Source: an uncultured Pirellulales bacterium (GTDB taxonomy: Bacteria > Planctomycetota > Phycisphaerae > Sedimentisphaerales > Anaerobacaceae). Taken from it: a stretch of DNA of 44,342 nucleotides. A model generated the notes under the pieces. The model worked only from the letters and a program-made list of their open reading frames with translations. It made no database searches and had not been told where the DNA came from. This document shows positions 1 through 44,342 of this stretch, in pieces (within the stretch, counting starts at the first letter, position 1; each line of letters starts with the position of its first letter). The DNA lies in assembly GCA_964395535.1 (NCBI GenBank), contig CAYNDE010000001.1:1-44342 (forward strand), in the 5' to 3' direction. The position numbers and the translations under genes are program-made.

Positions 1-655
1 GAATCTGGATTTTCGCCTCGTACGGATGGACGTGGATGTCACTGGCTCTTAGCTGAAGGGCGCGAAAGAGGATATCGTTTACAAGCCTGATAACGGGCGG
101 GCGATTGACGACATCAAGCAGGTCATCGGAAGCAGCAACTTCGTCCGCAAGCTGGTCTATATTCTGGGAATCGAGCTCTTCTGCAACCTCTTCGATGACA
201 GTGGTTCTCTGCTCGTATGCGACGTCGATTGCGGATGTGATTGCGGCACGGGTTGCTATGGCGGCTCTGACGGGCATATTCGTCATCTTCGAGACGTTAT
301 CGAGAGCGTCCGTATCGAGCGGCCTCGAAAGGACGACGGTAAGCTCATCGGCGTTCTGTGCATCGTAGCCGGGACCATCAGTTTTTATACCGATAAGATA
401 ATGGTGCTGGGCATAAGTGGCCGGGACGGACTCTACAAATTCGGAGGGGACAGCCTTTGGGGGAATCTCATCAAGATACTGCTGGCCGAGCGCGACGGCA
501 AAGAGTTTTAAGATTGATTCTTCTGTGAAATAAGGGCAGGTAAGCAGGAACTGGTCGATGGGCTGGTCGCTCTGGTTATTTTTGAGATAGTCGGCCAGTT
601 TTCCGGCATCGAGCAGGCCGGTCTCTCTTGCTGTTTTTATAAGCAGGTTTTTCAT
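1..655 (-). CDS. gspE: Type II secretion / type IV pilus ATPase, GspE/PilB family; N-terminal 218 codons only, with the 3' end running off the window
   Basis: Absent from the ORF track because it is open at the window edge. Reading the reverse complement from the ATG at 655-653 gives MKNLLIKTARETGLLDAGKLADYLKNNQSDQPIDQF...DLLDVVNRPPVIRLVNDILFRALQLRASDIHVHPYEAKIQI, with no stop down to position 2. The NRPPVIRLVN...ASDIH.xP block is characteristic of GspE/PilB. The gene lies directly downstream of the secretin, as in gspC-D-E operons. Confidence 0.8.
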   Translation of the reverse strand, partial: MKNLLIKTARETGLLDAGKLADYLKNNQSDQPIDQFLLTCPYFTEESILKLFAVALGQQYLDEIPPKAVPSEFVESVPATYAQHHYLIGIKTDGPGYDAQNADELTVVLSRPLDTDALDNVSKMTNMPVRAAIATRAAITSAIDVAYEQRTTVIEEVAEELDSQNIDQLADEVAASDDLLDVVNRPPVIRLVNDILFRALQLRASDIHVHPYEAKIQI

Positions 656-817
656 AATCCATCAATTTTTCCCCGGCAACAGCTTCTTTTTCTAACATCT
701 GTTCAGTTTTTACCAGCAAGCCAGCCAAAGAATAGCCCATTTTTCACTTTATTGCAAGATAAGAAATGCTGCAATTTTGCTTTTCTATCAGAATTTATCT
801 GTTTTAGAGCTATTTGT

Positions 818-3800
818 TCAGTCCTCTTCGAGGATTTTAATAGGATCCATAGGTTTCGGTTTTATACCCGGCCAGTCCTCGTATTCCTGCATCTCTTTCT
901 CATAATTTTCGAATCTAGCCCTGTTTTGTTTGGATATTTTAATTATATCCGATTCTTCAGTTATTTCAGACGCTGGTCTTAAGATGTTGGCTTTAACAAA
1001 AACGTAAAGACGGTTCTGCGTATCGGTATTAGAAACATTTCTAAACAGACCACCAATAAGCGGAATATCTCCGAGGATAGGTACCTTTGTTCCGCCTTTA
1101 AGCTGGTTCAACTTTTCAAGCCCGCCCAAAATTATTGTTCTCTGGTTCGGAACTGTTATTACGGTTTGTACATTGCTTGTCAGCAGATCCGGGGGTGTCG
1201 GTCCTTTTAGCGTACTGCCCTGAACATCAAGATTATAATCATCTCTCGGTCTAAAGTCAGTTCTGGTCATTGTAATTTCAAGTCTGAGCAAATCACCCTC
1301 GCTGATATGAGGTGTAATATCGAGTTTGATCTCAGCAGTATATTCTCTGGTACTTACATCTAAAGTTGCAGTTGCAGTTGAACCGGCTACGCCGGGGATC
1401 ACAGTCGTCTTTGGTGAAACAATTGTCTGGGTCTCCGTTGTGTTTATTGTGCCCATTTCGTTGTCGTTAACCAGAAGTTTTGGCTTTGCCAATATTCTTC
1501 CATAATTCTTTTTATCCATAGCTTCAAATATCGCCTGAATATGATCATCGGCATAGAAGGCTTTTCCTCCTGCATCTCTAACTGAACTTGCTTCCCACAT
1601 TCTCCTTCCGGGATCTGTCGCAAGAAGGCTTACAGGAGTTAAAGTTCCGGTTCCAAGCACTTTTGTGATAGTCGGGTATTTTGTTATCAAATCCAGATCA
1701 AGTGTGAAGTCATCGTTTTTACTTATTTCAACTAAGGTGACATCTATTAAGACCTGCGGTCTTCTTTTGTCGAGTTGTCTTATGAGAGATTCAATCCACT
1801 GCTGATTTTTCTTGCTTGCATAAACGATTATCGAGAAGGTGTTTTTGTCGGCGAGGATAGTGATATCCTCCTCAGTCTTTCTGGTGGTTTCCGTACTCAC
1901 CACTTTGCCGGTCGGGTCTTTTCTCTCTATGGTCTGCTCGATAAGCTGATTCAAGACGGTGGCGAGCTCTTCGGGGTCCTGGTTTTCGAGAGGATAGACG
2001 ACATAGTTAATGGCAGCCTCTTCGGGCTGGGCATCGACAAAACCTATTATCATAGCAATCTGTGCGTGCTGCTCGACGGTGGCATTAACGAGAAGTGAAT
2101 TGGTCGATTCTATAATGACGACCTGGGGCTCTTCTATTAGTGGCTCCTGCTCGGAAGAAGCACCGGACACCTCAGCCGTGATTCTGCCGCTTGGAGGTGT
2201 GCCTGCGGGGGGTTCTATTCTGCCGGGAGCCGTTCTGCCAGTAGTTGTTGTTCCTTGGGTACGAGTTGTTGACCTTGTTCGGCCTGCAGCGGGAGCTGAA
2301 CTGATAATCCCGAGCTCCTGCAATTTACTTGTTACCTCGGCTGCATCTACATTTTGAATTTCGTACAGCCGCAGAGAGCGAACATCCTGCTGCTGAACAT
2401 CAAGAGTATCAATAAGGCTTTCAACTGTGTCAAGCTGTTCCGCCAGGCCAATCATAAGAATGCGGTTTGTTCTTTCATCAACATCAAGATAAACAGACCC
2501 CGGTTCGGCGGCGGTTCTGGCAGCAGGTGTGGTAGTCGGGCGTCCGGCGCGGGCTTCACGGGCTACCCGCGCTCTGTAGGCGGCTGTTGACTCACCCTGC
2601 CTCCTCGGGCTGGGAGCAGTCGGCTGCGCCGCGGCAGCTCCTACAGTAATCGATACAGTCCCAAGCTGGTCTGCGAGCGACTTGATTTTGTCCTTAAGGG
2701 TGGTGGCCATTGTGTATTTCAATTGTCTGAATCGAAATTCTTTTTCCGGTCCTGGTATATCAACCAAACTGAGCAATTGTGCGATACGAGGCATTCTGTA
2801 GGCGTAGCCGGTAACAATAAGCAAGCCTGCTTCAGAAGCAGAGGTATTAATATCTTCGCCGAGATTCATACCAACGAGAAGGTTCTTGGCGTTTTCGGCG
2901 TCAATGTAGTTGAGCTCAAAGATACGCGTTACGATAACGTCACCGACACGAACCTCGCCTTTTCCAGACTCGATAATTACAGGGTCAATATCCTTTGCCT
3001 GGGCCTTCGGGGCTATAATCACAAGATTATCTCCGGTTCGGGTCATTACGAGACCCTTGTACTTAAGGACGGCCTCGACGAGGGGATACAATTCTTTAAT
3101 GCGAATCTGGCCTCTGTTTTTTCCACTAAGCTTGAGTGTTACCTCACCCTGGACCTGGGCCGGGTCGTACATATAATTGATATTTAAGTATTCGCCGGCG
3201 AGTCCCAGCAGGTCGACGATTTTCAGCTTTTCAGGCACTTCTATGGTGAGCTGTTCATTGCTGTCGATTACAGGCTCCGGCTGATAGGAGCGGATTTGCT
3301 CTATCTGCTCCGCATCTGACGGCCGAGGCTCATTCTGGTCCGGGATTTTTTGTTCCACCGCCGTTGCGATTTTTTCAGGCTGCTGTAGTTCTCCCGGCCT
3401 TTGGATTATTTGTTCCTCTTCCTCGACAGCCAGTTTATTTGGCTCATTTACTTCGGCCAAGCCGCTTTCGTTTATATCTGCCACCAGAAACTCATTAATA
3501 TCAATACCTTCTATTTCATTTACACCCGCAATCTCAGAGAGTAGATTTATATCAGGAATTCTTATCTCGTTAGAACCAGGTTTTTTGAGCTCATTAGCAT
3601 CAACGTCAGTCCTATGTTCCGGCATTGTCGGCTGGTTCGTATCGGCAGGCAAATTAGCGTCGATTTGATATTCTTGTACAGGCGGCAGAGCTTCGGTTAT
3701 GACTTTTTCTATTGGGCTGAATTTACCAATAGGAGCTATAATCACCAGCTTTTCTTCCTGCCGGTCGATAATAGCTTTGGGCCCAACTCCAGCAGGAGGC

Positions 3801-4252
3801 TCAGATAAACTACCTATCAGAATATCACCTATTCGGGAAGCTATTTCTTCATTCGTGGGCACATCATTAAAATCCGGAGGTATCGAGATTGATCTAATTA
3901 CAAACTTATCTTCGGCGTCGACGATCTTTACAAGCTGACCCGCCTTTGTAAGTTCCGGCCGCTGGCCTGTCATAGAAAACATATCTTCTCTAAGAATCTG
4001 GACTTCAACATCTATGCCGGCTAAATCGAGATATTTCTCTGCCTGCTCAGCGGATATACGTTTCAGGTTAAAAACTCTGTACCTCGGAGGTTCCGGGAGA
4101 TGTTTTTCCGCTGAGGTTCGCTCGTTTGCGATACTAATGCCGTCATCGAAAAAAAACGCAAAGAAGGCAAGTATAACAACCATAACCTTCAGCCAAAACA
4201 ACCTGTGAAGGCTATCTTTATCATTTTTATTCAAAATCATAGATGGCTCCAT
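818..4252 (-). CDS. gspD: Secretin (GspD/PilQ family), unusually long (1144 aa), with low-complexity linkers
   Basis: C-terminal secretin signature GGTKVPILGDIPLIGGLFRNVSNTDTQNRLYVFVKANIL. Hydrophobic N-terminus LFWLKVMVVILAFFAFFF (signal or anchor). Flanked by a GspC-like gene and gspE. The second ATG at 4240 (MILNKND...) has a GGAG 6 nt upstream and may be the true start. Confidence 0.85.
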   Translation of the reverse strand: MEPSMILNKNDKDSLHRLFWLKVMVVILAFFAFFFDDGISIANERTSAEKHLPEPPRYRVFNLKRISAEQAEKYLDLAGIDVEVQILREDMFSMTGQRPELTKAGQLVKIVDAEDKFVIRSISIPPDFNDVPTNEEIASRIGDILIGSLSEPPAGVGPKAIIDRQEEKLVIIAPIGKFSPIEKVITEALPPVQEYQIDANLPADTNQPTMPEHRTDVDANELKKPGSNEIRIPDINLLSEIAGVNEIEGIDINEFLVADINESGLAEVNEPNKLAVEEEEQIIQRPGELQQPEKIATAVEQKIPDQNEPRPSDAEQIEQIRSYQPEPVIDSNEQLTIEVPEKLKIVDLLGLAGEYLNINYMYDPAQVQGEVTLKLSGKNRGQIRIKELYPLVEAVLKYKGLVMTRTGDNLVIIAPKAQAKDIDPVIIESGKGEVRVGDVIVTRIFELNYIDAENAKNLLVGMNLGEDINTSASEAGLLIVTGYAYRMPRIAQLLSLVDIPGPEKEFRFRQLKYTMATTLKDKIKSLADQLGTVSITVGAAAAQPTAPSPRRQGESTAAYRARVAREARAGRPTTTPAARTAAEPGSVYLDVDERTNRILMIGLAEQLDTVESLIDTLDVQQQDVRSLRLYEIQNVDAAEVTSKLQELGIISSAPAAGRTRSTTRTQGTTTTGRTAPGRIEPPAGTPPSGRITAEVSGASSEQEPLIEEPQVVIIESTNSLLVNATVEQHAQIAMIIGFVDAQPEEAAINYVVYPLENQDPEELATVLNQLIEQTIERKDPTGKVVSTETTRKTEEDITILADKNTFSIIVYASKKNQQWIESLIRQLDKRRPQVLIDVTLVEISKNDDFTLDLDLITKYPTITKVLGTGTLTPVSLLATDPGRRMWEASSVRDAGGKAFYADDHIQAIFEAMDKKNYGRILAKPKLLVNDNEMGTINTTETQTIVSPKTTVIPGVAGSTATATLDVSTREYTAEIKLDITPHISEGDLLRLEITMTRTDFRPRDDYNLDVQGSTLKGPTPPDLLTSNVQTVITVPNQRTIILGGLEKLNQLKGGTKVPILGDIPLIGGLFRNVSNTDTQNRLYVFVKANILRPASEITEESDIIKISKQNRARFENYEKEMQEYEDWPGIKPKPMDPIKILEED

Positions 4253-4570
4253 AAGCTACGTACAGAGCGCATAACTATTAAGTGCCGCTCCATAATTGCA
4301 TTTATCGGGCACCTTGGCCTGTAACTGTTGCAGAACCCATTTGCGGGATATTTTAAGCCCGCTTTCATATGACACTCCAAAGCATTAATAAAGGATAAAA
4401 TCACCTTATTTATAAGACATAAAAAGCGGCTAAAAGTTCCCATTTTTCGTTCAAAAACGGCCGATAAAGCGACCGAAAATAACGAAAGTACAAGCATTAC
4501 AAATACTTAGCTTTTGAGAGGATTTTGTTTGGAGCTCCTGGTAAAGGAGCAGGATACGTTCTTATATTGG

Positions 4571-5569
4571 TTACCTCAGGACCGGTGGTCTTCTTCTTGG
4601 GCTTGCGGGGGCCTTATTTACCTTCGGCTGATTTGGGTCCTTTTTCTCGCTGTCCAACTTCTTGCCGAGGTCGTCAAGCTTTTGTGCTTCTTTTCCGCCT
4701 ATCCTCATATTTTCAAGCTCTGAGAAATACTTTTCCATTAAGGCGTCAGTTTCCATAAAGCTTTTTTCCCGCGAGGCCTCATCTTCGAAGGGTCCGGCTA
4801 AAATACCATCAAGCTCCTCAATAAACTTATCAAAAATTTCCTGTTCTTCAGCACTTATTACCGGCTCCGAACTCTGCTGGTTTCGAACTGACTCGTCAGA
4901 CCTTTTTGCGGCAGAAATCCGTTCTTCGATTAAAGCTTCCCTCTCAAATCCAATACCATTGGTTAAAACAGGGGAGCTATCAGTTGGGAGTTTTGACGCA
5001 CCCGTGGTTGACTTTCCAACAACAAGAGAAGTTTCAACAGGCCTTGCAACCATATCAAGTGGATAAGTCCTTGCGCCATCGTTAATAATAACAGAACCTT
5101 CCTTTATTTCTTTTATAATCAGGTGACCAACAACATCAGACGGTCTTACCCATCTTCGGTCCCCGCCGGGTGCGTCAATCAAGGCGACCGACAGGGCCGG
5201 ATTTGATTCGTGTACACAGGTGGCAATAAGATTAAACTTAGCAGTTCTGGATACCGATTGAACAGGGGGCAAGGCCGCTGTTTTTCTCGGGGCCGGCGGT
5301 TTTACTATTTCGGCTTTCGGTTCCGGTTTTGGAGGATTAAGATATTCGGCAAAATCTTCAGCCTCTTTTACAAGCGGAGGTTTCTGGTCGGTGTCTTTTT
5401 TTGCTCTCTCGCCTCGATTCTTTTTAAATCTTTCTACGACGCTTTGAACGTCATAAGATTTTTTGTTTTTTGCACCGCTGTTATTTGCTCCCAAGACTAC
5501 AGGCAGAGCTACAATAATAACAACCAGCAAAGCTGTCAGAATACTTGCTATTCTAACGGTTTTTATCAT
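4571..5569 (-). CDS. Membrane-anchored GspC/PilP-like protein (no PDZ domain recognised)
   Basis: N-terminal TM segment IASILTALLVVIIVALPVVLG. The central segment FNLIATCVHESNPALSVALIDAPGGDRRWVRPSDVVGHLIIKEIKEGSVIINDG resembles the GspC HR / PilP beta-domain pattern. It sits immediately upstream of the secretin. Assigned from pattern recall and synteny only. Confidence 0.45.
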   Translation of the reverse strand: MIKTVRIASILTALLVVIIVALPVVLGANNSGAKNKKSYDVQSVVERFKKNRGERAKKDTDQKPPLVKEAEDFAEYLNPPKPEPKAEIVKPPAPRKTAALPPVQSVSRTAKFNLIATCVHESNPALSVALIDAPGGDRRWVRPSDVVGHLIIKEIKEGSVIINDGARTYPLDMVARPVETSLVVGKSTTGASKLPTDSSPVLTNGIGFEREALIEERISAAKRSDESVRNQQSSEPVISAEEQEIFDKFIEELDGILAGPFEDEASREKSFMETDALMEKYFSELENMRIGGKEAQKLDDLGKKLDSEKKDPNQPKVNKAPASPRRRPPVLR

Positions 5570-5966
5570 CTTTTTATCTCATCAACAAGTGAGCATAGTC
5601 ATATCAAAAAAAGCTTACAAGCCGCCTATAAATTATGTCGGCCTCTAATATTAAGACGTTATCGGCAATATTTTGTTCCCTCCCAACGGATATTTTCTCA
5701 AAATAATTTATGACATCAGAGGCTGTTATACGAATAGTCAAGGCTTTTCGTGTCCGAATTATTCCTCCAGGATAATAATGATTCAGAACTTATATAACAG
5801 CTTATTTTCGCGCAAATTCGTTTAGCACCGATAAAAGCTGTTTTTATGCAGTCAGGCCGACCTGGATTAAAAGCTAAGTTTAATCACCGCCTGCGCCACA
5901 TATTCGTCTGTTTCGTAACAACGAGACAAAACTGGCAGGCTTTCACTAAAAAGGTTATTATATTTT

Positions 5967-7118
5967 TCAACTTCCTTCATAAAAGCCGCGACAGGCGACT
6001 TTAAGCTGCTTACCGCCTTTGATTGCAACAATCAAGTTATCCTGAAAAGACCTTTCTTTTCTCCCTAATTCAGGCGGATCTATCTGTAATTTAAGCTTAT
6101 AACTGCCTTTATCTACTTTTTCGCTGCTGAGTACCTTCACAAAACCTTTTTCGGAGGAAAATGACTCGATATCAAAATCCCCATTATAGTTATCCGTCAC
6201 CCAGACGTCTTCTTTTATTACTGTTTTTCCGGGCTGAGCCTTGAAAACAAGAATAACAGCCGGTCGGCTCGAAAATTCCGCCGGTGCGCTATAACTGATA
6301 GTAAGCAGACTGCAATCGGGGTGGTCGAGATAAACCCGCACGTGACCGCTCAAGTTCTGTTCGAGCTTCTCCATATCCACCTGCGGCTTGAGAACAAATT
6401 CAGTTGCCTTTTCATTCGGGTCGAAGTCTGCAACTATGATATCAAGATTCGATTTAAATTGTGCTATAGAAAATTGTTTTCCATCAAGACTTCGAATCTT
6501 GATTTCAGGGCAACCGGCGTTTTCTTGTTTAAGTGACAGGCTAATCGTTTCCGGTTCGTAATCGATTACTTTTTTGACAGATGCTTGTACCGTGAGTGTA
6601 ACGCTCGGGTTCTTTTTATCGTTACTCAAGACATATAAATTTTTCTTTATGGGGACTGATGCAACACCGGCCTTTAAACTAACATCAATTTCGCCGCTTT
6701 CGCCGGGAGCATACTTTTTCTTGGCGAGTTTGGCCACGGTACAACCACAGGTGGACCTGATATTTTTGATTTCGAGGACACCGCCGCCAATATTTGTAAA
6801 CTTAAATTTGCATTCACTACTCGACTTCGGAGATACCTGTCCGAAATCGTGCATTTTAGATACGAATTTGATTTCCGGCCCCGAGCTTTTGGATTCGGCT
6901 TGAACTGTTTTCTCAGGCTCTTTTACCGACACACTTTCAGGCATTTTTTCAACAGGTGTTTTTCCTTCAGCAGAGAGCTTTTGACTTTCCAACAATTTTG
7001 CTGCATCCGGCTTTGCCTCAGTTGTTCTTTGTTGTGGACTCTGCTCTTCGCAGCCGCCGAAGACAAAAACTAAGGAAAAAACAACTAAAATGCACAAAGT
7101 AAAATATAAGCATTTCAT
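5967..7118 (-). CDS. DUF1573-type lipoprotein
   Basis: Lipobox-like VFGGC after a hydrophobic signal. FKFTNIGGGVLEIKNIRSTCGCTVAKL matches the DUF1573 hallmark (F.F.N.G...L.I.....CGCT). AGGAG lies about 8 nt upstream of the ATG. Confidence 0.6.
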   Translation of the reverse strand: MKCLYFTLCILVVFSLVFVFGGCEEQSPQQRTTEAKPDAAKLLESQKLSAEGKTPVEKMPESVSVKEPEKTVQAESKSSGPEIKFVSKMHDFGQVSPKSSSECKFKFTNIGGGVLEIKNIRSTCGCTVAKLAKKKYAPGESGEIDVSLKAGVASVPIKKNLYVLSNDKKNPSVTLTVQASVKKVIDYEPETISLSLKQENAGCPEIKIRSLDGKQFSIAQFKSNLDIIVADFDPNEKATEFVLKPQVDMEKLEQNLSGHVRVYLDHPDCSLLTISYSAPAEFSSRPAVILVFKAQPGKTVIKEDVWVTDNYNGDFDIESFSSEKGFVKVLSSEKVDKGSYKLKLQIDPPELGRKERSFQDNLIVAIKGGKQLKVACRGFYEGS

Positions 7119-7318
7119 ACTGCTAACTCCTAATTTAACCAGATAAGCTTTTTTCAGTTAAACAATTAATTATAGCAAATAATTTATATTAAGCAATACT
7201 TTTTTGCTCTCAAAATCCCCTTCTGCGGCGGTAATAGGACCTATTCAAAAGCAGGAAGCACATTTTTTTATACTCGGCGAAAAGTGTAAAGGTTTTACAA
7301 AAAATTTACTTACTTACT

Positions 7319-7348
7319 GCCAACCATCAGGCTACTATAGACGTCTAA
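7319..7348 (+). promoter_or_regulatory. Candidate ECF-type (autoregulated) promoter: CCAACC-N16/17-CGTCTAA
   Basis: AAC at 7322-7324 and CGTC at 7342-7345 are separated by 17 nt. The site is about 30 nt upstream of the sigma gene ATG (7375), which has a GGAGCAGG RBS. This resembles the generic GAAC-N16-17-CGT ECF promoter architecture. Single occurrence, judged by eye. Confidence 0.3.
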
Positions 7349-7374
7349 AGAATTAACTGGAGCAGGCAGCCTTA

Positions 7375-7962
7375 ATGGAGATTACAGACAACAGCTTAAT
7401 AGAAGCCCATAATCTGGGAGAGAGTGATGCTTTTGAGCAAATCGTACGCCGGTACGGTCCGGCTTTGTTGGGATATATTATCAAGATGAGCGGCAGCAGA
7501 GAAAAAGCAGAAGACTATTTTCAACAAACCTTTATGAAAGTTTATGAAAAGGCGAATACGTTTCGGCAGGGAAATTTCAAGTCCTGGCTTTTCACCATAG
7601 CAACAAACGTCGTTATGGACGGCTTTCGACGTCAAAAAAGAGCGCCGGCCTTATCGCTAAACGAGATGATTAAAACGGCAAACTCCGATGGCGAAGAATT
7701 TGGAGCGGTTGTTATAGCAGATAATACGAATAATCCTTTTGAAAATGCAGCGCAGGCTGAGCTGGCTGAAAAACTGCGAGGAGCCATAGTCTCGCTGCCG
7801 GCAGGACAGAGAACAGCTCTTGTGCTGAGCTATTATCAGCAGATGAGTTATTCACAGGTAGCAAAAGTGCTGGGCTGCTCGATTGGAACCGTCAAGAAAC
7901 AAATGTATAGAGCATTGAAGAGGCTGGCCGATAAACTACCAGAGCAGCGGAAAATTTTATGA
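7375..7962 (+). CDS. ECF-subfamily sigma-70 factor
   Basis: 195 aa. Region 2 (FEQIVRRYGPALLGYI..., FKSWLFTIATNVVMDGFRR) and the region 4 HTH (SYSQVAKVLGCSIGTVKKQMYRALKRL) are both present. The stop overlaps the next start (ATGA at 7959-7962). Confidence 0.9.
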   Translation: MEITDNSLIEAHNLGESDAFEQIVRRYGPALLGYIIKMSGSREKAEDYFQQTFMKVYEKANTFRQGNFKSWLFTIATNVVMDGFRRQKRAPALSLNEMIKTANSDGEEFGAVVIADNTNNPFENAAQAELAEKLRGAIVSLPAGQRTALVLSYYQQMSYSQVAKVLGCSIGTVKKQMYRALKRLADKLPEQRKIL

Positions 7963-9785
7963 AGAAAAATCATCTGACAGAAAAAGACCTTATTGAATAT
8001 CAATTCAAGTTAGCTTCGCAAGAGCAGATTGCAGAGGCTGCTGAACATCTTAAAGAGTGCGAAAAATGCCGGCAACTCAATGAACGGCTGGCTGCTAAAT
8101 TTTCTTCGCTGGAGCTGCTGCGTGAAGAACCGCAACTAAACGAAGAGCTGGTTTCCAGAGTGCTTGAGAGTATCAAGACATCCCGCCAAACGAAACTGAA
8201 ATTAAAGACGTTTAAGATACCTGCATGGATAGGTGCAGCAGCTGCGGTCCTGCTCGTAGCATCGCTGCTGGTGGTTTCGGAAATCAAGGAACAGAGAAGA
8301 AGCAAATTAATAGAAGGCCTGAGGACAGATGAGCCTAAATCAACAGAAAAGTATGCTTATGACAGCAGAGAAACCGCGACTGAACGTGAGAGCGAAATCA
8401 GGGGGGAATCAGAAGAATTGGGACGCCGTCTCATTGCCGGCGACCGAATAGTATCAAGACAAGAAGATGAGGAGCCGCCATTTGCACCGGCCAGTGCTAT
8501 TGAGCTGGTAACACTGCCGAGAAGAGAAAGTGTTCAAACTACTATTTACAATTCTGCGGACCTGACACTTGTTCGCGAGAGACGCAATCTTACGCTAAAG
8601 AAAGGCTGGAACTGGCTGCAGTTTATGTGGGCAAATACTTTGATTGACCCGACGAGCCTTAATCTGGAGCCGCTCGAAGAAAAAGAAAAAATCGAGATTG
8701 AGCAGCTTGTATTCCCGCCTCGATTAAAAGAGGTCGGCAGATGGCTCATACATTCCGAAGTCGAAGGGCAGGTACCGTTCGAGATAACTTATTTTACCTC
8801 GGGATTAAGCTGGCGGGCATTTTATATGGGGACATTAACCGAAGATGAAAAAACGATGCGGCTCGAAGGCTACGTGCGGGTGACAAATAACAGCGGCGAA
8901 GATTACGAAAATGCCCAAACACGGCTGATAGTCGGAACGGTGCATATGCTCGACGAGATAGCCGAGCTTGCCAGACGACAATGGCCTTATGGCCGGCCGG
9001 GAGAACTTCTACCTTTATCTTCACATGAAAAAGAAGAACTTAGTCAAATGCGAGGGGTTGCGGTACAACAATATTATAGTTTATCTATAACAAAAGACGA
9101 ATTGAGACAAAAAGTAATCACAAAGGAAGGCCTGAGCGAGTATTTTCTTTACACGATTGAGGGGATAGAAACGATAGAAACCGGCTGGTCAAAAAGGCTG
9201 GTAAGTTTCACAGCAGATGATGTGCCGGTTGTTAATCTTTATAAATATGAGCAGCAGCGATACGGCAATTCGGTTATAAGATTTCTAAGTTTTAAAAATG
9301 ATGAAAAGCACAAGCTCGGCGAAACACCAATACCCGGAGGGACGCTGAAGGTTTACCGCAGTGTCGATGATGCGGGGCACTTATCATATACAGGACAATC
9401 AGCCTTCAAATACATACCCATAGACGAGGAAGTCGAACTAAATCTCGGGCCCGTAGAAAATGTTGTTGTTGAGCCGATACTTATGGAGTTTTCAACGGAA
9501 AACTTCAAATTTGATAGTAAAGGCAATATTGCCGGCTGGGACGAGGTGCGAACGTATAATATCGAAGTTCGCAATACGAGAGACATACCTGTTAAGGTCG
9601 AGATTAAAAGAAACTTTGCGAGCCAATACTGGGATATCACCAAGAAAGGCGATTTTGACAGTTTCGAGAAGGAGGATTTGGATACGGTCAAGTTTACAGT
9701 CGAGCTTAAGCCGGAAACAAAAAAGGAGTTCGAATATACACTCAGGACTTACCACGGTATCCGGCAGCAAGACTGGAATAATTGA
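7959..9785 (+). CDS. Transmembrane anti-sigma factor: zf-HC2 (ZAS) domain, one TM helix, acidic linker, and a large extracytoplasmic DUF4139/DUF4140-like domain
   Basis: Translationally coupled to the ECF sigma gene. H-x3-C-x2-C motif HLKECEKC at residues 30-37. TM helix IPAWIGAAAAVLLVASLLVVS. Residues from about 182 to 608 are roughly 75 percent identical to the free-standing protein at 12388-13734 (for example VTLPRRESVQTTIYNSADLTLVRERRNLTLKKG versus VTLPGRDTVQLTIYNSADMTLVRESRALTLKEG). The DUF4139 call is from memory of that family's pattern. Confidence 0.7.
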   Translation: MKKNHLTEKDLIEYQFKLASQEQIAEAAEHLKECEKCRQLNERLAAKFSSLELLREEPQLNEELVSRVLESIKTSRQTKLKLKTFKIPAWIGAAAAVLLVASLLVVSEIKEQRRSKLIEGLRTDEPKSTEKYAYDSRETATERESEIRGESEELGRRLIAGDRIVSRQEDEEPPFAPASAIELVTLPRRESVQTTIYNSADLTLVRERRNLTLKKGWNWLQFMWANTLIDPTSLNLEPLEEKEKIEIEQLVFPPRLKEVGRWLIHSEVEGQVPFEITYFTSGLSWRAFYMGTLTEDEKTMRLEGYVRVTNNSGEDYENAQTRLIVGTVHMLDEIAELARRQWPYGRPGELLPLSSHEKEELSQMRGVAVQQYYSLSITKDELRQKVITKEGLSEYFLYTIEGIETIETGWSKRLVSFTADDVPVVNLYKYEQQRYGNSVIRFLSFKNDEKHKLGETPIPGGTLKVYRSVDDAGHLSYTGQSAFKYIPIDEEVELNLGPVENVVVEPILMEFSTENFKFDSKGNIAGWDEVRTYNIEVRNTRDIPVKVEIKRNFASQYWDITKKGDFDSFEKEDLDTVKFTVELKPETKKEFEYTLRTYHGIRQQDWNN

Positions 9786-9821
9786 GTATATGAATACGAA
9801 GGGTAAATTAAGAAGATAGAA

Positions 9822-11129
9822 ATGAAAAGTTCAGCAATAATTATTTTTATCTCGATGTTTTGCACTCTTGTTTTTGCTGATGAGCAGGTTTATCGGCTGG
9901 ATAATACCGTTGTAACATACGAAGGTATTGAGCAGATATACGCCGAGGCAATAGGCAAAACCGCCCATGCGGCCAGAGCAATAGCGGCCGAGAAATTCGG
10001 TTTCGATATGCCGCAGACAATAAAAGTGAATATCAATTGCGACCCAAAACAACGGGTCAGATTATTCACCGACGGCCAGGACATGATGTACCTTACCATT
10101 CGCAGAGAAAGCGATTTGAAAAAGCCGCAGGAGAGCGGGATATTTCATATCTATGGGATTTGTCACGAGACAGGCCATCTGGCGATGTACCGTATTATCA
10201 TAGACCATAGCTGGATGAGCTCAGACGCAGCGGAGGGCTGGGCACATTATCTCGGCTCGAGGATAGTTGATGGTGTCTATGAAAAACATAAAGGCGAGCT
10301 CTGGCCCGACAAATATGATTACTTGGCCGACGGAACAGCGAGACTTAATAATCAGCTTGCCGACGCGAATGCGGCCGGGATAGTAAAAGGAGCAGGATTG
10401 TGGAAGGACCTTGCAGAAATAGTGGGTGACAAAGGTATTGTGGAAATTTTCAAGGCGTGGTCAAAAGCAGAAATCGACCCGGCAGACCCGGGAGCTGCGC
10501 TGCGAAAGGCACTATTGGAAACAAAAGAAGATGAGCGTCTGAACATCTGGTGGAATAGTGCCGAACCGATGCTGGTTTTCAAGAGGCCGTCAAGTGAATT
10601 CAAAACCAAAACAGCAAAACGCAATGAGCTGGCACAGGAGCCGATGGATTTATTTTTTGACGACGGCAGACAGGCAAGCAAAAGTTCAATAGCAGGCAGC
10701 GGCCACGCGGTAAAATTCAATATTCCGGGAAGCGACTGGTATCTGACATCGGTACAAATTTACGGCTCCCGATATGGTTACCCCCAGGCGCCAAAGGAAG
10801 ATTTTCATATATGGCTGTGTGATAAGGACTTCAAAACAATAGCAGATTTCCCCCAGCCGTATGCAAAATTCAACAGAGGCAATCCCAAGTGGGTAAACCT
10901 GCCGGTAGAGCCTACAAATGTTCCAACAGAATTTGTTATTTGTGTCGGATTTAATCCTACGGGTACAAAAGGCGTCTATGTCGGCTACGATGCCGAAGGC
11001 AGCGGTAATTCATTCACGGCTTTGCCCGGCGGGGAATTTAACAGCTTCAGCGAGGGTGACTGGCTAATCAGAGTGAAAGTGGACCAGCTTAAAGGCTCTG
11101 ACGCACTGAAATCATACGATAAGAAATAA
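9822..11129 (+). CDS. Secreted HExxH protein, MA-clan (Peptidase_MA_2-like) putative metallopeptidase with an uncharacterised C-terminal domain
   Basis: Signal peptide MKSSAIIIFISMFCTLVFA/DE. YGICHETGHLAMY...SSDAAEGWAHYLGS fits the HExxH ... W..EG.A.Y gluzincin pattern. The short intergenic gaps on both sides (36 and 38 bp) imply the same operon. Confidence 0.5.
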   Translation: MKSSAIIIFISMFCTLVFADEQVYRLDNTVVTYEGIEQIYAEAIGKTAHAARAIAAEKFGFDMPQTIKVNINCDPKQRVRLFTDGQDMMYLTIRRESDLKKPQESGIFHIYGICHETGHLAMYRIIIDHSWMSSDAAEGWAHYLGSRIVDGVYEKHKGELWPDKYDYLADGTARLNNQLADANAAGIVKGAGLWKDLAEIVGDKGIVEIFKAWSKAEIDPADPGAALRKALLETKEDERLNIWWNSAEPMLVFKRPSSEFKTKTAKRNELAQEPMDLFFDDGRQASKSSIAGSGHAVKFNIPGSDWYLTSVQIYGSRYGYPQAPKEDFHIWLCDKDFKTIADFPQPYAKFNRGNPKWVNLPVEPTNVPTEFVICVGFNPTGTKGVYVGYDAEGSGNSFTALPGGEFNSFSEGDWLIRVKVDQLKGSDALKSYDKK

Positions 11130-11167
11130 GTAAAGAACAATAACGATAATTGTAAGGAGAATAGATT

Positions 11168-12355
11168 ATGAAGGTTAAAAAGAAAATATTAACAATGATA
11201 TTGATTTGTCTTGTGCTCGGCGGCGTCGCACAGGCGAGGATTAAGTTAGTGGCGCTTCCCGAGCGGGCGGCGACGGTCATTCGCCTGGACAATCCGCAGG
11301 CAACACTGATAGAAGAAGAGAGAGTGCTGACGCTGCAGAAAGGAATAAATAAAGTAGATTTTTCCTGGAAGGCGGTGAGCATCGATGCCGATTCCATTCG
11401 GCTTGCCGTGCTTGACCATCCTGATAAGGTCAAACTTTTGAATGTGAGCTATCCGCCGAATGAAGCTGCGCTCGTATGGGAGATAAGCAGCGACAGTGAC
11501 TATGCCGAGCGAGTTAGGATAAGCTATCTGTTAATGAACATAGACAGGCTGATAACCTACAAGGCGATCGCAGACAAGGCTGAAACCGGTATCGATTTGA
11601 AAAGCTTTTTAGTGCTGCGGAACTTCTCAGGTGAGGATTTCGATATGGCCAAAATCCTGCTCGATTACGGCGAGGCCTTCGAGCGAGGCTTGCAGCACGA
11701 GGAAACAAAACAGCTGCTGTTTTTCGAGGCGGCAAGGGTTCCTGTTACAAAGGTATGGACATTCGATGCCGCCAAACTGCCGTGGGACCCGCAACAGCTT
11801 GAGAACCAGAATGTCGGTATTCCAGTAAGCTACCGGATATTAAACGATAAAAAGAGCGGACTGGGTGAGTTCGCACTATGGGGCGGCAAGGCAAGAATCT
11901 TCCAGGACGACGGACACGAAAGCACAATCTTTCTTGGTGAAGATGTTACAGGATTAGTGCCAGTCGGTGAAAAGACAGAGCTGTATATAGGTGACAGCAG
12001 GGATATCGTGGTTACGCAGCGAAAGATGAAAGAGCAGCAGATAAATATTAAAAGGAACAACAGTAACAACATCATACTCTACGACACCGATGAGGAGATT
12101 GTCGCGAAGATTGAAAACTTCAAGGACAGCCCCGCTGTTCTGACCGTGATAGAGCATATACCGGGACAGTGGGATATGGAAAAATGCAGTCCGGATGATT
12201 ACGTAAAAAAGGACGCCAACACGCTTGAGTTCGAGATTAAGCTGCCTGCCAGAGGCAAAGACGGCCCTGCAGTAAAAGAGATTAAGATGCAATATCAACG
12301 CAGGAATATCAGGCCCGGCGTGCAGATTCCGGATGTGCAGTTTTACGGCAGATAA
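11168..12355 (+). CDS. Secreted DUF4139/DUF4140-like protein, a distant paralog of the anti-sigma sensor domain
   Basis: Signal peptide ILICLVLGGVAQA/R. The N-terminal RIKLVALPERAATVIRLDNPQATLIEEERVLTLQKGINKVDFSW aligns by eye with the VTLP...TIYNSA...LTLK.G.N.LQFSW block of the other two copies. AAGGAG RBS. Confidence 0.5.
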   Translation: MKVKKKILTMILICLVLGGVAQARIKLVALPERAATVIRLDNPQATLIEEERVLTLQKGINKVDFSWKAVSIDADSIRLAVLDHPDKVKLLNVSYPPNEAALVWEISSDSDYAERVRISYLLMNIDRLITYKAIADKAETGIDLKSFLVLRNFSGEDFDMAKILLDYGEAFERGLQHEETKQLLFFEAARVPVTKVWTFDAAKLPWDPQQLENQNVGIPVSYRILNDKKSGLGEFALWGGKARIFQDDGHESTIFLGEDVTGLVPVGEKTELYIGDSRDIVVTQRKMKEQQINIKRNNSNNIILYDTDEEIVAKIENFKDSPAVLTVIEHIPGQWDMEKCSPDDYVKKDANTLEFEIKLPARGKDGPAVKEIKMQYQRRNIRPGVQIPDVQFYGR

Positions 12356-12387
12356 GAATGCGAAAATAAATTTTAGGAGAGATAAAA

Positions 12388-13734
12388 ATGAAACGCATAT
12401 TCATTTTATTAATAATCGCTGCAGTGGGCTGTGCTGCTTACGGCAAGGTTGATTTGGTGACACTTCCCGGCAGGGATACTGTCCAATTGACTATCTACAA
12501 TTCCGCGGATATGACGCTGGTGCGTGAAAGCAGAGCTTTGACACTTAAGGAAGGAGCCAACAAGCTGCAGTTCTCATGGGCGAATACGCTGATTGACCCT
12601 ACCAGCCTGGAGATGCTTCCGAAGGCAAATGCCGACAGAATCGATATTGCGGATTTGACCTTTCCGCCGAGAGTTACCAATCTGGGATTGTGGAACATTA
12701 AAAGCGATATCAACGGCAAGGTACCGGTTGAGATTACATATCTGACCTCAGGACTAACCTGGCGGGCGTTCTATATGGGGACATTAACCGAAGATGAGAA
12801 AACAATGCGGCTGCAGGGCTACGTGCGGGTAACAAATAACAGCGGCGAGGATTACGAGAACGCTCAGACCCGGCTGATAGTGGGCAAGGTGCATATACTC
12901 GACGAAATTGCAGAGCTTGCCAGGCGGCAGTGGCCCTACGGCCGGCCCGGAGAAATGCTCCGTGAACTCGGAGTTGAGGAGGCGAGAAGAGCAAGGGTCC
13001 AATTTGACAAAGCTGCAGGTGAAGTTATACTCTTAGGAGCACTACCGAAGGAAATGAAGGAAATCAAGAAAGAGGGATTGAGTGAGTATTTTCTTTATAC
13101 GATTGAGGGAACCGAGACCATTGAGACCGGCTGGTCGAAAAGGCTGATTAGCTTCGACGTCGACGAGGTGCCGGTTGTCAATCTTTATAAATTCGAGCAG
13201 GAGCGTTACGGCGATTCTGTCATGCGGTTTTTAAGTTTCGCAAACGATGAAAAGCACAAATTAGGCGACACGCCGATACCGGGCGGGATGCTGAAGGTTT
13301 ACCGCAGCGTCGATGCGGCAGGCCATCTTTCATATACAGGCCAATCTGCTTTTAAGTATATACCAGTTGATGAAGAAGTTGAGCTGAATCTCGGCGCTGT
13401 TGCGGATGTTGTCGTCGAGCCGAAACTGACGGACTTCAAAACAGAAAATTATGAATTTGAAAGTCCGGGCAGAAATATTTCCGGCTGGGACGAGGTTCGC
13501 ACTTATACTATCGAAGTACGCAACACGCGAGACATACCAGTTAAGGTCGAGATTAAGCGAAACTTTCCGACACAATACTGGGACATCTCGAAAAAAGGCG
13601 ATTTTGACAGGTTCGAGAAAGAAGATTTGGATACCGTCAAGTTTACCGTCGAGCTAAAGCCGGAAACGAAAAAGACATTCGAGTATACAGTAAGGACATA
13701 TCACGGCTCAAGAGAGCAGGACTGGGAACAGTGA
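12388..13734 (+). CDS. Secreted (possibly lipoprotein) DUF4139/DUF4140-like protein, a close paralog of the anti-sigma extracytoplasmic domain
   Basis: Signal sequence MKRIFILLIIAAVGCAAYG. Long stretches are identical to the 7959-9785 product (WRAFYMGTLTEDEKTMRL.GYVRVTNNSGEDYENAQTRLIVG; RNTRDIPVKVEIKRNF). AGGAGAG RBS. Confidence 0.6.
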   Translation: MKRIFILLIIAAVGCAAYGKVDLVTLPGRDTVQLTIYNSADMTLVRESRALTLKEGANKLQFSWANTLIDPTSLEMLPKANADRIDIADLTFPPRVTNLGLWNIKSDINGKVPVEITYLTSGLTWRAFYMGTLTEDEKTMRLQGYVRVTNNSGEDYENAQTRLIVGKVHILDEIAELARRQWPYGRPGEMLRELGVEEARRARVQFDKAAGEVILLGALPKEMKEIKKEGLSEYFLYTIEGTETIETGWSKRLISFDVDEVPVVNLYKFEQERYGDSVMRFLSFANDEKHKLGDTPIPGGMLKVYRSVDAAGHLSYTGQSAFKYIPVDEEVELNLGAVADVVVEPKLTDFKTENYEFESPGRNISGWDEVRTYTIEVRNTRDIPVKVEIKRNFPTQYWDISKKGDFDRFEKEDLDTVKFTVELKPETKKTFEYTVRTYHGSREQDWEQ

Positions 13735-13822
13735 GTGCGCCGGTGAAATAATAAATTTGTAACGATTTGAAGGCAAATTTGTCTTCAGCGTCCTATATTA
13801 TTGCTGGTTTAAGCAGCCTCAT

Positions 13823-13858
13823 TGCGAGCTTGAAAAAATTTTTCAATCTCGCATTTTT
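13823..13858 (+). terminator. Rho-independent terminator of the ECF operon
   Basis: TGCGAGCTTGAAAAA / TTTTTCAATCTCGCA forms a 13-bp stem with one mismatch, followed by TTTTT (13854-13858), about 90 nt after the stop at 13734. Confidence 0.6.
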
Positions 13859-14206
13859 CGTTCGGTTTCTGTTAGGGTTTTTCAGCGAGTTTTGCCGATA
13901 CAAGTATTTGCAGAAGTGATTGGCAATCTCAAATTCGGTCGAAAGGTTTTCCGATGAGGCGGTACGAAGAAGATTTTGGTGATATTCCTTTATGCAGGTT
14001 CGGCCCGGGCGGTGATTTTGTCAGCTACTGGCCAAAGGGCAGCGGCGAGAGCTACCCGGAACCTTACGAAAATAAACTGACAAAAATCATAGAACGTTTA
14101 AGCCAAATCATTTCGGGCGTCATTCAAAGCCGGCCGGATGTACAGGTAACTTTTGCCGATGCAGAGGCGACCATTTTGCAAAAAACGCACGATGAAAGGA
14201 CGATAA

Positions 14207-14863
14207 TTGCAAAAAATACAGTCAAAAAACAATCTCACTCCACGACAAATCCAGCTTCTCTGTCTGATAAAAAAGTTTCAGGACAACAACTTTTATTTGC
14301 CGACGATTGGGGAGCTGGCGAGCGAGCTGGGCATAAGCCGAAGCACAACGTTCGAACACATCGAAGAGCTTCGAAAAAAAGGGTATCTTTCAAATGGCAC
14401 AGGCAGAGCTCGCTCTTTGGAGCTGAGCTTAAAAGCGCATAAGCTGCCCGCTCTTTCAGCACAGGAAAAGTCAAATCTATCAATCCAGAAAACGGAAGGT
14501 ATCTCTCTTGCAGGCAGGGTCGCTGCGGGACTGCCAATTGAGGCAATTGAAAATAAAGAAAGTTTGTCACTCAAGAGCTGTTTCGGAAACACAGAGGAAA
14601 TATTCGCACTCGAAGTGCAGGGTGACAGTATGACAGGCGACGGGATATCCGACGGCGACTATGTGATTTGCCGCAAGAGTAGTACTGCCGACGATGGACA
14701 GCTTGTAGTAGCAATAGTTGACGGAGAAAATGCTACACTCAAAAGATTCTATAAGGAAACAAACAAAGCCAGGCTACAACCATCCAACGACGAGTATCAG
14801 CCAATTTACTCAGAGAACTGCCGTATTGAAGCCGTGGTAATAGGGCTTATAAGAAAATTGTGA
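14207..14863 (+). CDS. lexA: LexA repressor (SOS regulator, S24 autopeptidase)
   Basis: N-terminal winged HTH LTPRQIQLLCLIKKFQDNNFYLPTIGELASELGISRSTTFEHIEELRKKGYL. Cleavage-site context GRVAAGLPIEA. Catalytic VQGDSMTG and ATLKRF. The start is TTG, immediately preceded by an in-frame TAA, with AAAGGA 8 nt upstream. Confidence 0.9.
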   Translation: MQKIQSKNNLTPRQIQLLCLIKKFQDNNFYLPTIGELASELGISRSTTFEHIEELRKKGYLSNGTGRARSLELSLKAHKLPALSAQEKSNLSIQKTEGISLAGRVAAGLPIEAIENKESLSLKSCFGNTEEIFALEVQGDSMTGDGISDGDYVICRKSSTADDGQLVVAIVDGENATLKRFYKETNKARLQPSNDEYQPIYSENCRIEAVVIGLIRKL

Positions 14864-14902
14864 TTTTCCTGAAAACACAATGACAAGTAACAAAAAAGCT
14901 GC

Positions 14903-15814
14903 TCAGGATGCATAATGCTGCCCAGAAATCGACCCGGATTCGCTGAGCATTTTTAACCACTCTCTCCAGGCCTTTTTGTAAATTTCACTCGATACCAAAA
15001 AACCGTCGTTATGGCTGCCGTAAATTTCGACGAATTTTTTCGGCTCATTGGCTACCCTGTACAATTCCCTGCCGAACTCGAAAGGCACGAGGTCATCGGT
15101 GCTGCTGTGAACTACCATAACGAGACAATTAACTTTTTTTAAAGAATCGACTGTCTGGTAGCCGAACCTTGCGAACCATCTTACGGGCATATATGGATAG
15201 AATTTTTTACCGATATCTACATAAGAGGTAAAAGTACTTTCAACGACAAGGGCTTTAGACCTGACAGAGGCTGCGAGATTCGCAGCGATGGCACCTCCCA
15301 GGGACCTGCCGAAGATGATGATGTTGTCAGGGGATATTTTTTTATCATTAGTGAGCCAGTGATATGCAGCCTGTGCATCAAGATACGTTCCCTGTTCCGT
15401 GGGTGTTCCCTGACTGTTTCCGTAGCCTCGATAATCAAAGATAAAACAATTAAGGCCCAGCTCATACAAGATATTTATGGTATCAAGCCGGTGCATAATA
15501 TTGCCGCCATTACCGTGACAGAACAGCACTGTAGTTTTTGCATTCTGCGCAGGAATGAACCACGCAGAAAGGGCCAACCCGTCAGAGGTAATAAATTCGA
15601 CCTCCTCGTAATCCAAATCCAGCTCTTCGGGTGTATAAAGGACCTGCCTGACAGGTTTATATAACAAGGCAGGCTGCATAAAATAGAGCGACCAGCCCAA
15701 GACAGAATATACGGCGACGAGGACCACAATAATTTGAATAAAAATAAGCATAAATCTACACCCTTTACCTTGAGGCTGCATTTTATCGCTGGAATCAAAC
15801 ATCAAAGACAACAA
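14903..15814 (-). CDS. Alpha/beta-fold serine hydrolase with an N-terminal membrane anchor
   Basis: HGNGGN oxyanion motif, nucleophile elbow GRSLGG, and downstream acid/His motifs (SSTDDLVP, GSHNDG). Hydrophobic segment MLIFIQIIVVLVAVYSVLGW. The track start is TTG; internal ATGs (M5, M12, M22) are alternative starts. Confidence 0.8.
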   Translation of the reverse strand: MLSLMFDSSDKMQPQGKGCRFMLIFIQIIVVLVAVYSVLGWSLYFMQPALLYKPVRQVLYTPEELDLDYEEVEFITSDGLALSAWFIPAQNAKTTVLFCHGNGGNIMHRLDTINILYELGLNCFIFDYRGYGNSQGTPTEQGTYLDAQAAYHWLTNDKKISPDNIIIFGRSLGGAIAANLAASVRSKALVVESTFTSYVDIGKKFYPYMPVRWFARFGYQTVDSLKKVNCLVMVVHSSTDDLVPFEFGRELYRVANEPKKFVEIYGSHNDGFLVSSEIYKKAWREWLKMLSESGSISGQHYAS

Positions 15815-15943
15815 GCTCGTATAAATAATATTGTATTTTAATTTCCCCGAAGAAATATGACAAGAGACAATTTTATATAACGAAAAAGCTCAAACTATCC
15901 GATTAAAAGATAAATTTACCACAAATTTTAAGGAAATAACTAT

Positions 15944-16870
15944 ATGGTACCGGAGTTTGAGAAGTTTCTGGCGATTGACACAAAAAGTGAATGTGAAAAA
16001 ATTGAACGCTATATACAAGAGCTTTTTAAGAGTAAGGGTACCAACTGTATTTTAATCGGCCTTAGCGGTGGCCTCGATTCAGCAGTACTTGCAGCTTTGG
16101 CGGTCAGGGCGGTCGGCGCTGATAAGGTCTATGCATATCATCTTTACGACCGGGACAGCTCAAAAGATTCAAAGGCCAACGCTAAACTCATATCCGAATG
16201 GCTCGGTATCAAATTGAGGTATGAGGACATAACGCCTGCGATGCAAAAGAGGAAAATTTACTCTCCATTGATTATGAGGGCACTGGGTTTTTCAGCTTAT
16301 TTAAATTCGATGTTCAATCGACTTATTCCACGAGGAGATGCATTTTTGTTTACTTTATCACGCGGCAGCGCTACGGTCAGCAAAGTCAAAAGATTTCTAT
16401 ACAACCGAACTGTCCGCCAAATCGAAAATGCATTCAACGCTCGCCATATATACAGGCGTCAGTTTCTGGAGGAAAAATCAAAGCAGGAGAACTGCCTGAT
16501 TTTAGGGGCGGCGAACCGCTCTGAGTTTTTGACCGGCTGGTTCGTCAAAGGCGGAATAGACGATTTACCCTATTCACCGATTTTAGGCTTGTATAAGACG
16601 CAGGTTTTTGAGCTCGCAAGATACCTTGGGCTGCCGAGGCAAATACAATTACGGATACCATCGCCCGATATGGCAAAAGGCTTGACAGATGAAGATTCTA
16701 TAGGCATAAAATACCATACTCTTGATATCATACTGCACTTTATTGAAAACGGTACCTCAGATGAAGAAATAATATCAAGAGGCATTCGGAAAAGAGATTT
16801 AAGGCTTGTGCGAGCCTTGAATAGTCTTTCCGAGTGGAAGAGGAAGCCTGAAAATACGCTGCCTGCTTAA
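15944..16870 (+). CDS. nadE: NAD+ synthetase-like PP-loop ATP pyrophosphatase
   Basis: PP-loop LIGLSGGLDSAVLAALA. NadE-like C-terminal pattern ANRSEFLTGWFVKGGIDDLPYSPILGLYKTQVFELARYLGLP...PSPDM...DEDSIGIKYHTLDIIL. Diverged from canonical GY.TKYGD. Confidence 0.6.
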   Translation: MVPEFEKFLAIDTKSECEKIERYIQELFKSKGTNCILIGLSGGLDSAVLAALAVRAVGADKVYAYHLYDRDSSKDSKANAKLISEWLGIKLRYEDITPAMQKRKIYSPLIMRALGFSAYLNSMFNRLIPRGDAFLFTLSRGSATVSKVKRFLYNRTVRQIENAFNARHIYRRQFLEEKSKQENCLILGAANRSEFLTGWFVKGGIDDLPYSPILGLYKTQVFELARYLGLPRQIQLRIPSPDMAKGLTDEDSIGIKYHTLDIILHFIENGTSDEEIISRGIRKRDLRLVRALNSLSEWKRKPENTLPA

Positions 16871-16884
16871 GTAAAAGAAAAAAA

Positions 16885-17943
16885 ATGATAAAAAGAAGAA
16901 AGACAAAAACAGTCAGCGTGGGGACCGTAAAGATTGGTTCTTCACAGCCGATAGTGATTCAGTCAATGACAAAGGTTTCGACGACTGATATAGAGCAATG
17001 CGTAAATCAAATAAAAGCCCTCGCCAAAGCCGGCGCCAGGCTTGTTCGGCTCGCAGTTCCGAGACGTGCTGATACCGCAGCATTCGAGAAGATTGTGCAA
17101 AGAGTAAAAATTCCTTTAATAGCAGATGTACATTTCAGCGTTGAAAGAGCTATTGAGGCGATTGAGGCCGGAGCTGCAAAAGTACGGCTTAATCCGGGCA
17201 ACATAAAAAGCCGGGACGGTATAAACCGAATAATAGATTCAGCCAAGATGCACAAAACAGCGATACGAATAGGTGTTAATGAGGCGAGCATCAGGGATTT
17301 GAGAAAGCCTGACGTTAAGGAAACAAAACGAGCAGCTTTGATATTAACGGAAATGAAAAGATATGTCAGGCTGTTCGAAAAGCGCTGCTTCGAGCAATTA
17401 GTATTGAGTGCTAAAAGCAGGGATTGTTTAAGAACAATAGAAATCAACCGCCGAATTGCCAAGAGCTATGATTATCCTATGCATATCGGCCTGACCCATT
17501 CGGGATTGCTCCAAGATTCGCAAATACCTTCGGCTGTAGCTATAGGGACACTATTAACAGAGGGTATTGGTGACACTATAAGAGTAAGTGCGGCAGGCGA
17601 CCCCGTTAAGGAAGTTGAGATTGCAAAAAACATCCTCAGCTCTGTCGGTTTGTACAAGGATTCAAAGCCTGAACTAATAGTATGCCCGACATGCGGCAGA
17701 GCTGAAATTGACGTAATCAAATTAGCTGGTAAGGTCAAGAAAATCGCCTCAAAATACAACAAACCGGTGCGTATAGCTGTTATGGGCTGTATAGTCAACG
17801 GCCCGGGCGAGGCGGCAGATGCCGATTTAGCCGTATGCGGGGGTAAGGAAAAAGGTTATATCTATCGTCACGGCCGAAAGATAGCTACAGCAAGTGAAGG
17901 CAAGCTTATAGCTGTATTAGAAAAAGAACTTCAGAAGCTATAA
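16885..17943 (+). CDS. ispG: 4-hydroxy-3-methylbut-2-en-1-yl diphosphate synthase (MEP pathway)
   Basis: VKIGSSQPIVIQSMT, RLNPGNI, and the Fe-S ligand motifs CPTCGR and GCIVNGPGEA. Confidence 0.93.
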   Translation: MIKRRKTKTVSVGTVKIGSSQPIVIQSMTKVSTTDIEQCVNQIKALAKAGARLVRLAVPRRADTAAFEKIVQRVKIPLIADVHFSVERAIEAIEAGAAKVRLNPGNIKSRDGINRIIDSAKMHKTAIRIGVNEASIRDLRKPDVKETKRAALILTEMKRYVRLFEKRCFEQLVLSAKSRDCLRTIEINRRIAKSYDYPMHIGLTHSGLLQDSQIPSAVAIGTLLTEGIGDTIRVSAAGDPVKEVEIAKNILSSVGLYKDSKPELIVCPTCGRAEIDVIKLAGKVKKIASKYNKPVRIAVMGCIVNGPGEAADADLAVCGGKEKGYIYRHGRKIATASEGKLIAVLEKELQKL

Positions 17944-17958
17944 GACTCAAACAAATCG

Positions 17959-19071
17959 TCAGCTCTTATTGCCTCCTGAAGAGCTTATGGTGTTTCGCCT
18001 ATTAAATGGAACATGCTGCTTATCATCGGCTTTACTTTTAATAAAGTCTTCGAATTTTCCGAAAATCATTTTTCCGGCAGAAGTTTGTAATGAGCTTGTG
18101 ACTGCGATGAGTAATTCCCTGCCGATTTTATCTCGCGCGCCTTCGACAACAATCATAGTGCCGTCATCAAGATAACCGATTCCCTGCTCCGCTTCTTCAC
18201 CGGCTTTTATGATTTTCACTTCCATAGTTTCGCCGGGCAGGACAACTGCCTTTAGTGAATTGGCGAGGTCATTTATGTTAACGACATCGACCTCGCGAAC
18301 TTGGGCAACCTTGCTCAGGTTATAATCTGTGGTAGCCAGACGGCCGTTACAATTTTTCGTAAACACAACCAGCTTTTGGTCAACGCCCTTGACATCCTCA
18401 AGGTCGGGGACAGGCGTATCATCAATTTCCACATCAATAGACGTGCTCTCCTGCATTCTTTTAATAATATCAAGACCTCTTCTCCCACGATTTCTTTTGA
18501 GCTTGTCGGGCGAATCGGCGATTAACTGTAACTCATTGAGCACAAACCGTGGTATTACCAGAGGAGCGTCAAACAATTTGCTCTGGCAGAGGTCGGCAAT
18601 CCTTCCATCAATAACAGCAGAGGTATCAAGAACCAGCGGGCGTGCACCTTTTGTCTGCTTTGCAAATTCTACGTAAGGGATAACAAAGCGGACATCATCC
18701 TTTGTTCTAATAACGACACTTATAACAAGATAACAGATACAAATACCTATCATCCATTTGATTGAAGCGACCGCCTCTTTTTCCAATCCAATGCCATACG
18801 AATCATTTATCATATTTACAAGAGGCGCTAAAACAGCGCTGAAGAGTAAACCAACCAGCAAACCAAAAAACACACCTGCCAAAGCACTAAGTTTTTTCTT
18901 CGGGGTAAAGACATCAAGGACAAAAACAAATAAGCCCATGCCGAGGCCGCTCCAAACAACAGCCCAGAAATTAATGGTCTCTTTTGTAGTGATGGCCTTG
19001 GACTGAGCAGAAAAGAATAAAACACCCAAAATTATAATAATAAAGATAGTTCTGAACAGCCAAAGTAACAT
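17959..19071 (-). CDS. Integral-membrane PIN plus TRAM domain protein (YacL-like architecture)
   Basis: About four N-terminal hydrophobic helices. PIN-like LVLDTSAVIDGRI ... LATTDYNL. C-terminal TRAM-like GETMEVKIIKAGEEAEQGIGYLDDGTMIVVEGA. GGAGG RBS 9 nt upstream of the ATG. Confidence 0.75.
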   Translation of the reverse strand: MLLWLFRTIFIIIILGVLFFSAQSKAITTKETINFWAVVWSGLGMGLFVFVLDVFTPKKKLSALAGVFFGLLVGLLFSAVLAPLVNMINDSYGIGLEKEAVASIKWMIGICICYLVISVVIRTKDDVRFVIPYVEFAKQTKGARPLVLDTSAVIDGRIADLCQSKLFDAPLVIPRFVLNELQLIADSPDKLKRNRGRRGLDIIKRMQESTSIDVEIDDTPVPDLEDVKGVDQKLVVFTKNCNGRLATTDYNLSKVAQVREVDVVNINDLANSLKAVVLPGETMEVKIIKAGEEAEQGIGYLDDGTMIVVEGARDKIGRELLIAVTSSLQTSAGKMIFGKFEDFIKSKADDKQHVPFNRRNTISSSGGNKS

Positions 19072-19271
19072 AGTTATGGACCTCCCAAAAATATAATTAT
19101 AATAAAGATATTAACGATTCCCGTGTCCGAAGCCAACGGAGGCCAACGACACATCGAAACAATATACATCCCTTCTATGCAAAATGTTCAAAAACAGCAC
19201 TACTATATATTCGGCTAAAAAGTGCCGAATTAGTTAAACCATCCTGTTATCTTTTTAAGCAATTATGCAAA

Positions 19272-19763
19272 TCAGTGGATTTTTTTAACCAGTTCTTTCC
19301 GGGCCTGGACGCGAATTTTTGCATTTTCGTAATTTTTCTTCTCCTCAGCCGTTTTAGGCGATAAAGGACCGGCAGGAGTTGGTTTTTTGTTTTTGTCCAG
19401 CGCAACAAATGTCAGGTATGCCGTCATAGCTTCAGTTTTTTTGCCGCTTATAGGGTCCTCTTTTATAATATGGACACCGACTTCCATCGATGTTCGACCG
19501 ACATAATTGACGCAGGCTTTCAAAACCACATGGTCACCTATATTAATCGGCTCCTTAAAGCTTATCGAATCGATACCTGCAGTGACCGCTTCTGTTGCAC
19601 AGTGTTTTTGGGCTGACATCGAGGCTACGACATCAATCCAGGAAACAATAACACCTCCAAAAGCTGTGCCATACTGATTTGCATGCTGCGGCATAACAAT
19701 ATATCTTGATTCAACTTTGCTCTCCGACGGTTCCTTTGGCGCTTTTTCCCGCATTTTTTTCAA
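19272..19763 (-). CDS. Hotdog-fold acyl-CoA thioesterase (YciA/BFIT-like)
   Basis: MPQHANQYGTAFGGVIVSWIDVVA... is typical of the 4HBT/acyl-CoA thioester hydrolase family. The track start is TTG; the ATG three codons in (19754) is an alternative. Confidence 0.75.
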   Translation of the reverse strand: MKKMREKAPKEPSESKVESRYIVMPQHANQYGTAFGGVIVSWIDVVASMSAQKHCATEAVTAGIDSISFKEPINIGDHVVLKACVNYVGRTSMEVGVHIIKEDPISGKKTEAMTAYLTFVALDKNKKPTPAGPLSPKTAEEKKNYENAKIRVQARKELVKKIH

Positions 19764-19809
19764 CTCACTATAGTTATACTTTTACCGTTCCAAAAGATTA
19801 CTCTATAAG

Positions 19810-20799
19810 CTAAACGCTGACATGACAGAGTACAGCGAGTGCCCAGAGCAAATCATTTTTATTTACAATTTTTGTTTCGTATTTTTCATTAATAGGTATC
19901 AGGTGTACATTTTCTTCTTCCATTCTGATAAGCTTACAGGTAACTCCTATCTGGTTTTTAATATGAACAAGCCCAATCTGTCCCTGGGCCGCCGGCACTG
20001 ACGGGCTTACGATAATAATATCACCGTCATTTACTCTGGGCGACATACTGTCACCATCAACTCTCAACGCGAAGCTGTCATTAAAAATCTTATGAATCTG
20101 CTCGCACTGGACAAACTCAACTATATCATCCGATTGAGTTGAACTTATCTGAACAAGGTTAGCCTCTGATTCTTTCAGGCCGTCTATTACGGCCTCTGCC
20201 TGCAAATCTACAGATATTGTTCCATCTGCAAAACCAATAATTTTTTTACCGGTATATTTCTTAACCAGCTCGTCGAGCTCTGTAACAGCCTGCTTTGACT
20301 CCGGTATGATTTGCTGCTGCCAAAAATGAACAAGACCTGCTGCTGTCCTTCCGAGAACCGGTATCCAGGCAGGCCTTTCTTTTTTTAATTCTTGCCGGGA
20401 TTGAGAGATTCGTTCTTCAATTCCCTTTTTCTGGCTCAGAATGTCAATGAAAGCAGATATTGGCTCAATTAGTTCTGGATTGCTTGCCAATAGAGTACTT
20501 ATTTTACGCATAAGCGTATAATTACCCTGCCCTATTATATTATTTTCCGCGTATTTAGAAAATTTTTCGGTTTTTTTACCCGTTACAAGCCAGTTTAAAT
20601 CAGTATCGGTCACATTACAAATCTTAATCAATACTTCAATCGGGGGCACTCTATTAATTTCATAATAGCTGTATGTAGAAGGACTTATGCCTAAAGAGTG
20701 AGCAAACTGACTCTTTCCTCTTTCGCCCGCAAATCGCTCGCGAACCTCTCTTATACGCCCAATTATCGCATTAACGTCAAAACTGCTCATGTAATTCAC
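19810..20799 (-). CDS. XRE-family HTH fused to an S24 (LexA/CI-like) autopeptidase, with unusually long internal segments
   Basis: N-terminal HTH FAHSLGISPSTYSYYEINRVPPIEVLIKICNVTDTDLNWLVTG. LexA-like cleavage context IPVLGRTAAGLV. S24 core LRVDGDSMSPRVNDGDIIIV ... VTCKLI. The start is GTG (20799) or ATG (20790). Confidence 0.8.
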   Translation of the reverse strand: MNYMSSFDVNAIIGRIREVRERFAGERGKSQFAHSLGISPSTYSYYEINRVPPIEVLIKICNVTDTDLNWLVTGKKTEKFSKYAENNIIGQGNYTLMRKISTLLASNPELIEPISAFIDILSQKKGIEERISQSRQELKKERPAWIPVLGRTAAGLVHFWQQQIIPESKQAVTELDELVKKYTGKKIIGFADGTISVDLQAEAVIDGLKESEANLVQISSTQSDDIVEFVQCEQIHKIFNDSFALRVDGDSMSPRVNDGDIIIVSPSVPAAQGQIGLVHIKNQIGVTCKLIRMEEENVHLIPINEKYETKIVNKNDLLWALAVLCHVSV

Positions 20800-20816
20800 A
20801 TATATAAAAATAAATA

Positions 20817-20844
20817 TTGACTATGTTCGCATATGCGTTATATT
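20817..20844 (+). promoter_or_regulatory. Sigma70-type promoter (TTGACT-16-TATATT) with a 10-bp perfect palindrome CGCATATGCG in the spacer; candidate operator shared by divergent genes
   Basis: TTGACT at 20817-20822, TATATT at 20839-20844, palindrome at 20828-20837. The site lies between the XRE-S24 gene (minus strand) and a small plus-strand ORF. Confidence 0.4.
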
Positions 20845-20919
20845 TATTTACAAATGAATAACTTTAATTCGTATTTTAGTAATAAAAAAAAATTAGTCAA
20901 TAAAAAGAAAGGAAAATAA

Positions 20920-21096
20920 ATGTCGAGTGGAAAAAGCAATATTGAAAAGAAAAAATCAAAAAATAATGAACAGTTACATGAAAAAGAGAAAAGAAGTGCA
21001 AGTGAGAAACTAGATTTTTTACTGGAATTGAACAGTTTAGAGGGAGCATTGCTTCGTCAACTGAAAAGAGACCTTAAAGAAAGGCAGGTTATTTGA
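20920..21096 (+). CDS. Small hypothetical Lys/Glu-rich protein (58 aa), below the ORF-track cutoff
   Basis: ATG at 20920 preceded by GAAAGGAAAATAA. Translation: MSSGKSNIEKKKSKNNEQLHEKEKRSASEKLDFLLELNSLEGALLRQLKRDLKERQVI. An 8-bp hairpin GAAAGGCA/TGCCTTTC spans the stop. There is no homology evidence, so coding status is uncertain. Confidence 0.3.
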   Translation: MSSGKSNIEKKKSKNNEQLHEKEKRSASEKLDFLLELNSLEGALLRQLKRDLKERQVI

Positions 21097-21369
21097 TTTG
21101 CCTTTCCAGCACGAGACCGGGAAAAGCAATCTAAATTCACGTTAACAAAAATATTGTATATAAATAAAAAAAGGTACAAATAAAATTTCGACCGTCGAGA
21201 CGGTTTAGCTTGTACGTACAAAAATCTTATACCTTTCAGGCAAATCAATTTTCAGTTTGATATATTGACATCAAGGTTTTATAACATTCTGTACAGTCAT
21301 CCAGATATGGCCGTTATACCGAAACAATGAAACAAGTGCAAAAAAGAAGAAAAAAATGGAGATAAAAAA

Positions 21370-23055
21370 ATGATAAGGCTAACACAAAAAGCTGTTATTT
21401 TAACAGCTACGTTTTTACTTATCGGCTGCGAATCCAAAAAAGAAGAAAAACAGTTATCTGAGTTCATCGAGCAGCATATAAAGAAGCTCGAGCCGCTTGA
21501 AATACAATACGAGCAGGCTTACTGGGAAGGGGCAACAACGGGTAATAAAGAGTTTTTCGAACAACAAGGCAAACTGGAGCTGAAGATACGCCGGCTCTAT
21601 CAAAACGCAGATGAGTACGCATTTCTGAAATCGCTAAAACAATCAGGACGGATACAAGATGCCAAACTGGCTCGCCAGCTTGATAAGCTGTACTACGCTT
21701 ATTTGAAGAACCAAATAGAACCCAATTTACTAAAAAAAATAGTCGAGCTCGATAACAAGATAAGGAACACATACAACAATTACCGCGGCACAATAGACGA
21801 CCAAAAGGTTACTATGAGCGAGATTTACACGATAATGACGACGGAAAAAGACAGCCGAAAAAGAGAGCTTGCCTGGAGGGCGAGTAAAGAAGTGGGTAAT
21901 GTGATTTTCGATGACCTGATTCAGCTTGTCAAGCTGAGAAACCAGGCTGCTCGCAACGTCGGCTTTGATAATTATCATACCCTAAGCATAGTTACAGGTG
22001 AACAAAGCATCGAGCAGTTAGACCAGATTTTCGATGAGCTCGATGAGTTGACTGCCGAGCCCTTTGCAGAAATGAAGGCGGAACTGGATGAGATTCTGGC
22101 AGAGAGCTACGGCATTGAGGTAAGCGATATTCGGCCGTGGCATTATCACGACCCATTTTTTCAAAGAAGCCCGCTCGTCTATGAACTTAATCTCGACGAC
22201 TATTACGCAAAGGCAGATGTAAAACAAATAGCCCAGAGATATTACGAAGGGGTCGGCCTGCCGGCAGACGATATACTTGCACGAAGTGATTTATACGACC
22301 GTGAAGGTAAGTACCCACATGCATTCGGACAGGCGATAGACCGTCACGGCAACGCCCGCATCTTGTGTAATCTGCAAAATACTGAAAGGTGGATGGAGAC
22401 GATATTGCACGAATTAGGGCACGCCCTTTACAGTAAATATCATGACCAGAATGAGCCGTATTTATTAAGGGAGCCTGCGCATAGTTTTACTACCGAGGCG
22501 GCCGCGATGTTTTTCGGGCGGTTGAGCAGAAATTCGAACTGGATGAAGGAGATGCTCGGACTGTCAGAACAGCAGCGTAATGAAATTGACGAGGTCAGCG
22601 AAAAATATTTACAATTCCAGCAGATACTTTTCGCCCGGTGGGTACTGGTTATGTACAACTTCGAGAAGCAGCTTTACGCCGACCCGGAACAGGACCTCAA
22701 CAGTTTATGGTGGGACCTTGTTGAGAAATATCAGCTTGTTAAACGTCCGCCCGGGCCTGTGGACGCTGGCTGGGCATCGAAACTTCACTTTGTAACCGCA
22801 CCGTGCTATTACCATAACTATATGCTCGGCGAACTCTTGGCCAGCCAATGGCATCATTATTTAGTGCATAATATTTTTGGGCTGGATCCTGATGAAAGTG
22901 TAAGCTATGCAAAAGACAAAAAAATAGGTAAGTATTTCAGAGAAGAAGTTTTCGAGCCGGGCGCGGTATATCACTGGAGCGAGATGATAGAACGCTCGAC
23001 CGGTGAAAAGTTAAATCCTAAATACTTCGTTAATCAATTTGTAAAGCACAAATAA
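21370..23055 (+). CDS. Lipoprotein zinc metallopeptidase, gluzincin of the M2 (ACE-like)/M3 type
   Basis: Lipobox FLLIGC. HExxH in TILHELGHALY with a downstream Glu in TTEAAAMFFG. The N-terminal AYWEGATTGNKEFFEQ resembles the ACE-family pattern. GGAG RBS. Confidence 0.65.
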   Translation: MIRLTQKAVILTATFLLIGCESKKEEKQLSEFIEQHIKKLEPLEIQYEQAYWEGATTGNKEFFEQQGKLELKIRRLYQNADEYAFLKSLKQSGRIQDAKLARQLDKLYYAYLKNQIEPNLLKKIVELDNKIRNTYNNYRGTIDDQKVTMSEIYTIMTTEKDSRKRELAWRASKEVGNVIFDDLIQLVKLRNQAARNVGFDNYHTLSIVTGEQSIEQLDQIFDELDELTAEPFAEMKAELDEILAESYGIEVSDIRPWHYHDPFFQRSPLVYELNLDDYYAKADVKQIAQRYYEGVGLPADDILARSDLYDREGKYPHAFGQAIDRHGNARILCNLQNTERWMETILHELGHALYSKYHDQNEPYLLREPAHSFTTEAAAMFFGRLSRNSNWMKEMLGLSEQQRNEIDEVSEKYLQFQQILFARWVLVMYNFEKQLYADPEQDLNSLWWDLVEKYQLVKRPPGPVDAGWASKLHFVTAPCYYHNYMLGELLASQWHHYLVHNIFGLDPDESVSYAKDKKIGKYFREEVFEPGAVYHWSEMIERSTGEKLNPKYFVNQFVKHK

Positions 23056-23076
23056 CATCACATTCTTTAATAGAGA

Positions 23077-23106
23077 AACGAAGCAGCTCTTTAAGGCCGC
23101 TTCGTT
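23077..23106 (+). terminator. Candidate terminator after the peptidase gene
   Basis: AACGAAGC ... GCTTCGTT forms an 8-bp stem with a 14-nt loop, followed by ACCTAATTTT. Confidence 0.4.
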
Positions 23107-23181
23107 ACCTAATTTTCACTAAGCACACAGACCCAAACTCTGCATACGGATTGCAATTATAAAACCGTTCAGGGCAAGCGC

Positions 23182-23242
23182 ATAAAAAACAGGGCTGGGT
23201 TGCGGAGGGAGGAGACAACGAGATTTCCCAGCCCCGTTGACT
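23182..23242 (-). ncRNA. Candidate small RNA, copy 1: GC-rich 8-bp stem, 27-nt C/U-rich loop, U-tail (minus-strand reading)
   Basis: Stem GGGCTGGG (23192-23199) / CCCAGCCC (23227-23234). On the minus strand the loop reads AAAUCUCGUUGUCUCCUCCCUCCGCAA, followed by UGUUUUUUAU. A perfect TATAAT (23249-23254, minus) lies 13 nt upstream of the stem, but the -35 is poor. The ends are estimates. Confidence 0.3.
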
Positions 23243-23330
23243 TTATATATTATACAGCATTTAACAAAAACCGCTTCTCAGGATTTCCCTGATTTCGGCG
23301 GTATAAATACCTGATTAAAACACACATACA

Positions 23331-23392
23331 TAAAAACTAAGGGCTGGGTTGCGGAGGGAGGGAGGAGGAGACACCCAGCCCTTTTGATAACA
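23331..23392 (-). ncRNA. Candidate small RNA, copy 2: GC-rich 9-bp stem, 23-nt C/U-rich loop, U-tail (minus-strand reading)
   Basis: Stem GGGCTGGGT (23341-23349) / ACCCAGCCC (23373-23381). The minus-strand loop is GUCUCCUCCUCCCUCCCUCCGCA, followed by UUAGUUUUUAU. It has its own promoter (next feature). The ends are estimates. Confidence 0.4.
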
Positions 23393-23398
23393 TACACT

Positions 23399-23427
23399 AT
23401 AATACCAGAAAACAATGAGCCTGTCTA
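23399..23427 (-). promoter_or_regulatory. Sigma70-type promoter for candidate sRNA copy 2: TAGACA-17-TGgTATTAT
   Basis: Minus-strand reading: TAGACA (23427-23422), a 17-nt spacer, and an extended -10 TGGTATTAT (-10 at 23404-23399). The hairpin begins 17 nt downstream of the -10. Confidence 0.4.
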
Positions 23428-23758
23428 CAAATTTTGGCAAAAAATATTCAATTTTCAAAGAAAATTACGAGATAAATCCTATTATAAAGTCACCTTATAC
23501 AGCACCGATTAACAAAAAATAAATCACGGTTACGAGGAACAAAGAGGAGCACAAATCACAGCCGGTGATACCGTCAAAGCCCCTCGCCACCAAAAAAATC
23601 GATAATACTCACCTTCGCCAAGCAATAGATAAAACCCCATTGGAAATGAAGGATACAGCACATAGAGCAAAGTTTCCAGTAAAAAATTTAAATAAAAATT
23701 CAATTTTTACCCCCCAAAAACCAGGGCTTAGCTTATACCAAATATTAGAAGGTCATTA

Positions 23759-23787
23759 TTGACTAATCCGCCTTTATAAACTATTCT
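23759..23787 (+). promoter_or_regulatory. Candidate sigma70 promoter for aspS (TTGACT-17-TATTCT)
   Basis: TTGACT at 23759-23764 and TATTCT at 23782-23787, about 75 nt upstream of the aspS ATG. Confidence 0.35.
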
Positions 23788-23861
23788 GACTTGCTGTAAA
23801 CCCTTGTCCTGACGGAAAATTACGGAAAAAAGCGAAGTTTTGATTTTTGAAAGAATTCACA

Positions 23862-25685
23862 ATGCTGAAAAGGACACATAATTGCGGCCAGCTCCGTCTC
23901 GAAGACGACGGGGCAAAAGTAATCTTGGCAGGATGGGTCAAGTCATACCGGGACCACGGTAACCTGGTCTTTTTCGACCTTCGTGATAGATACGGTATCA
24001 CACAATTGGTCTTTGACCCTGAAAGCCAGCCTGAAGCCCACAAACTCGCAAGAGCTGTCCGCTGCGAGTGGGTAATCGCTGCTGAAGGTACCGTTCGTCC
24101 AAGAGGAAAAGGTCTTGAGAATCCCAAGCTTGCCACAGGCCAGATTGAGGTTATAGTAAATAAACTCGAAATCCTCAACCAGACAACAACGCCGCCGTTC
24201 GAAATCGAAGATGCAGACAAAACAGCCGAGGAGCTGCGCCTCAAGTACCGTTACATCGACCTGCGAAGACCAAAGATGCAAAAAAACATAAACATCAGGC
24301 ACAAGGTCACAAAAATCACAAGGGATTACTTCGATGAAATCGGCTTCTGGGAAATAGAAACACCAATGCTGGCAAAAAGTACCCCCGAAGGAGCAAGGGA
24401 TTTTCTCGTTCCGAGCCGGCTTGTCAAAAATGCTTTTTACGCCCTGCCTCAATCGCCGCAGCTTTTCAAACAAATACTTATGGTTAGCGGCGTCGATAAA
24501 TATTTCCAGATTGTACGCTGCTTCCGCGACGAAGACCCAAGGGCTGACAGACAGGCTGAATTCACACAAATCGACGTCGAAGCGAGCTTTGTCGATGTGG
24601 ACGATATCATAAATATTAACTCACAACTCGTTGCCAGAATCTTCAGAGAAATCCTCGGCGTTGATGTTGCCATTCCCATCAGGCGGCTGAGTTATAAAGA
24701 GGCGATGGATGACTACGGAACCGACCGGCCTGACCTGCGATTTGGTATGAAATTAAAAGACGTATCCGACATTGTAAGAGAAAGCAGCTTCAAAGTCTTT
24801 GCTTCGACAATCGAAGCCGGCGGTGTTGTCAAGGGCCTGTGTACACCATCGACACTGCCGGACGGAACACAAATCCTCACAAGAAACTACGTCGAAAAAA
24901 ATCTTACGGAATTTATCGCAGATTATGGAGCAAAAGGATTAGCCTGGCTGAAAGTCACATCAAAAGAAGGCAAACTAACCTGTACAAGCAGTATTGCAAA
25001 ATATTTCTCTGCAGAACAAATTGACGCACTAATCGAGTGCTTTAACGCAAAAGAAGACGACCTGCTGCTTTTTGTCGCAGATACTGAGAAAAGTGCCAAC
25101 AAAGCACTTGCTCCTTTAAGAAACAGGCTCGGCAAAGAGCTAAAGCTTTATGACCCAAAAACTTTCGAGTTCGTCTGGATAGTCGATTTTCCTCTTTTCG
25201 AATGGAATGAAAACGAAAAACGTTTCGACTCGCTGCATCACCCTTTCACGGCACCGGTTGAAGAGGATATTGTGAAACTGGATACCGACCCTGCAAACAT
25301 CAAATCGCAGGCCTACGATATTGTCGTCAACGGCTCCGAAATCGGCGGGGGGAGCATTCGTATTCACAATCCGAAAGTACAGCAAAAAATCTTTGAACTG
25401 CTGAACATCTCAAAAAAACAGGCTGAGCAGCGTTTTGGCTTCTTTCTAAAAGCCCTAACATATGGAGCACCGCCGCACGGCGGTATAGCTTTCGGACTCG
25501 ACCGAATCATTATGCTCTTGATAGGAACCAACAACATCAGAGACGTAATCGCTTTTCCGAAAACTCAAAGGGGACAATGCCTTCTTACCGATGCACCCAG
25601 CGAGGTCGATATAAAACAGCTCGAAGAACTCAACCTCAGGACCCAAAAGCACTCTCACAAAATCGAACAAGATACTAATGAATAA
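23862..25685 (+). CDS. aspS: Aspartyl-tRNA synthetase
   Basis: MLKRTHNCGQLR..., class II motifs (FRDEDPRADRQAEFTQID; GGGSIRIH; GIAFGLDR). The track start 23847 is a TTG; the ATG at 23862 gives the canonical N-terminus. Confidence 0.95.
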   Translation: MLKRTHNCGQLRLEDDGAKVILAGWVKSYRDHGNLVFFDLRDRYGITQLVFDPESQPEAHKLARAVRCEWVIAAEGTVRPRGKGLENPKLATGQIEVIVNKLEILNQTTTPPFEIEDADKTAEELRLKYRYIDLRRPKMQKNINIRHKVTKITRDYFDEIGFWEIETPMLAKSTPEGARDFLVPSRLVKNAFYALPQSPQLFKQILMVSGVDKYFQIVRCFRDEDPRADRQAEFTQIDVEASFVDVDDIININSQLVARIFREILGVDVAIPIRRLSYKEAMDDYGTDRPDLRFGMKLKDVSDIVRESSFKVFASTIEAGGVVKGLCTPSTLPDGTQILTRNYVEKNLTEFIADYGAKGLAWLKVTSKEGKLTCTSSIAKYFSAEQIDALIECFNAKEDDLLLFVADTEKSANKALAPLRNRLGKELKLYDPKTFEFVWIVDFPLFEWNENEKRFDSLHHPFTAPVEEDIVKLDTDPANIKSQAYDIVVNGSEIGGGSIRIHNPKVQQKIFELLNISKKQAEQRFGFFLKALTYGAPPHGGIAFGLDRIIMLLIGTNNIRDVIAFPKTQRGQCLLTDAPSEVDIKQLEELNLRTQKHSHKIEQDTNE

Positions 25686-27351
25686 AAAAATTGTATCAGA
25701 AAAAATCAAGGGAGGGCTCAGAGCGGCGGGCAAAATTTACCGCAAAGTTATCGTTTTTTTACATCTTTCGCCGCTGTCACTTGCAGAAAAATGCAGAATA
25801 GCTTTCGGTGCCGCTGTCATTTTAATTCTTGGTCTGGCCCTTATCATCCCTTACGTCTGGATGGGCAAGCTCACAACGCTAAGTTACCTCGACGCTGAAA
25901 GAGCAAGAATCGAATCACTGCTTCCCCGAAGGCACTTTCAGATGGAAAAAGCAGGCGAAGGTCAGCTTCCTGCACTCGACAGTACCGGTGTTCCTATTGC
26001 TCCAAACGACCTCGACATCCGCTGGCTGCGATTCGAAAGCGATAAAGAAGATGTGCTCGGAGAACTTACACCAACCCAGAAAGAACTTGTTAATGACCTC
26101 ATATCTGATGAACGCAGCGACCATAAACTCGTACTACAGAAAGAGGATGGAACCGTTTACAGCAATTACGTCCGCATTTTCAGGGCAACGGATAATTGCA
26201 TCAGCTGCCATAATCCTCAGGGCTCCGCAAGGGCTTTTACGCGTAACCAGATGATAGGGGTCGCCGTCAGTAAAAGACCTCTTACAAGTGATTTTGGCAA
26301 AACCGTCTTTCTGAACCGGTTCTGGATAATTATCGCAGGGCTTATCGCCGGTGCCGGCGCTATCATCGCCTTCTATATCATTACGCAGCGCGTGATTTTA
26401 AGCCCTATCCGCCAGCTAAGGGCTATCGCAAACAACGTTGCCGAGGGAAATCTCGACATCAGAAGCTCAATCAAGACACGTGACGAATACCAGAAACTCG
26501 CCGATGCCTTCAACAACATGCTCGATGCCCTGCAAAAAAGCCAGGAAAAACTCCGGCAGGCAAACAAACAGCTCGATGCAAAAATTGCAGAACTTTCCGA
26601 ACGAAACATAGAACTATTCAAAGCCAATAAAGTTAAAGGCGAATTTGTCGCAAACGTTTCTCACGAGCTGAGAACACCTTTGAACTCAATACTCGGATTT
26701 GCACAAATCCTCAGGGAAAAACCGGCATTGCTGAAAAAAGAAAAAGGCCAAAGATACGCCGAGCACATCATCACCAGCGGAAAAAGCCTGCTCAATATGA
26801 TTAACGACCTGCTTAATCTGGCAAAAACAGAAGCAGGGAAAATGGAACTCAGAATTGAAAAAACATCTGTCCGCAAGCTTTGTGAAGACATCGTTGCCAC
26901 TTTTTTTGAAATGGCAAAAGAGAAGAAAATCAAAGTAACACTCTCTGCCGATGACAACATACCAGCGGTTACGACAGATGCGGGCAAGGTTCGCCAGATT
27001 CTGTATAATTTTCTGAGCAACGCCATAAAATTCACGCCCACAAGAGGAAGAATCGAAATAAACGCCTTTATGCGTGATGAAAACACAGTTCGGCTTGCGG
27101 TAACCGATACCGGCTGCGGCATCCCGGAAGCCGATAAAGAAAAAATCTTCTATGAATTCCAACAGGTCGACGGTTCAATCACCCGCCAGGCTGCCGGCAG
27201 CGGCCTGGGGCTGACTATCAGCAAGGAATTGGCAAACCTTATTTCCGCATCAATCGGCGTTGACAGCAGGCTCAATCAGGGCTCGACATTTTGGCTTGAT
27301 ATACCCGTAACTATTAAAAAAAACAAAGACAAGAAAGAAAAAGACCAGTAA
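25678..27351 (+). CDS. Sensor histidine kinase: TM, periplasmic domain with CXXCH, TM, HAMP, coiled coil, HisKA, HATPase
   Basis: Two TM segments bracket about 150 aa containing NCISCHNP (26197-26211). HAMP ILSPIRQLRAIANNVAEGNLD. H-box FVANVSHELRTPLNSILGF. N/G boxes LSNAIKFT, TDTGCGIP, GSGLGLTISK. The ATG overlaps the aspS stop by 8 nt. No response regulator gene is adjacent. Confidence 0.9.
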   Translation: MNKKIVSEKIKGGLRAAGKIYRKVIVFLHLSPLSLAEKCRIAFGAAVILILGLALIIPYVWMGKLTTLSYLDAERARIESLLPRRHFQMEKAGEGQLPALDSTGVPIAPNDLDIRWLRFESDKEDVLGELTPTQKELVNDLISDERSDHKLVLQKEDGTVYSNYVRIFRATDNCISCHNPQGSARAFTRNQMIGVAVSKRPLTSDFGKTVFLNRFWIIIAGLIAGAGAIIAFYIITQRVILSPIRQLRAIANNVAEGNLDIRSSIKTRDEYQKLADAFNNMLDALQKSQEKLRQANKQLDAKIAELSERNIELFKANKVKGEFVANVSHELRTPLNSILGFAQILREKPALLKKEKGQRYAEHIITSGKSLLNMINDLLNLAKTEAGKMELRIEKTSVRKLCEDIVATFFEMAKEKKIKVTLSADDNIPAVTTDAGKVRQILYNFLSNAIKFTPTRGRIEINAFMRDENTVRLAVTDTGCGIPEADKEKIFYEFQQVDGSITRQAAGSGLGLTISKELANLISASIGVDSRLNQGSTFWLDIPVTIKKNKDKKEKDQ

Positions 27352-27384
27352 CATTTGGCTTCGCTAAATCCCGCCTGGATAAAT

Positions 27385-27412
27385 TTGACGTACGCGGATA
27401 CGAAGTTATAAT
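27385..27412 (+). promoter_or_regulatory. Candidate sigma70 promoter for coaD (TTGACG-16-TATAAT)
   Basis: TTGACG at 27385-27390 and TATAAT at 27407-27412, about 75 nt upstream of the coaD ATG. Confidence 0.4.
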
Positions 27413-27488
27413 AGCCTGTTGTTCTTTATGCGCAAAAAATCAGCAGCTCAGAAATATGAACGAAGATTAAAAAATCAAAGGCAGAAAA

Positions 27489-27992
27489 ATGAAAAAAAAG
27501 TTCATCAGGGCAATTTTCCCCGGCACTTTTGACCCCATAACGAACGGCCATCTCGACGTAATCGAGAGAGGCTGCAAGCTCTTTGACGAACTCATCGTCG
27601 CTGTCGGGACAAGCCCCGTTAAAGACGCACTTTTCAGCCCCGCTGAAAGGGTCGAAATGATAAAACAAATCCTCGCCGACAAGCCGAGGGTAAAGGTCGA
27701 AAGCTTTGACGGCCTGATGGTCGAATATGCAAAGAAAAAGGATGCAGACGTGATTCTGCGGGGAATGCGCTCGCTGACCGACGTCCAGTATGAGTTCCGC
27801 CTGGCTATGACGAACCGCGCTGTCGCAGGGCTGGAAACCGTTTTTATTATGACAAGCGCGGAATACGGCTTTTCAAGCTCAACGCTCATAAGACAGGTCG
27901 CATCTCTCGGCGGGGATGTTTCAAACCTGATTCCAAAAATTGTTTACGACCGCCTGAGAAAACGATTCTCAAAAATTGAAAACGAAGATTAA
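27489..27992 (+). CDS. coaD: Phosphopantetheine adenylyltransferase
   Basis: AIFPGTFDPITNGHLDVIERG, ILRGMRSLTDVQYE, and SSTLIRQV are classic CoaD motifs. Confidence 0.95.
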   Translation: MKKKFIRAIFPGTFDPITNGHLDVIERGCKLFDELIVAVGTSPVKDALFSPAERVEMIKQILADKPRVKVESFDGLMVEYAKKKDADVILRGMRSLTDVQYEFRLAMTNRAVAGLETVFIMTSAEYGFSSSTLIRQVASLGGDVSNLIPKIVYDRLRKRFSKIENED

Positions 27993-28035
27993 TTGTCTTC
28001 AAAAATCAAAGACACCGCTAAAACGGAGTTCTGAT

Positions 28036-28407
28036 TTGTTCAAAGTTACTGTTCAAACAAGCTTCTGGGCGTCGCACCAGTTGACATTACCCGACGGCAA
28101 AAAAGAACCTGTTCACTCACATAACTGGAAAGTAACGGCTGAGGTCAGCGGCGAAAAACTTAACCACACGGGCTTGCTCATAGACTTCAATATGCTAAAA
28201 GAACTGCTCGATAACATCACAGAACCATTCACAAACCAGCAGATGGAAAACCACGAATACTTCCGGAACAGCAACTTATCAGCCGAAATGATAGCCAAAT
28301 ACATCTTCGAAAACCTGCAACCTCAATTGCCTGAAAATCTTATATTGGACTGCATCAGCGTAACTGAAGAACAGGGCTGCACGGCTAAATTCCTGGAAAA
28401 ATCCTGA
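28036..28407 (+). CDS. queD: 6-carboxy-5,6,7,8-tetrahydropterin synthase / 6-pyruvoyl-tetrahydropterin synthase family
   Basis: FKVTVQTSFWASHQL...PVHSHNWKVTAEV...GLLIDFNMLK fits the PTPS/QueD pattern. The track start (TTG 27976) overlaps coaD. A TTG at 28036 with GGAG 7 nt upstream gives the usual length of about 123 aa. The start is uncertain. Confidence 0.75.
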   Translation: MFKVTVQTSFWASHQLTLPDGKKEPVHSHNWKVTAEVSGEKLNHTGLLIDFNMLKELLDNITEPFTNQQMENHEYFRNSNLSAEMIAKYIFENLQPQLPENLILDCISVTEEQGCTAKFLEKS

Positions 28408-28595
28408 ATAGCGGAACCGGCTTTACTGACTCATCACAAAATTTTTCAAAAAGACAATAAATAAGGAAACTTTTTACTGTCCAGACACATAAATAATATT
28501 CAGAGAACTGCCTGATTTGTCGATATTTCAAAGCATAAATTTGGTTGTAAAAATCACAGAAAAGCTAATTTTAAGAAAGTGTACTCAGGCTGCTA

Positions 28596-28625
28596 TTGAC
28601 ATATAAAATCACATTTTGGTATAAT
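28596..28625 (+). promoter_or_regulatory. Strong sigma70 promoter for mcsA-mcsB: TTGACA-18-TGgTATAAT
   Basis: Consensus -35 TTGACA (28596-28601), extended -10 TGGTATAAT (-10 at 28620-28625), and a leader of about 90 nt to the mcsA ATG. Confidence 0.55.
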
Positions 28626-28721
28626 AAAAATAGAACAACGGCCGAACCTTAGAGATATGTCAAATTCGACAGACAGCCTGAAAGGGATTTGCGAGCAAAT
28701 AATTTAAAAAGGTACGCAGCC

Positions 28722-29228
28722 ATGCAATGCCAGATTTGTAATGACAATGAAGCTACAATCCACCTTACCGAGATTTCCGGCGGGGAGCGCAAGGAAATGC
28801 ACATCTGCGAATCCTGCGCCGCAGAACAGGGGATAATCGTAAAAAGTCAGATACCTATTAACGAGCTGCTGAGCGGCCTGCTCGCCTCAACCCCACCTGA
28901 AGATGAGCTTTCAGGCTCCGCAGAAACAAAACTCCAATGTCCGAGATGCGGACTTACTCTCGAAGATTTCCGAAAGGAAGCCGTGCTCGGATGCCCTTAT
29001 GACTATGAGGTTTTTGAAAAGCCGCTATCGAACCTGATTGAAAACGTCCAAAACGGTAAAACCGTACACTGCGGCAAGGTCCCGTCAAGGGCACCTGCCG
29101 ATGCGAAAAAACAAATCAAGCTGCTTAACCTGAAAAAACAGCTCGATGAGGCCGTCAAAGCAGAAAATTACGAACAGGCTGCAAAATTAAGAGACCAGAT
29201 AGAGAAAACAGAAAAGCCAAAACAATAA
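28722..29228 (+). CDS. mcsA: McsA-like protein (N-terminal CxxC zinc fingers plus C-terminal UVR motif), activator of the arginine kinase
   Basis: MQCQICNDNEATIHLTEI...MHICESCA, a second CPRCG...GCPYDY, and a C-terminal UVR-like LKKQLDEAVKAENYEQAAKLRDQI. The track start 28689 is a TTG; the ATG at 28722 gives the canonical M.C..C N-terminus. Confidence 0.8.
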   Translation: MQCQICNDNEATIHLTEISGGERKEMHICESCAAEQGIIVKSQIPINELLSGLLASTPPEDELSGSAETKLQCPRCGLTLEDFRKEAVLGCPYDYEVFEKPLSNLIENVQNGKTVHCGKVPSRAPADAKKQIKLLNLKKQLDEAVKAENYEQAAKLRDQIEKTEKPKQ

Positions 29229-29250
29229 AGGAAAAAATCAATTAGTCACT

Positions 29251-30375
29251 ATGAAACTGACTGAGATAAGCAACAACATAAACGAATGGTTCAGCGGCAA
29301 AGGCCCTTCCTGCGATATTGTTATTTCATCAAGAATACGCCTGGCGAGAAATCTGGCCGGCTTCAAATTCTTGAGCCGTTGCTCAACCGAGGAAAAAACC
29401 CAAATACTCGAAAAACTCAAAGACGTACTTACATCACTCGACCTCGGCCAAAAAGTCTTTTACATAAGCATCGACCAGGCGCCGGAACTCGACAAAAACT
29501 TCCTTATCGAAAGACATCTGATAAGCCGGCACCACGCCTACGGCAAAGGTCCCAGAGGTGTCATCATAGCAAACAGCGAGTCCTTTACAGCTATGATAAA
29601 CGAAGAAGACCACCTGCGAATCCAGGTCCTGAAAGGCGGACTGCAGCTCGGCAAGTGCGCCGAGATAATCAATAACATCGACAATATGATAGAGCAAAAT
29701 GTCGAATACGCTTTCAGTCCAAGATTCGGATACCTGACCGCCTGTCCGACAAATGTCGGAACCGGCATAAGGGTTTCTGTTATGCTGCATTTGCCCGCCC
29801 TGAAGATAACAGGCCAGATAAAAAAGTTCTTAAACGCCACAAAGGATATGAACCTTGCTGTTAGAGGCCTGTTCGGAGAAGGTTCAGAAGCCGCCGGCGA
29901 TTTCTATCAAATCTCAAACCAGGCAACTCTCGGTATCTCCGAAACGCAAATCATTTCCGAATTCGAGAAAGTAATCATACCGGAAATCGTCGAATACGAA
30001 ACCGAAGCGCGAAAAAAACTGCTCGAAAAAGATGCCGAAATGCTCGATGACAAAATCTCCCGTGCAACCGCACTGCTCAGAAGCGCCAAGCTGATAAGCT
30101 CACAGGAAGCACTGCTGCTGCTAAGCCATCTGCGTCTCGGCCTGAATATGCACGAGTATATGGGAGCATCAACACCTGCCATTGAGCAGCTCTGCAATCT
30201 CAAGGCCCAGGCAAAGCGAACCGGTGAGTCGGCGAAAATCTCAATTACTACGATTAATCGGCTGTTTATGCTGACACTGCCCGCTCATCTGCAGATAAAC
30301 TACGGCAAAGCCCTTGACCCGACCCACAGAGATGTCCTCCGTGCAAATATAATACGCCAGAGCTTGAATCAATAA
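29251..30375 (+). CDS. mcsB: Protein arginine kinase McsB (phosphagen-kinase fold)
   Basis: DIVISSRIRLARNLAGFKF, NEEDHLRIQ, GYLTACPTNVGTGIRVSVMLHLPAL, RGLFGEGSEAAGDFYQISNQ. Relative to the Bacillus McsB as I recall it, there is an extra segment of about 25 aa (ASTPAIEQLCNLKAQAKRTGESAKISI) in the C-terminal domain. Confidence 0.9.
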   Translation: MKLTEISNNINEWFSGKGPSCDIVISSRIRLARNLAGFKFLSRCSTEEKTQILEKLKDVLTSLDLGQKVFYISIDQAPELDKNFLIERHLISRHHAYGKGPRGVIIANSESFTAMINEEDHLRIQVLKGGLQLGKCAEIINNIDNMIEQNVEYAFSPRFGYLTACPTNVGTGIRVSVMLHLPALKITGQIKKFLNATKDMNLAVRGLFGEGSEAAGDFYQISNQATLGISETQIISEFEKVIIPEIVEYETEARKKLLEKDAEMLDDKISRATALLRSAKLISSQEALLLLSHLRLGLNMHEYMGASTPAIEQLCNLKAQAKRTGESAKISITTINRLFMLTLPAHLQINYGKALDPTHRDVLRANIIRQSLNQ

Positions 30376-30499
30376 ACCCAGTTCCATCTGCCAAAATGGC
30401 ATAAAATAAGGTGCGAAAACAATCCTAAAAGTACCATCCAAAAGCTAAGTCCCTTAAAAACAAGAGCTTATCCTGCTTATAATTTCCGGAAGTTGTAAC

Positions 30500-30515
30500 T
30501 GGCACAGCTTTTGCA
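30500..30515 (+). promoter_or_regulatory. Near-consensus sigma54 (-24/-12) promoter TGGCACagcttTTGCA upstream of dnaK
   Basis: CTGGCACAGCTTTTGCA has GG at 30501-30502 and GC at 30513-30514, the exact 12-nt register of YTGGCACG-N4-TTGCW. It ends about 52 nt upstream of the dnaK ATG. A weaker sigma70-like TTAAAA-18-TATAAT (30454-30483) lies just upstream. Confidence 0.5.
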
Positions 30516-30567
30516 CATCTTTTAGAAGGAATTTAGTACTGACCCTTATATGCGAAAGGAATTAATT

Positions 30568-32496
30568 ATGGCTAAAATAATTGGAATAGATTTAGGTACA
30601 ACAAACTCCGTCGTTGCCTTGATGGAAGGCTCCTCACCAAAGGTACTTATCAACTCTTCCGGCTCGCGTCTTACACCATCGGTTGTCGGCTTCACGGATA
30701 AATCTGAGAGGCTGGTCGGTCAGATTGCGCGCCATCAGCAGGTAACGAATCCGGAAAATACCGTCTTCTCTATCAAGAGATTTATGGGCAGACGCCACAA
30801 TGAAGTATCCTCGGAAGAAAAAATCGTGCCCTATAAAATAGTCGGCGGGCCGAACGAGCTGGTAAAGGTAGGCGTCCGGGGCAATGAATATACACCGCCG
30901 GAAATCTCCGCTATGATACTGCAGGATTTGAAAAAAACCGCTGAGGATTATCTCGGCGAAAAAGTCGAGCAGGCTGTGATTACCGTCCCGGCATACTTTA
31001 ACGACTCTCAGCGGCAGGCAACAAAAGACGCCGGACAAATTGCAGGCCTGAAGGTCGAGAGAATCATAAATGAGCCGACCGCTGCAGCTCTCGCATACGG
31101 CCTGGAGAAAAAGAAAAATGAGAAAGTAGCAGTCTTCGATTTCGGCGGCGGAACATTCGACATTTCAATCCTCGATATTGGCGACAATGTTTTCGAAGTC
31201 CTCAGTACCAACGGCGACACCCATCTCGGCGGCGACGACCTCGACGAACTGCTGATTAACTACCTGGCGGACGAGTTCAAAAAAACCGAAGGTATCGACC
31301 TCAGAGGCGACCCGATGGCCCATCAAAGGCTCAAAGAAGCTGCCGAAAAGGCGAAATGCGAGCTCAGTACCCAGATGGAAGCTACGGTGAATCTGCCCTT
31401 TATCACAGCCGATGCCAAAGGGCCGAAACACCTTCAGATTACAATCACACGCAGCAAATTCGAAGCCCTCGCAGAACCTGTCTTCGAAAGACTTAAGGGC
31501 CCCTGCCATAAGGCGCTCGAAGATGCGAAACTTGAGCCTTCGAGCATTCAGGAGACTCTTCTTGTCGGCGGCTCAACAAGAATCCCGAAGGTCCAGGAAA
31601 TCGTAAAGTCAATATTCGGCAAAGAACCGAACAAAAGCATTAACCCGGACGAAGTTGTTGCCCTCGGAGCTGCCATACAGGGCGCGGTGCTCGCCGGCGA
31701 TGCTGGTGTTAAAGACATTCTGCTGCTCGACGTTACTCCATTATCGCTCGGCGTTGAAACCTTAGGTGGAGTTATGACAAGACTCATCGAACGTAACACA
31801 ACCATACCGACAAGCAAAAAGGAGGTATTCTCAACAGCCGCAGATAGTCAGACAACCGTCGATATCCACGTACTGCAGGGTGAACGTGAATTCGCAAAGG
31901 ACAACCGGACGCTGGGCAGGTTCCAGCTTACCGACATCCCGCCTGCACCAAGAGGAATACCGCAAATCGAAGTGGCCTTTGACATCGATGCCAATGGAAT
32001 CCTCAATGTCTCCGCAAAGGACCTGGGGACAGGTAAACAGCAGTCCATCGAAATCAAATCCAGCTCGGGACTGAGCGAGCCGGAAATAGAGAAAATGAAA
32101 AAAGAGGCTGAGTCCCACGCCGAAGAAGACAAAAAGAAAAGAGAAGTCGTTGACCTAAAGAACCAGGCTGACCAGATAATATACTCAACTGAAAAAACCC
32201 TTAAAGAGCACGGTGATAAGGTACCAGCTGATACCCGCAGTAACATCGAAAACGCCATCAACAACCTGAAAGAGGCCGCGAAAGGCGAAGATGCGGATGC
32301 AATCAAAAAAGCCATCGAAAACCTCTCGAACGCCACACAGGAACTCGGCAAAAAGCTCTATGAAGAAGCCGCTAAAAAACAGGCGGCAGCCTCAGCCGAC
32401 CAGCAGGAAAAGACTCAGCCTCCACCGGAAGGAGAAGTCAAAAGAAAAGGCGGCGACGACGTAATCGATGCTGAATTCGAAGCCAAAGACAAGTAA
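30568..32496 (+). CDS. dnaK: Molecular chaperone DnaK (Hsp70)
   Basis: [25 protein letters not shown]-type motifs ([14 protein letters not shown]), [12 protein letters not shown]. The track start 30550 is 6 codons too long; the ATG at 30568 has AAAGGAA upstream. Confidence 0.97.
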
Positions 32497-32530
32497 TTGA
32501 GAAATTACCTGATAACCATACAATTTTTAC

Positions 32531-32554
32531 AGCCGGTCCTTACAGGGGCCGGCT
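32531..32554. terminator. Bidirectional terminator hairpin between the convergent dnaK and mnmE genes
   Basis: AGCCGGTCC ... GGGGCCGGCT forms a stem of about 9 bp with one mismatch, followed by CTTTATTT on the plus strand and an A/T-rich flank (GTAAAAATTG) on the minus strand. Confidence 0.6.
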
Positions 32555-32556
32555 CT

Positions 32557-33984
32557 TTATTTGCCTATGCAGAACCGGCTGAAAATATTCTCCAGAATCT
32601 GCTCATCGATATCCTGCTGCTCAATATCACTTATCGATTGATATGCCGACCGCAAGAGCATCGCTGCAACCTCATCACCAGCTTCTTTAAGGGCGTCTAT
32701 AGCCTGACTGAGACTTTCTATCGCCTCAGTCACCGATTGTCTGTGACGTGAAGTTAATCCCACCCAGCTTTTCGTATCGGCCTCAACGCCGCCACGGCCT
32801 GCCGCAACAGCCGAGCCTGTCAGCTTTTTGTCTATCGACTTTTTCAATCTGTCGATACCAAAACCAGTTTTTGCACTGGTAGCGATAAAGTCAAGGCCAA
32901 ATTCTCTGCAAAGTTCTTTGATACGACTCCCAAGCAGGCTCGGCTCAAGCAAATCCGACTTTGTCGCCACGGCCAGAAGATTTTTCTGACTTACAAGTTT
33001 TATGATGGAAATATCATCAGCCAGCTTTTCTTTTGGCTTTGATAAATCCACGCAGAACACAACCACATCGCTGTGTTCCAGCGCTTCGATTGCCGCCTGC
33101 TGGCTGAGCTCATCGATAATATTCTCCGCTTCACTTACCCGCCTCGCGGCGAGGCCCCGGGTCAAACCCGCACAGTCGAAAAGCACACACCTGTTTTGCT
33201 CAAGTGACAACTGGCTGGTCAAAATATCCCTTGTAGTTTTACGCTGCCTTGAGACAATACTGCGTTTTTTGCCCAGCAGCATGTTAACAAGCAGACTTTT
33301 TCCTGCATTCGGTGCCCCTGCCACTCCAACCGAAGGCAAATCAATCACCGCTTCATAACTAACAGAGGCGTCTAAAAGCTGCTGAAGCTCCTTTTTGATT
33401 TGCGAGAGTCTGCCGACGGCATCGTCTCTGCTGATAAACTCTATTGTCTGGTCGCTGAAGTCCAGGCCGGCCTCTATCAGACTTAGACAATCAAATAACT
33501 GTGAGCGGATTCTATGCAAGGCCTGCCCTAATCTACCGCTTAAAAGCCTCTGTGCAGCGGCAAGCTGAATCCTGTTGCTGCTTACGATAATCTCATTGAC
33601 CGCCTCAGCCTGTGCCAGGTCCATCCTGCCGTTAAGATAGCCTCTGGCGGTAAACTCACCCGGCCCGGCCATTCGAACATCACCCGCCATAAGCCTGTAA
33701 ACAACAGCTTGCGTCACAGACGAATTGGTAAATATATGAATCTCTACGACGTCTTCCGCTGTATATGAGTGGCCAGCTAAAAAAAGATAAAGCCGGGCTT
33801 CGATTTTCAATTCATCATCGATGCAGACAAATCCTTTTGTTATACCAGCCTGGGTTTTTGGAAAAGACGGCTCAAAAATTCTGCTCGCTTCTTCGATTGC
33901 CGCCGGCCCGCTCAATCGAACTATAACTTTGCCGTCCGTGGTCGGTGAACTCACCGCCGATATGGTATCAGACAGTCCGTACAT
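32557..33984 (-). CDS. mnmE: tRNA modification GTPase MnmE (TrmE)
   Basis: P-loop GAPNAGKSLLVNMLLG, DCAGL switch, and the C-terminal FCIGK signature. Confidence 0.95.
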   Translation of the reverse strand: MYGLSDTISAVSSPTTDGKVIVRLSGPAAIEEASRIFEPSFPKTQAGITKGFVCIDDELKIEARLYLFLAGHSYTAEDVVEIHIFTNSSVTQAVVYRLMAGDVRMAGPGEFTARGYLNGRMDLAQAEAVNEIIVSSNRIQLAAAQRLLSGRLGQALHRIRSQLFDCLSLIEAGLDFSDQTIEFISRDDAVGRLSQIKKELQQLLDASVSYEAVIDLPSVGVAGAPNAGKSLLVNMLLGKKRSIVSRQRKTTRDILTSQLSLEQNRCVLFDCAGLTRGLAARRVSEAENIIDELSQQAAIEALEHSDVVVFCVDLSKPKEKLADDISIIKLVSQKNLLAVATKSDLLEPSLLGSRIKELCREFGLDFIATSAKTGFGIDRLKKSIDKKLTGSAVAAGRGGVEADTKSWVGLTSRHRQSVTEAIESLSQAIDALKEAGDEVAAMLLRSAYQSISDIEQQDIDEQILENIFSRFCIGK

Positions 33985-34035
33985 CTTTTTTACATTATCG
34001 CCATAAAACTTTGCACCCGGAGCAATAACAAATGA

Positions 34036-36165
34036 CTACATATTCCTGAAGAAAGGCTTGGGTTTTTTCTTTTTGACCTTTCCGCCGGTCTTGCTCGTCG
34101 CCGAAACCAGCCCTGCGGATTCGGCCTCTTCTTTTTCTTTAATATGCCTGCGAATAAAATACGATTCAACAACACCGGCAAATACGCTCGACATAATATA
34201 AAGATTCAAACCCGACGGTGAATTATAAAGCAAAAGTGGAAACAGTATCGGCATCATAAACATCATTATCTTCTGCTGCTGGGCCATCTGCGGATTTGTC
34301 GCTGCCGCTGCCTGCTTCGGCATAAGCTTCTGCTGCAGATAGAACGCAACTCCCATCAGAATCGGAAGCAGGTTAAAGGATTCAACCTTGCCTAAAAGAG
34401 GGATACTCACCGCCGAAAATCTGAACAGCGCATCCGGAGCAGACAAATCAGTAATCCAGAACGGCAAAAACGGCTGGCCGCGAAGCGAGACACTTGCCAA
34501 TATCGAGCTATACAAAGCAATCCATATCGGCATCTGAATGAACATCGGCAGCATTCCTGTGAAAGGTGACGCACCCTGCTCGCGATAAAGTGCCATTATC
34601 TGCTTGTTAAGCTCAGCCTTGTCATTGGCGTATTTTTTCTTTATCTGTTCCACCTTCGGTGCAAGCTTGCTCATTTTGCTCATCGAGACCTGCCCCTTTT
34701 TCGTCAAGGGATGCAAACAGAGCCTGACAACAAACACAAGGATAATTATCACAACACCGTAATTCGGTATAAAGTAGTACATCCATTCCATCAACGCCAG
34801 TACACCGAACGCCAGCGGCCTGATTATCGCAGCAGGACAGCAGCAGCAGGGCATCAAAGTAAGAACATTATAGAAGCCGAGCTTTTTATAAAGCTCGTCC
34901 TTGTCAAAAAGTCTCTTATCCTTCGGCCCGAGGTAAAGTTGAAATCCATAACTTTTTGAGCTGCCGGCCTTGAGCTGCTCTGCTGCACTTGCCAGTTTTA
35001 TCCCTATCGTCTCATCGCCGCTTTTAGCCTTATCGTCTCCATCAGGATTATAGAACTGGCACGTCCCGCCGCTCAGCCATTTACAATATTGCTGACCCTG
35101 CTGGGGAACCGGTCTTACAATAGAAGTAAAATATTTGTTGGACGTCGCTGCCCATAACATTGGCCGATTCTTATACTTGGTCGGCAAATTATAACCTATT
35201 TGCAGCTTCTTATATGCCTCGCTAATCTGCGCCTCGTCACCGGACTGCACGGCATTGTGATACTTTGTCGTAGTGGACTTCAGGTCAACCCCTCCTGAGA
35301 AAACATTCATAGGAAATCCGGTTACAAGGTCTCTTCGTGACGAAACAATCCTGCCATCATCGACCAGGAATGCGCTTACGACGTTTCTCATATCTGAGCG
35401 ACGGCCTTCCCTGTCGATGCCTATCGGGCCATTGATATTAAATTGAATCTCCTGGTCACCTTCGGCAAGATTTTCAACCGCGATATCGCACTCCAAAAGG
35501 TAACTTCCCCGGACAATCTTATATGTCTTCGTCAGCTTTATAACCGCCTTGCCGTCTGATTTATTTACAATCTCAGCCTCAAAACCGGCTGCGGTAGAAC
35601 CATCTTCACCCTCTTCAAACCCCAGAAATTTCCAGTTAAGCTTATCCAGTGCCAAACGCTGTTTGTGTTCGACAAACTCGAATGTACTGTTTGCCATCGT
35701 AATTATTTCGGTTCCATCATTAAGTTTCAGCGGGGAAAGCAGAACCAGAGGTTGTGGATTTTTGTAATCGCAGTCATCAAATCCCTTACCGCCACCATTG
35801 CTGAACGTAACTTTTCTTATCCCTGCCCCCTTTGCACTAAGTTCCAATTGATACCTGTAGCCGGTCTCGGGGTCTTCTGTACAAGGATCCTGTGCGCCTA
35901 AAATAACCGAGTATGGGGTACTATTATACGCCCCAAACGAGGATACAGCAGACTCTTTCTGTTCCGGCAAATCTTCCTGAGCTCCGGTATTCGGTTCTCC
36001 GCTGTCGTTTGCGGTTATAGTAGATTGCTGCAAAAATATTAAACTTCTCTGCCGTGAAAGGTCGGCCTCGAAAAGACCGCTATCGGCAACTAAAAAACCA
36101 CAAAAAACAACAAAGCCGGCCACTATCAAAAACAAAAACGTCGTAAAACCGAGTTTACCGCTCAT
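34036..36165 (-). CDS. yidC: Membrane protein insertase YidC with a large periplasmic domain
   Basis: N-terminal TM, a periplasmic domain of about 400 aa, and the conserved C-terminal core (CLHPLTKKGQVSMSKMSKLAPKVEQIKKKY...LYREQGASPFTGMLPMFIQMPIWIALY...GLNLYIMSS). Upstream of mnmE, as in many genomes. Confidence 0.9.
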   Translation of the reverse strand: MSGKLGFTTFLFLIVAGFVVFCGFLVADSGLFEADLSRQRSLIFLQQSTITANDSGEPNTGAQEDLPEQKESAVSSFGAYNSTPYSVILGAQDPCTEDPETGYRYQLELSAKGAGIRKVTFSNGGGKGFDDCDYKNPQPLVLLSPLKLNDGTEIITMANSTFEFVEHKQRLALDKLNWKFLGFEEGEDGSTAAGFEAEIVNKSDGKAVIKLTKTYKIVRGSYLLECDIAVENLAEGDQEIQFNINGPIGIDREGRRSDMRNVVSAFLVDDGRIVSSRRDLVTGFPMNVFSGGVDLKSTTTKYHNAVQSGDEAQISEAYKKLQIGYNLPTKYKNRPMLWAATSNKYFTSIVRPVPQQGQQYCKWLSGGTCQFYNPDGDDKAKSGDETIGIKLASAAEQLKAGSSKSYGFQLYLGPKDKRLFDKDELYKKLGFYNVLTLMPCCCCPAAIIRPLAFGVLALMEWMYYFIPNYGVVIIILVFVVRLCLHPLTKKGQVSMSKMSKLAPKVEQIKKKYANDKAELNKQIMALYREQGASPFTGMLPMFIQMPIWIALYSSILASVSLRGQPFLPFWITDLSAPDALFRFSAVSIPLLGKVESFNLLPILMGVAFYLQQKLMPKQAAAATNPQMAQQQKIMMFMMPILFPLLLYNSPSGLNLYIMSSVFAGVVESYFIRRHIKEKEEAESAGLVSATSKTGGKVKKKKPKPFFRNM

Positions 36166-36231
36166 AGCAATAAAATCCTATTTATCTTTTTACACATCCA
36201 TAATAACAGGCAGGCGGAAGCAAACAGCCCT

Positions 36232-37008
36232 TCATCTGCCTTCTTTAAGACGGTCAGCGTGAAAATCATCGAGCTGCTCTACCGCTTTTATCTTCTCGAC
36301 AGTCTTGTCAACATCATACTCCACCCTCACAAAGTGAAGCCTGTCCTCCTCAACATAGGCATAACTTGCCCGCCAGTCCTTGTCTCTCGGCTGGCCCACC
36401 GAGCCGATATTAATAATTGCTTTCTCACCATCAACTATAGGATATACATTATTCAGCTCATCGGGCAGATAAAAGTCAGGCTCGTTTAAGAATACGCCGG
36501 GCACGTGAGTATGGCCGACAAAACAGATATGGCTGACGCGGTCGAACAATACACGAACCTTAACGGGATTGGTATAAACATCATCGGGGAAGATGTATTC
36601 ATTAATAGGCCGGCGGGGCGAGGCGTGTACAAAATCGAATGTTACAATCCGTCCTCCAAGACGAGTCCGCAGGCTGCGGCGCATCGGAAGTATCCCCAAA
36701 AAACGCCACCACTTTCTGCTTTGCTCATTTGGCCCAGCCGCCTCCATTACCTCGCGAGTCCAGAAACTCGCCTGCTCCGCCGCATAATTAAAGTTCGTCG
36801 GCTCATAAAAAACCGCATAATCGTGGTTACCCAGCACGCACCATTTAGTCCTCTCAATTATCAAGTCGAGGCATTCGCCGGGATTAGGCCCGTATCCGAC
36901 AACATCACCAAGGCAGTAAATAGTCTCAATACCGTGTTTCTCGATATCATCAAGAACAGCAGTCAACGCTTCTAAATTGGAATGTATATCGCTTATAACA
37001 GCAAACAT
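36232..37008 (-). CDS. Calcineurin-like metallophosphoesterase
   Basis: MFAVISDIHSN, GDVVGYGPNP, GNHD, and GHTHVPG motifs. The track start 37017 is TTG; the ATG at 37008 gives the canonical N-terminus. Confidence 0.85.
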   Translation of the reverse strand: MFAVISDIHSNLEALTAVLDDIEKHGIETIYCLGDVVGYGPNPGECLDLIIERTKWCVLGNHDYAVFYEPTNFNYAAEQASFWTREVMEAAGPNEQSRKWWRFLGILPMRRSLRTRLGGRIVTFDFVHASPRRPINEYIFPDDVYTNPVKVRVLFDRVSHICFVGHTHVPGVFLNEPDFYLPDELNNVYPIVDGEKAIINIGSVGQPRDKDWRASYAYVEEDRLHFVRVEYDVDKTVEKIKAVEQLDDFHADRLKEGR

Positions 37009-37163
37009 AAACCACAATACCTAAAAAGTATCAATCTTATGTATTTACAAAGTTTTACTTAATAACAAAAAATCAAGCAAAATGCCAGAACATTTATCTG
37101 CCGGTCGTAAAAAGAGTTTCAAGCAAAAACTCTGATAAAAAAGCGAAGCCGGCCGCTATTTAT

Positions 37164-37191
37164 TTGCTTTGTGACAGAACATTGTTATAAT
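37164..37191 (+). promoter_or_regulatory. Candidate sigma70 promoter for lptB-def-fmt-rsmB (TTGCTT-16-TGtTATAAT)
   Basis: TTGCTT at 37164-37169, extended -10 TGTTATAAT (-10 at 37186-37191), about 45 nt upstream of the lptB ATG. Confidence 0.4.
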
Positions 37192-37235
37192 ACCTGCTAA
37201 AAAGTGCTGAAGAACAATATAAAAGGTACAACAAA

Positions 37236-37976
37236 ATGAACAATTCTACTCTTCTTGAAACTCATAAGCTGGTAAAAAAATATTCCGGCAGAACGGTCGT
37301 CAACGAAATCTCCCTCACAATCGCTCGAAACTCCATCGTGGGACTTCTCGGCAGAAACGGGGCGGGAAAAACAACAACCTTCAGAATGATTATGGGTATG
37401 ATTGCTCCCAACGACGGCTCGGTCGTATTCGAGGACAATGACATTACAGCCCTGCCGATGTACAAAAGAGCCCGCCTCGGAATAGGCTACCTGTCACAGG
37501 AACCGAGCATCTTCCAAAGGCTGTCCGTAAGAGATAACCTCCACGCAATCCTTGAAACTATGTCTTTGACGTCAGAAGAACGAACGAAAAGGGCAGATGC
37601 GCTAATAGAGCGATTTGCACTGACAGAAGTCGCCGACAGCCAGGGAAGATTCCTCTCAGGAGGTGAACGAAGAAAGCTGGAAATCGCACGTGCTATGGTA
37701 ACAGAGCCATCACTAATATTGCTCGACGAGCCGTTTAGCGGCGTGGACCCAATCGCAGTCGAAGACATCCAGAAGCAAATCCGTCATCTCGTTGCTTCCG
37801 ATGTAAGTATCCTCGTAACCGACCACAATGTCGAAAGAACACTCGAGGTTGTCAGCAAGGCTTATATCATTGACCATGGAAAGGTCATAGGCTCAGGAAG
37901 CCCGGCCGAAATCGTCCGGAACGAGACCGTCAGAAAACTGTATCTTGGCGAGTCATTTACAGCACACTATTCATAG
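37236..37976 (+). CDS. lptB: LPS export ABC transporter ATP-binding protein
   Basis: Walker A GRNGAGKTT, signature LSGGERRKLEIARAM, Walker B ILLDEPF. Size (about 245 aa) and overall pattern match LptB. Confidence 0.85.
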   Translation: MNNSTLLETHKLVKKYSGRTVVNEISLTIARNSIVGLLGRNGAGKTTTFRMIMGMIAPNDGSVVFEDNDITALPMYKRARLGIGYLSQEPSIFQRLSVRDNLHAILETMSLTSEERTKRADALIERFALTEVADSQGRFLSGGERRKLEIARAMVTEPSLILLDEPFSGVDPIAVEDIQKQIRHLVASDVSILVTDHNVERTLEVVSKAYIIDHGKVIGSGSPAEIVRNETVRKLYLGESFTAHYS

Positions 37977-37999
37977 AGAAAATAACAGGCAAAAAGAAA

Positions 38000-38515
38000 T
38001 TGACTGATATTGAGAAATGCAAAATTACGCATTACCCGACCGATGTGCTGGCCAAACCGGCTGAACCTGTTAGAGAAATCGACGAGTCAATCCGCAAACT
38101 CGCCGAGAAAATGACTGAGATTATGCTCGAAAACAAAGGTATCGGCCTGGCAGGTCCGCAGGCAGGTGTGCCGCTGCGAATCTTTATCATTTCTCTCGAT
38201 GGAACCAAAGAAAATGTGAAAGTATATATCAACCCGACAGTAACCTGCAGCGGAAGGCTCGAAGCAGCCGAAGAAGGCTGCCTGTCCGTCCCGGGCGTAT
38301 ACACAAAGGTAAGAAGGTACAAAAAATGCACCGTGACAGCCACTGACCTTGACGGAAACCGGTTCACCGAAGAAGCAGAAGGTCTGTATGCGAGATGCCT
38401 GCAGCACGAATACGACCATATCGGCGGCATAACAATCGCTGACAAAATGTCAACTGCTTCTAAAATAGCCAATCGAAGAAAACTAAAAAAACTTACAGAA
38501 GAACAGCAGCCATAA
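38000..38515 (+). CDS. def: Peptide deformylase
   Basis: GIGLAGPQ, EGCLSVPG, and QHEYDHIGG motifs. TTG start. Confidence 0.93.
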   Translation: MTDIEKCKITHYPTDVLAKPAEPVREIDESIRKLAEKMTEIMLENKGIGLAGPQAGVPLRIFIISLDGTKENVKVYINPTVTCSGRLEAAEEGCLSVPGVYTKVRRYKKCTVTATDLDGNRFTEEAEGLYARCLQHEYDHIGGITIADKMSTASKIANRRKLKKLTEEQQP

Positions 38516-38518
38516 AAA

Positions 38519-39472
38519 ATGAAAATCGTCTATCTCGGCAGCGGCCAGTTCGGTATCGAATCCTTAAATGCACTGGAAGAATCCAGCCACGGAATTGAAC
38601 TAATCGTAACCCAGCCTCCTCAGCCGGCAGGCAGAGGAAGAAAGCCAACACCAACACCGGTAAGCGCGTGGGCAAAACAACACCAGCTCAAGCTCATCGA
38701 AACAGAAGACGTCAACAGCCCGCAGATAATAGAGATAGTCACCGCTTCAAAACCTGATATTCTCGTCGTGATCGCTTTCGGACAGAAGCTCGATAACAAA
38801 CTTATAAATATCGCCCCCAAAAAAGCGATAAATGTTCACGCATCGCTGCTGCCGAAATACCGCGGCGCTGCTCCTATCAACTGGGCGATAATAAACGGCG
38901 AAAGACAGACCGGTATCAGTATTATCACACTCGCCGAAAAAATGGATGCCGGCCAAATCATAAACCAATTAGCGACCGATATCGCACCCGACGAATCAGC
39001 GGGAGCTCTTCACGACAGATTGGCCCAAATGGCCGCTCCTCTGCTGCTCGATACCCTTTCTTTGATTGAAACAGACAAGGCCGTTTATAAACCTCAGGAC
39101 GATTCAGAAGCGACAAGAGCACCAAAACTTAAAAAAACCGATGCCTTTATCGATTTTGCAGAGCCTGCAGAAGCCATCAGAAGGAAAATTCTTGGCCTGT
39201 GGCCCTGGCCGGGAGCAACCGCTTATTACTTTCCGGAAAAAACAAAAAAATCTGAACGCACAATAATCGCCGATGCAAGAACAATATCGCATAACAATCC
39301 TCAAAATCTCCAACCCGGCACACTTGATGAAAATCTGGACATTATTTGCAGCCAAGACGCCCTTAAAATTACAAAAATAAAACCGGCTGGCGGAAAGCTT
39401 ATGAATTTCAGGGATTTTGTTAACGGCAGAGGCTGCCGGCCGGGTGACGTTTTCACTAAAGTAGAAAAATAG
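38519..39472 (+). CDS. fmt: Methionyl-tRNA formyltransferase
   Basis: MKIVYLGSGQFG, NVHASLLPKYRGAAPINWAIINGE. Follows def directly. Confidence 0.95.
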   Translation: MKIVYLGSGQFGIESLNALEESSHGIELIVTQPPQPAGRGRKPTPTPVSAWAKQHQLKLIETEDVNSPQIIEIVTASKPDILVVIAFGQKLDNKLINIAPKKAINVHASLLPKYRGAAPINWAIINGERQTGISIITLAEKMDAGQIINQLATDIAPDESAGALHDRLAQMAAPLLLDTLSLIETDKAVYKPQDDSEATRAPKLKKTDAFIDFAEPAEAIRRKILGLWPWPGATAYYFPEKTKKSERTIIADARTISHNNPQNLQPGTLDENLDIICSQDALKITKIKPAGGKLMNFRDFVNGRGCRPGDVFTKVEK

Positions 39473-39475
39473 CCT

Positions 39476-40861
39476 ATGGCTAAAGCTGCTAAGAAAATTT
39501 TAACATCCTCAGCCCGCTACGCAGCAGCAACCGTACTAAATCAACTCGACCCGAAAACAAATTATGCTGAAACCATCCTTGACAAAATTATGTCACCAAC
39601 AGGCCGAACTCAGCAGACCACCGACCTTGTTTACGGTACATTAAGAAACCGTCAGGCCGTCGATATGGTTATTGCTAAATTCGCCAACTGCCCTACAACA
39701 AGAATACCGGCTCAAATCCTCAACATCATACGAATCGGCGTATATGAACTTATCTATTGCCCGAACACGGCCGAATACGCAATAGTCAACGAAGCTGTCG
39801 AAAACACAAAATCTATGGCAGGAAAAAAACAAACTGCTTTTGCAAATGCAGTCCTTCGCAAAATCTTAAGCCATATAATAAAAAGACAAACCAAATTGTC
39901 GGACGCCAAACCACAACTCACGCTGCCCCAAAGCCCTGGCTTCGGCTGTGAGTTCGACACCGATTTGCTGCCGGACACACAAAAGCAGCCGGAAGATTTT
40001 CTCGCCAAAGCATTTTCACTGCCAAAATGGTTGATTACCGAATGGCTCAATGAATACGGCCCGCAAAAAACCCGGCAAATCTGCTTCGCCTCAAACCGGA
40101 AACCTTCAATTTACTTAAGGCCGAATACGCTTCAAATAAACGCAACACAATTAGCTAAAACGTTAACAAAGGCTCGCATAAATGTTGAAATCATTGACAA
40201 CGAGATGATAAGGGTCAAATCACCAAAACATATAACAGAACTTGCCGGTTTTGCTGACGGCCTTTTCAGCGTTCAGGACACAACCGCAGCACTACCGATA
40301 AAGCTTCTCGCACCGAAGGCAAACTGGAAAATCCTCGATTTCTGCGCGGCACCGGGCACAAAAACAACACAGCTCACCGAACTTACAAACGATAATGCCC
40401 AGATATTTGCAACCGATATTGACAGCAAACGGCTTGAGCTTGTTAAGGAAAATATTAAAAGGCTGAGATTAAAGAGCATAAGAACATTCAAATTCGACCA
40501 ATTACAAAAAATCCTTTACAAAACCGGAAAATTCGACGTCGTACTGCTCGATGTACCCTGCTCAAACACCGGCGTGCTTGCAAAAAGAGTCGAGCTGCGC
40601 TACAGAATCTCAAAAAAAGCTGTCAGCCGCCTCGCTCAAACACAACTTAAACTTCTCGAGACGGCTGCAGAGCTAATAGAGAAAGGTGGCAGAATTTGTT
40701 ATTCAACCTGCAGTATTCAAGGTCAGGAAAATAATCAGTTAATAAAAAACTTTCTGAAGGAGAACCAAAATTTCAAACTCGAATCTGAAAATCTCACCCT
40801 GCCATCGGCACAAGGCTTCGACTACGACGGCGGCTATGCAGCCATACTCATAAAAGATTAA
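39476..40861 (+). CDS. rsmB: 16S rRNA (cytosine967-C5)-methyltransferase RsmB/Sun
   Basis: NusB-like N-terminal domain. SAM-binding ILDFCAAPGTKT, DVPCSNTGV, YSTCSI. def-fmt-rsmB synteny. Confidence 0.9.
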   Translation: MAKAAKKILTSSARYAAATVLNQLDPKTNYAETILDKIMSPTGRTQQTTDLVYGTLRNRQAVDMVIAKFANCPTTRIPAQILNIIRIGVYELIYCPNTAEYAIVNEAVENTKSMAGKKQTAFANAVLRKILSHIIKRQTKLSDAKPQLTLPQSPGFGCEFDTDLLPDTQKQPEDFLAKAFSLPKWLITEWLNEYGPQKTRQICFASNRKPSIYLRPNTLQINATQLAKTLTKARINVEIIDNEMIRVKSPKHITELAGFADGLFSVQDTTAALPIKLLAPKANWKILDFCAAPGTKTTQLTELTNDNAQIFATDIDSKRLELVKENIKRLRLKSIRTFKFDQLQKILYKTGKFDVVLLDVPCSNTGVLAKRVELRYRISKKAVSRLAQTQLKLLETAAELIEKGGRICYSTCSIQGQENNQLIKNFLKENQNFKLESENLTLPSAQGFDYDGGYAAILIKD

Positions 40862-40897
40862 CTGTGTTAAACAGCGTCGCGGCACAAACTGCAAATC

Positions 40898-41007
40898 AAA
40901 TCCACAACTTTTCCACAGGCCCAATTTAGGCTGTGTAAAACTTGTGAAAAACAAATTTTTTTTGTGCGCAAATCCAACTGCGACAATACCCTCCGACAAG
41001 TGGAAAA
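40898..41007. promoter_or_regulatory. Cluster of degenerate DnaA boxes upstream of dnaA
   Basis: Compared with TTATCCACA: AAATCCACA (40898-40906, 7/9), TTTTCCACA (40909-40917, 8/9), TGTGTAAAA (40932-40940, reverse, 7/9), TGTGAAAAA (40943-40951, reverse, 7/9), AGTGGAAAA (40999-41007, reverse, 7/9). Also an A/T run ACAAATTTTTTTTGT. Confidence 0.5.
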
Positions 41008-41105
41008 GAAATTCCGAAAAAAGGCATTGAATAGTTTTGCGACCGGCCAATAATAACAACGAGAACAATATCAAAAAGCTGTTTTTAGAAACAAGGAGCG
41101 TTTCA

Positions 41106-42536
41106 ATGCAGACCATAATCACGGATGATTTATCCTGTAAGGCCGAGTCTCGTGTCAGTGCTGTTAACAAGGCTATCGCTGAAGAAATAGGAGCAAAAAA
41201 GTACAGGATATGGTTTGAGAATTCAACCAGGCTTACAATTGCAGAAGGATATGTAAAGATTGGTGTTCCTAATCTGTTTATAGCAAATTGGATTGAAAGT
41301 CATTTTGCAAAAGAAATAAATCGGGCTGTGGAGCGGGTAACAGAAGAAAAATTAAAAATAACTTTCGCAATCGACCCTGAACTTGCCGGCAGAGGAAAAC
41401 AGATACAGCTCGAGCCTGCGAAAAAAATAGTAAATCAACAGCAGGGCAAAGCAACACAGTATGCAGAAAAAAAATCTGACAAGTACGAAAAATTAAAATT
41501 AAATTTAGATAACTTTGTCGTCGGCTCGTCAAACGAACTGGCTTACAACACCGCAAAGGCCGTCGCCAACAACGACAAGGTATCATTTAATCCGCTGTTT
41601 ATCCACGGAGGGTATGGGGTCGGTAAGACGCATCTGCTGCAAGGGATTTGTAACGCGGTGCAGAAGAACCGGCCCGGAACTAATTGGCTGTATCTGTCAG
41701 CGGAAGATTTTGTCAATCAGTTCGTGCTGGCCTTGAAGACAAAAAAGCTGGAGGCTTTCAGACGCCGAATGCGGCAAACGGATTTGCTCGCCATCGACGA
41801 CATTCACTTCTTGGCCAGCAAACTCTCCAGCCAGGAGGAGTTCCTGCACACCTTCAACTCCATCGACCTCGCCGGAAAACAGGTCGTCCTTGCCTCCGAT
41901 GCACATCCAAAATTGATAGGCCGGCTCTCGGATAAGCTCGTAAATCGCTTCATCTCCGGAATGGTCGTAAAAATCGAAAATCCCGACCTCAATACGAGAT
42001 GCCAGATATGTAAACAATTCGCTCTCCACAGACGCCTGCACATCCCTGAAAGTGTAATCAGATACATCGCCGAAAACATCCGTTCCAACGTCAGGGAATT
42101 GCAGGGCGCCGTTCTGAAACTAATTGCATTCTCCGCATTACAAAATCAAAAAATAAACCTGCACGCTGCAAAAGAAATCCTTTCAGAGCACTTATCCAGA
42201 ACAGACCCAATTGTCCACATCTCTGATATCGAGTCAGCCGTTGCAGCCTTCTTCAGCATTACAGCCGCCGATTTGCACTCGAGTAAAAAAGACAGAACCA
42301 TTTCGCTTGCAAGACATTTCAGCATGTACCTTGCAAGAAAGCATACAAATATGTCAAGCCCGGAAATAGGCAAATGTATGGGCAATAAGAATCATGCGAC
42401 AGTGCTGCTGGCCTGTAAAAGAATAGAAGACCAAATTAAGCAAAATGAGCATCTGCACTGGAACAGCCCTGCCGGAAACAAGGTCTCAAAGGCAAGAACA
42501 ATCCTCGCAAAGCTGGAAAATGCAATTGCAGGCTGA
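41106..42536 (+). CDS. dnaA: Chromosomal replication initiator DnaA
   Basis: AAA+ Walker A LFIHGGYGVGKTHLL, LAIDDIHFL, sensor and box VII regions, and the C-terminal DNA-binding HTH (ARHFSMYLARKHTNMSSPEIGKCMGNKNHATVLLACKRI). The ATG at 41106 has AAGGAG 7 nt upstream; the track start 41037 is too long. Confidence 0.95.
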   Translation: MQTIITDDLSCKAESRVSAVNKAIAEEIGAKKYRIWFENSTRLTIAEGYVKIGVPNLFIANWIESHFAKEINRAVERVTEEKLKITFAIDPELAGRGKQIQLEPAKKIVNQQQGKATQYAEKKSDKYEKLKLNLDNFVVGSSNELAYNTAKAVANNDKVSFNPLFIHGGYGVGKTHLLQGICNAVQKNRPGTNWLYLSAEDFVNQFVLALKTKKLEAFRRRMRQTDLLAIDDIHFLASKLSSQEEFLHTFNSIDLAGKQVVLASDAHPKLIGRLSDKLVNRFISGMVVKIENPDLNTRCQICKQFALHRRLHIPESVIRYIAENIRSNVRELQGAVLKLIAFSALQNQKINLHAAKEILSEHLSRTDPIVHISDIESAVAAFFSITAADLHSSKKDRTISLARHFSMYLARKHTNMSSPEIGKCMGNKNHATVLLACKRIEDQIKQNEHLHWNSPAGNKVSKARTILAKLENAIAG

Positions 42537-42582
42537 CGACTGCGCAACCGCGGATTAAAAGCTCTCAAACCAAATAAAAAAA

Positions 42583-42606
42583 GGCGGCCTCGCCTTCGAA
42601 GCCGCC
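42583..42606. terminator. Terminator hairpin between the convergent dnaA and the downstream minus-strand gene
   Basis: GGCGGC (42583-42588) ... GCCGCC (42601-42606). On the minus strand it is followed by TTTTTTTATTT; on the plus strand by AAAATTCTTT. It therefore looks stronger as the terminator of the 42738-44333 gene. Confidence 0.5.
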
Positions 42607-42737
42607 AAAATTCTTTCGGAGGAAGATGAATTATTTCTAAATCTTTATTACGAGCCGTTGAATATTTTGTTCAGTAAAACCTCAAAAAAACTTTAACCTT
42701 TTGTATAAGCTAAACTTACACCCTCTTCTTTTTAAAT

Positions 42738-44321
42738 CTACGTACTCAATATCAAATCAAGCTCTCTTTTCTCAGGCACGGGCAGTTGTGCTCCGCATCG
42801 AATGCAATTCTCTGTTTCCAGTCCCCTTCGCCTGCCGCAAACCGGGCATTTAATAACTACTGTGTGATTTAGTGCCAGGTATGTCAAAAGACCTGCCAGA
42901 TTAAACAGCCCGACAAAGACAAGCCAGAATATAAATCGAGGCCATCCTGTTCTTCTCGACCAGCCGTGCCAAAAAGCAAACAAGACCATTAGAGCACCTG
43001 AAAATAAATTGATAAAACTTCCATCCGCCTGGTTTTCATCCGTTATCCAGACAAGCTCTCTAATGATTCCAAAACGCCTTTTTGCTAATCGCAACATATC
43101 ATCCTCAAGAAACCGCCAGAGCAAATCGTAAGCAGGCGGCGAAACTGAAGATGTCATCTTTCTGTACCTTTCATAAGAATCAATTCTCGCCTGCCACATA
43201 GACTCATCAATTGCCGGCCTGATCCAGTCAAAACTGCTGACCAGCTCAATGTCGCCGGAACCGCCAACGCTGTAAAATTCCAGGCAACGCGGCTCCGGCT
43301 TCTGCCTGTATTCCTTCCGATACCGTTCCTTCTCCTTTTCTGATATGCCAGGGGGCGGAAAAAAACTATTCTTATGGCACAAAAGAAAAACGCCCTTATT
43401 CGTAGCCGTCGAATCCAGACTGTAGCTGTCGGGATTTTCATTTTTGAACGCTTCGACAACAACCGTCTGCTCCGGATTTCTCATTATCAAATAATACATA
43501 TTGTCTTCTGTCCTGCAGAAAATCATCGGCCTGTATTCAACATTACCCGCCGGTTCGTCCGTTCGCTTCATATTCCAGTTATTCGATCTTAACACACCTA
43601 TTTTGCCTGTGGGGCTCTCAAAAATAATTCTCACCTGCCTCGTTTCAAAATTTATTTCATAAATTCGGTTATCCGTCTGCCACAGAAAAACAGGATTTAT
43701 TCCCGTACCCTCGCATAACTTAAAAAGCTGAAGGCTGCCCAGCCCTACAGCTTCGGGCCGGCTGATTGCAAAACCACCCGCACCGATATAACCAAGCACA
43801 TCCCCCTCACGGCCATAACCTGTAAATATCTGTCTTTCAACATCATATCGCCAGACTTCCTCAGTCCTGAGATTAGAATTAACAGGAATATCCAGCAGCC
43901 TTGAAAGCTCGGGACCTATTTGCTGCATATATAAAAGTTGATTGCCATAAAAAGAACGACTTGGACGCTCTGCCCACTGCAGATACTCAAAAGGCTTATC
44001 TCTGTCCAGACCCTCCCAGATTAAACTGCCGTTCACATCAAATATCTGCTGCTCGTTATAGCCCGGCCTGAGTCGGCTGTGCTCCGCAGTGTAAACCAGA
44101 TGAATCGTACCATCCGGCAGCACTTCTTTACTGCTGCGATGCTCTCTCCACTGCAAACCCTTAAATATGTCTTCCCATTCATCTGTATCCTCACCCACAA
44201 ACAAATACGCCGTTTGAAAAGTAAGCACCTGGACAAATGTCACTATAAACCAAAAAAGCAGAATCGTAACCGCAACTCTGAAAGCAACTGCAATATATCT
44301 CGTGTACTTTACCGGTTTCAT
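42738..44321 (-). CDS. Hypothetical membrane protein: N-terminal TM, extracytoplasmic region of about 400 aa, two C-terminal TM helices, and a terminal CxxC-x10-CxxC zinc ribbon
   Basis: Long clean ORF. TM segments IAVAFRVAVTILLFWFIVTFV, LFSGALMVLFAFW, and FIFWLVFVGLFNLAGLLTYLAL. Terminal CPVCGRRRGLETENCIRCG. The ATG at 44321 has GAGGTG 9 nt upstream (the track start 44333 is GTG). I recognised no family. Confidence 0.6.
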   Translation of the reverse strand: MKPVKYTRYIAVAFRVAVTILLFWFIVTFVQVLTFQTAYLFVGEDTDEWEDIFKGLQWREHRSSKEVLPDGTIHLVYTAEHSRLRPGYNEQQIFDVNGSLIWEGLDRDKPFEYLQWAERPSRSFYGNQLLYMQQIGPELSRLLDIPVNSNLRTEEVWRYDVERQIFTGYGREGDVLGYIGAGGFAISRPEAVGLGSLQLFKLCEGTGINPVFLWQTDNRIYEINFETRQVRIIFESPTGKIGVLRSNNWNMKRTDEPAGNVEYRPMIFCRTEDNMYYLIMRNPEQTVVVEAFKNENPDSYSLDSTATNKGVFLLCHKNSFFPPPGISEKEKERYRKEYRQKPEPRCLEFYSVGGSGDIELVSSFDWIRPAIDESMWQARIDSYERYRKMTSSVSPPAYDLLWRFLEDDMLRLAKRRFGIIRELVWITDENQADGSFINLFSGALMVLFAFWHGWSRRTGWPRFIFWLVFVGLFNLAGLLTYLALNHTVVIKCPVCGRRRGLETENCIRCGAQLPVPEKRELDLILST

Positions 44322-44342
44322 TTTAATAAACACCTCAACTAA

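Follow-up and report, generated by a model that had tools for sequence, protein, structure and literature searches.

A conserved planctomycete ECF sigma operon with two secreted paralogs of the DUF4139 domain carried by its anti-sigma factor, and a possible paralogy-based feedback loop

In operons of the sigma-E type (rpoE-rseA-rseB-rseC and algU-mucA-mucB-mucC-mucD), a periplasmic modulator binds the outer domain of the anti-sigma factor, the operon is autoregulated, and release occurs by regulated intramembrane proteolysis. The secreted periplasmic protein CpxP, itself a regulon product, exerts negative feedback on the CpxA sensor and is titrated by stress, and in the PhyR-NepR-sigma EcfG system partner switching involves PhyR, a cytoplasmic protein that mimics a sigma factor. 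In Pseudomonas aeruginosa, the gene muiA (PA1494) is unlinked to sbrIR, and we know of no report of a DUF4139 domain in SbrR. An ECF sigma factor driving a DUF4139 protein is already known from this species, in which SbrI (with SbrR as its anti-sigma factor) drives muiA in an envelope-stress response (PMC10418997, section 4.1.6; PMC7603352). Here we describe a planctomycete locus in which the anti-sigma factor itself carries a DUF4139 domain (type A) and is encoded together with two secreted paralogs of that domain (types B and C). A literature search found no account of this arrangement, the four papers that mention DUF4139 not being concerned with ECF signalling, and the ECF re-classification paper makes no mention of DUF4139 in its main text; on those sources the architecture appears to be undescribed, as the earlier note had supposed.

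The operon consists of five co-oriented plus-strand genes at positions 7375-13734 of the window (the whole 44,342-nucleotide stretch of DNA analysed; Table 1), and an open reading frame check confirmed all five as well as their tight packing: the sigma and anti-sigma genes overlap by 4 nt (ATGA), and the remaining gaps are 36, 38 and 32 nt. The CCAACC/CGTC promoter proposed from the sequence was read with a 16-nt spacer and is strongly conserved among relatives. Of 60 related loci, 45 carry the motif [C/T]CAACC-N15-17-CGT[C/T] ahead of sigma; its N16 instances (40 sequences) yield the consensus TGTCAACC-N16-CGTCT; and across 1.28 Mb, both strands included, TCAACC-N15-17-CGT occurs 46 times before sigma genes as against about 30 scattered instances elsewhere. 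In three loci a solo C gene has the same promoter block (about 55 nt) 59-105 nt ahead of it. Because these solo genes, elsewhere in the genome, carry the promoter of the sigma operon, the sigma regulon probably has C-type DUF4139 proteins as its chief output, promoter and regulon both being predicted from motif conservation. At the downstream end, a hairpin followed by U5 is present as the earlier note had said, but its description as a strong terminator does not hold, since the 71-nt folding window gives a moderate -15.7 kcal/mol (z = -1.77) and the hairpin is absent from the output of a simple consensus terminator scan.

Table 1. Features of the operon, in positions of the window
Feature	Position	Strand	Description
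ECF-type promoter (predicted)	7320..7346	+	-35 CCAACC 7320-7325, 16-nt spacer, -10 CGTCT 7342-7346
Ribosome-binding site GGAG	7359-7362	+	read from the sequence
Gene 1, ECF sigma, 195 aa	7375..7962	+	sigma2 and sigma4 regions only
Gene 2, anti-sigma, whole gene, 608 aa	7959-9785	+	single-pass, ZAS-type
Cytoplasmic anti-sigma domain (ASD), aa 1-76	7959..8186	+	ZAS motif H30-x3-C34-x2-C37
Single transmembrane helix, aa 85-111	8211..8291	+	sole hydrophobic segment of the anti-sigma
Disordered juxtamembrane linker, aa 112-175	8292..8483	+	E/R/S-rich; pLDDT 25-46 (AF2)
Extracytoplasmic DUF4139 domain of the anti-sigma, type A, aa 176-608 (433 aa)	8484..9785	+	
A-domain tract with C-type sequence	8754..9785	+	approximate limits; interrupted by a variable loop, aa ~340-385
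Gene 3, secreted HExxH protein, 435 aa	9822..11129	+	gluzincin-like domain aa ~20-255; C-terminal beta-sandwich/jelly-roll aa ~270-430
Gene 4, secreted DUF4139 paralog, type B, 395 aa	11168..12355	+	distant paralog
Gene 5, secreted DUF4139 paralog, type C, 448 aa	12388..13734	+	PF13598, E=1.4e-14
Putative intrinsic terminator	13823..13858	+	13-bp interrupted hairpin 13823-13853, then U5; RNA fold

The first gene is an ECF sigma factor, with Pfam matches to Sigma70_r2 (4.6e-17) and Sigma70_r4_2 (4.4e-17) and an NCBIfam match to TIGR02937 (sigma70-ECF) at 111 bits (cut-off 42.9), and no equivalog or subfamily model of NCBIfam reached its cut-off. For the anti-sigma factor, the ZAS motif (H30, C34 and C37 each at least 90% conserved among 111 homologs) and the single hydrophobic segment agree with the ZAS-type, single-pass protein first proposed, but a Pfam search at E<=0.1 gave no match to zf-HC2; the NCBIfam model NF052375 (antisigma) matches at E=2.7e-7, under its cut-off. 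The AF2 model places helices of the cytoplasmic domain at residues 8-15, 21-33, 35-52 and 62-76, of which the fourth has a pLDDT of about 46-55 and the others (residues 1-50) about 75-90, and a further helix at 90-115 that matches the transmembrane region. The linker beyond the membrane, a candidate site of regulated proteolysis, has a mean pairwise identity of only 0.20 among 42 orthologs.

Within the extracytoplasmic part of the anti-sigma factor, residues 275-597 match DUF4139 (PF13598) at E=1.7e-13. The two secreted paralogs of this domain are real: gene 5 is 73% identical to anti-sigma residues 176-606 (over 433 aa), and gene 4 shares 27-31% identity with A and with C in two blocks (BLASTP E=2e-21 against gene 5 and 4e-15 against the anti-sigma), stays under the Pfam cut-off for DUF4139 (15.2 against 31.8 bits), and does not have an insertion of about 65 aa that A and C share. 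All three types have invariant residues in common, such as N-x-S-G-E-D at positions 150-155 of gene 5. The family had been described as DUF4140/DUF4139 and MuiA-like, of which the DUF4139 part stands; DUF4140 was undetected in the Pfam search of the operon proteins, and TIGR02231 (MuiA) is matched only at 19-40 bits, far under its cut-off of 112.6. Genes 3 to 5 each begin with a hydrophobic segment, and the signal peptide of gene 4 ends in AQA, before RIK. The suggestion that gene 5 encodes a lipoprotein is unlikely to be right, as a lipobox-like Cys occurs in only two of 88 C-type orthologs; from its sequence, the protein likely carries an ordinary signal peptide.

The single-chain AF2 model of the DUF4139 domain of A (mean pLDDT 66.7) is beta-rich, with a pLDDT of 80-96 in the beta domains of its C-terminal part. 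A profile search of the PDB gave no relevant sequence match for the domain, and the top Foldseek matches of A are ribophorin I/Ost1 (6s7o_E, E=3.9e-6; 6ezn_A, E=3.8e-5), followed by N-terminal domains of M1 aminopeptidases (ERAP/APN, about 1e-2) and AP2 mu2, all at low TM-scores (0.12-0.16). As modelled, the domain resembles non-catalytic beta-sandwich modules that bind peptides or partners.

The operon is conserved across the Phycisphaerae/Sedimentisphaerales, in hundreds of sediment planctomycete species. At least 572 matching stretches among the species genomes were confirmed by tblastn, all matching loci come from Phycisphaerae/Sedimentisphaerales-type MAGs, and examination of 79 species-level loci found the core arrangement syntenic in many relatives. 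The core has four parts (the sigma factor, the anti-sigma factor with its A domain, a secreted B, and one to three secreted C), and in most loci the order is sigma, the ASD-A fusion, zero to four optional genes, B, and then C. Tight coupling is not universal, as in some genomes (for example locus L005) the B-C cluster is separated from the sigma/anti-sigma pair or the set is incomplete; the fusion of A to the ASD is kept throughout the clade, and full-length examples are found at identities as low as about 45%. Unfused C-B-C clusters occur in three loci and free A-type copies in seven. Mean pairwise identity across 42 loci is highest for B (0.80), followed by C (0.72), A (0.69), the sigma factor (0.61), the ASD (0.46) and the linker, and C orthologs are 70-76% identical. 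The extracytoplasmic parts are better conserved than the sigma factor and ASD, which points to an unchanging partner or ligand and away from an environmental signal that diversifies.

The close resemblance of gene 5 to the anti-sigma factor, put at about 75% in the earlier note, is as high as claimed in this operon, but the family-typical identity of A and C is about 57%, and the window's value is a local, lineage-specific inflation. The window's whole A domain scores higher with the C-type than with the A-type HMM; by segments, its N-terminus is A-like (+0.26) and the last three segments are C-like (-0.16, -0.11 and -0.23). Identity with gene 5 at third codon positions is 0.6-0.77 in the C-like tract as against 0.33-0.5 in aa 176-260. 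These C-type sequences indicate C-to-A gene conversion, and in the window the sensor has become C type over its C-terminal half. Seven of 65 loci, the window included, show such conversion of the C-terminal sub-domain, and the N-terminal third of A always remains A-type. Such recurrence in one part only implies that the C-terminal half is functionally interchangeable between sensor and output, while the persistence of an A-specific N-terminal third points to a distinct function of the tethered copy.

Gene 3 is a signal-peptide HExxH protein, as had been proposed: among 98 homologs H115, E116 and H119 of the motif HETGH (115-119) are invariant and E138, 18 residues further on, is at least 90% conserved. 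It has no sequence match in Pfam, NCBIfam or PDB, and its confident AF2 model (pLDDT 92.9) has a gluzincin-like fold, with Foldseek matches of the catalytic domain to M1 aminopeptidases, collagenase T and Gentlyase and of the C-terminal domain to the Cwp84 lectin-like domain and BcsB. The earlier note had suggested a circuit in which this peptidase would, for example, break down the sensor domains while the free copies served as decoys against that proteolysis. The position of the gene in the window, between anti-sigma and paralogs, would suit such a circuit, as would the conserved zinc ligands and the fold, and the serpins that take the same slot in other species hint at a protease-related theme; the targets of serpins, however, are serine or cysteine proteases and not metalloproteases. 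The gene is present in only five loci including the window, after the paralogs in one (L046) and before them in another (L006), members of its family are found away from sigma operons in three loci, and most related operons have no gene between the anti-sigma and B, so that a sensor-degrading peptidase cannot be the general mechanism and we regard this circuit as highly improbable. Elsewhere its slot is occupied by serpins, CarboxypepD_reg proteins or thioredoxin-like proteins, and a DUF2330 protein is another extracytoplasmic accessory of related operons; the HExxH gene is optional and interchangeable with these accessories.

We favour, with a probability of about 0.45 for the explanation as a whole, a chromosomal, autoregulated envelope-signalling operon of an ECF sigma and ZAS anti-sigma in which A, B and C would provide negative feedback through their paralogy. 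The paralogy of sensor and output within one operon suggests a self-measuring loop, in which the earlier idea of decoys or partner switching remains plausible. At rest, the sigma factor would be held at the membrane by the ZAS domain, and A, paired with B and/or C or bound to their envelope ligand, would report the state of the B/C system. Loss of this interaction would expose the disordered linker to regulated proteolysis and free the sigma factor, which would drive transcription of its own operon and of the solo C genes, until fresh B and C restored the interaction and ended the response. Feedback may thus run through sensor-paralog contact or through a common ligand. If A, B and C bound the same envelope molecule (an unfolded polypeptide, a glycan or a peptidoglycan fragment, for instance) and never each other, its build-up would fire the anti-sigma factor and B/C would remove or sequester it, feedback being ligand titration. 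This version, which sequence data do not separate from the favoured one, fits the peptide-binding look of the fold, the invariant residues common to the three types, the interchangeable C-terminal halves, the proteostasis-like accessory genes (protease, serpins, thioredoxin-like proteins) and the triggering of MuiA and SbrI by envelope stress (PMC10418997), but DUF4139 proteins have no known ligand and it leaves the constant retention of two distinct free types unexplained; we consider it unlikely, though the likeliest of the alternatives. Less likely again is that the outer domain is a by-product of history, acquired by fusion with a neighbouring C gene and non-sensing, A, B and C being structural or effector proteins of the envelope and the signal entering elsewhere, for example at a redox-sensitive ZAS motif. 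The unfused clusters, the free A copies and the conserved ZAS motif favour it, and some ZAS anti-sigma factors (such as RsrA) do sense thiol oxidation in the cytoplasm, but the fusion persists across the clade, A is well conserved, and its N-terminal third is kept despite recurrent conversion of the rest.

The favoured loop would be of the RseB/CpxP type, with paralogy linking sensor and output. With sigma-E type operons the locus shares a sigma factor, a single-pass anti-sigma factor, periplasmic proteins and sometimes a protease (MucD there), but its anti-sigma is ZAS-type, its protease is a non-core gluzincin-like protein, and its periplasmic proteins are themselves paralogous to the sensor domain; a Pfam search found no RseB/MucB, RseC or HtrA homologs in the operon. 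It resembles CpxP-CpxA in having a secreted regulon product that would feed back negatively on the sensor, although Cpx is a two-component rather than an ECF system and CpxP is no paralog of the CpxA sensor domain. Ribophorin I/Ost1 (luminal domain) and M1 aminopeptidase domain I, the best structural matches, lack sequence similarity to DUF4139 and belong to an entirely different cellular context. The likeness to PhyR-NepR-sigma EcfG is one of concept and not of homology, a paralogous domain mimicking a pathway component and controlling signalling, and here the mimicry would be extracytoplasmic, between the sensor domain and the output proteins. Closest is SbrI/SbrR/MuiA, an ECF system whose principal known target, MuiA, gives TIGR02231 its name: C as the probable regulon output parallels MuiA under SbrI, the solo C-type genes carrying the sigma operon's own promoter. 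The planctomycete proteins score far below the MuiA model, and what apparently sets their operon apart is a DUF4139 domain fused to the anti-sigma factor and accompanied by two paralog types predicted to be co-transcribed with it.

The operon of the window joins an ECF sigma factor and its anti-sigma to secreted paralogs of the anti-sigma's own extracytoplasmic domain. That domain, of the DUF4139 type, is called A here, its distant secreted paralog (gene 4) B, and its close secreted paralog (gene 5) C. The operon architecture is conserved across species, the loci have a promoter in common, and A and C have undergone gene conversion. The five co-oriented genes that the earlier note had read from the sequence are borne out by the ORF calls in the window (Table), with gaps of 36, 38 and 32 nt. 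The strong terminator claimed to close them stands in part: RNA folding gives a hairpin followed by U5, only moderately stable, and this hairpin is absent from the output of a simple terminator scan of the window.

Table. Positions of the operon genes and neighbouring features in the window
Feature	Position	Strand	Remarks
1144-aa secretin	818-4252	-	Secretin_N (three) and Secretin domains
332-aa protein	4571-5569	-	without family match
DUF1573/Ig-like secreted protein	5967-7118	-	domain match
Sigma (gene 1)	7375-7962	+	ORF
Anti-sigma (gene 2)	7959-9785	+	ORF; 4-nt overlap with sigma gene
HExxH protein (gene 3)	9822-11129	+	ORF
395-aa protein (gene 4, B)	11168-12355	+	ORF
448-aa protein (gene 5, C)	12388-13734	+	ORF
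Terminator hairpin and U5	13823-13858	+	RNA folding
162-aa ORF	13954-14442		probably spurious; overlaps lexA-like start
LexA-type S24 repressor	14207-14863	+	immediately 3' of operon terminator
Second S24 repressor	19810-20799	-	HTH_3/CI-like with S24 domain
McsA-like/McsB-like pair	28689-30375		small UVR-motif protein, then ATP:guanido phosphotransferase
dnaK	30550-32496		directly downstream of the pair

The component kinds are all familiar: the sigma factor is of the ECF class, its anti-sigma of the ZAS class, and DUF4139 a domain of unknown function. The sigma factor has sigma2 and sigma4 regions only (Pfam Sigma70_r2, 4.6e-17; Sigma70_r4_2, 4.4e-17) and scores 111.2 bits with the ECF superfamily model TIGR02937 (cut-off 42.9); it belongs to the ECF (group 4) sigma-70 factors, and its scores with NCBIfam equivalog and subfamily models all stay below the cut-offs that would place it in a specific group. 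The anti-sigma is of Class I/ZAS type, as it combines the motif H30-x3-C34-x2-C37 (each residue at least 90% conserved in 111 homologs), N-terminal helices (four in the AF2 model) and a 4-nt overlap of its gene with the adjacent sigma gene. The Pfam family zf-HC2, expected for such a protein, has no match in it at E<=0.1, and the antisigma model NF052375 matches gene 2 below its cut-off of 100 (E=2.7e-7, 30.8 bits). A single transmembrane segment (aa 85-111) is followed by a disordered linker and then by the 433-aa domain matching DUF4139 at E=1.7e-13; the linker, being variable and disordered, is a natural candidate target of a site-1 protease. Two known signalling systems were rejected: the RseA/RseB type (sigma-E), as the operon proteins contain no Pfam match to RseB/MucB, and the FecI/FecR/FecA type, as the anti-sigma has no FecR domain and the window no TonB-dependent receptor.

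The anti-sigma and gene 5 exceed the gathering threshold of PF13598 (DUF4139; 31.8 bits) with 51.2 and 54.8 bits (E=1.4e-14 for the latter), and gene 4 falls below it with 15.2 bits (E=0.017). Gene 4 is a distant paralog, as had been proposed, with 27-31% identity to genes 2 and 5, BLASTP E values of 4e-15 and 2e-21, and the support of the alignment. For A and C, the earlier figure of about 75% identity agrees with the 73% found over anti-sigma residues 176-606 against gene 5 but is not typical of the family, whose value is about 57%. Alignment with orthologs separates A, B and C as three distinct types. All are members of the wider DUF4139 superfamily and lie outside the MuiA subfamily (TIGR02231), for which the anti-sigma and genes 4 and 5 score 35.1, 19.0 and 39.8 bits against a cut-off of 112.6. 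Two further suppositions fell away: none of the three proteins has a Pfam match to DUF4140 at E<=0.1, and the cysteine that would have made gene 5 a lipoprotein is not conserved among its orthologs.

In the AF2 model of the anti-sigma (mean pLDDT 66.7), the beta domains mostly reach 80-96. Among PDB structures, Foldseek places the A domain closest to a subunit of oligosaccharyltransferase, ribophorin I/Ost1 (E 3.9e-6 to 1.8e-4), and the DUF4139 model further matches the N-terminal domain of M1 aminopeptidases and the C-terminal domain of AP2 mu2. As a fold-level lead with low TM-scores, these matches suggest that DUF4139 may be a non-catalytic binding module rather than an enzyme. The DUF4139 profile found nothing meaningful among PDB sequences, and no literature on an Ost1-aminopeptidase fold comparison was found.

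A search for homologs returned more than 7,000 relatives, many of which span the entire fusion (about 600 aa, about 55% identical), from sources labelled Sedimentisphaerales, Phycisphaerae or Planctomycetota. One genome per species was scanned, giving at least 572 confirmed stretches; 79 loci were fetched, and their ORFs were typed using HMMs derived from window and relative sequences. The gene set is syntenic, as the earlier note had supposed: sigma, the ZAS anti-sigma domain fused to A, none to four optional genes (missing from most of the 79 loci), B, and one to three copies of C recur in this order. Among the 42 complete loci, mean pairwise identity is 0.80 for B, 0.72 for C and 0.69 for the A domain, followed by 0.61 for sigma, 0.46 for the ZAS domain and 0.20 for the linker. 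That the sensor domain A exceeds its own sigma in conservation speaks for a fixed partner or ligand. B is the most conserved protein of the operon, above sigma, though Pfam barely recognises it, and the system may functionally centre on it. Related loci often have flanking genes in common (SDR, ThuA-like, GFO_IDH), which, together with the housekeeping surroundings in the window, suggests one orthologous locus per genome and makes a multi-copy, substrate-specific sensor family unlikely.

Free A-type copies, lacking the anti-sigma domain, occur in seven operons (L024, L036, L058, L061, L074, L080 and L086), either directly adjoining the anti-sigma gene on its 3' side or separated from it by one or two C-type genes, so the A type is not confined to the tethered form. 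In another relative (L008:1-2117, CAZBMW010000030.1; 87% DNA identity), compared with window 7375-9785, homology starts only at window position 8500, and the sigma gene and the ZAS and transmembrane part are missing; its DUF4139 domain is headed by a signal peptide of C type (P0010, 448 aa), and an ORF of 144 aa lying upstream is unrelated. Either A and C truly recombined, with loss of the regulatory module, or the MAG was mis-assembled across the A/C repeat.

The CCAACC...CGTC promoter noticed earlier is the window's instance of an ECF-type promoter that is strongly conserved among the loci; its consensus is TGTCAACC-N16-CGTCT, preceded by an A/T-rich block, and GGAG lies about 12 nt ahead of the start codon. 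The motif lies upstream of sigma in 45 of 60 loci. Within 1.28 Mb of locus sequence, the only other gene class downstream of it consists of C-type DUF4139 genes outside the operon (solo C; L050, L057 and L067), 59-105 nt upstream of which the promoter block of about 55 nt is reused whole. On these sequence grounds the shared block points to autoregulation of the operon, with C-type proteins as the probable regulon output. About 15 nt upstream of TGTCAACC, the A/T-rich block AAAATTTACTT is conserved as well (window 7290-7346, L050:1391, L057:3918, L067:5355), as is part of the promoter spacer, GGCTACGATA; both are present ahead of the sigma genes and the solo C genes, and could represent an UP-like element or the site of a second regulator.

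The A domain of the window is a mosaic, A-type in its N-terminal third and C-type in its C-terminal half (segment profile +0.26, +0.08, -0.02, -0.16, -0.11, -0.23). Identity to gene 5 at third codon positions is 0.6-0.77 in the C-type half and 0.33-0.5 in the N-terminal part. C-type C-terminal segments were also found within the A domains of six other loci (L085, L006, L018, L042, L047 and L073), and the N-terminal third is A-type in every case. This pattern indicates that the C-terminal sub-domain is exchangeable between tethered sensor and secreted output, and that a type-specific function is carried by the N-terminal sub-domain.

The HExxH protein has the zinc ligands of an MA(E) gluzincin, with H115, E116 and H119 invariant and E138, 18 residues past H119, at least 90% conserved. 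Its AF2 model (pLDDT 92.9) is confident, and shows a thermolysin-like gluzincin fold in the N-terminal part (Foldseek: M1 aminopeptidase catalytic domains, collagenase T (4ar9) and Gentlyase (4ger)) and, in the C-terminal part, a jelly-roll with matches to the Cwp84 lectin-like domain and to BcsB. The suggested Peptidase_MA_2 assignment failed, with no Pfam or NCBIfam match, including M1, at E<=0.1; the GxMEN exopeptidase motif is not present in the sequence, and comparison with PDB sequences gave no meaningful match. Gene 3 probably encodes a secreted metallopeptidase that is active and belongs to no family described so far.

A further 34 optional-slot ORFs, left unclassified by the HMMs, comprise 15 triple CarboxypepD_reg proteins, nine serpins, seven proteins of about 535 aa with a thioredoxin-like C-terminus, one DUF2330 protein and two short ORFs without an assigned family. 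Two of the serpins, copies of one 761-aa protein that is the first optional gene past the anti-sigma (L003:9867-12152, L004:7774-10059), carry an STN/GspD-N0-like insert. Such inserts in accessory serpins of some relatives are the sole occurrence of the FecA-type STN domain; one HExxH-family member (P0239) has a faint STN match. STN is the domain by which FecA-type transducers signal to FecR anti-sigmas, so the signalling complex might serve as a docking site for the STN-bearing accessory proteins.

The window is otherwise ordinary chromosome (aspS, dnaK, yidC, mnmE, fmt, rsmB, ispG, nadE and a secretin gene). The secretin, 332-aa and DUF1573/Ig-like genes lie 5' of the operon in divergent orientation, forming envelope/secretion surroundings, and this trio is not kept beside the operon in other species. 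The two S24-peptidase repressors on the other side lie less than 6 kb apart, and the McsA-like/McsB-like pair is a stress module of the protein-arginine-kinase type. A known anti-phage defence system was rejected, as none of the five operon proteins matches any PADLOC model at E<=0.01.

Since gene conversion is limited to a single sub-domain, sensor and output may have a functional surface in common. We hypothesize an extracytoplasmic mimicry in which tethered A stands in for C, competing for B or a common ligand; the activity of sigma would then directly reflect how much of its own regulon product is free, or how far that product is occupied, and recurrent C-to-A conversion would keep the interface matched. 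We give this reading a probability of roughly 0.3. The mechanism that we mainly propose is negative feedback: induced B and C would bind A, or remove a ligand shared with A, and in either way would stabilise the anti-sigma against proteolysis at the linker.

There are competing explanations. Titration of a ligand by the secreted proteins could proceed with A and its paralogs never in contact. The A/B/C paralogy might also be a relic of fusion. In the circuit of the earlier note, the peptidase degrades the sensor domains while the free paralogs act as decoys. Gene 3 does have the zinc site of a peptidase, but the locus census rejects it as a core component: the HExxH type is optional, occurring in five loci only (window, L005, L006, L008 and L046), and some of the 427 family members (E<=0.001) lie away from sigma operons. 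The comparative-genomic pattern is well supported, and the feedback mechanism built on it is a testable proposal.

ECF sigma/anti-sigma pairs are a major mode of bacterial signalling, and to our knowledge the inputs of most of their extracytoplasmic sensor domains are not known. In this operon, conserved paralogy links the sensor domain to secreted proteins that are probably induced by its own sigma. Feedback by paralogy, if true, would be a new regulatory logic for ECF systems, and mimicry would make the operon the first member of an ECF class characterised by sensor/output paralogy and would provide the first mechanistic role for DUF4139 proteins. The DUF4139/MuiA-like superfamily extends over bacteria and eukaryotes, the only functional clue to it that we know of being the MuiA phenotype in Pseudomonas, and the operon offers an entry point to it. 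The operon may also represent a core envelope pathway in planctomycetes of the Sedimentisphaerales type, which come from sediment and anaerobic-reactor samples.

Our literature search found no paper tying DUF4139 to anti-sigma factors and nothing relevant on PA1494, and the main text of the ECF re-classification paper names neither DUF4139 nor SbrI (PMC7826278). An anti-sigma fused to DUF4139, the obligatory presence of B and C in the same operon and the sensor/output gene conversion thus appear undescribed so far. Among known systems, RseB-RseA and CpxP-CpxA follow the same feedback logic as that proposed for A, B and C, and the proposed sensor/output mimicry would resemble the PhyR type, transferred to the periplasm. 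A parallel is found in SbrI/SbrR of P. aeruginosa, an ECF pair that drives muiA under envelope stress (PMC10418997; PMC7603352).

What the first reader, a model, noticed from the sequence alone, without database searches (positions are those of the whole stretch)
23178..23430. Two tandem copies of a promoter-hairpin-U-tail element with C/U-rich (anti-Shine-Dalgarno-like) loops: candidate novel sRNA pair
Two copies lie about 150 bp apart. Both share the CATAAAAA flank, the stem GGGCTGGG(T)/(A)CCCAGCCC, a purine-rich loop (plus strand: GCGGAGGGAGG...GAGAC), and an A/T-rich box beyond the stem. Read on the minus strand, each copy looks like a complete tiny gene: a -10 box 13-17 nt upstream (TATAAT for copy 1; TAGACA-17-TGgTATTAT for copy 2), an 8-9 bp GC stem with an unpaired 23-27 nt loop (GUCUCCUCC(UCC)CUCCGCA), and a U-tract (UGUUUUUUAU or UUAGUUUUUAU). 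No minus-strand protein gene lies upstream that these would terminate. Repeated CCUCC in an open loop is what one expects of RNAs that pair with GGAGG ribosome-binding sites. The plus-strand alternative gives GGA-rich loops (3-5 GGA motifs each) of the CsrA/RsmA-sponge type, or possibly a two-tier G-quadruplex.
Basis: partly seen in the sequence, partly recalled or inferred. Interest (0 to 1): 0.65.

Follow-up and report, generated by a model that had tools for sequence, protein, structure and literature searches.

The report
Tandem anti-Shine-Dalgarno-loop small RNA genes
The two hairpins are most likely two minus-strand genes for ~60-nt regulatory RNAs, members of a widespread and so far uncatalogued Planctomycetota RNA family whose open C/U-rich loop imitates the ribosome's anti-Shine-Dalgarno sequence.

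Summary
Two hairpins (23192-23234 and 23341-23381) sit 149 nt apart in the 806-nt spacer between a peptidase gene and aspS.

- **Conservation:** both hairpins, loops included, are identical in four other species-level Pirellulales MAGs, while the flanks are about 80% identical.
- **Family:** a metagenome scan and a covariance model found more than 170 related units, all intergenic and often in tandem clusters of 2-5. Each has a conserved CCUCCCUCC-type loop and a U-tract on the C-rich strand.
- **Structure:** 9 of 10 stem pairs show compensatory changes.
- **Strand:** G·U pairs outnumber A·C by 59 to 2, which fixes the C-rich (window minus) strand as the RNA.
- **Promoters:** promoter-like boxes lie upstream on that strand only. 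Copy 2 has TAGACA-17-TATTAT. Copy 1 has a palindrome exactly 23 nt before TATAAT.

No Rfam family matches. The only hint is a sub-threshold hit to CcsR1, a cuckoo RNA. Function as an anti-SD mimic that occludes GGAGG ribosome-binding sites is inferred by analogy. No transcript data exist for the window and no target was found. The plus-strand readings (CsrA sponge, G-quadruplex) and a REP-type repeat are not supported.

The parts
23182..23243 (-). Predicted sRNA gene 1 (copy 1), about 60 nt: short 5' leader, hairpin, U-tail UGUUUUUUAU. Both ends are inferred, not mapped.
   Evidence: CM R1 hit at 23182-23240 on the minus strand, 50.3 bits, E 1.7e-13. Invariant in 5 species-level relatives. Fold.
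23192..23234 (-). Hairpin 1: 8-bp stem GGGCUGGG/CCCAGCCC with a 27-nt loop AAAUCUCGUUGUCUCCUCCCUCCGCAA
   Evidence: An identical hairpin occurs in L005-L008, L010, L012, L083, L095, L097 and L101.
23249..23254 (-). -10 box TATAAT of copy 1. There is no -35 hexamer.
   Evidence: GTATAAT is conserved in all relatives, while its distance to the hairpin varies through indels of up to 15 nt.
23278..23292 (.). Palindrome TCAGGATTTCCCTGA, exactly 23 nt upstream (minus strand) of the TATAAT. Inferred binding site for a transcription factor that takes the place of a -35 box.
   Evidence: The 23-nt spacing is fixed while the spacer sequence differs, in L005, L006, L007, L010, L012, L095, L097, L083, L101 and L021. 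The block is invariant in A1.
23300..23311 (.). Second palindrome GGTATAAATACC inside the invariant middle block. Role unknown.
   Evidence: Invariant in A1. Not conserved in the more distant L101 and L083.
23331..23392 (-). Predicted sRNA gene 2 (copy 2), about 62 nt: leader, hairpin, U-tail UUAGUUUUUAU. Both ends are inferred.
   Evidence: CM R1 hit at 23331-23387 on the minus strand, 57.2 bits, E 7.8e-16. Invariant in 5 relatives.
23341..23381 (-). Hairpin 2: 9-bp stem (11 bp counting the AA/UU extension) with a 23-nt loop GUCUCCUCCUCCCUCCCUCCGCA, which contains the exact CCUCCUCCC motif
23399..23427 (-). Sigma-70-like promoter of copy 2: TAGACA-17-TATTAT
   Evidence: Scan hit with 10 of 12 matches. 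The same T(A/G/T)GACA-17-TAT(T/G/C)(A/T)T arrangement occurs in L005-L008, L097, L010, L089, L033 and L055.
23525..23580 (-). Decayed third unit (the aspS-proximal 'type D'). The 5' arm and part of the CU loop survive; the 3' arm and U-tract are lost.
   Evidence: Aligns with intact units of L010, L097, L101 and L027 (A4). R1 does not detect it at E<=1.
23077..23106 (+). Terminator-like hairpin after the peptidase gene. It marks the left boundary of the sRNA locus.
   Evidence: (I9).
23759..23787 (+). Conserved promoter-like site of aspS (TTGACT-17-TATTCT). It shows that the hairpins are not part of the aspS 5' UTR.
   Evidence: The ATTATTGAC block is present in the close relatives that reach it and in L009, L010 and L011.

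Best explanation
The region holds two independently transcribed minus-strand genes for ~60-nt small RNAs. Each RNA has a 10-15-nt leader, one GC-rich stem that doubles as an intrinsic terminator with its U-tail, and a 23-27-nt single-stranded C/U-rich loop carrying CCUCC repeats.

They are paralogous members of a large multi-copy RNA family of Planctomycetota that is absent from Rfam.

**Shown:**
- The hairpin is a conserved, covarying RNA structure on the C-rich strand.
- The loop sequence is under strong constraint.
- The units are intergenic and carry promoter-like boxes on that strand.

**Inferred:**
- The two copies are regulated differently. Copy 2 has a sigma-70-like TAGACA-17-TATTAT promoter. 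Copy 1 has a promoter with no -35 box, whose palindrome 23 nt upstream of TATAAT is probably an activator site.
- The mechanism. The open loop mimics the 16S anti-Shine-Dalgarno sequence and pairs with GGAGG-type ribosome-binding sites. This would block translation initiation of the roughly one third of genes that use an SD in these genomes. The same action is proposed for the cuckoo/CcsR RNAs of alphaproteobacteria (and, from my own knowledge, for RsaE/RoxS of Firmicutes).
For: **Conservation in close relatives**
- The exact 21-mer occurs in 4 GTDB species representatives, all Pirellulales MAGs. Each has two copies 150-164 nt apart at the syntenic site.
- Both hairpins and loops are 100% identical in 5 sequences, against a mean column identity of 82% for the spacer.

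**A large family**
- L010 (AspRS 79% identical) has five units in tandem.
- Of 152 pattern matches in all loci fetched so far plus the window, 125 have a U-tract on the C-rich strand. All of these are intergenic.
- Covariance model R1 finds more than 170 units, including many that do not fit the search pattern. They form tandem clusters.

**Structure and strand**
- In A2 the first stem position left free by the search pattern is AU 22, GC 16, GU 10, CG 1, unpaired 0.
- In A3, 9 of 10 pairs show compensatory change and 94.9% of cells are paired, against at most 60% when the partners are slid.
- G·U/U·G outnumber A·C/C·A by 27 to 1 (A2) and 59 to 2 (A3).

**Promoters on the C-rich strand**
- A sigma-70-like site scoring at least 10 of 12 lies upstream in 18 of 85 units, against 0 of 80 in the opposite-strand control.
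- GAAC-N15-17-[CG]GTA lies upstream in 25 of 92 units, against 2 of 180 in controls.
- The palindrome-N23-TATAAT spacing is fixed in 11 loci.

**Unbiased sample, expression, loop and SD use**
- Loci chosen through AspRS alone carry units upstream of aspS and antisense to it in 4 of 7 lineages.
- Metatranscriptome contigs from wetland, peat and soil cover related units.
- The loops are predicted to be unpaired.
- Copy 2 contains CCUCCUCCC, the defining loop motif of the cuckoo family (PMC4615179).
- About one third of genes in the window and the loci have GGAG/GAGG-type SDs.
Against: - There is no transcript evidence for the window itself. The RNA evidence for relatives comes from unstranded contigs that often run on into unlike sequence, so it gives neither strand nor ends.
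- No target was identified. Loop-to-TIR duplex energies in the window are no better than in coding controls, and GGAGGGAGG-like sites occur at chance frequency.
- A terminator hairpin with a 23-27-nt loop is unusual, and its termination efficiency is unknown.
- The stem positions GGGCUG/CAGCCC and the loop core were fixed by my own search pattern in much of the data. Only the CM-found units test them independently.
- Promoter rules for Planctomycetota are not established.
Confidence: 0.7

Rival explanations
1. The RNAs are real and come from the minus strand, but they act as protein decoys. The long unstructured pyrimidine-rich loop would titrate a C/U-binding protein (candidates from my own knowledge: ribosomal protein S1, Rho, Hfq or a KH-domain protein) rather than pairing with mRNAs.
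For: The gene copies are multiple and near-identical, arranged in tandem, as in sponge RNAs. The loop is G-poor and unstructured. No mRNA target was found in the available DNA.
Against: The constrained core is specifically CCUCCCUCC, the complement of GGAGG-type SDs, and not general C/U richness. The closest analogues with this motif are described as resembling an anti-SD. No candidate protein was tested.
Confidence: 0.15
2. The hairpins are only transcription terminators or insulators. They would stop antisense or divergent transcription coming from the aspS promoter region, and their product would have no function in trans.
For: A GC stem plus U-tract is present on the minus strand. A-tract/U-tract symmetry makes some units look bidirectional; copy 2 has UUUUG on the plus strand.
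Against: There is no co-directional upstream gene in the window or in most family members. The loops are 23-27 nt, and their sequence is as conserved as the stem. Each unit has its own promoter-like boxes at a fixed distance. Tandem arrays of up to five units are not needed for termination.
Confidence: 0.07
3. The element is a REP/MITE-like dispersed palindromic repeat with no RNA function.
For: It is a repeated, imperfectly palindromic element found in intergenic regions, sometimes in clusters.
Against: The window has only two intact units in 44 kb. The exact 21-mer sits at one locus per GTDB genome. The position relative to aspS is syntenic across lineages whose AspRS is 72-92% identical. 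The strand asymmetry (G·U against A·C, U-tract, promoters) is not expected of a DNA repeat. Whole genomes could not be scanned with the model.
Confidence: 0.04
4. The plus strand is the functional one: either a GGA-rich CsrA/RsmA-sponge RNA, or a G-quadruplex in DNA or RNA upstream of aspS.
For: The plus-strand loops carry 3-5 GGA motifs. Copy 2 has four G3 tracts (GGG-CT-GGG-TTGCGGA-GGG-A-GGG).
Against: On the G-rich strand the 59 wobble pairs become A·C mismatches. That strand has no U-tract after copy 1 and no promoter enrichment (0 of 80). Copy 1 and most family members lack four G3 tracts. The plus-strand folds are weaker. R1 scores the plus strand at 17.8 and 20.4 bits for the two window copies, against 50.3 and 57.2 on the minus strand.
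Confidence: 0.02

Closest known systems
Cuckoo RNA family of alphaproteobacteria (RSs0680/CcsR1-4 of Rhodobacter, SmelC397/NfeR1 and relatives; Rfam RF02791 CcsR1)
   Same: - Small RNAs whose hairpin loops carry a CCUCCUCCC-type motif that resembles an anti-SD.
- The stems vary by compensatory changes.
- There are several homologous copies per genome, some adjacent.
- Copy 2 contains the exact nonamer.
(PMC4615179.)
   Different: - The Rfam score is 16.1 bits against a gathering score of 65.3, E 0.41.
- The phylum differs: Planctomycetota rather than Alphaproteobacteria.
- Here each predicted transcript has one hairpin with a very large (23-27 nt) loop that is also the terminator, plus its own promoter. 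Cuckoo RNAs have 2-4 adjacent motif hairpins in one RNA.
- The stem sequence here is strongly conserved (GGGCUG.../...CAGCCC).
- No DUF1127 gene was seen next to it. This is convergence, not membership.
RsaE/RoxS (Firmicutes) and 6C RNA (Actinobacteria): sRNAs with C-rich loops (comparison from my own knowledge)
   Same: Unpaired C-rich loop motifs are thought to pair with G-rich SD regions of several mRNAs. A terminator hairpin lies at the 3' end.
   Different: No Rfam hit appeared even at E<=10 in the spacer. The motifs differ (CCCC/UCCC rather than CCUCCCUCC), as do the architectures and phyla.
Sigma-E/ECF-dependent sRNAs such as MicA, RybB and MicL of enterobacteria (from my own knowledge)
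   Same: Many family members outside the window carry a GAAC-N16-CGTA motif 19-26 nt before the stem. This resembles ECF-sigma promoters and suggests stress-induced sRNAs.
   Different: The two window copies do not have this motif. There is no sequence or structural relation, and the sigma factor is not identified.

Membership tests
Cuckoo RNA family / Rfam RF02791 CcsR1 | Matches the family covariance model at or above the gathering score | tested here: not met
   16.1 bits against a gathering score of 65.3, E 0.41, copy 2 only. Nothing at the gathering threshold in the window or in 12 related loci.
Cuckoo RNA family / Rfam RF02791 CcsR1 | Loop motif CCUCCUCCC in every hairpin | tested here: inconclusive
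   Copy 2's loop contains the exact CCUCCUCCC. Copy 1 has CUCCUCCCUCC without the exact nonamer. The family core is CCUCCCUCC.
Cuckoo RNA family / Rfam RF02791 CcsR1 | 2 to 4 adjacent motif-bearing hairpins within one transcript | tested here: not met
   Each unit has one motif hairpin followed by a U-tract and preceded by its own promoter-like boxes. Transcript limits are inferred, not measured.
Cuckoo RNA family / Rfam RF02791 CcsR1 | Occurs in Alphaproteobacteria (Rhodobacterales, Rhizobiales) | tested here: not met
   The carriers are MAGs titled 'uncultured Pirellulales bacterium'. The four neighbouring AspRS homologues that carry a source name are all labelled Planctomycetota bacterium.
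Intrinsic (Rho-independent) terminator of a protein gene | GC-rich stem directly followed by a U-tract | tested here: met
   Met on the minus strand for both copies and in 125 of 152 pattern matches.
Intrinsic (Rho-independent) terminator of a protein gene | Short loop (3-8 nt) and a position at the 3' end of a co-directional gene | tested here: not met
   The loops are 23-27 nt, so the terminator scan did not report them. The nearest gene upstream of them on the minus strand (aspS) points the other way.
CsrA/RsmA-sponge sRNAs (CsrB, RsmY/Z type) | GGA motifs exposed in the loops of the transcribed strand | tested here: not met
   The GGA motifs are on the G-rich strand. The wobble-pair asymmetry (59 to 2), the U-tracts and the promoter motifs all point to the C-rich strand as the RNA. 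Presence of csrA in the genome could not be checked.
REP/MITE-type dispersed repeat | Tens to hundreds of copies scattered over one genome, with no own promoter or terminator | tested here: inconclusive
   Two intact units in the 44-kb window. The exact 21-mer lies at one locus per GTDB genome. The position is syntenic. No complete genome could be scanned with the model.
G-quadruplex motif | Four G3 tracts separated by loops of 1-7 nt, conserved among relatives | tested here: not met
   Present in copy 2 only. Copy 1 and most family types (for example GGGCTGCGGTCAGGAGGGAGGAGAGGAG) lack four G3 tracts.

The most novel reading that the evidence does not exclude
The family could be a phylum-level, multi-copy system of anti-Shine-Dalgarno mimics. 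Different paralogues would be switched on by different regulators: a sigma-70-like promoter, an activator palindrome, or an ECF-sigma-like GAAC...CGTA promoter. When induced they would collectively mask GGAGG ribosome-binding sites. This would shift translation from the ~1/3 of genes that are SD-led to the SD-less majority, giving global control over the mode of translation initiation rather than control of a few targets.
Probability: 0.2. Interest if true: 0.85.

Novelty: new variant of a known kind. Interest (0 to 1): 0.66.

Why it matters
My literature searches found no regulatory small RNA described for Planctomycetota. This element is not in Rfam 15. Yet it is among the most conserved non-coding sequences at this locus and occurs in many uncultured lineages from salt marsh, wetland and peat.

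It would be an independent invention of the 'anti-SD loop' solution known from the alphaproteobacterial cuckoo RNAs, in a phylum where only about a third of genes carry an SD. That makes the link between SD usage and riboregulation testable.

The covariance model also gives annotators a ready marker: a 60-position model that separates strands by more than 30 bits.

Tried and rejected
- **Rfam:** the gathering threshold found nothing on the whole window or on 12 related loci. E-value mode on the spacer gave only chance-level hits, plus CcsR1 at 16 bits.
- **tRNA/tmRNA:** none.
- **RNA-seq for the window:** no RNA run holds it. Metatranscriptome contigs exist for relatives, but they are unstranded and run on into unlike sequence, so they give neither strand nor ends.
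- **Target search:** GGAGGGAGGAG-like sites in the window occur at chance level (8 found, 7.1 expected). Duplex energies of both loops against 31 translation-initiation regions are no better than against coding controls. A survey of 565 ORF starts in the loci showed about 32% with an SD-like run but no recurring extended target.
- **Middle conserved block (23277-23317) as an RNA hairpin or terminator:** rejected in favour of a DNA operator. Its distance to TATAAT is fixed at 23 nt while the spacer sequence changes.
- **Small-peptide reading of the minus-strand ORFs** (23278-23415 and 23315-23458): rejected. Loop lengths in the family differ by 1-8 nt with no multiple-of-three pattern, and the terminators lie inside these ORFs.
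- **aspS leader or riboswitch reading:** rejected. A conserved aspS promoter-like site lies downstream of the hairpins.
- **Finer taxonomy from cluster names:** gave only 'Planctomycetota bacterium'.

Full report
**1. The observation**

The spacer between an M2/M3-like metallopeptidase gene (21370-23055, +) and aspS (23862-25685, +; Pfam tRNA-synt_2, GAD, anticodon OB) is 806 nt long. It holds two hairpins:
- Copy 1 is GGGCTGGG-N27-CCCAGCCC at 23192-23234.
- Copy 2 is GGGCTGGGT-N23-ACCCAGCCC at 23341-23381, 149 nt further on.

The stem pattern occurs twice, against 0.00 expected in shuffles. Only the minus strand has a U-tract after each stem. The minus-strand RNA folds score z = -3.3 and -3.9, against -1.9 and -2.3 for the plus strand. 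The 23-27-nt loop stays unpaired. A TAGACA-17-TATTAT site (10 of 12 matches) precedes copy 2 on the minus strand. A TATAAT precedes copy 1.

**2. Close relatives**

An exact 21-mer from the hairpin occurs in four GTDB species representatives, all titled 'uncultured Pirellulales bacterium'. Each has two copies 150-164 nt apart at the same place between the peptidase gene and aspS.

In the alignment of the five spacers, mean column identity is 82%. Three stretches are invariant:
- 23178-23244 (copy 1 with its U-tail);
- 23277-23317 (a middle block);
- 23331-23396 (copy 2 with its U-tail).

The GTATAAT and TATTAT boxes are also invariant, except for one column inside 23331-23396. The distance between TATAAT and hairpin 1 changes through indels of up to 15 nt.

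A more distant relative, L010 (AspRS 79% identical), has five such units in tandem upstream of aspS. L009 (81%) has one. The window also keeps a decayed remnant of a third, aspS-proximal unit at about 23525-23580.

**3. A large family**

I scanned metagenome contigs for GGGCTG-N6-GGAGGGAGG-N5-35-CAGCCC.
- Of 152 matches in all loci fetched so far plus the window, 125 have a U-tract directly after the stem on the C-rich strand. The other 27 are GC-rich chance hits.
- All units with a U-tract are intergenic, and the upstream neighbour mostly points away.
- A covariance model built from 49 distinct hairpins (R1) finds more than 170 units on the C-rich strand. Many do not fit the search pattern.
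- Units often form tandem clusters of 2-5.

Loci chosen only through AspRS homologues (73-81% identical) carry units 0.3-2.2 kb upstream of aspS, always antisense to it, in 4 of 7 lineages. Neighbouring AspRS proteins are 72-74% identical to the window's. The four top AspRS homologues that carry a source name are all labelled Planctomycetota.

**4. Structure and strand**

In A2, the first stem position not fixed by my search pattern is A-U 22, G-C 16, G-U 10, C-G 1, unpaired 0.

In the model-derived alignment A3 (85 distinct rows):
- 9 of 10 stem pairs show compensatory double changes. Examples are GGACUGGG/CCCAGUCC, GGGUUGGG/UCCAACCC, GGGUCGAGG/CCUCGACCC and GGGUAGGG/CCCUACCC.
- 94.9% of cells pair, against at most 60% when the partners are slid.
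- None of 500 shuffles reaches any of the observed measures. This alignment was fitted to the model, so it leans towards the structure. The size of the effect and the A2 result make that caveat minor.

Wobble pairs decide the strand. G·U/U·G against A·C/C·A is 27:1 in A2 and 59:2 in A3. On the G-rich strand those wobbles would be mismatches. The RNA is therefore read from the C-rich strand, which is the window's minus strand.

**5. Promoters**

On the C-rich strand, sigma-70-like sites scoring at least 10 of 12 occur upstream of 18 of 85 units. The opposite-strand control gives 0 of 80, and shuffles give 3.7%.

Copy 2's T(A/G/T)GACA-17-TAT(T/G/C)(A/T)T arrangement recurs in its orthologues and in more distant members such as L033, L055 and L089.

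Copy 1 has no -35 box. Instead the palindrome TCAGGGAAATCCTGA (23292->23278) ends exactly 23 nt before TATAAT. This holds in the window's own genome and ten further loci, with different spacer sequences. I read this as an activator-dependent promoter; that is an inference. The same palindrome lies further upstream of a TTGCAA-16-TATATT promoter in longer family members, which have two extra 5' hairpins.

Elsewhere in the family, 25 of 92 units carry GAAC-N15-17-[CG]GTA, mostly 19-26 nt before the stem. Controls give 2 of 180 and shuffles 0.6%. From my own knowledge this resembles ECF-sigma promoters.

The predicted window transcripts run about 23242->23183 and about 23392->23331. These ends are inferred.

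**6. Expression**

No RNA run holds the window sequence. For a related locus (L019), contigs from the eight wetland, peat, soil and bioreactor RNA libraries I laid cover the two sRNA units and not the spacer between them. These contigs are unstranded. Many continue into unlike sequence, which means they come from other species. This is only weak evidence that family members are expressed.

**7. Function**

The constrained loop core, CCUCCCUCC, is the complement of GGAGG-type Shine-Dalgarno sequences. Copy 2 carries the exact CCUCCUCCC. About one third of ORFs in the window and the loci have a GGAG/GAGG-type SD.

The best-supported mechanism is occlusion of ribosome-binding sites by the open loop. 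This rests on analogy only. I found no target in the DNA available.

The rivals are:
- a protein decoy;
- pure terminators or insulators;
- a REP-like repeat;
- the plus-strand readings (CsrA sponge, G-quadruplex).

The plus-strand readings are contradicted by the wobble asymmetry, the missing plus-strand terminator and promoters, and the lack of conserved G3 tracts.

**8. Comparison with known families, and novelty**

The closest known system is the cuckoo RNA family (CcsR1-4, RSs0680, NfeR1 and others). Those RNAs have 2-4 adjacent hairpins, each with CCUCCUCCC in the loop. They have been found only in alphaproteobacteria (PMC4615179).

The window element works like a cuckoo RNA on paper, but it fails the membership tests:
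- 16.1 bits against a gathering score of 65.3;
- a different phylum;
- one large-loop terminator hairpin per gene, with its own promoter.

No Rfam family matches the window or 12 related loci. Literature searches found no description of it. I rate it a new variant of a known kind: a convergent anti-SD-loop sRNA family in Planctomycetota.

Noticed in passing
window 23278-23292 (also L016:2410, L114:1872, L030:297, L083, L101, L021): The palindrome AGG(G/A)AWTNCCTGA recurs next to family members. It lies exactly 23 nt before TATAAT in the copy-1 type, and about 63 nt before a TTGCAA-16-TATATT promoter in the long 'type C' RNAs. It is probably the site of an unidentified transcription factor that controls part of the family.
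   Followed up: partly
window 23525-23580 (minus strand): A decayed third unit. Its 5' arm and part of the CU-rich loop align with intact aspS-proximal units of L010, L097 and L101, but the 3' arm and U-tract are gone. This shows gain and loss of copies within the array.
   Followed up: yes
L014, L017, L019, L036, L091, L126, L134, L136 and others (not in the window): GAAC-N15-17-[CG]GTA lies 19-26 nt upstream of the stem in 25 of 92 family members, against 2 of 180 controls. It looks like an ECF-sigma promoter, so many paralogues may be induced by envelope or other stress.
   Followed up: partly
L016:2480-2670, L076, L087, L092 (type C members): Longer family members (~170 nt predicted) have two extra 5' hairpins. 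The first loop is G-rich (…CAGGGGG…) and could pair with the RNA's own CCCUCC loop, which would be a possible self-masking switch.
   Followed up: no
window 25678-25685; L009-L013, L133-L138: aspS is followed by a HAMP-HisKA-HATPase histidine kinase gene in all relatives. In the window and its closest relatives the two genes overlap by 8 nt. No response regulator lies beside them. This pairing of a tRNA synthetase with a sensor kinase is unusual and conserved.
   Followed up: no
L134:6825-9168, L136:6295-8592, L138:6536-9221, L019: In other lineages the sRNA units sit just after a conserved 492-498-aa Terminase_6C-like gene. That gene belongs to a cluster with ParB_N-like and small sigma-70-r4/UPF0122-like proteins, 1-2 kb upstream of aspS. 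The cluster looks phage-derived but is syntenic across lineages.
   Followed up: no
window 19810-20799 (minus strand) and 20800-21369: An HTH_3 + Peptidase_S24 (LexA/CI-like) repressor gene is followed by a 570-nt AT-rich non-coding spacer before the peptidase gene.
   Followed up: no
window 23077-23106: An 11-bp terminator-like hairpin lies right after the peptidase gene. The terminator scan calls it on the minus strand, with the tail UCUCUAUUAA. It marks the left boundary of the sRNA locus.
   Followed up: partly
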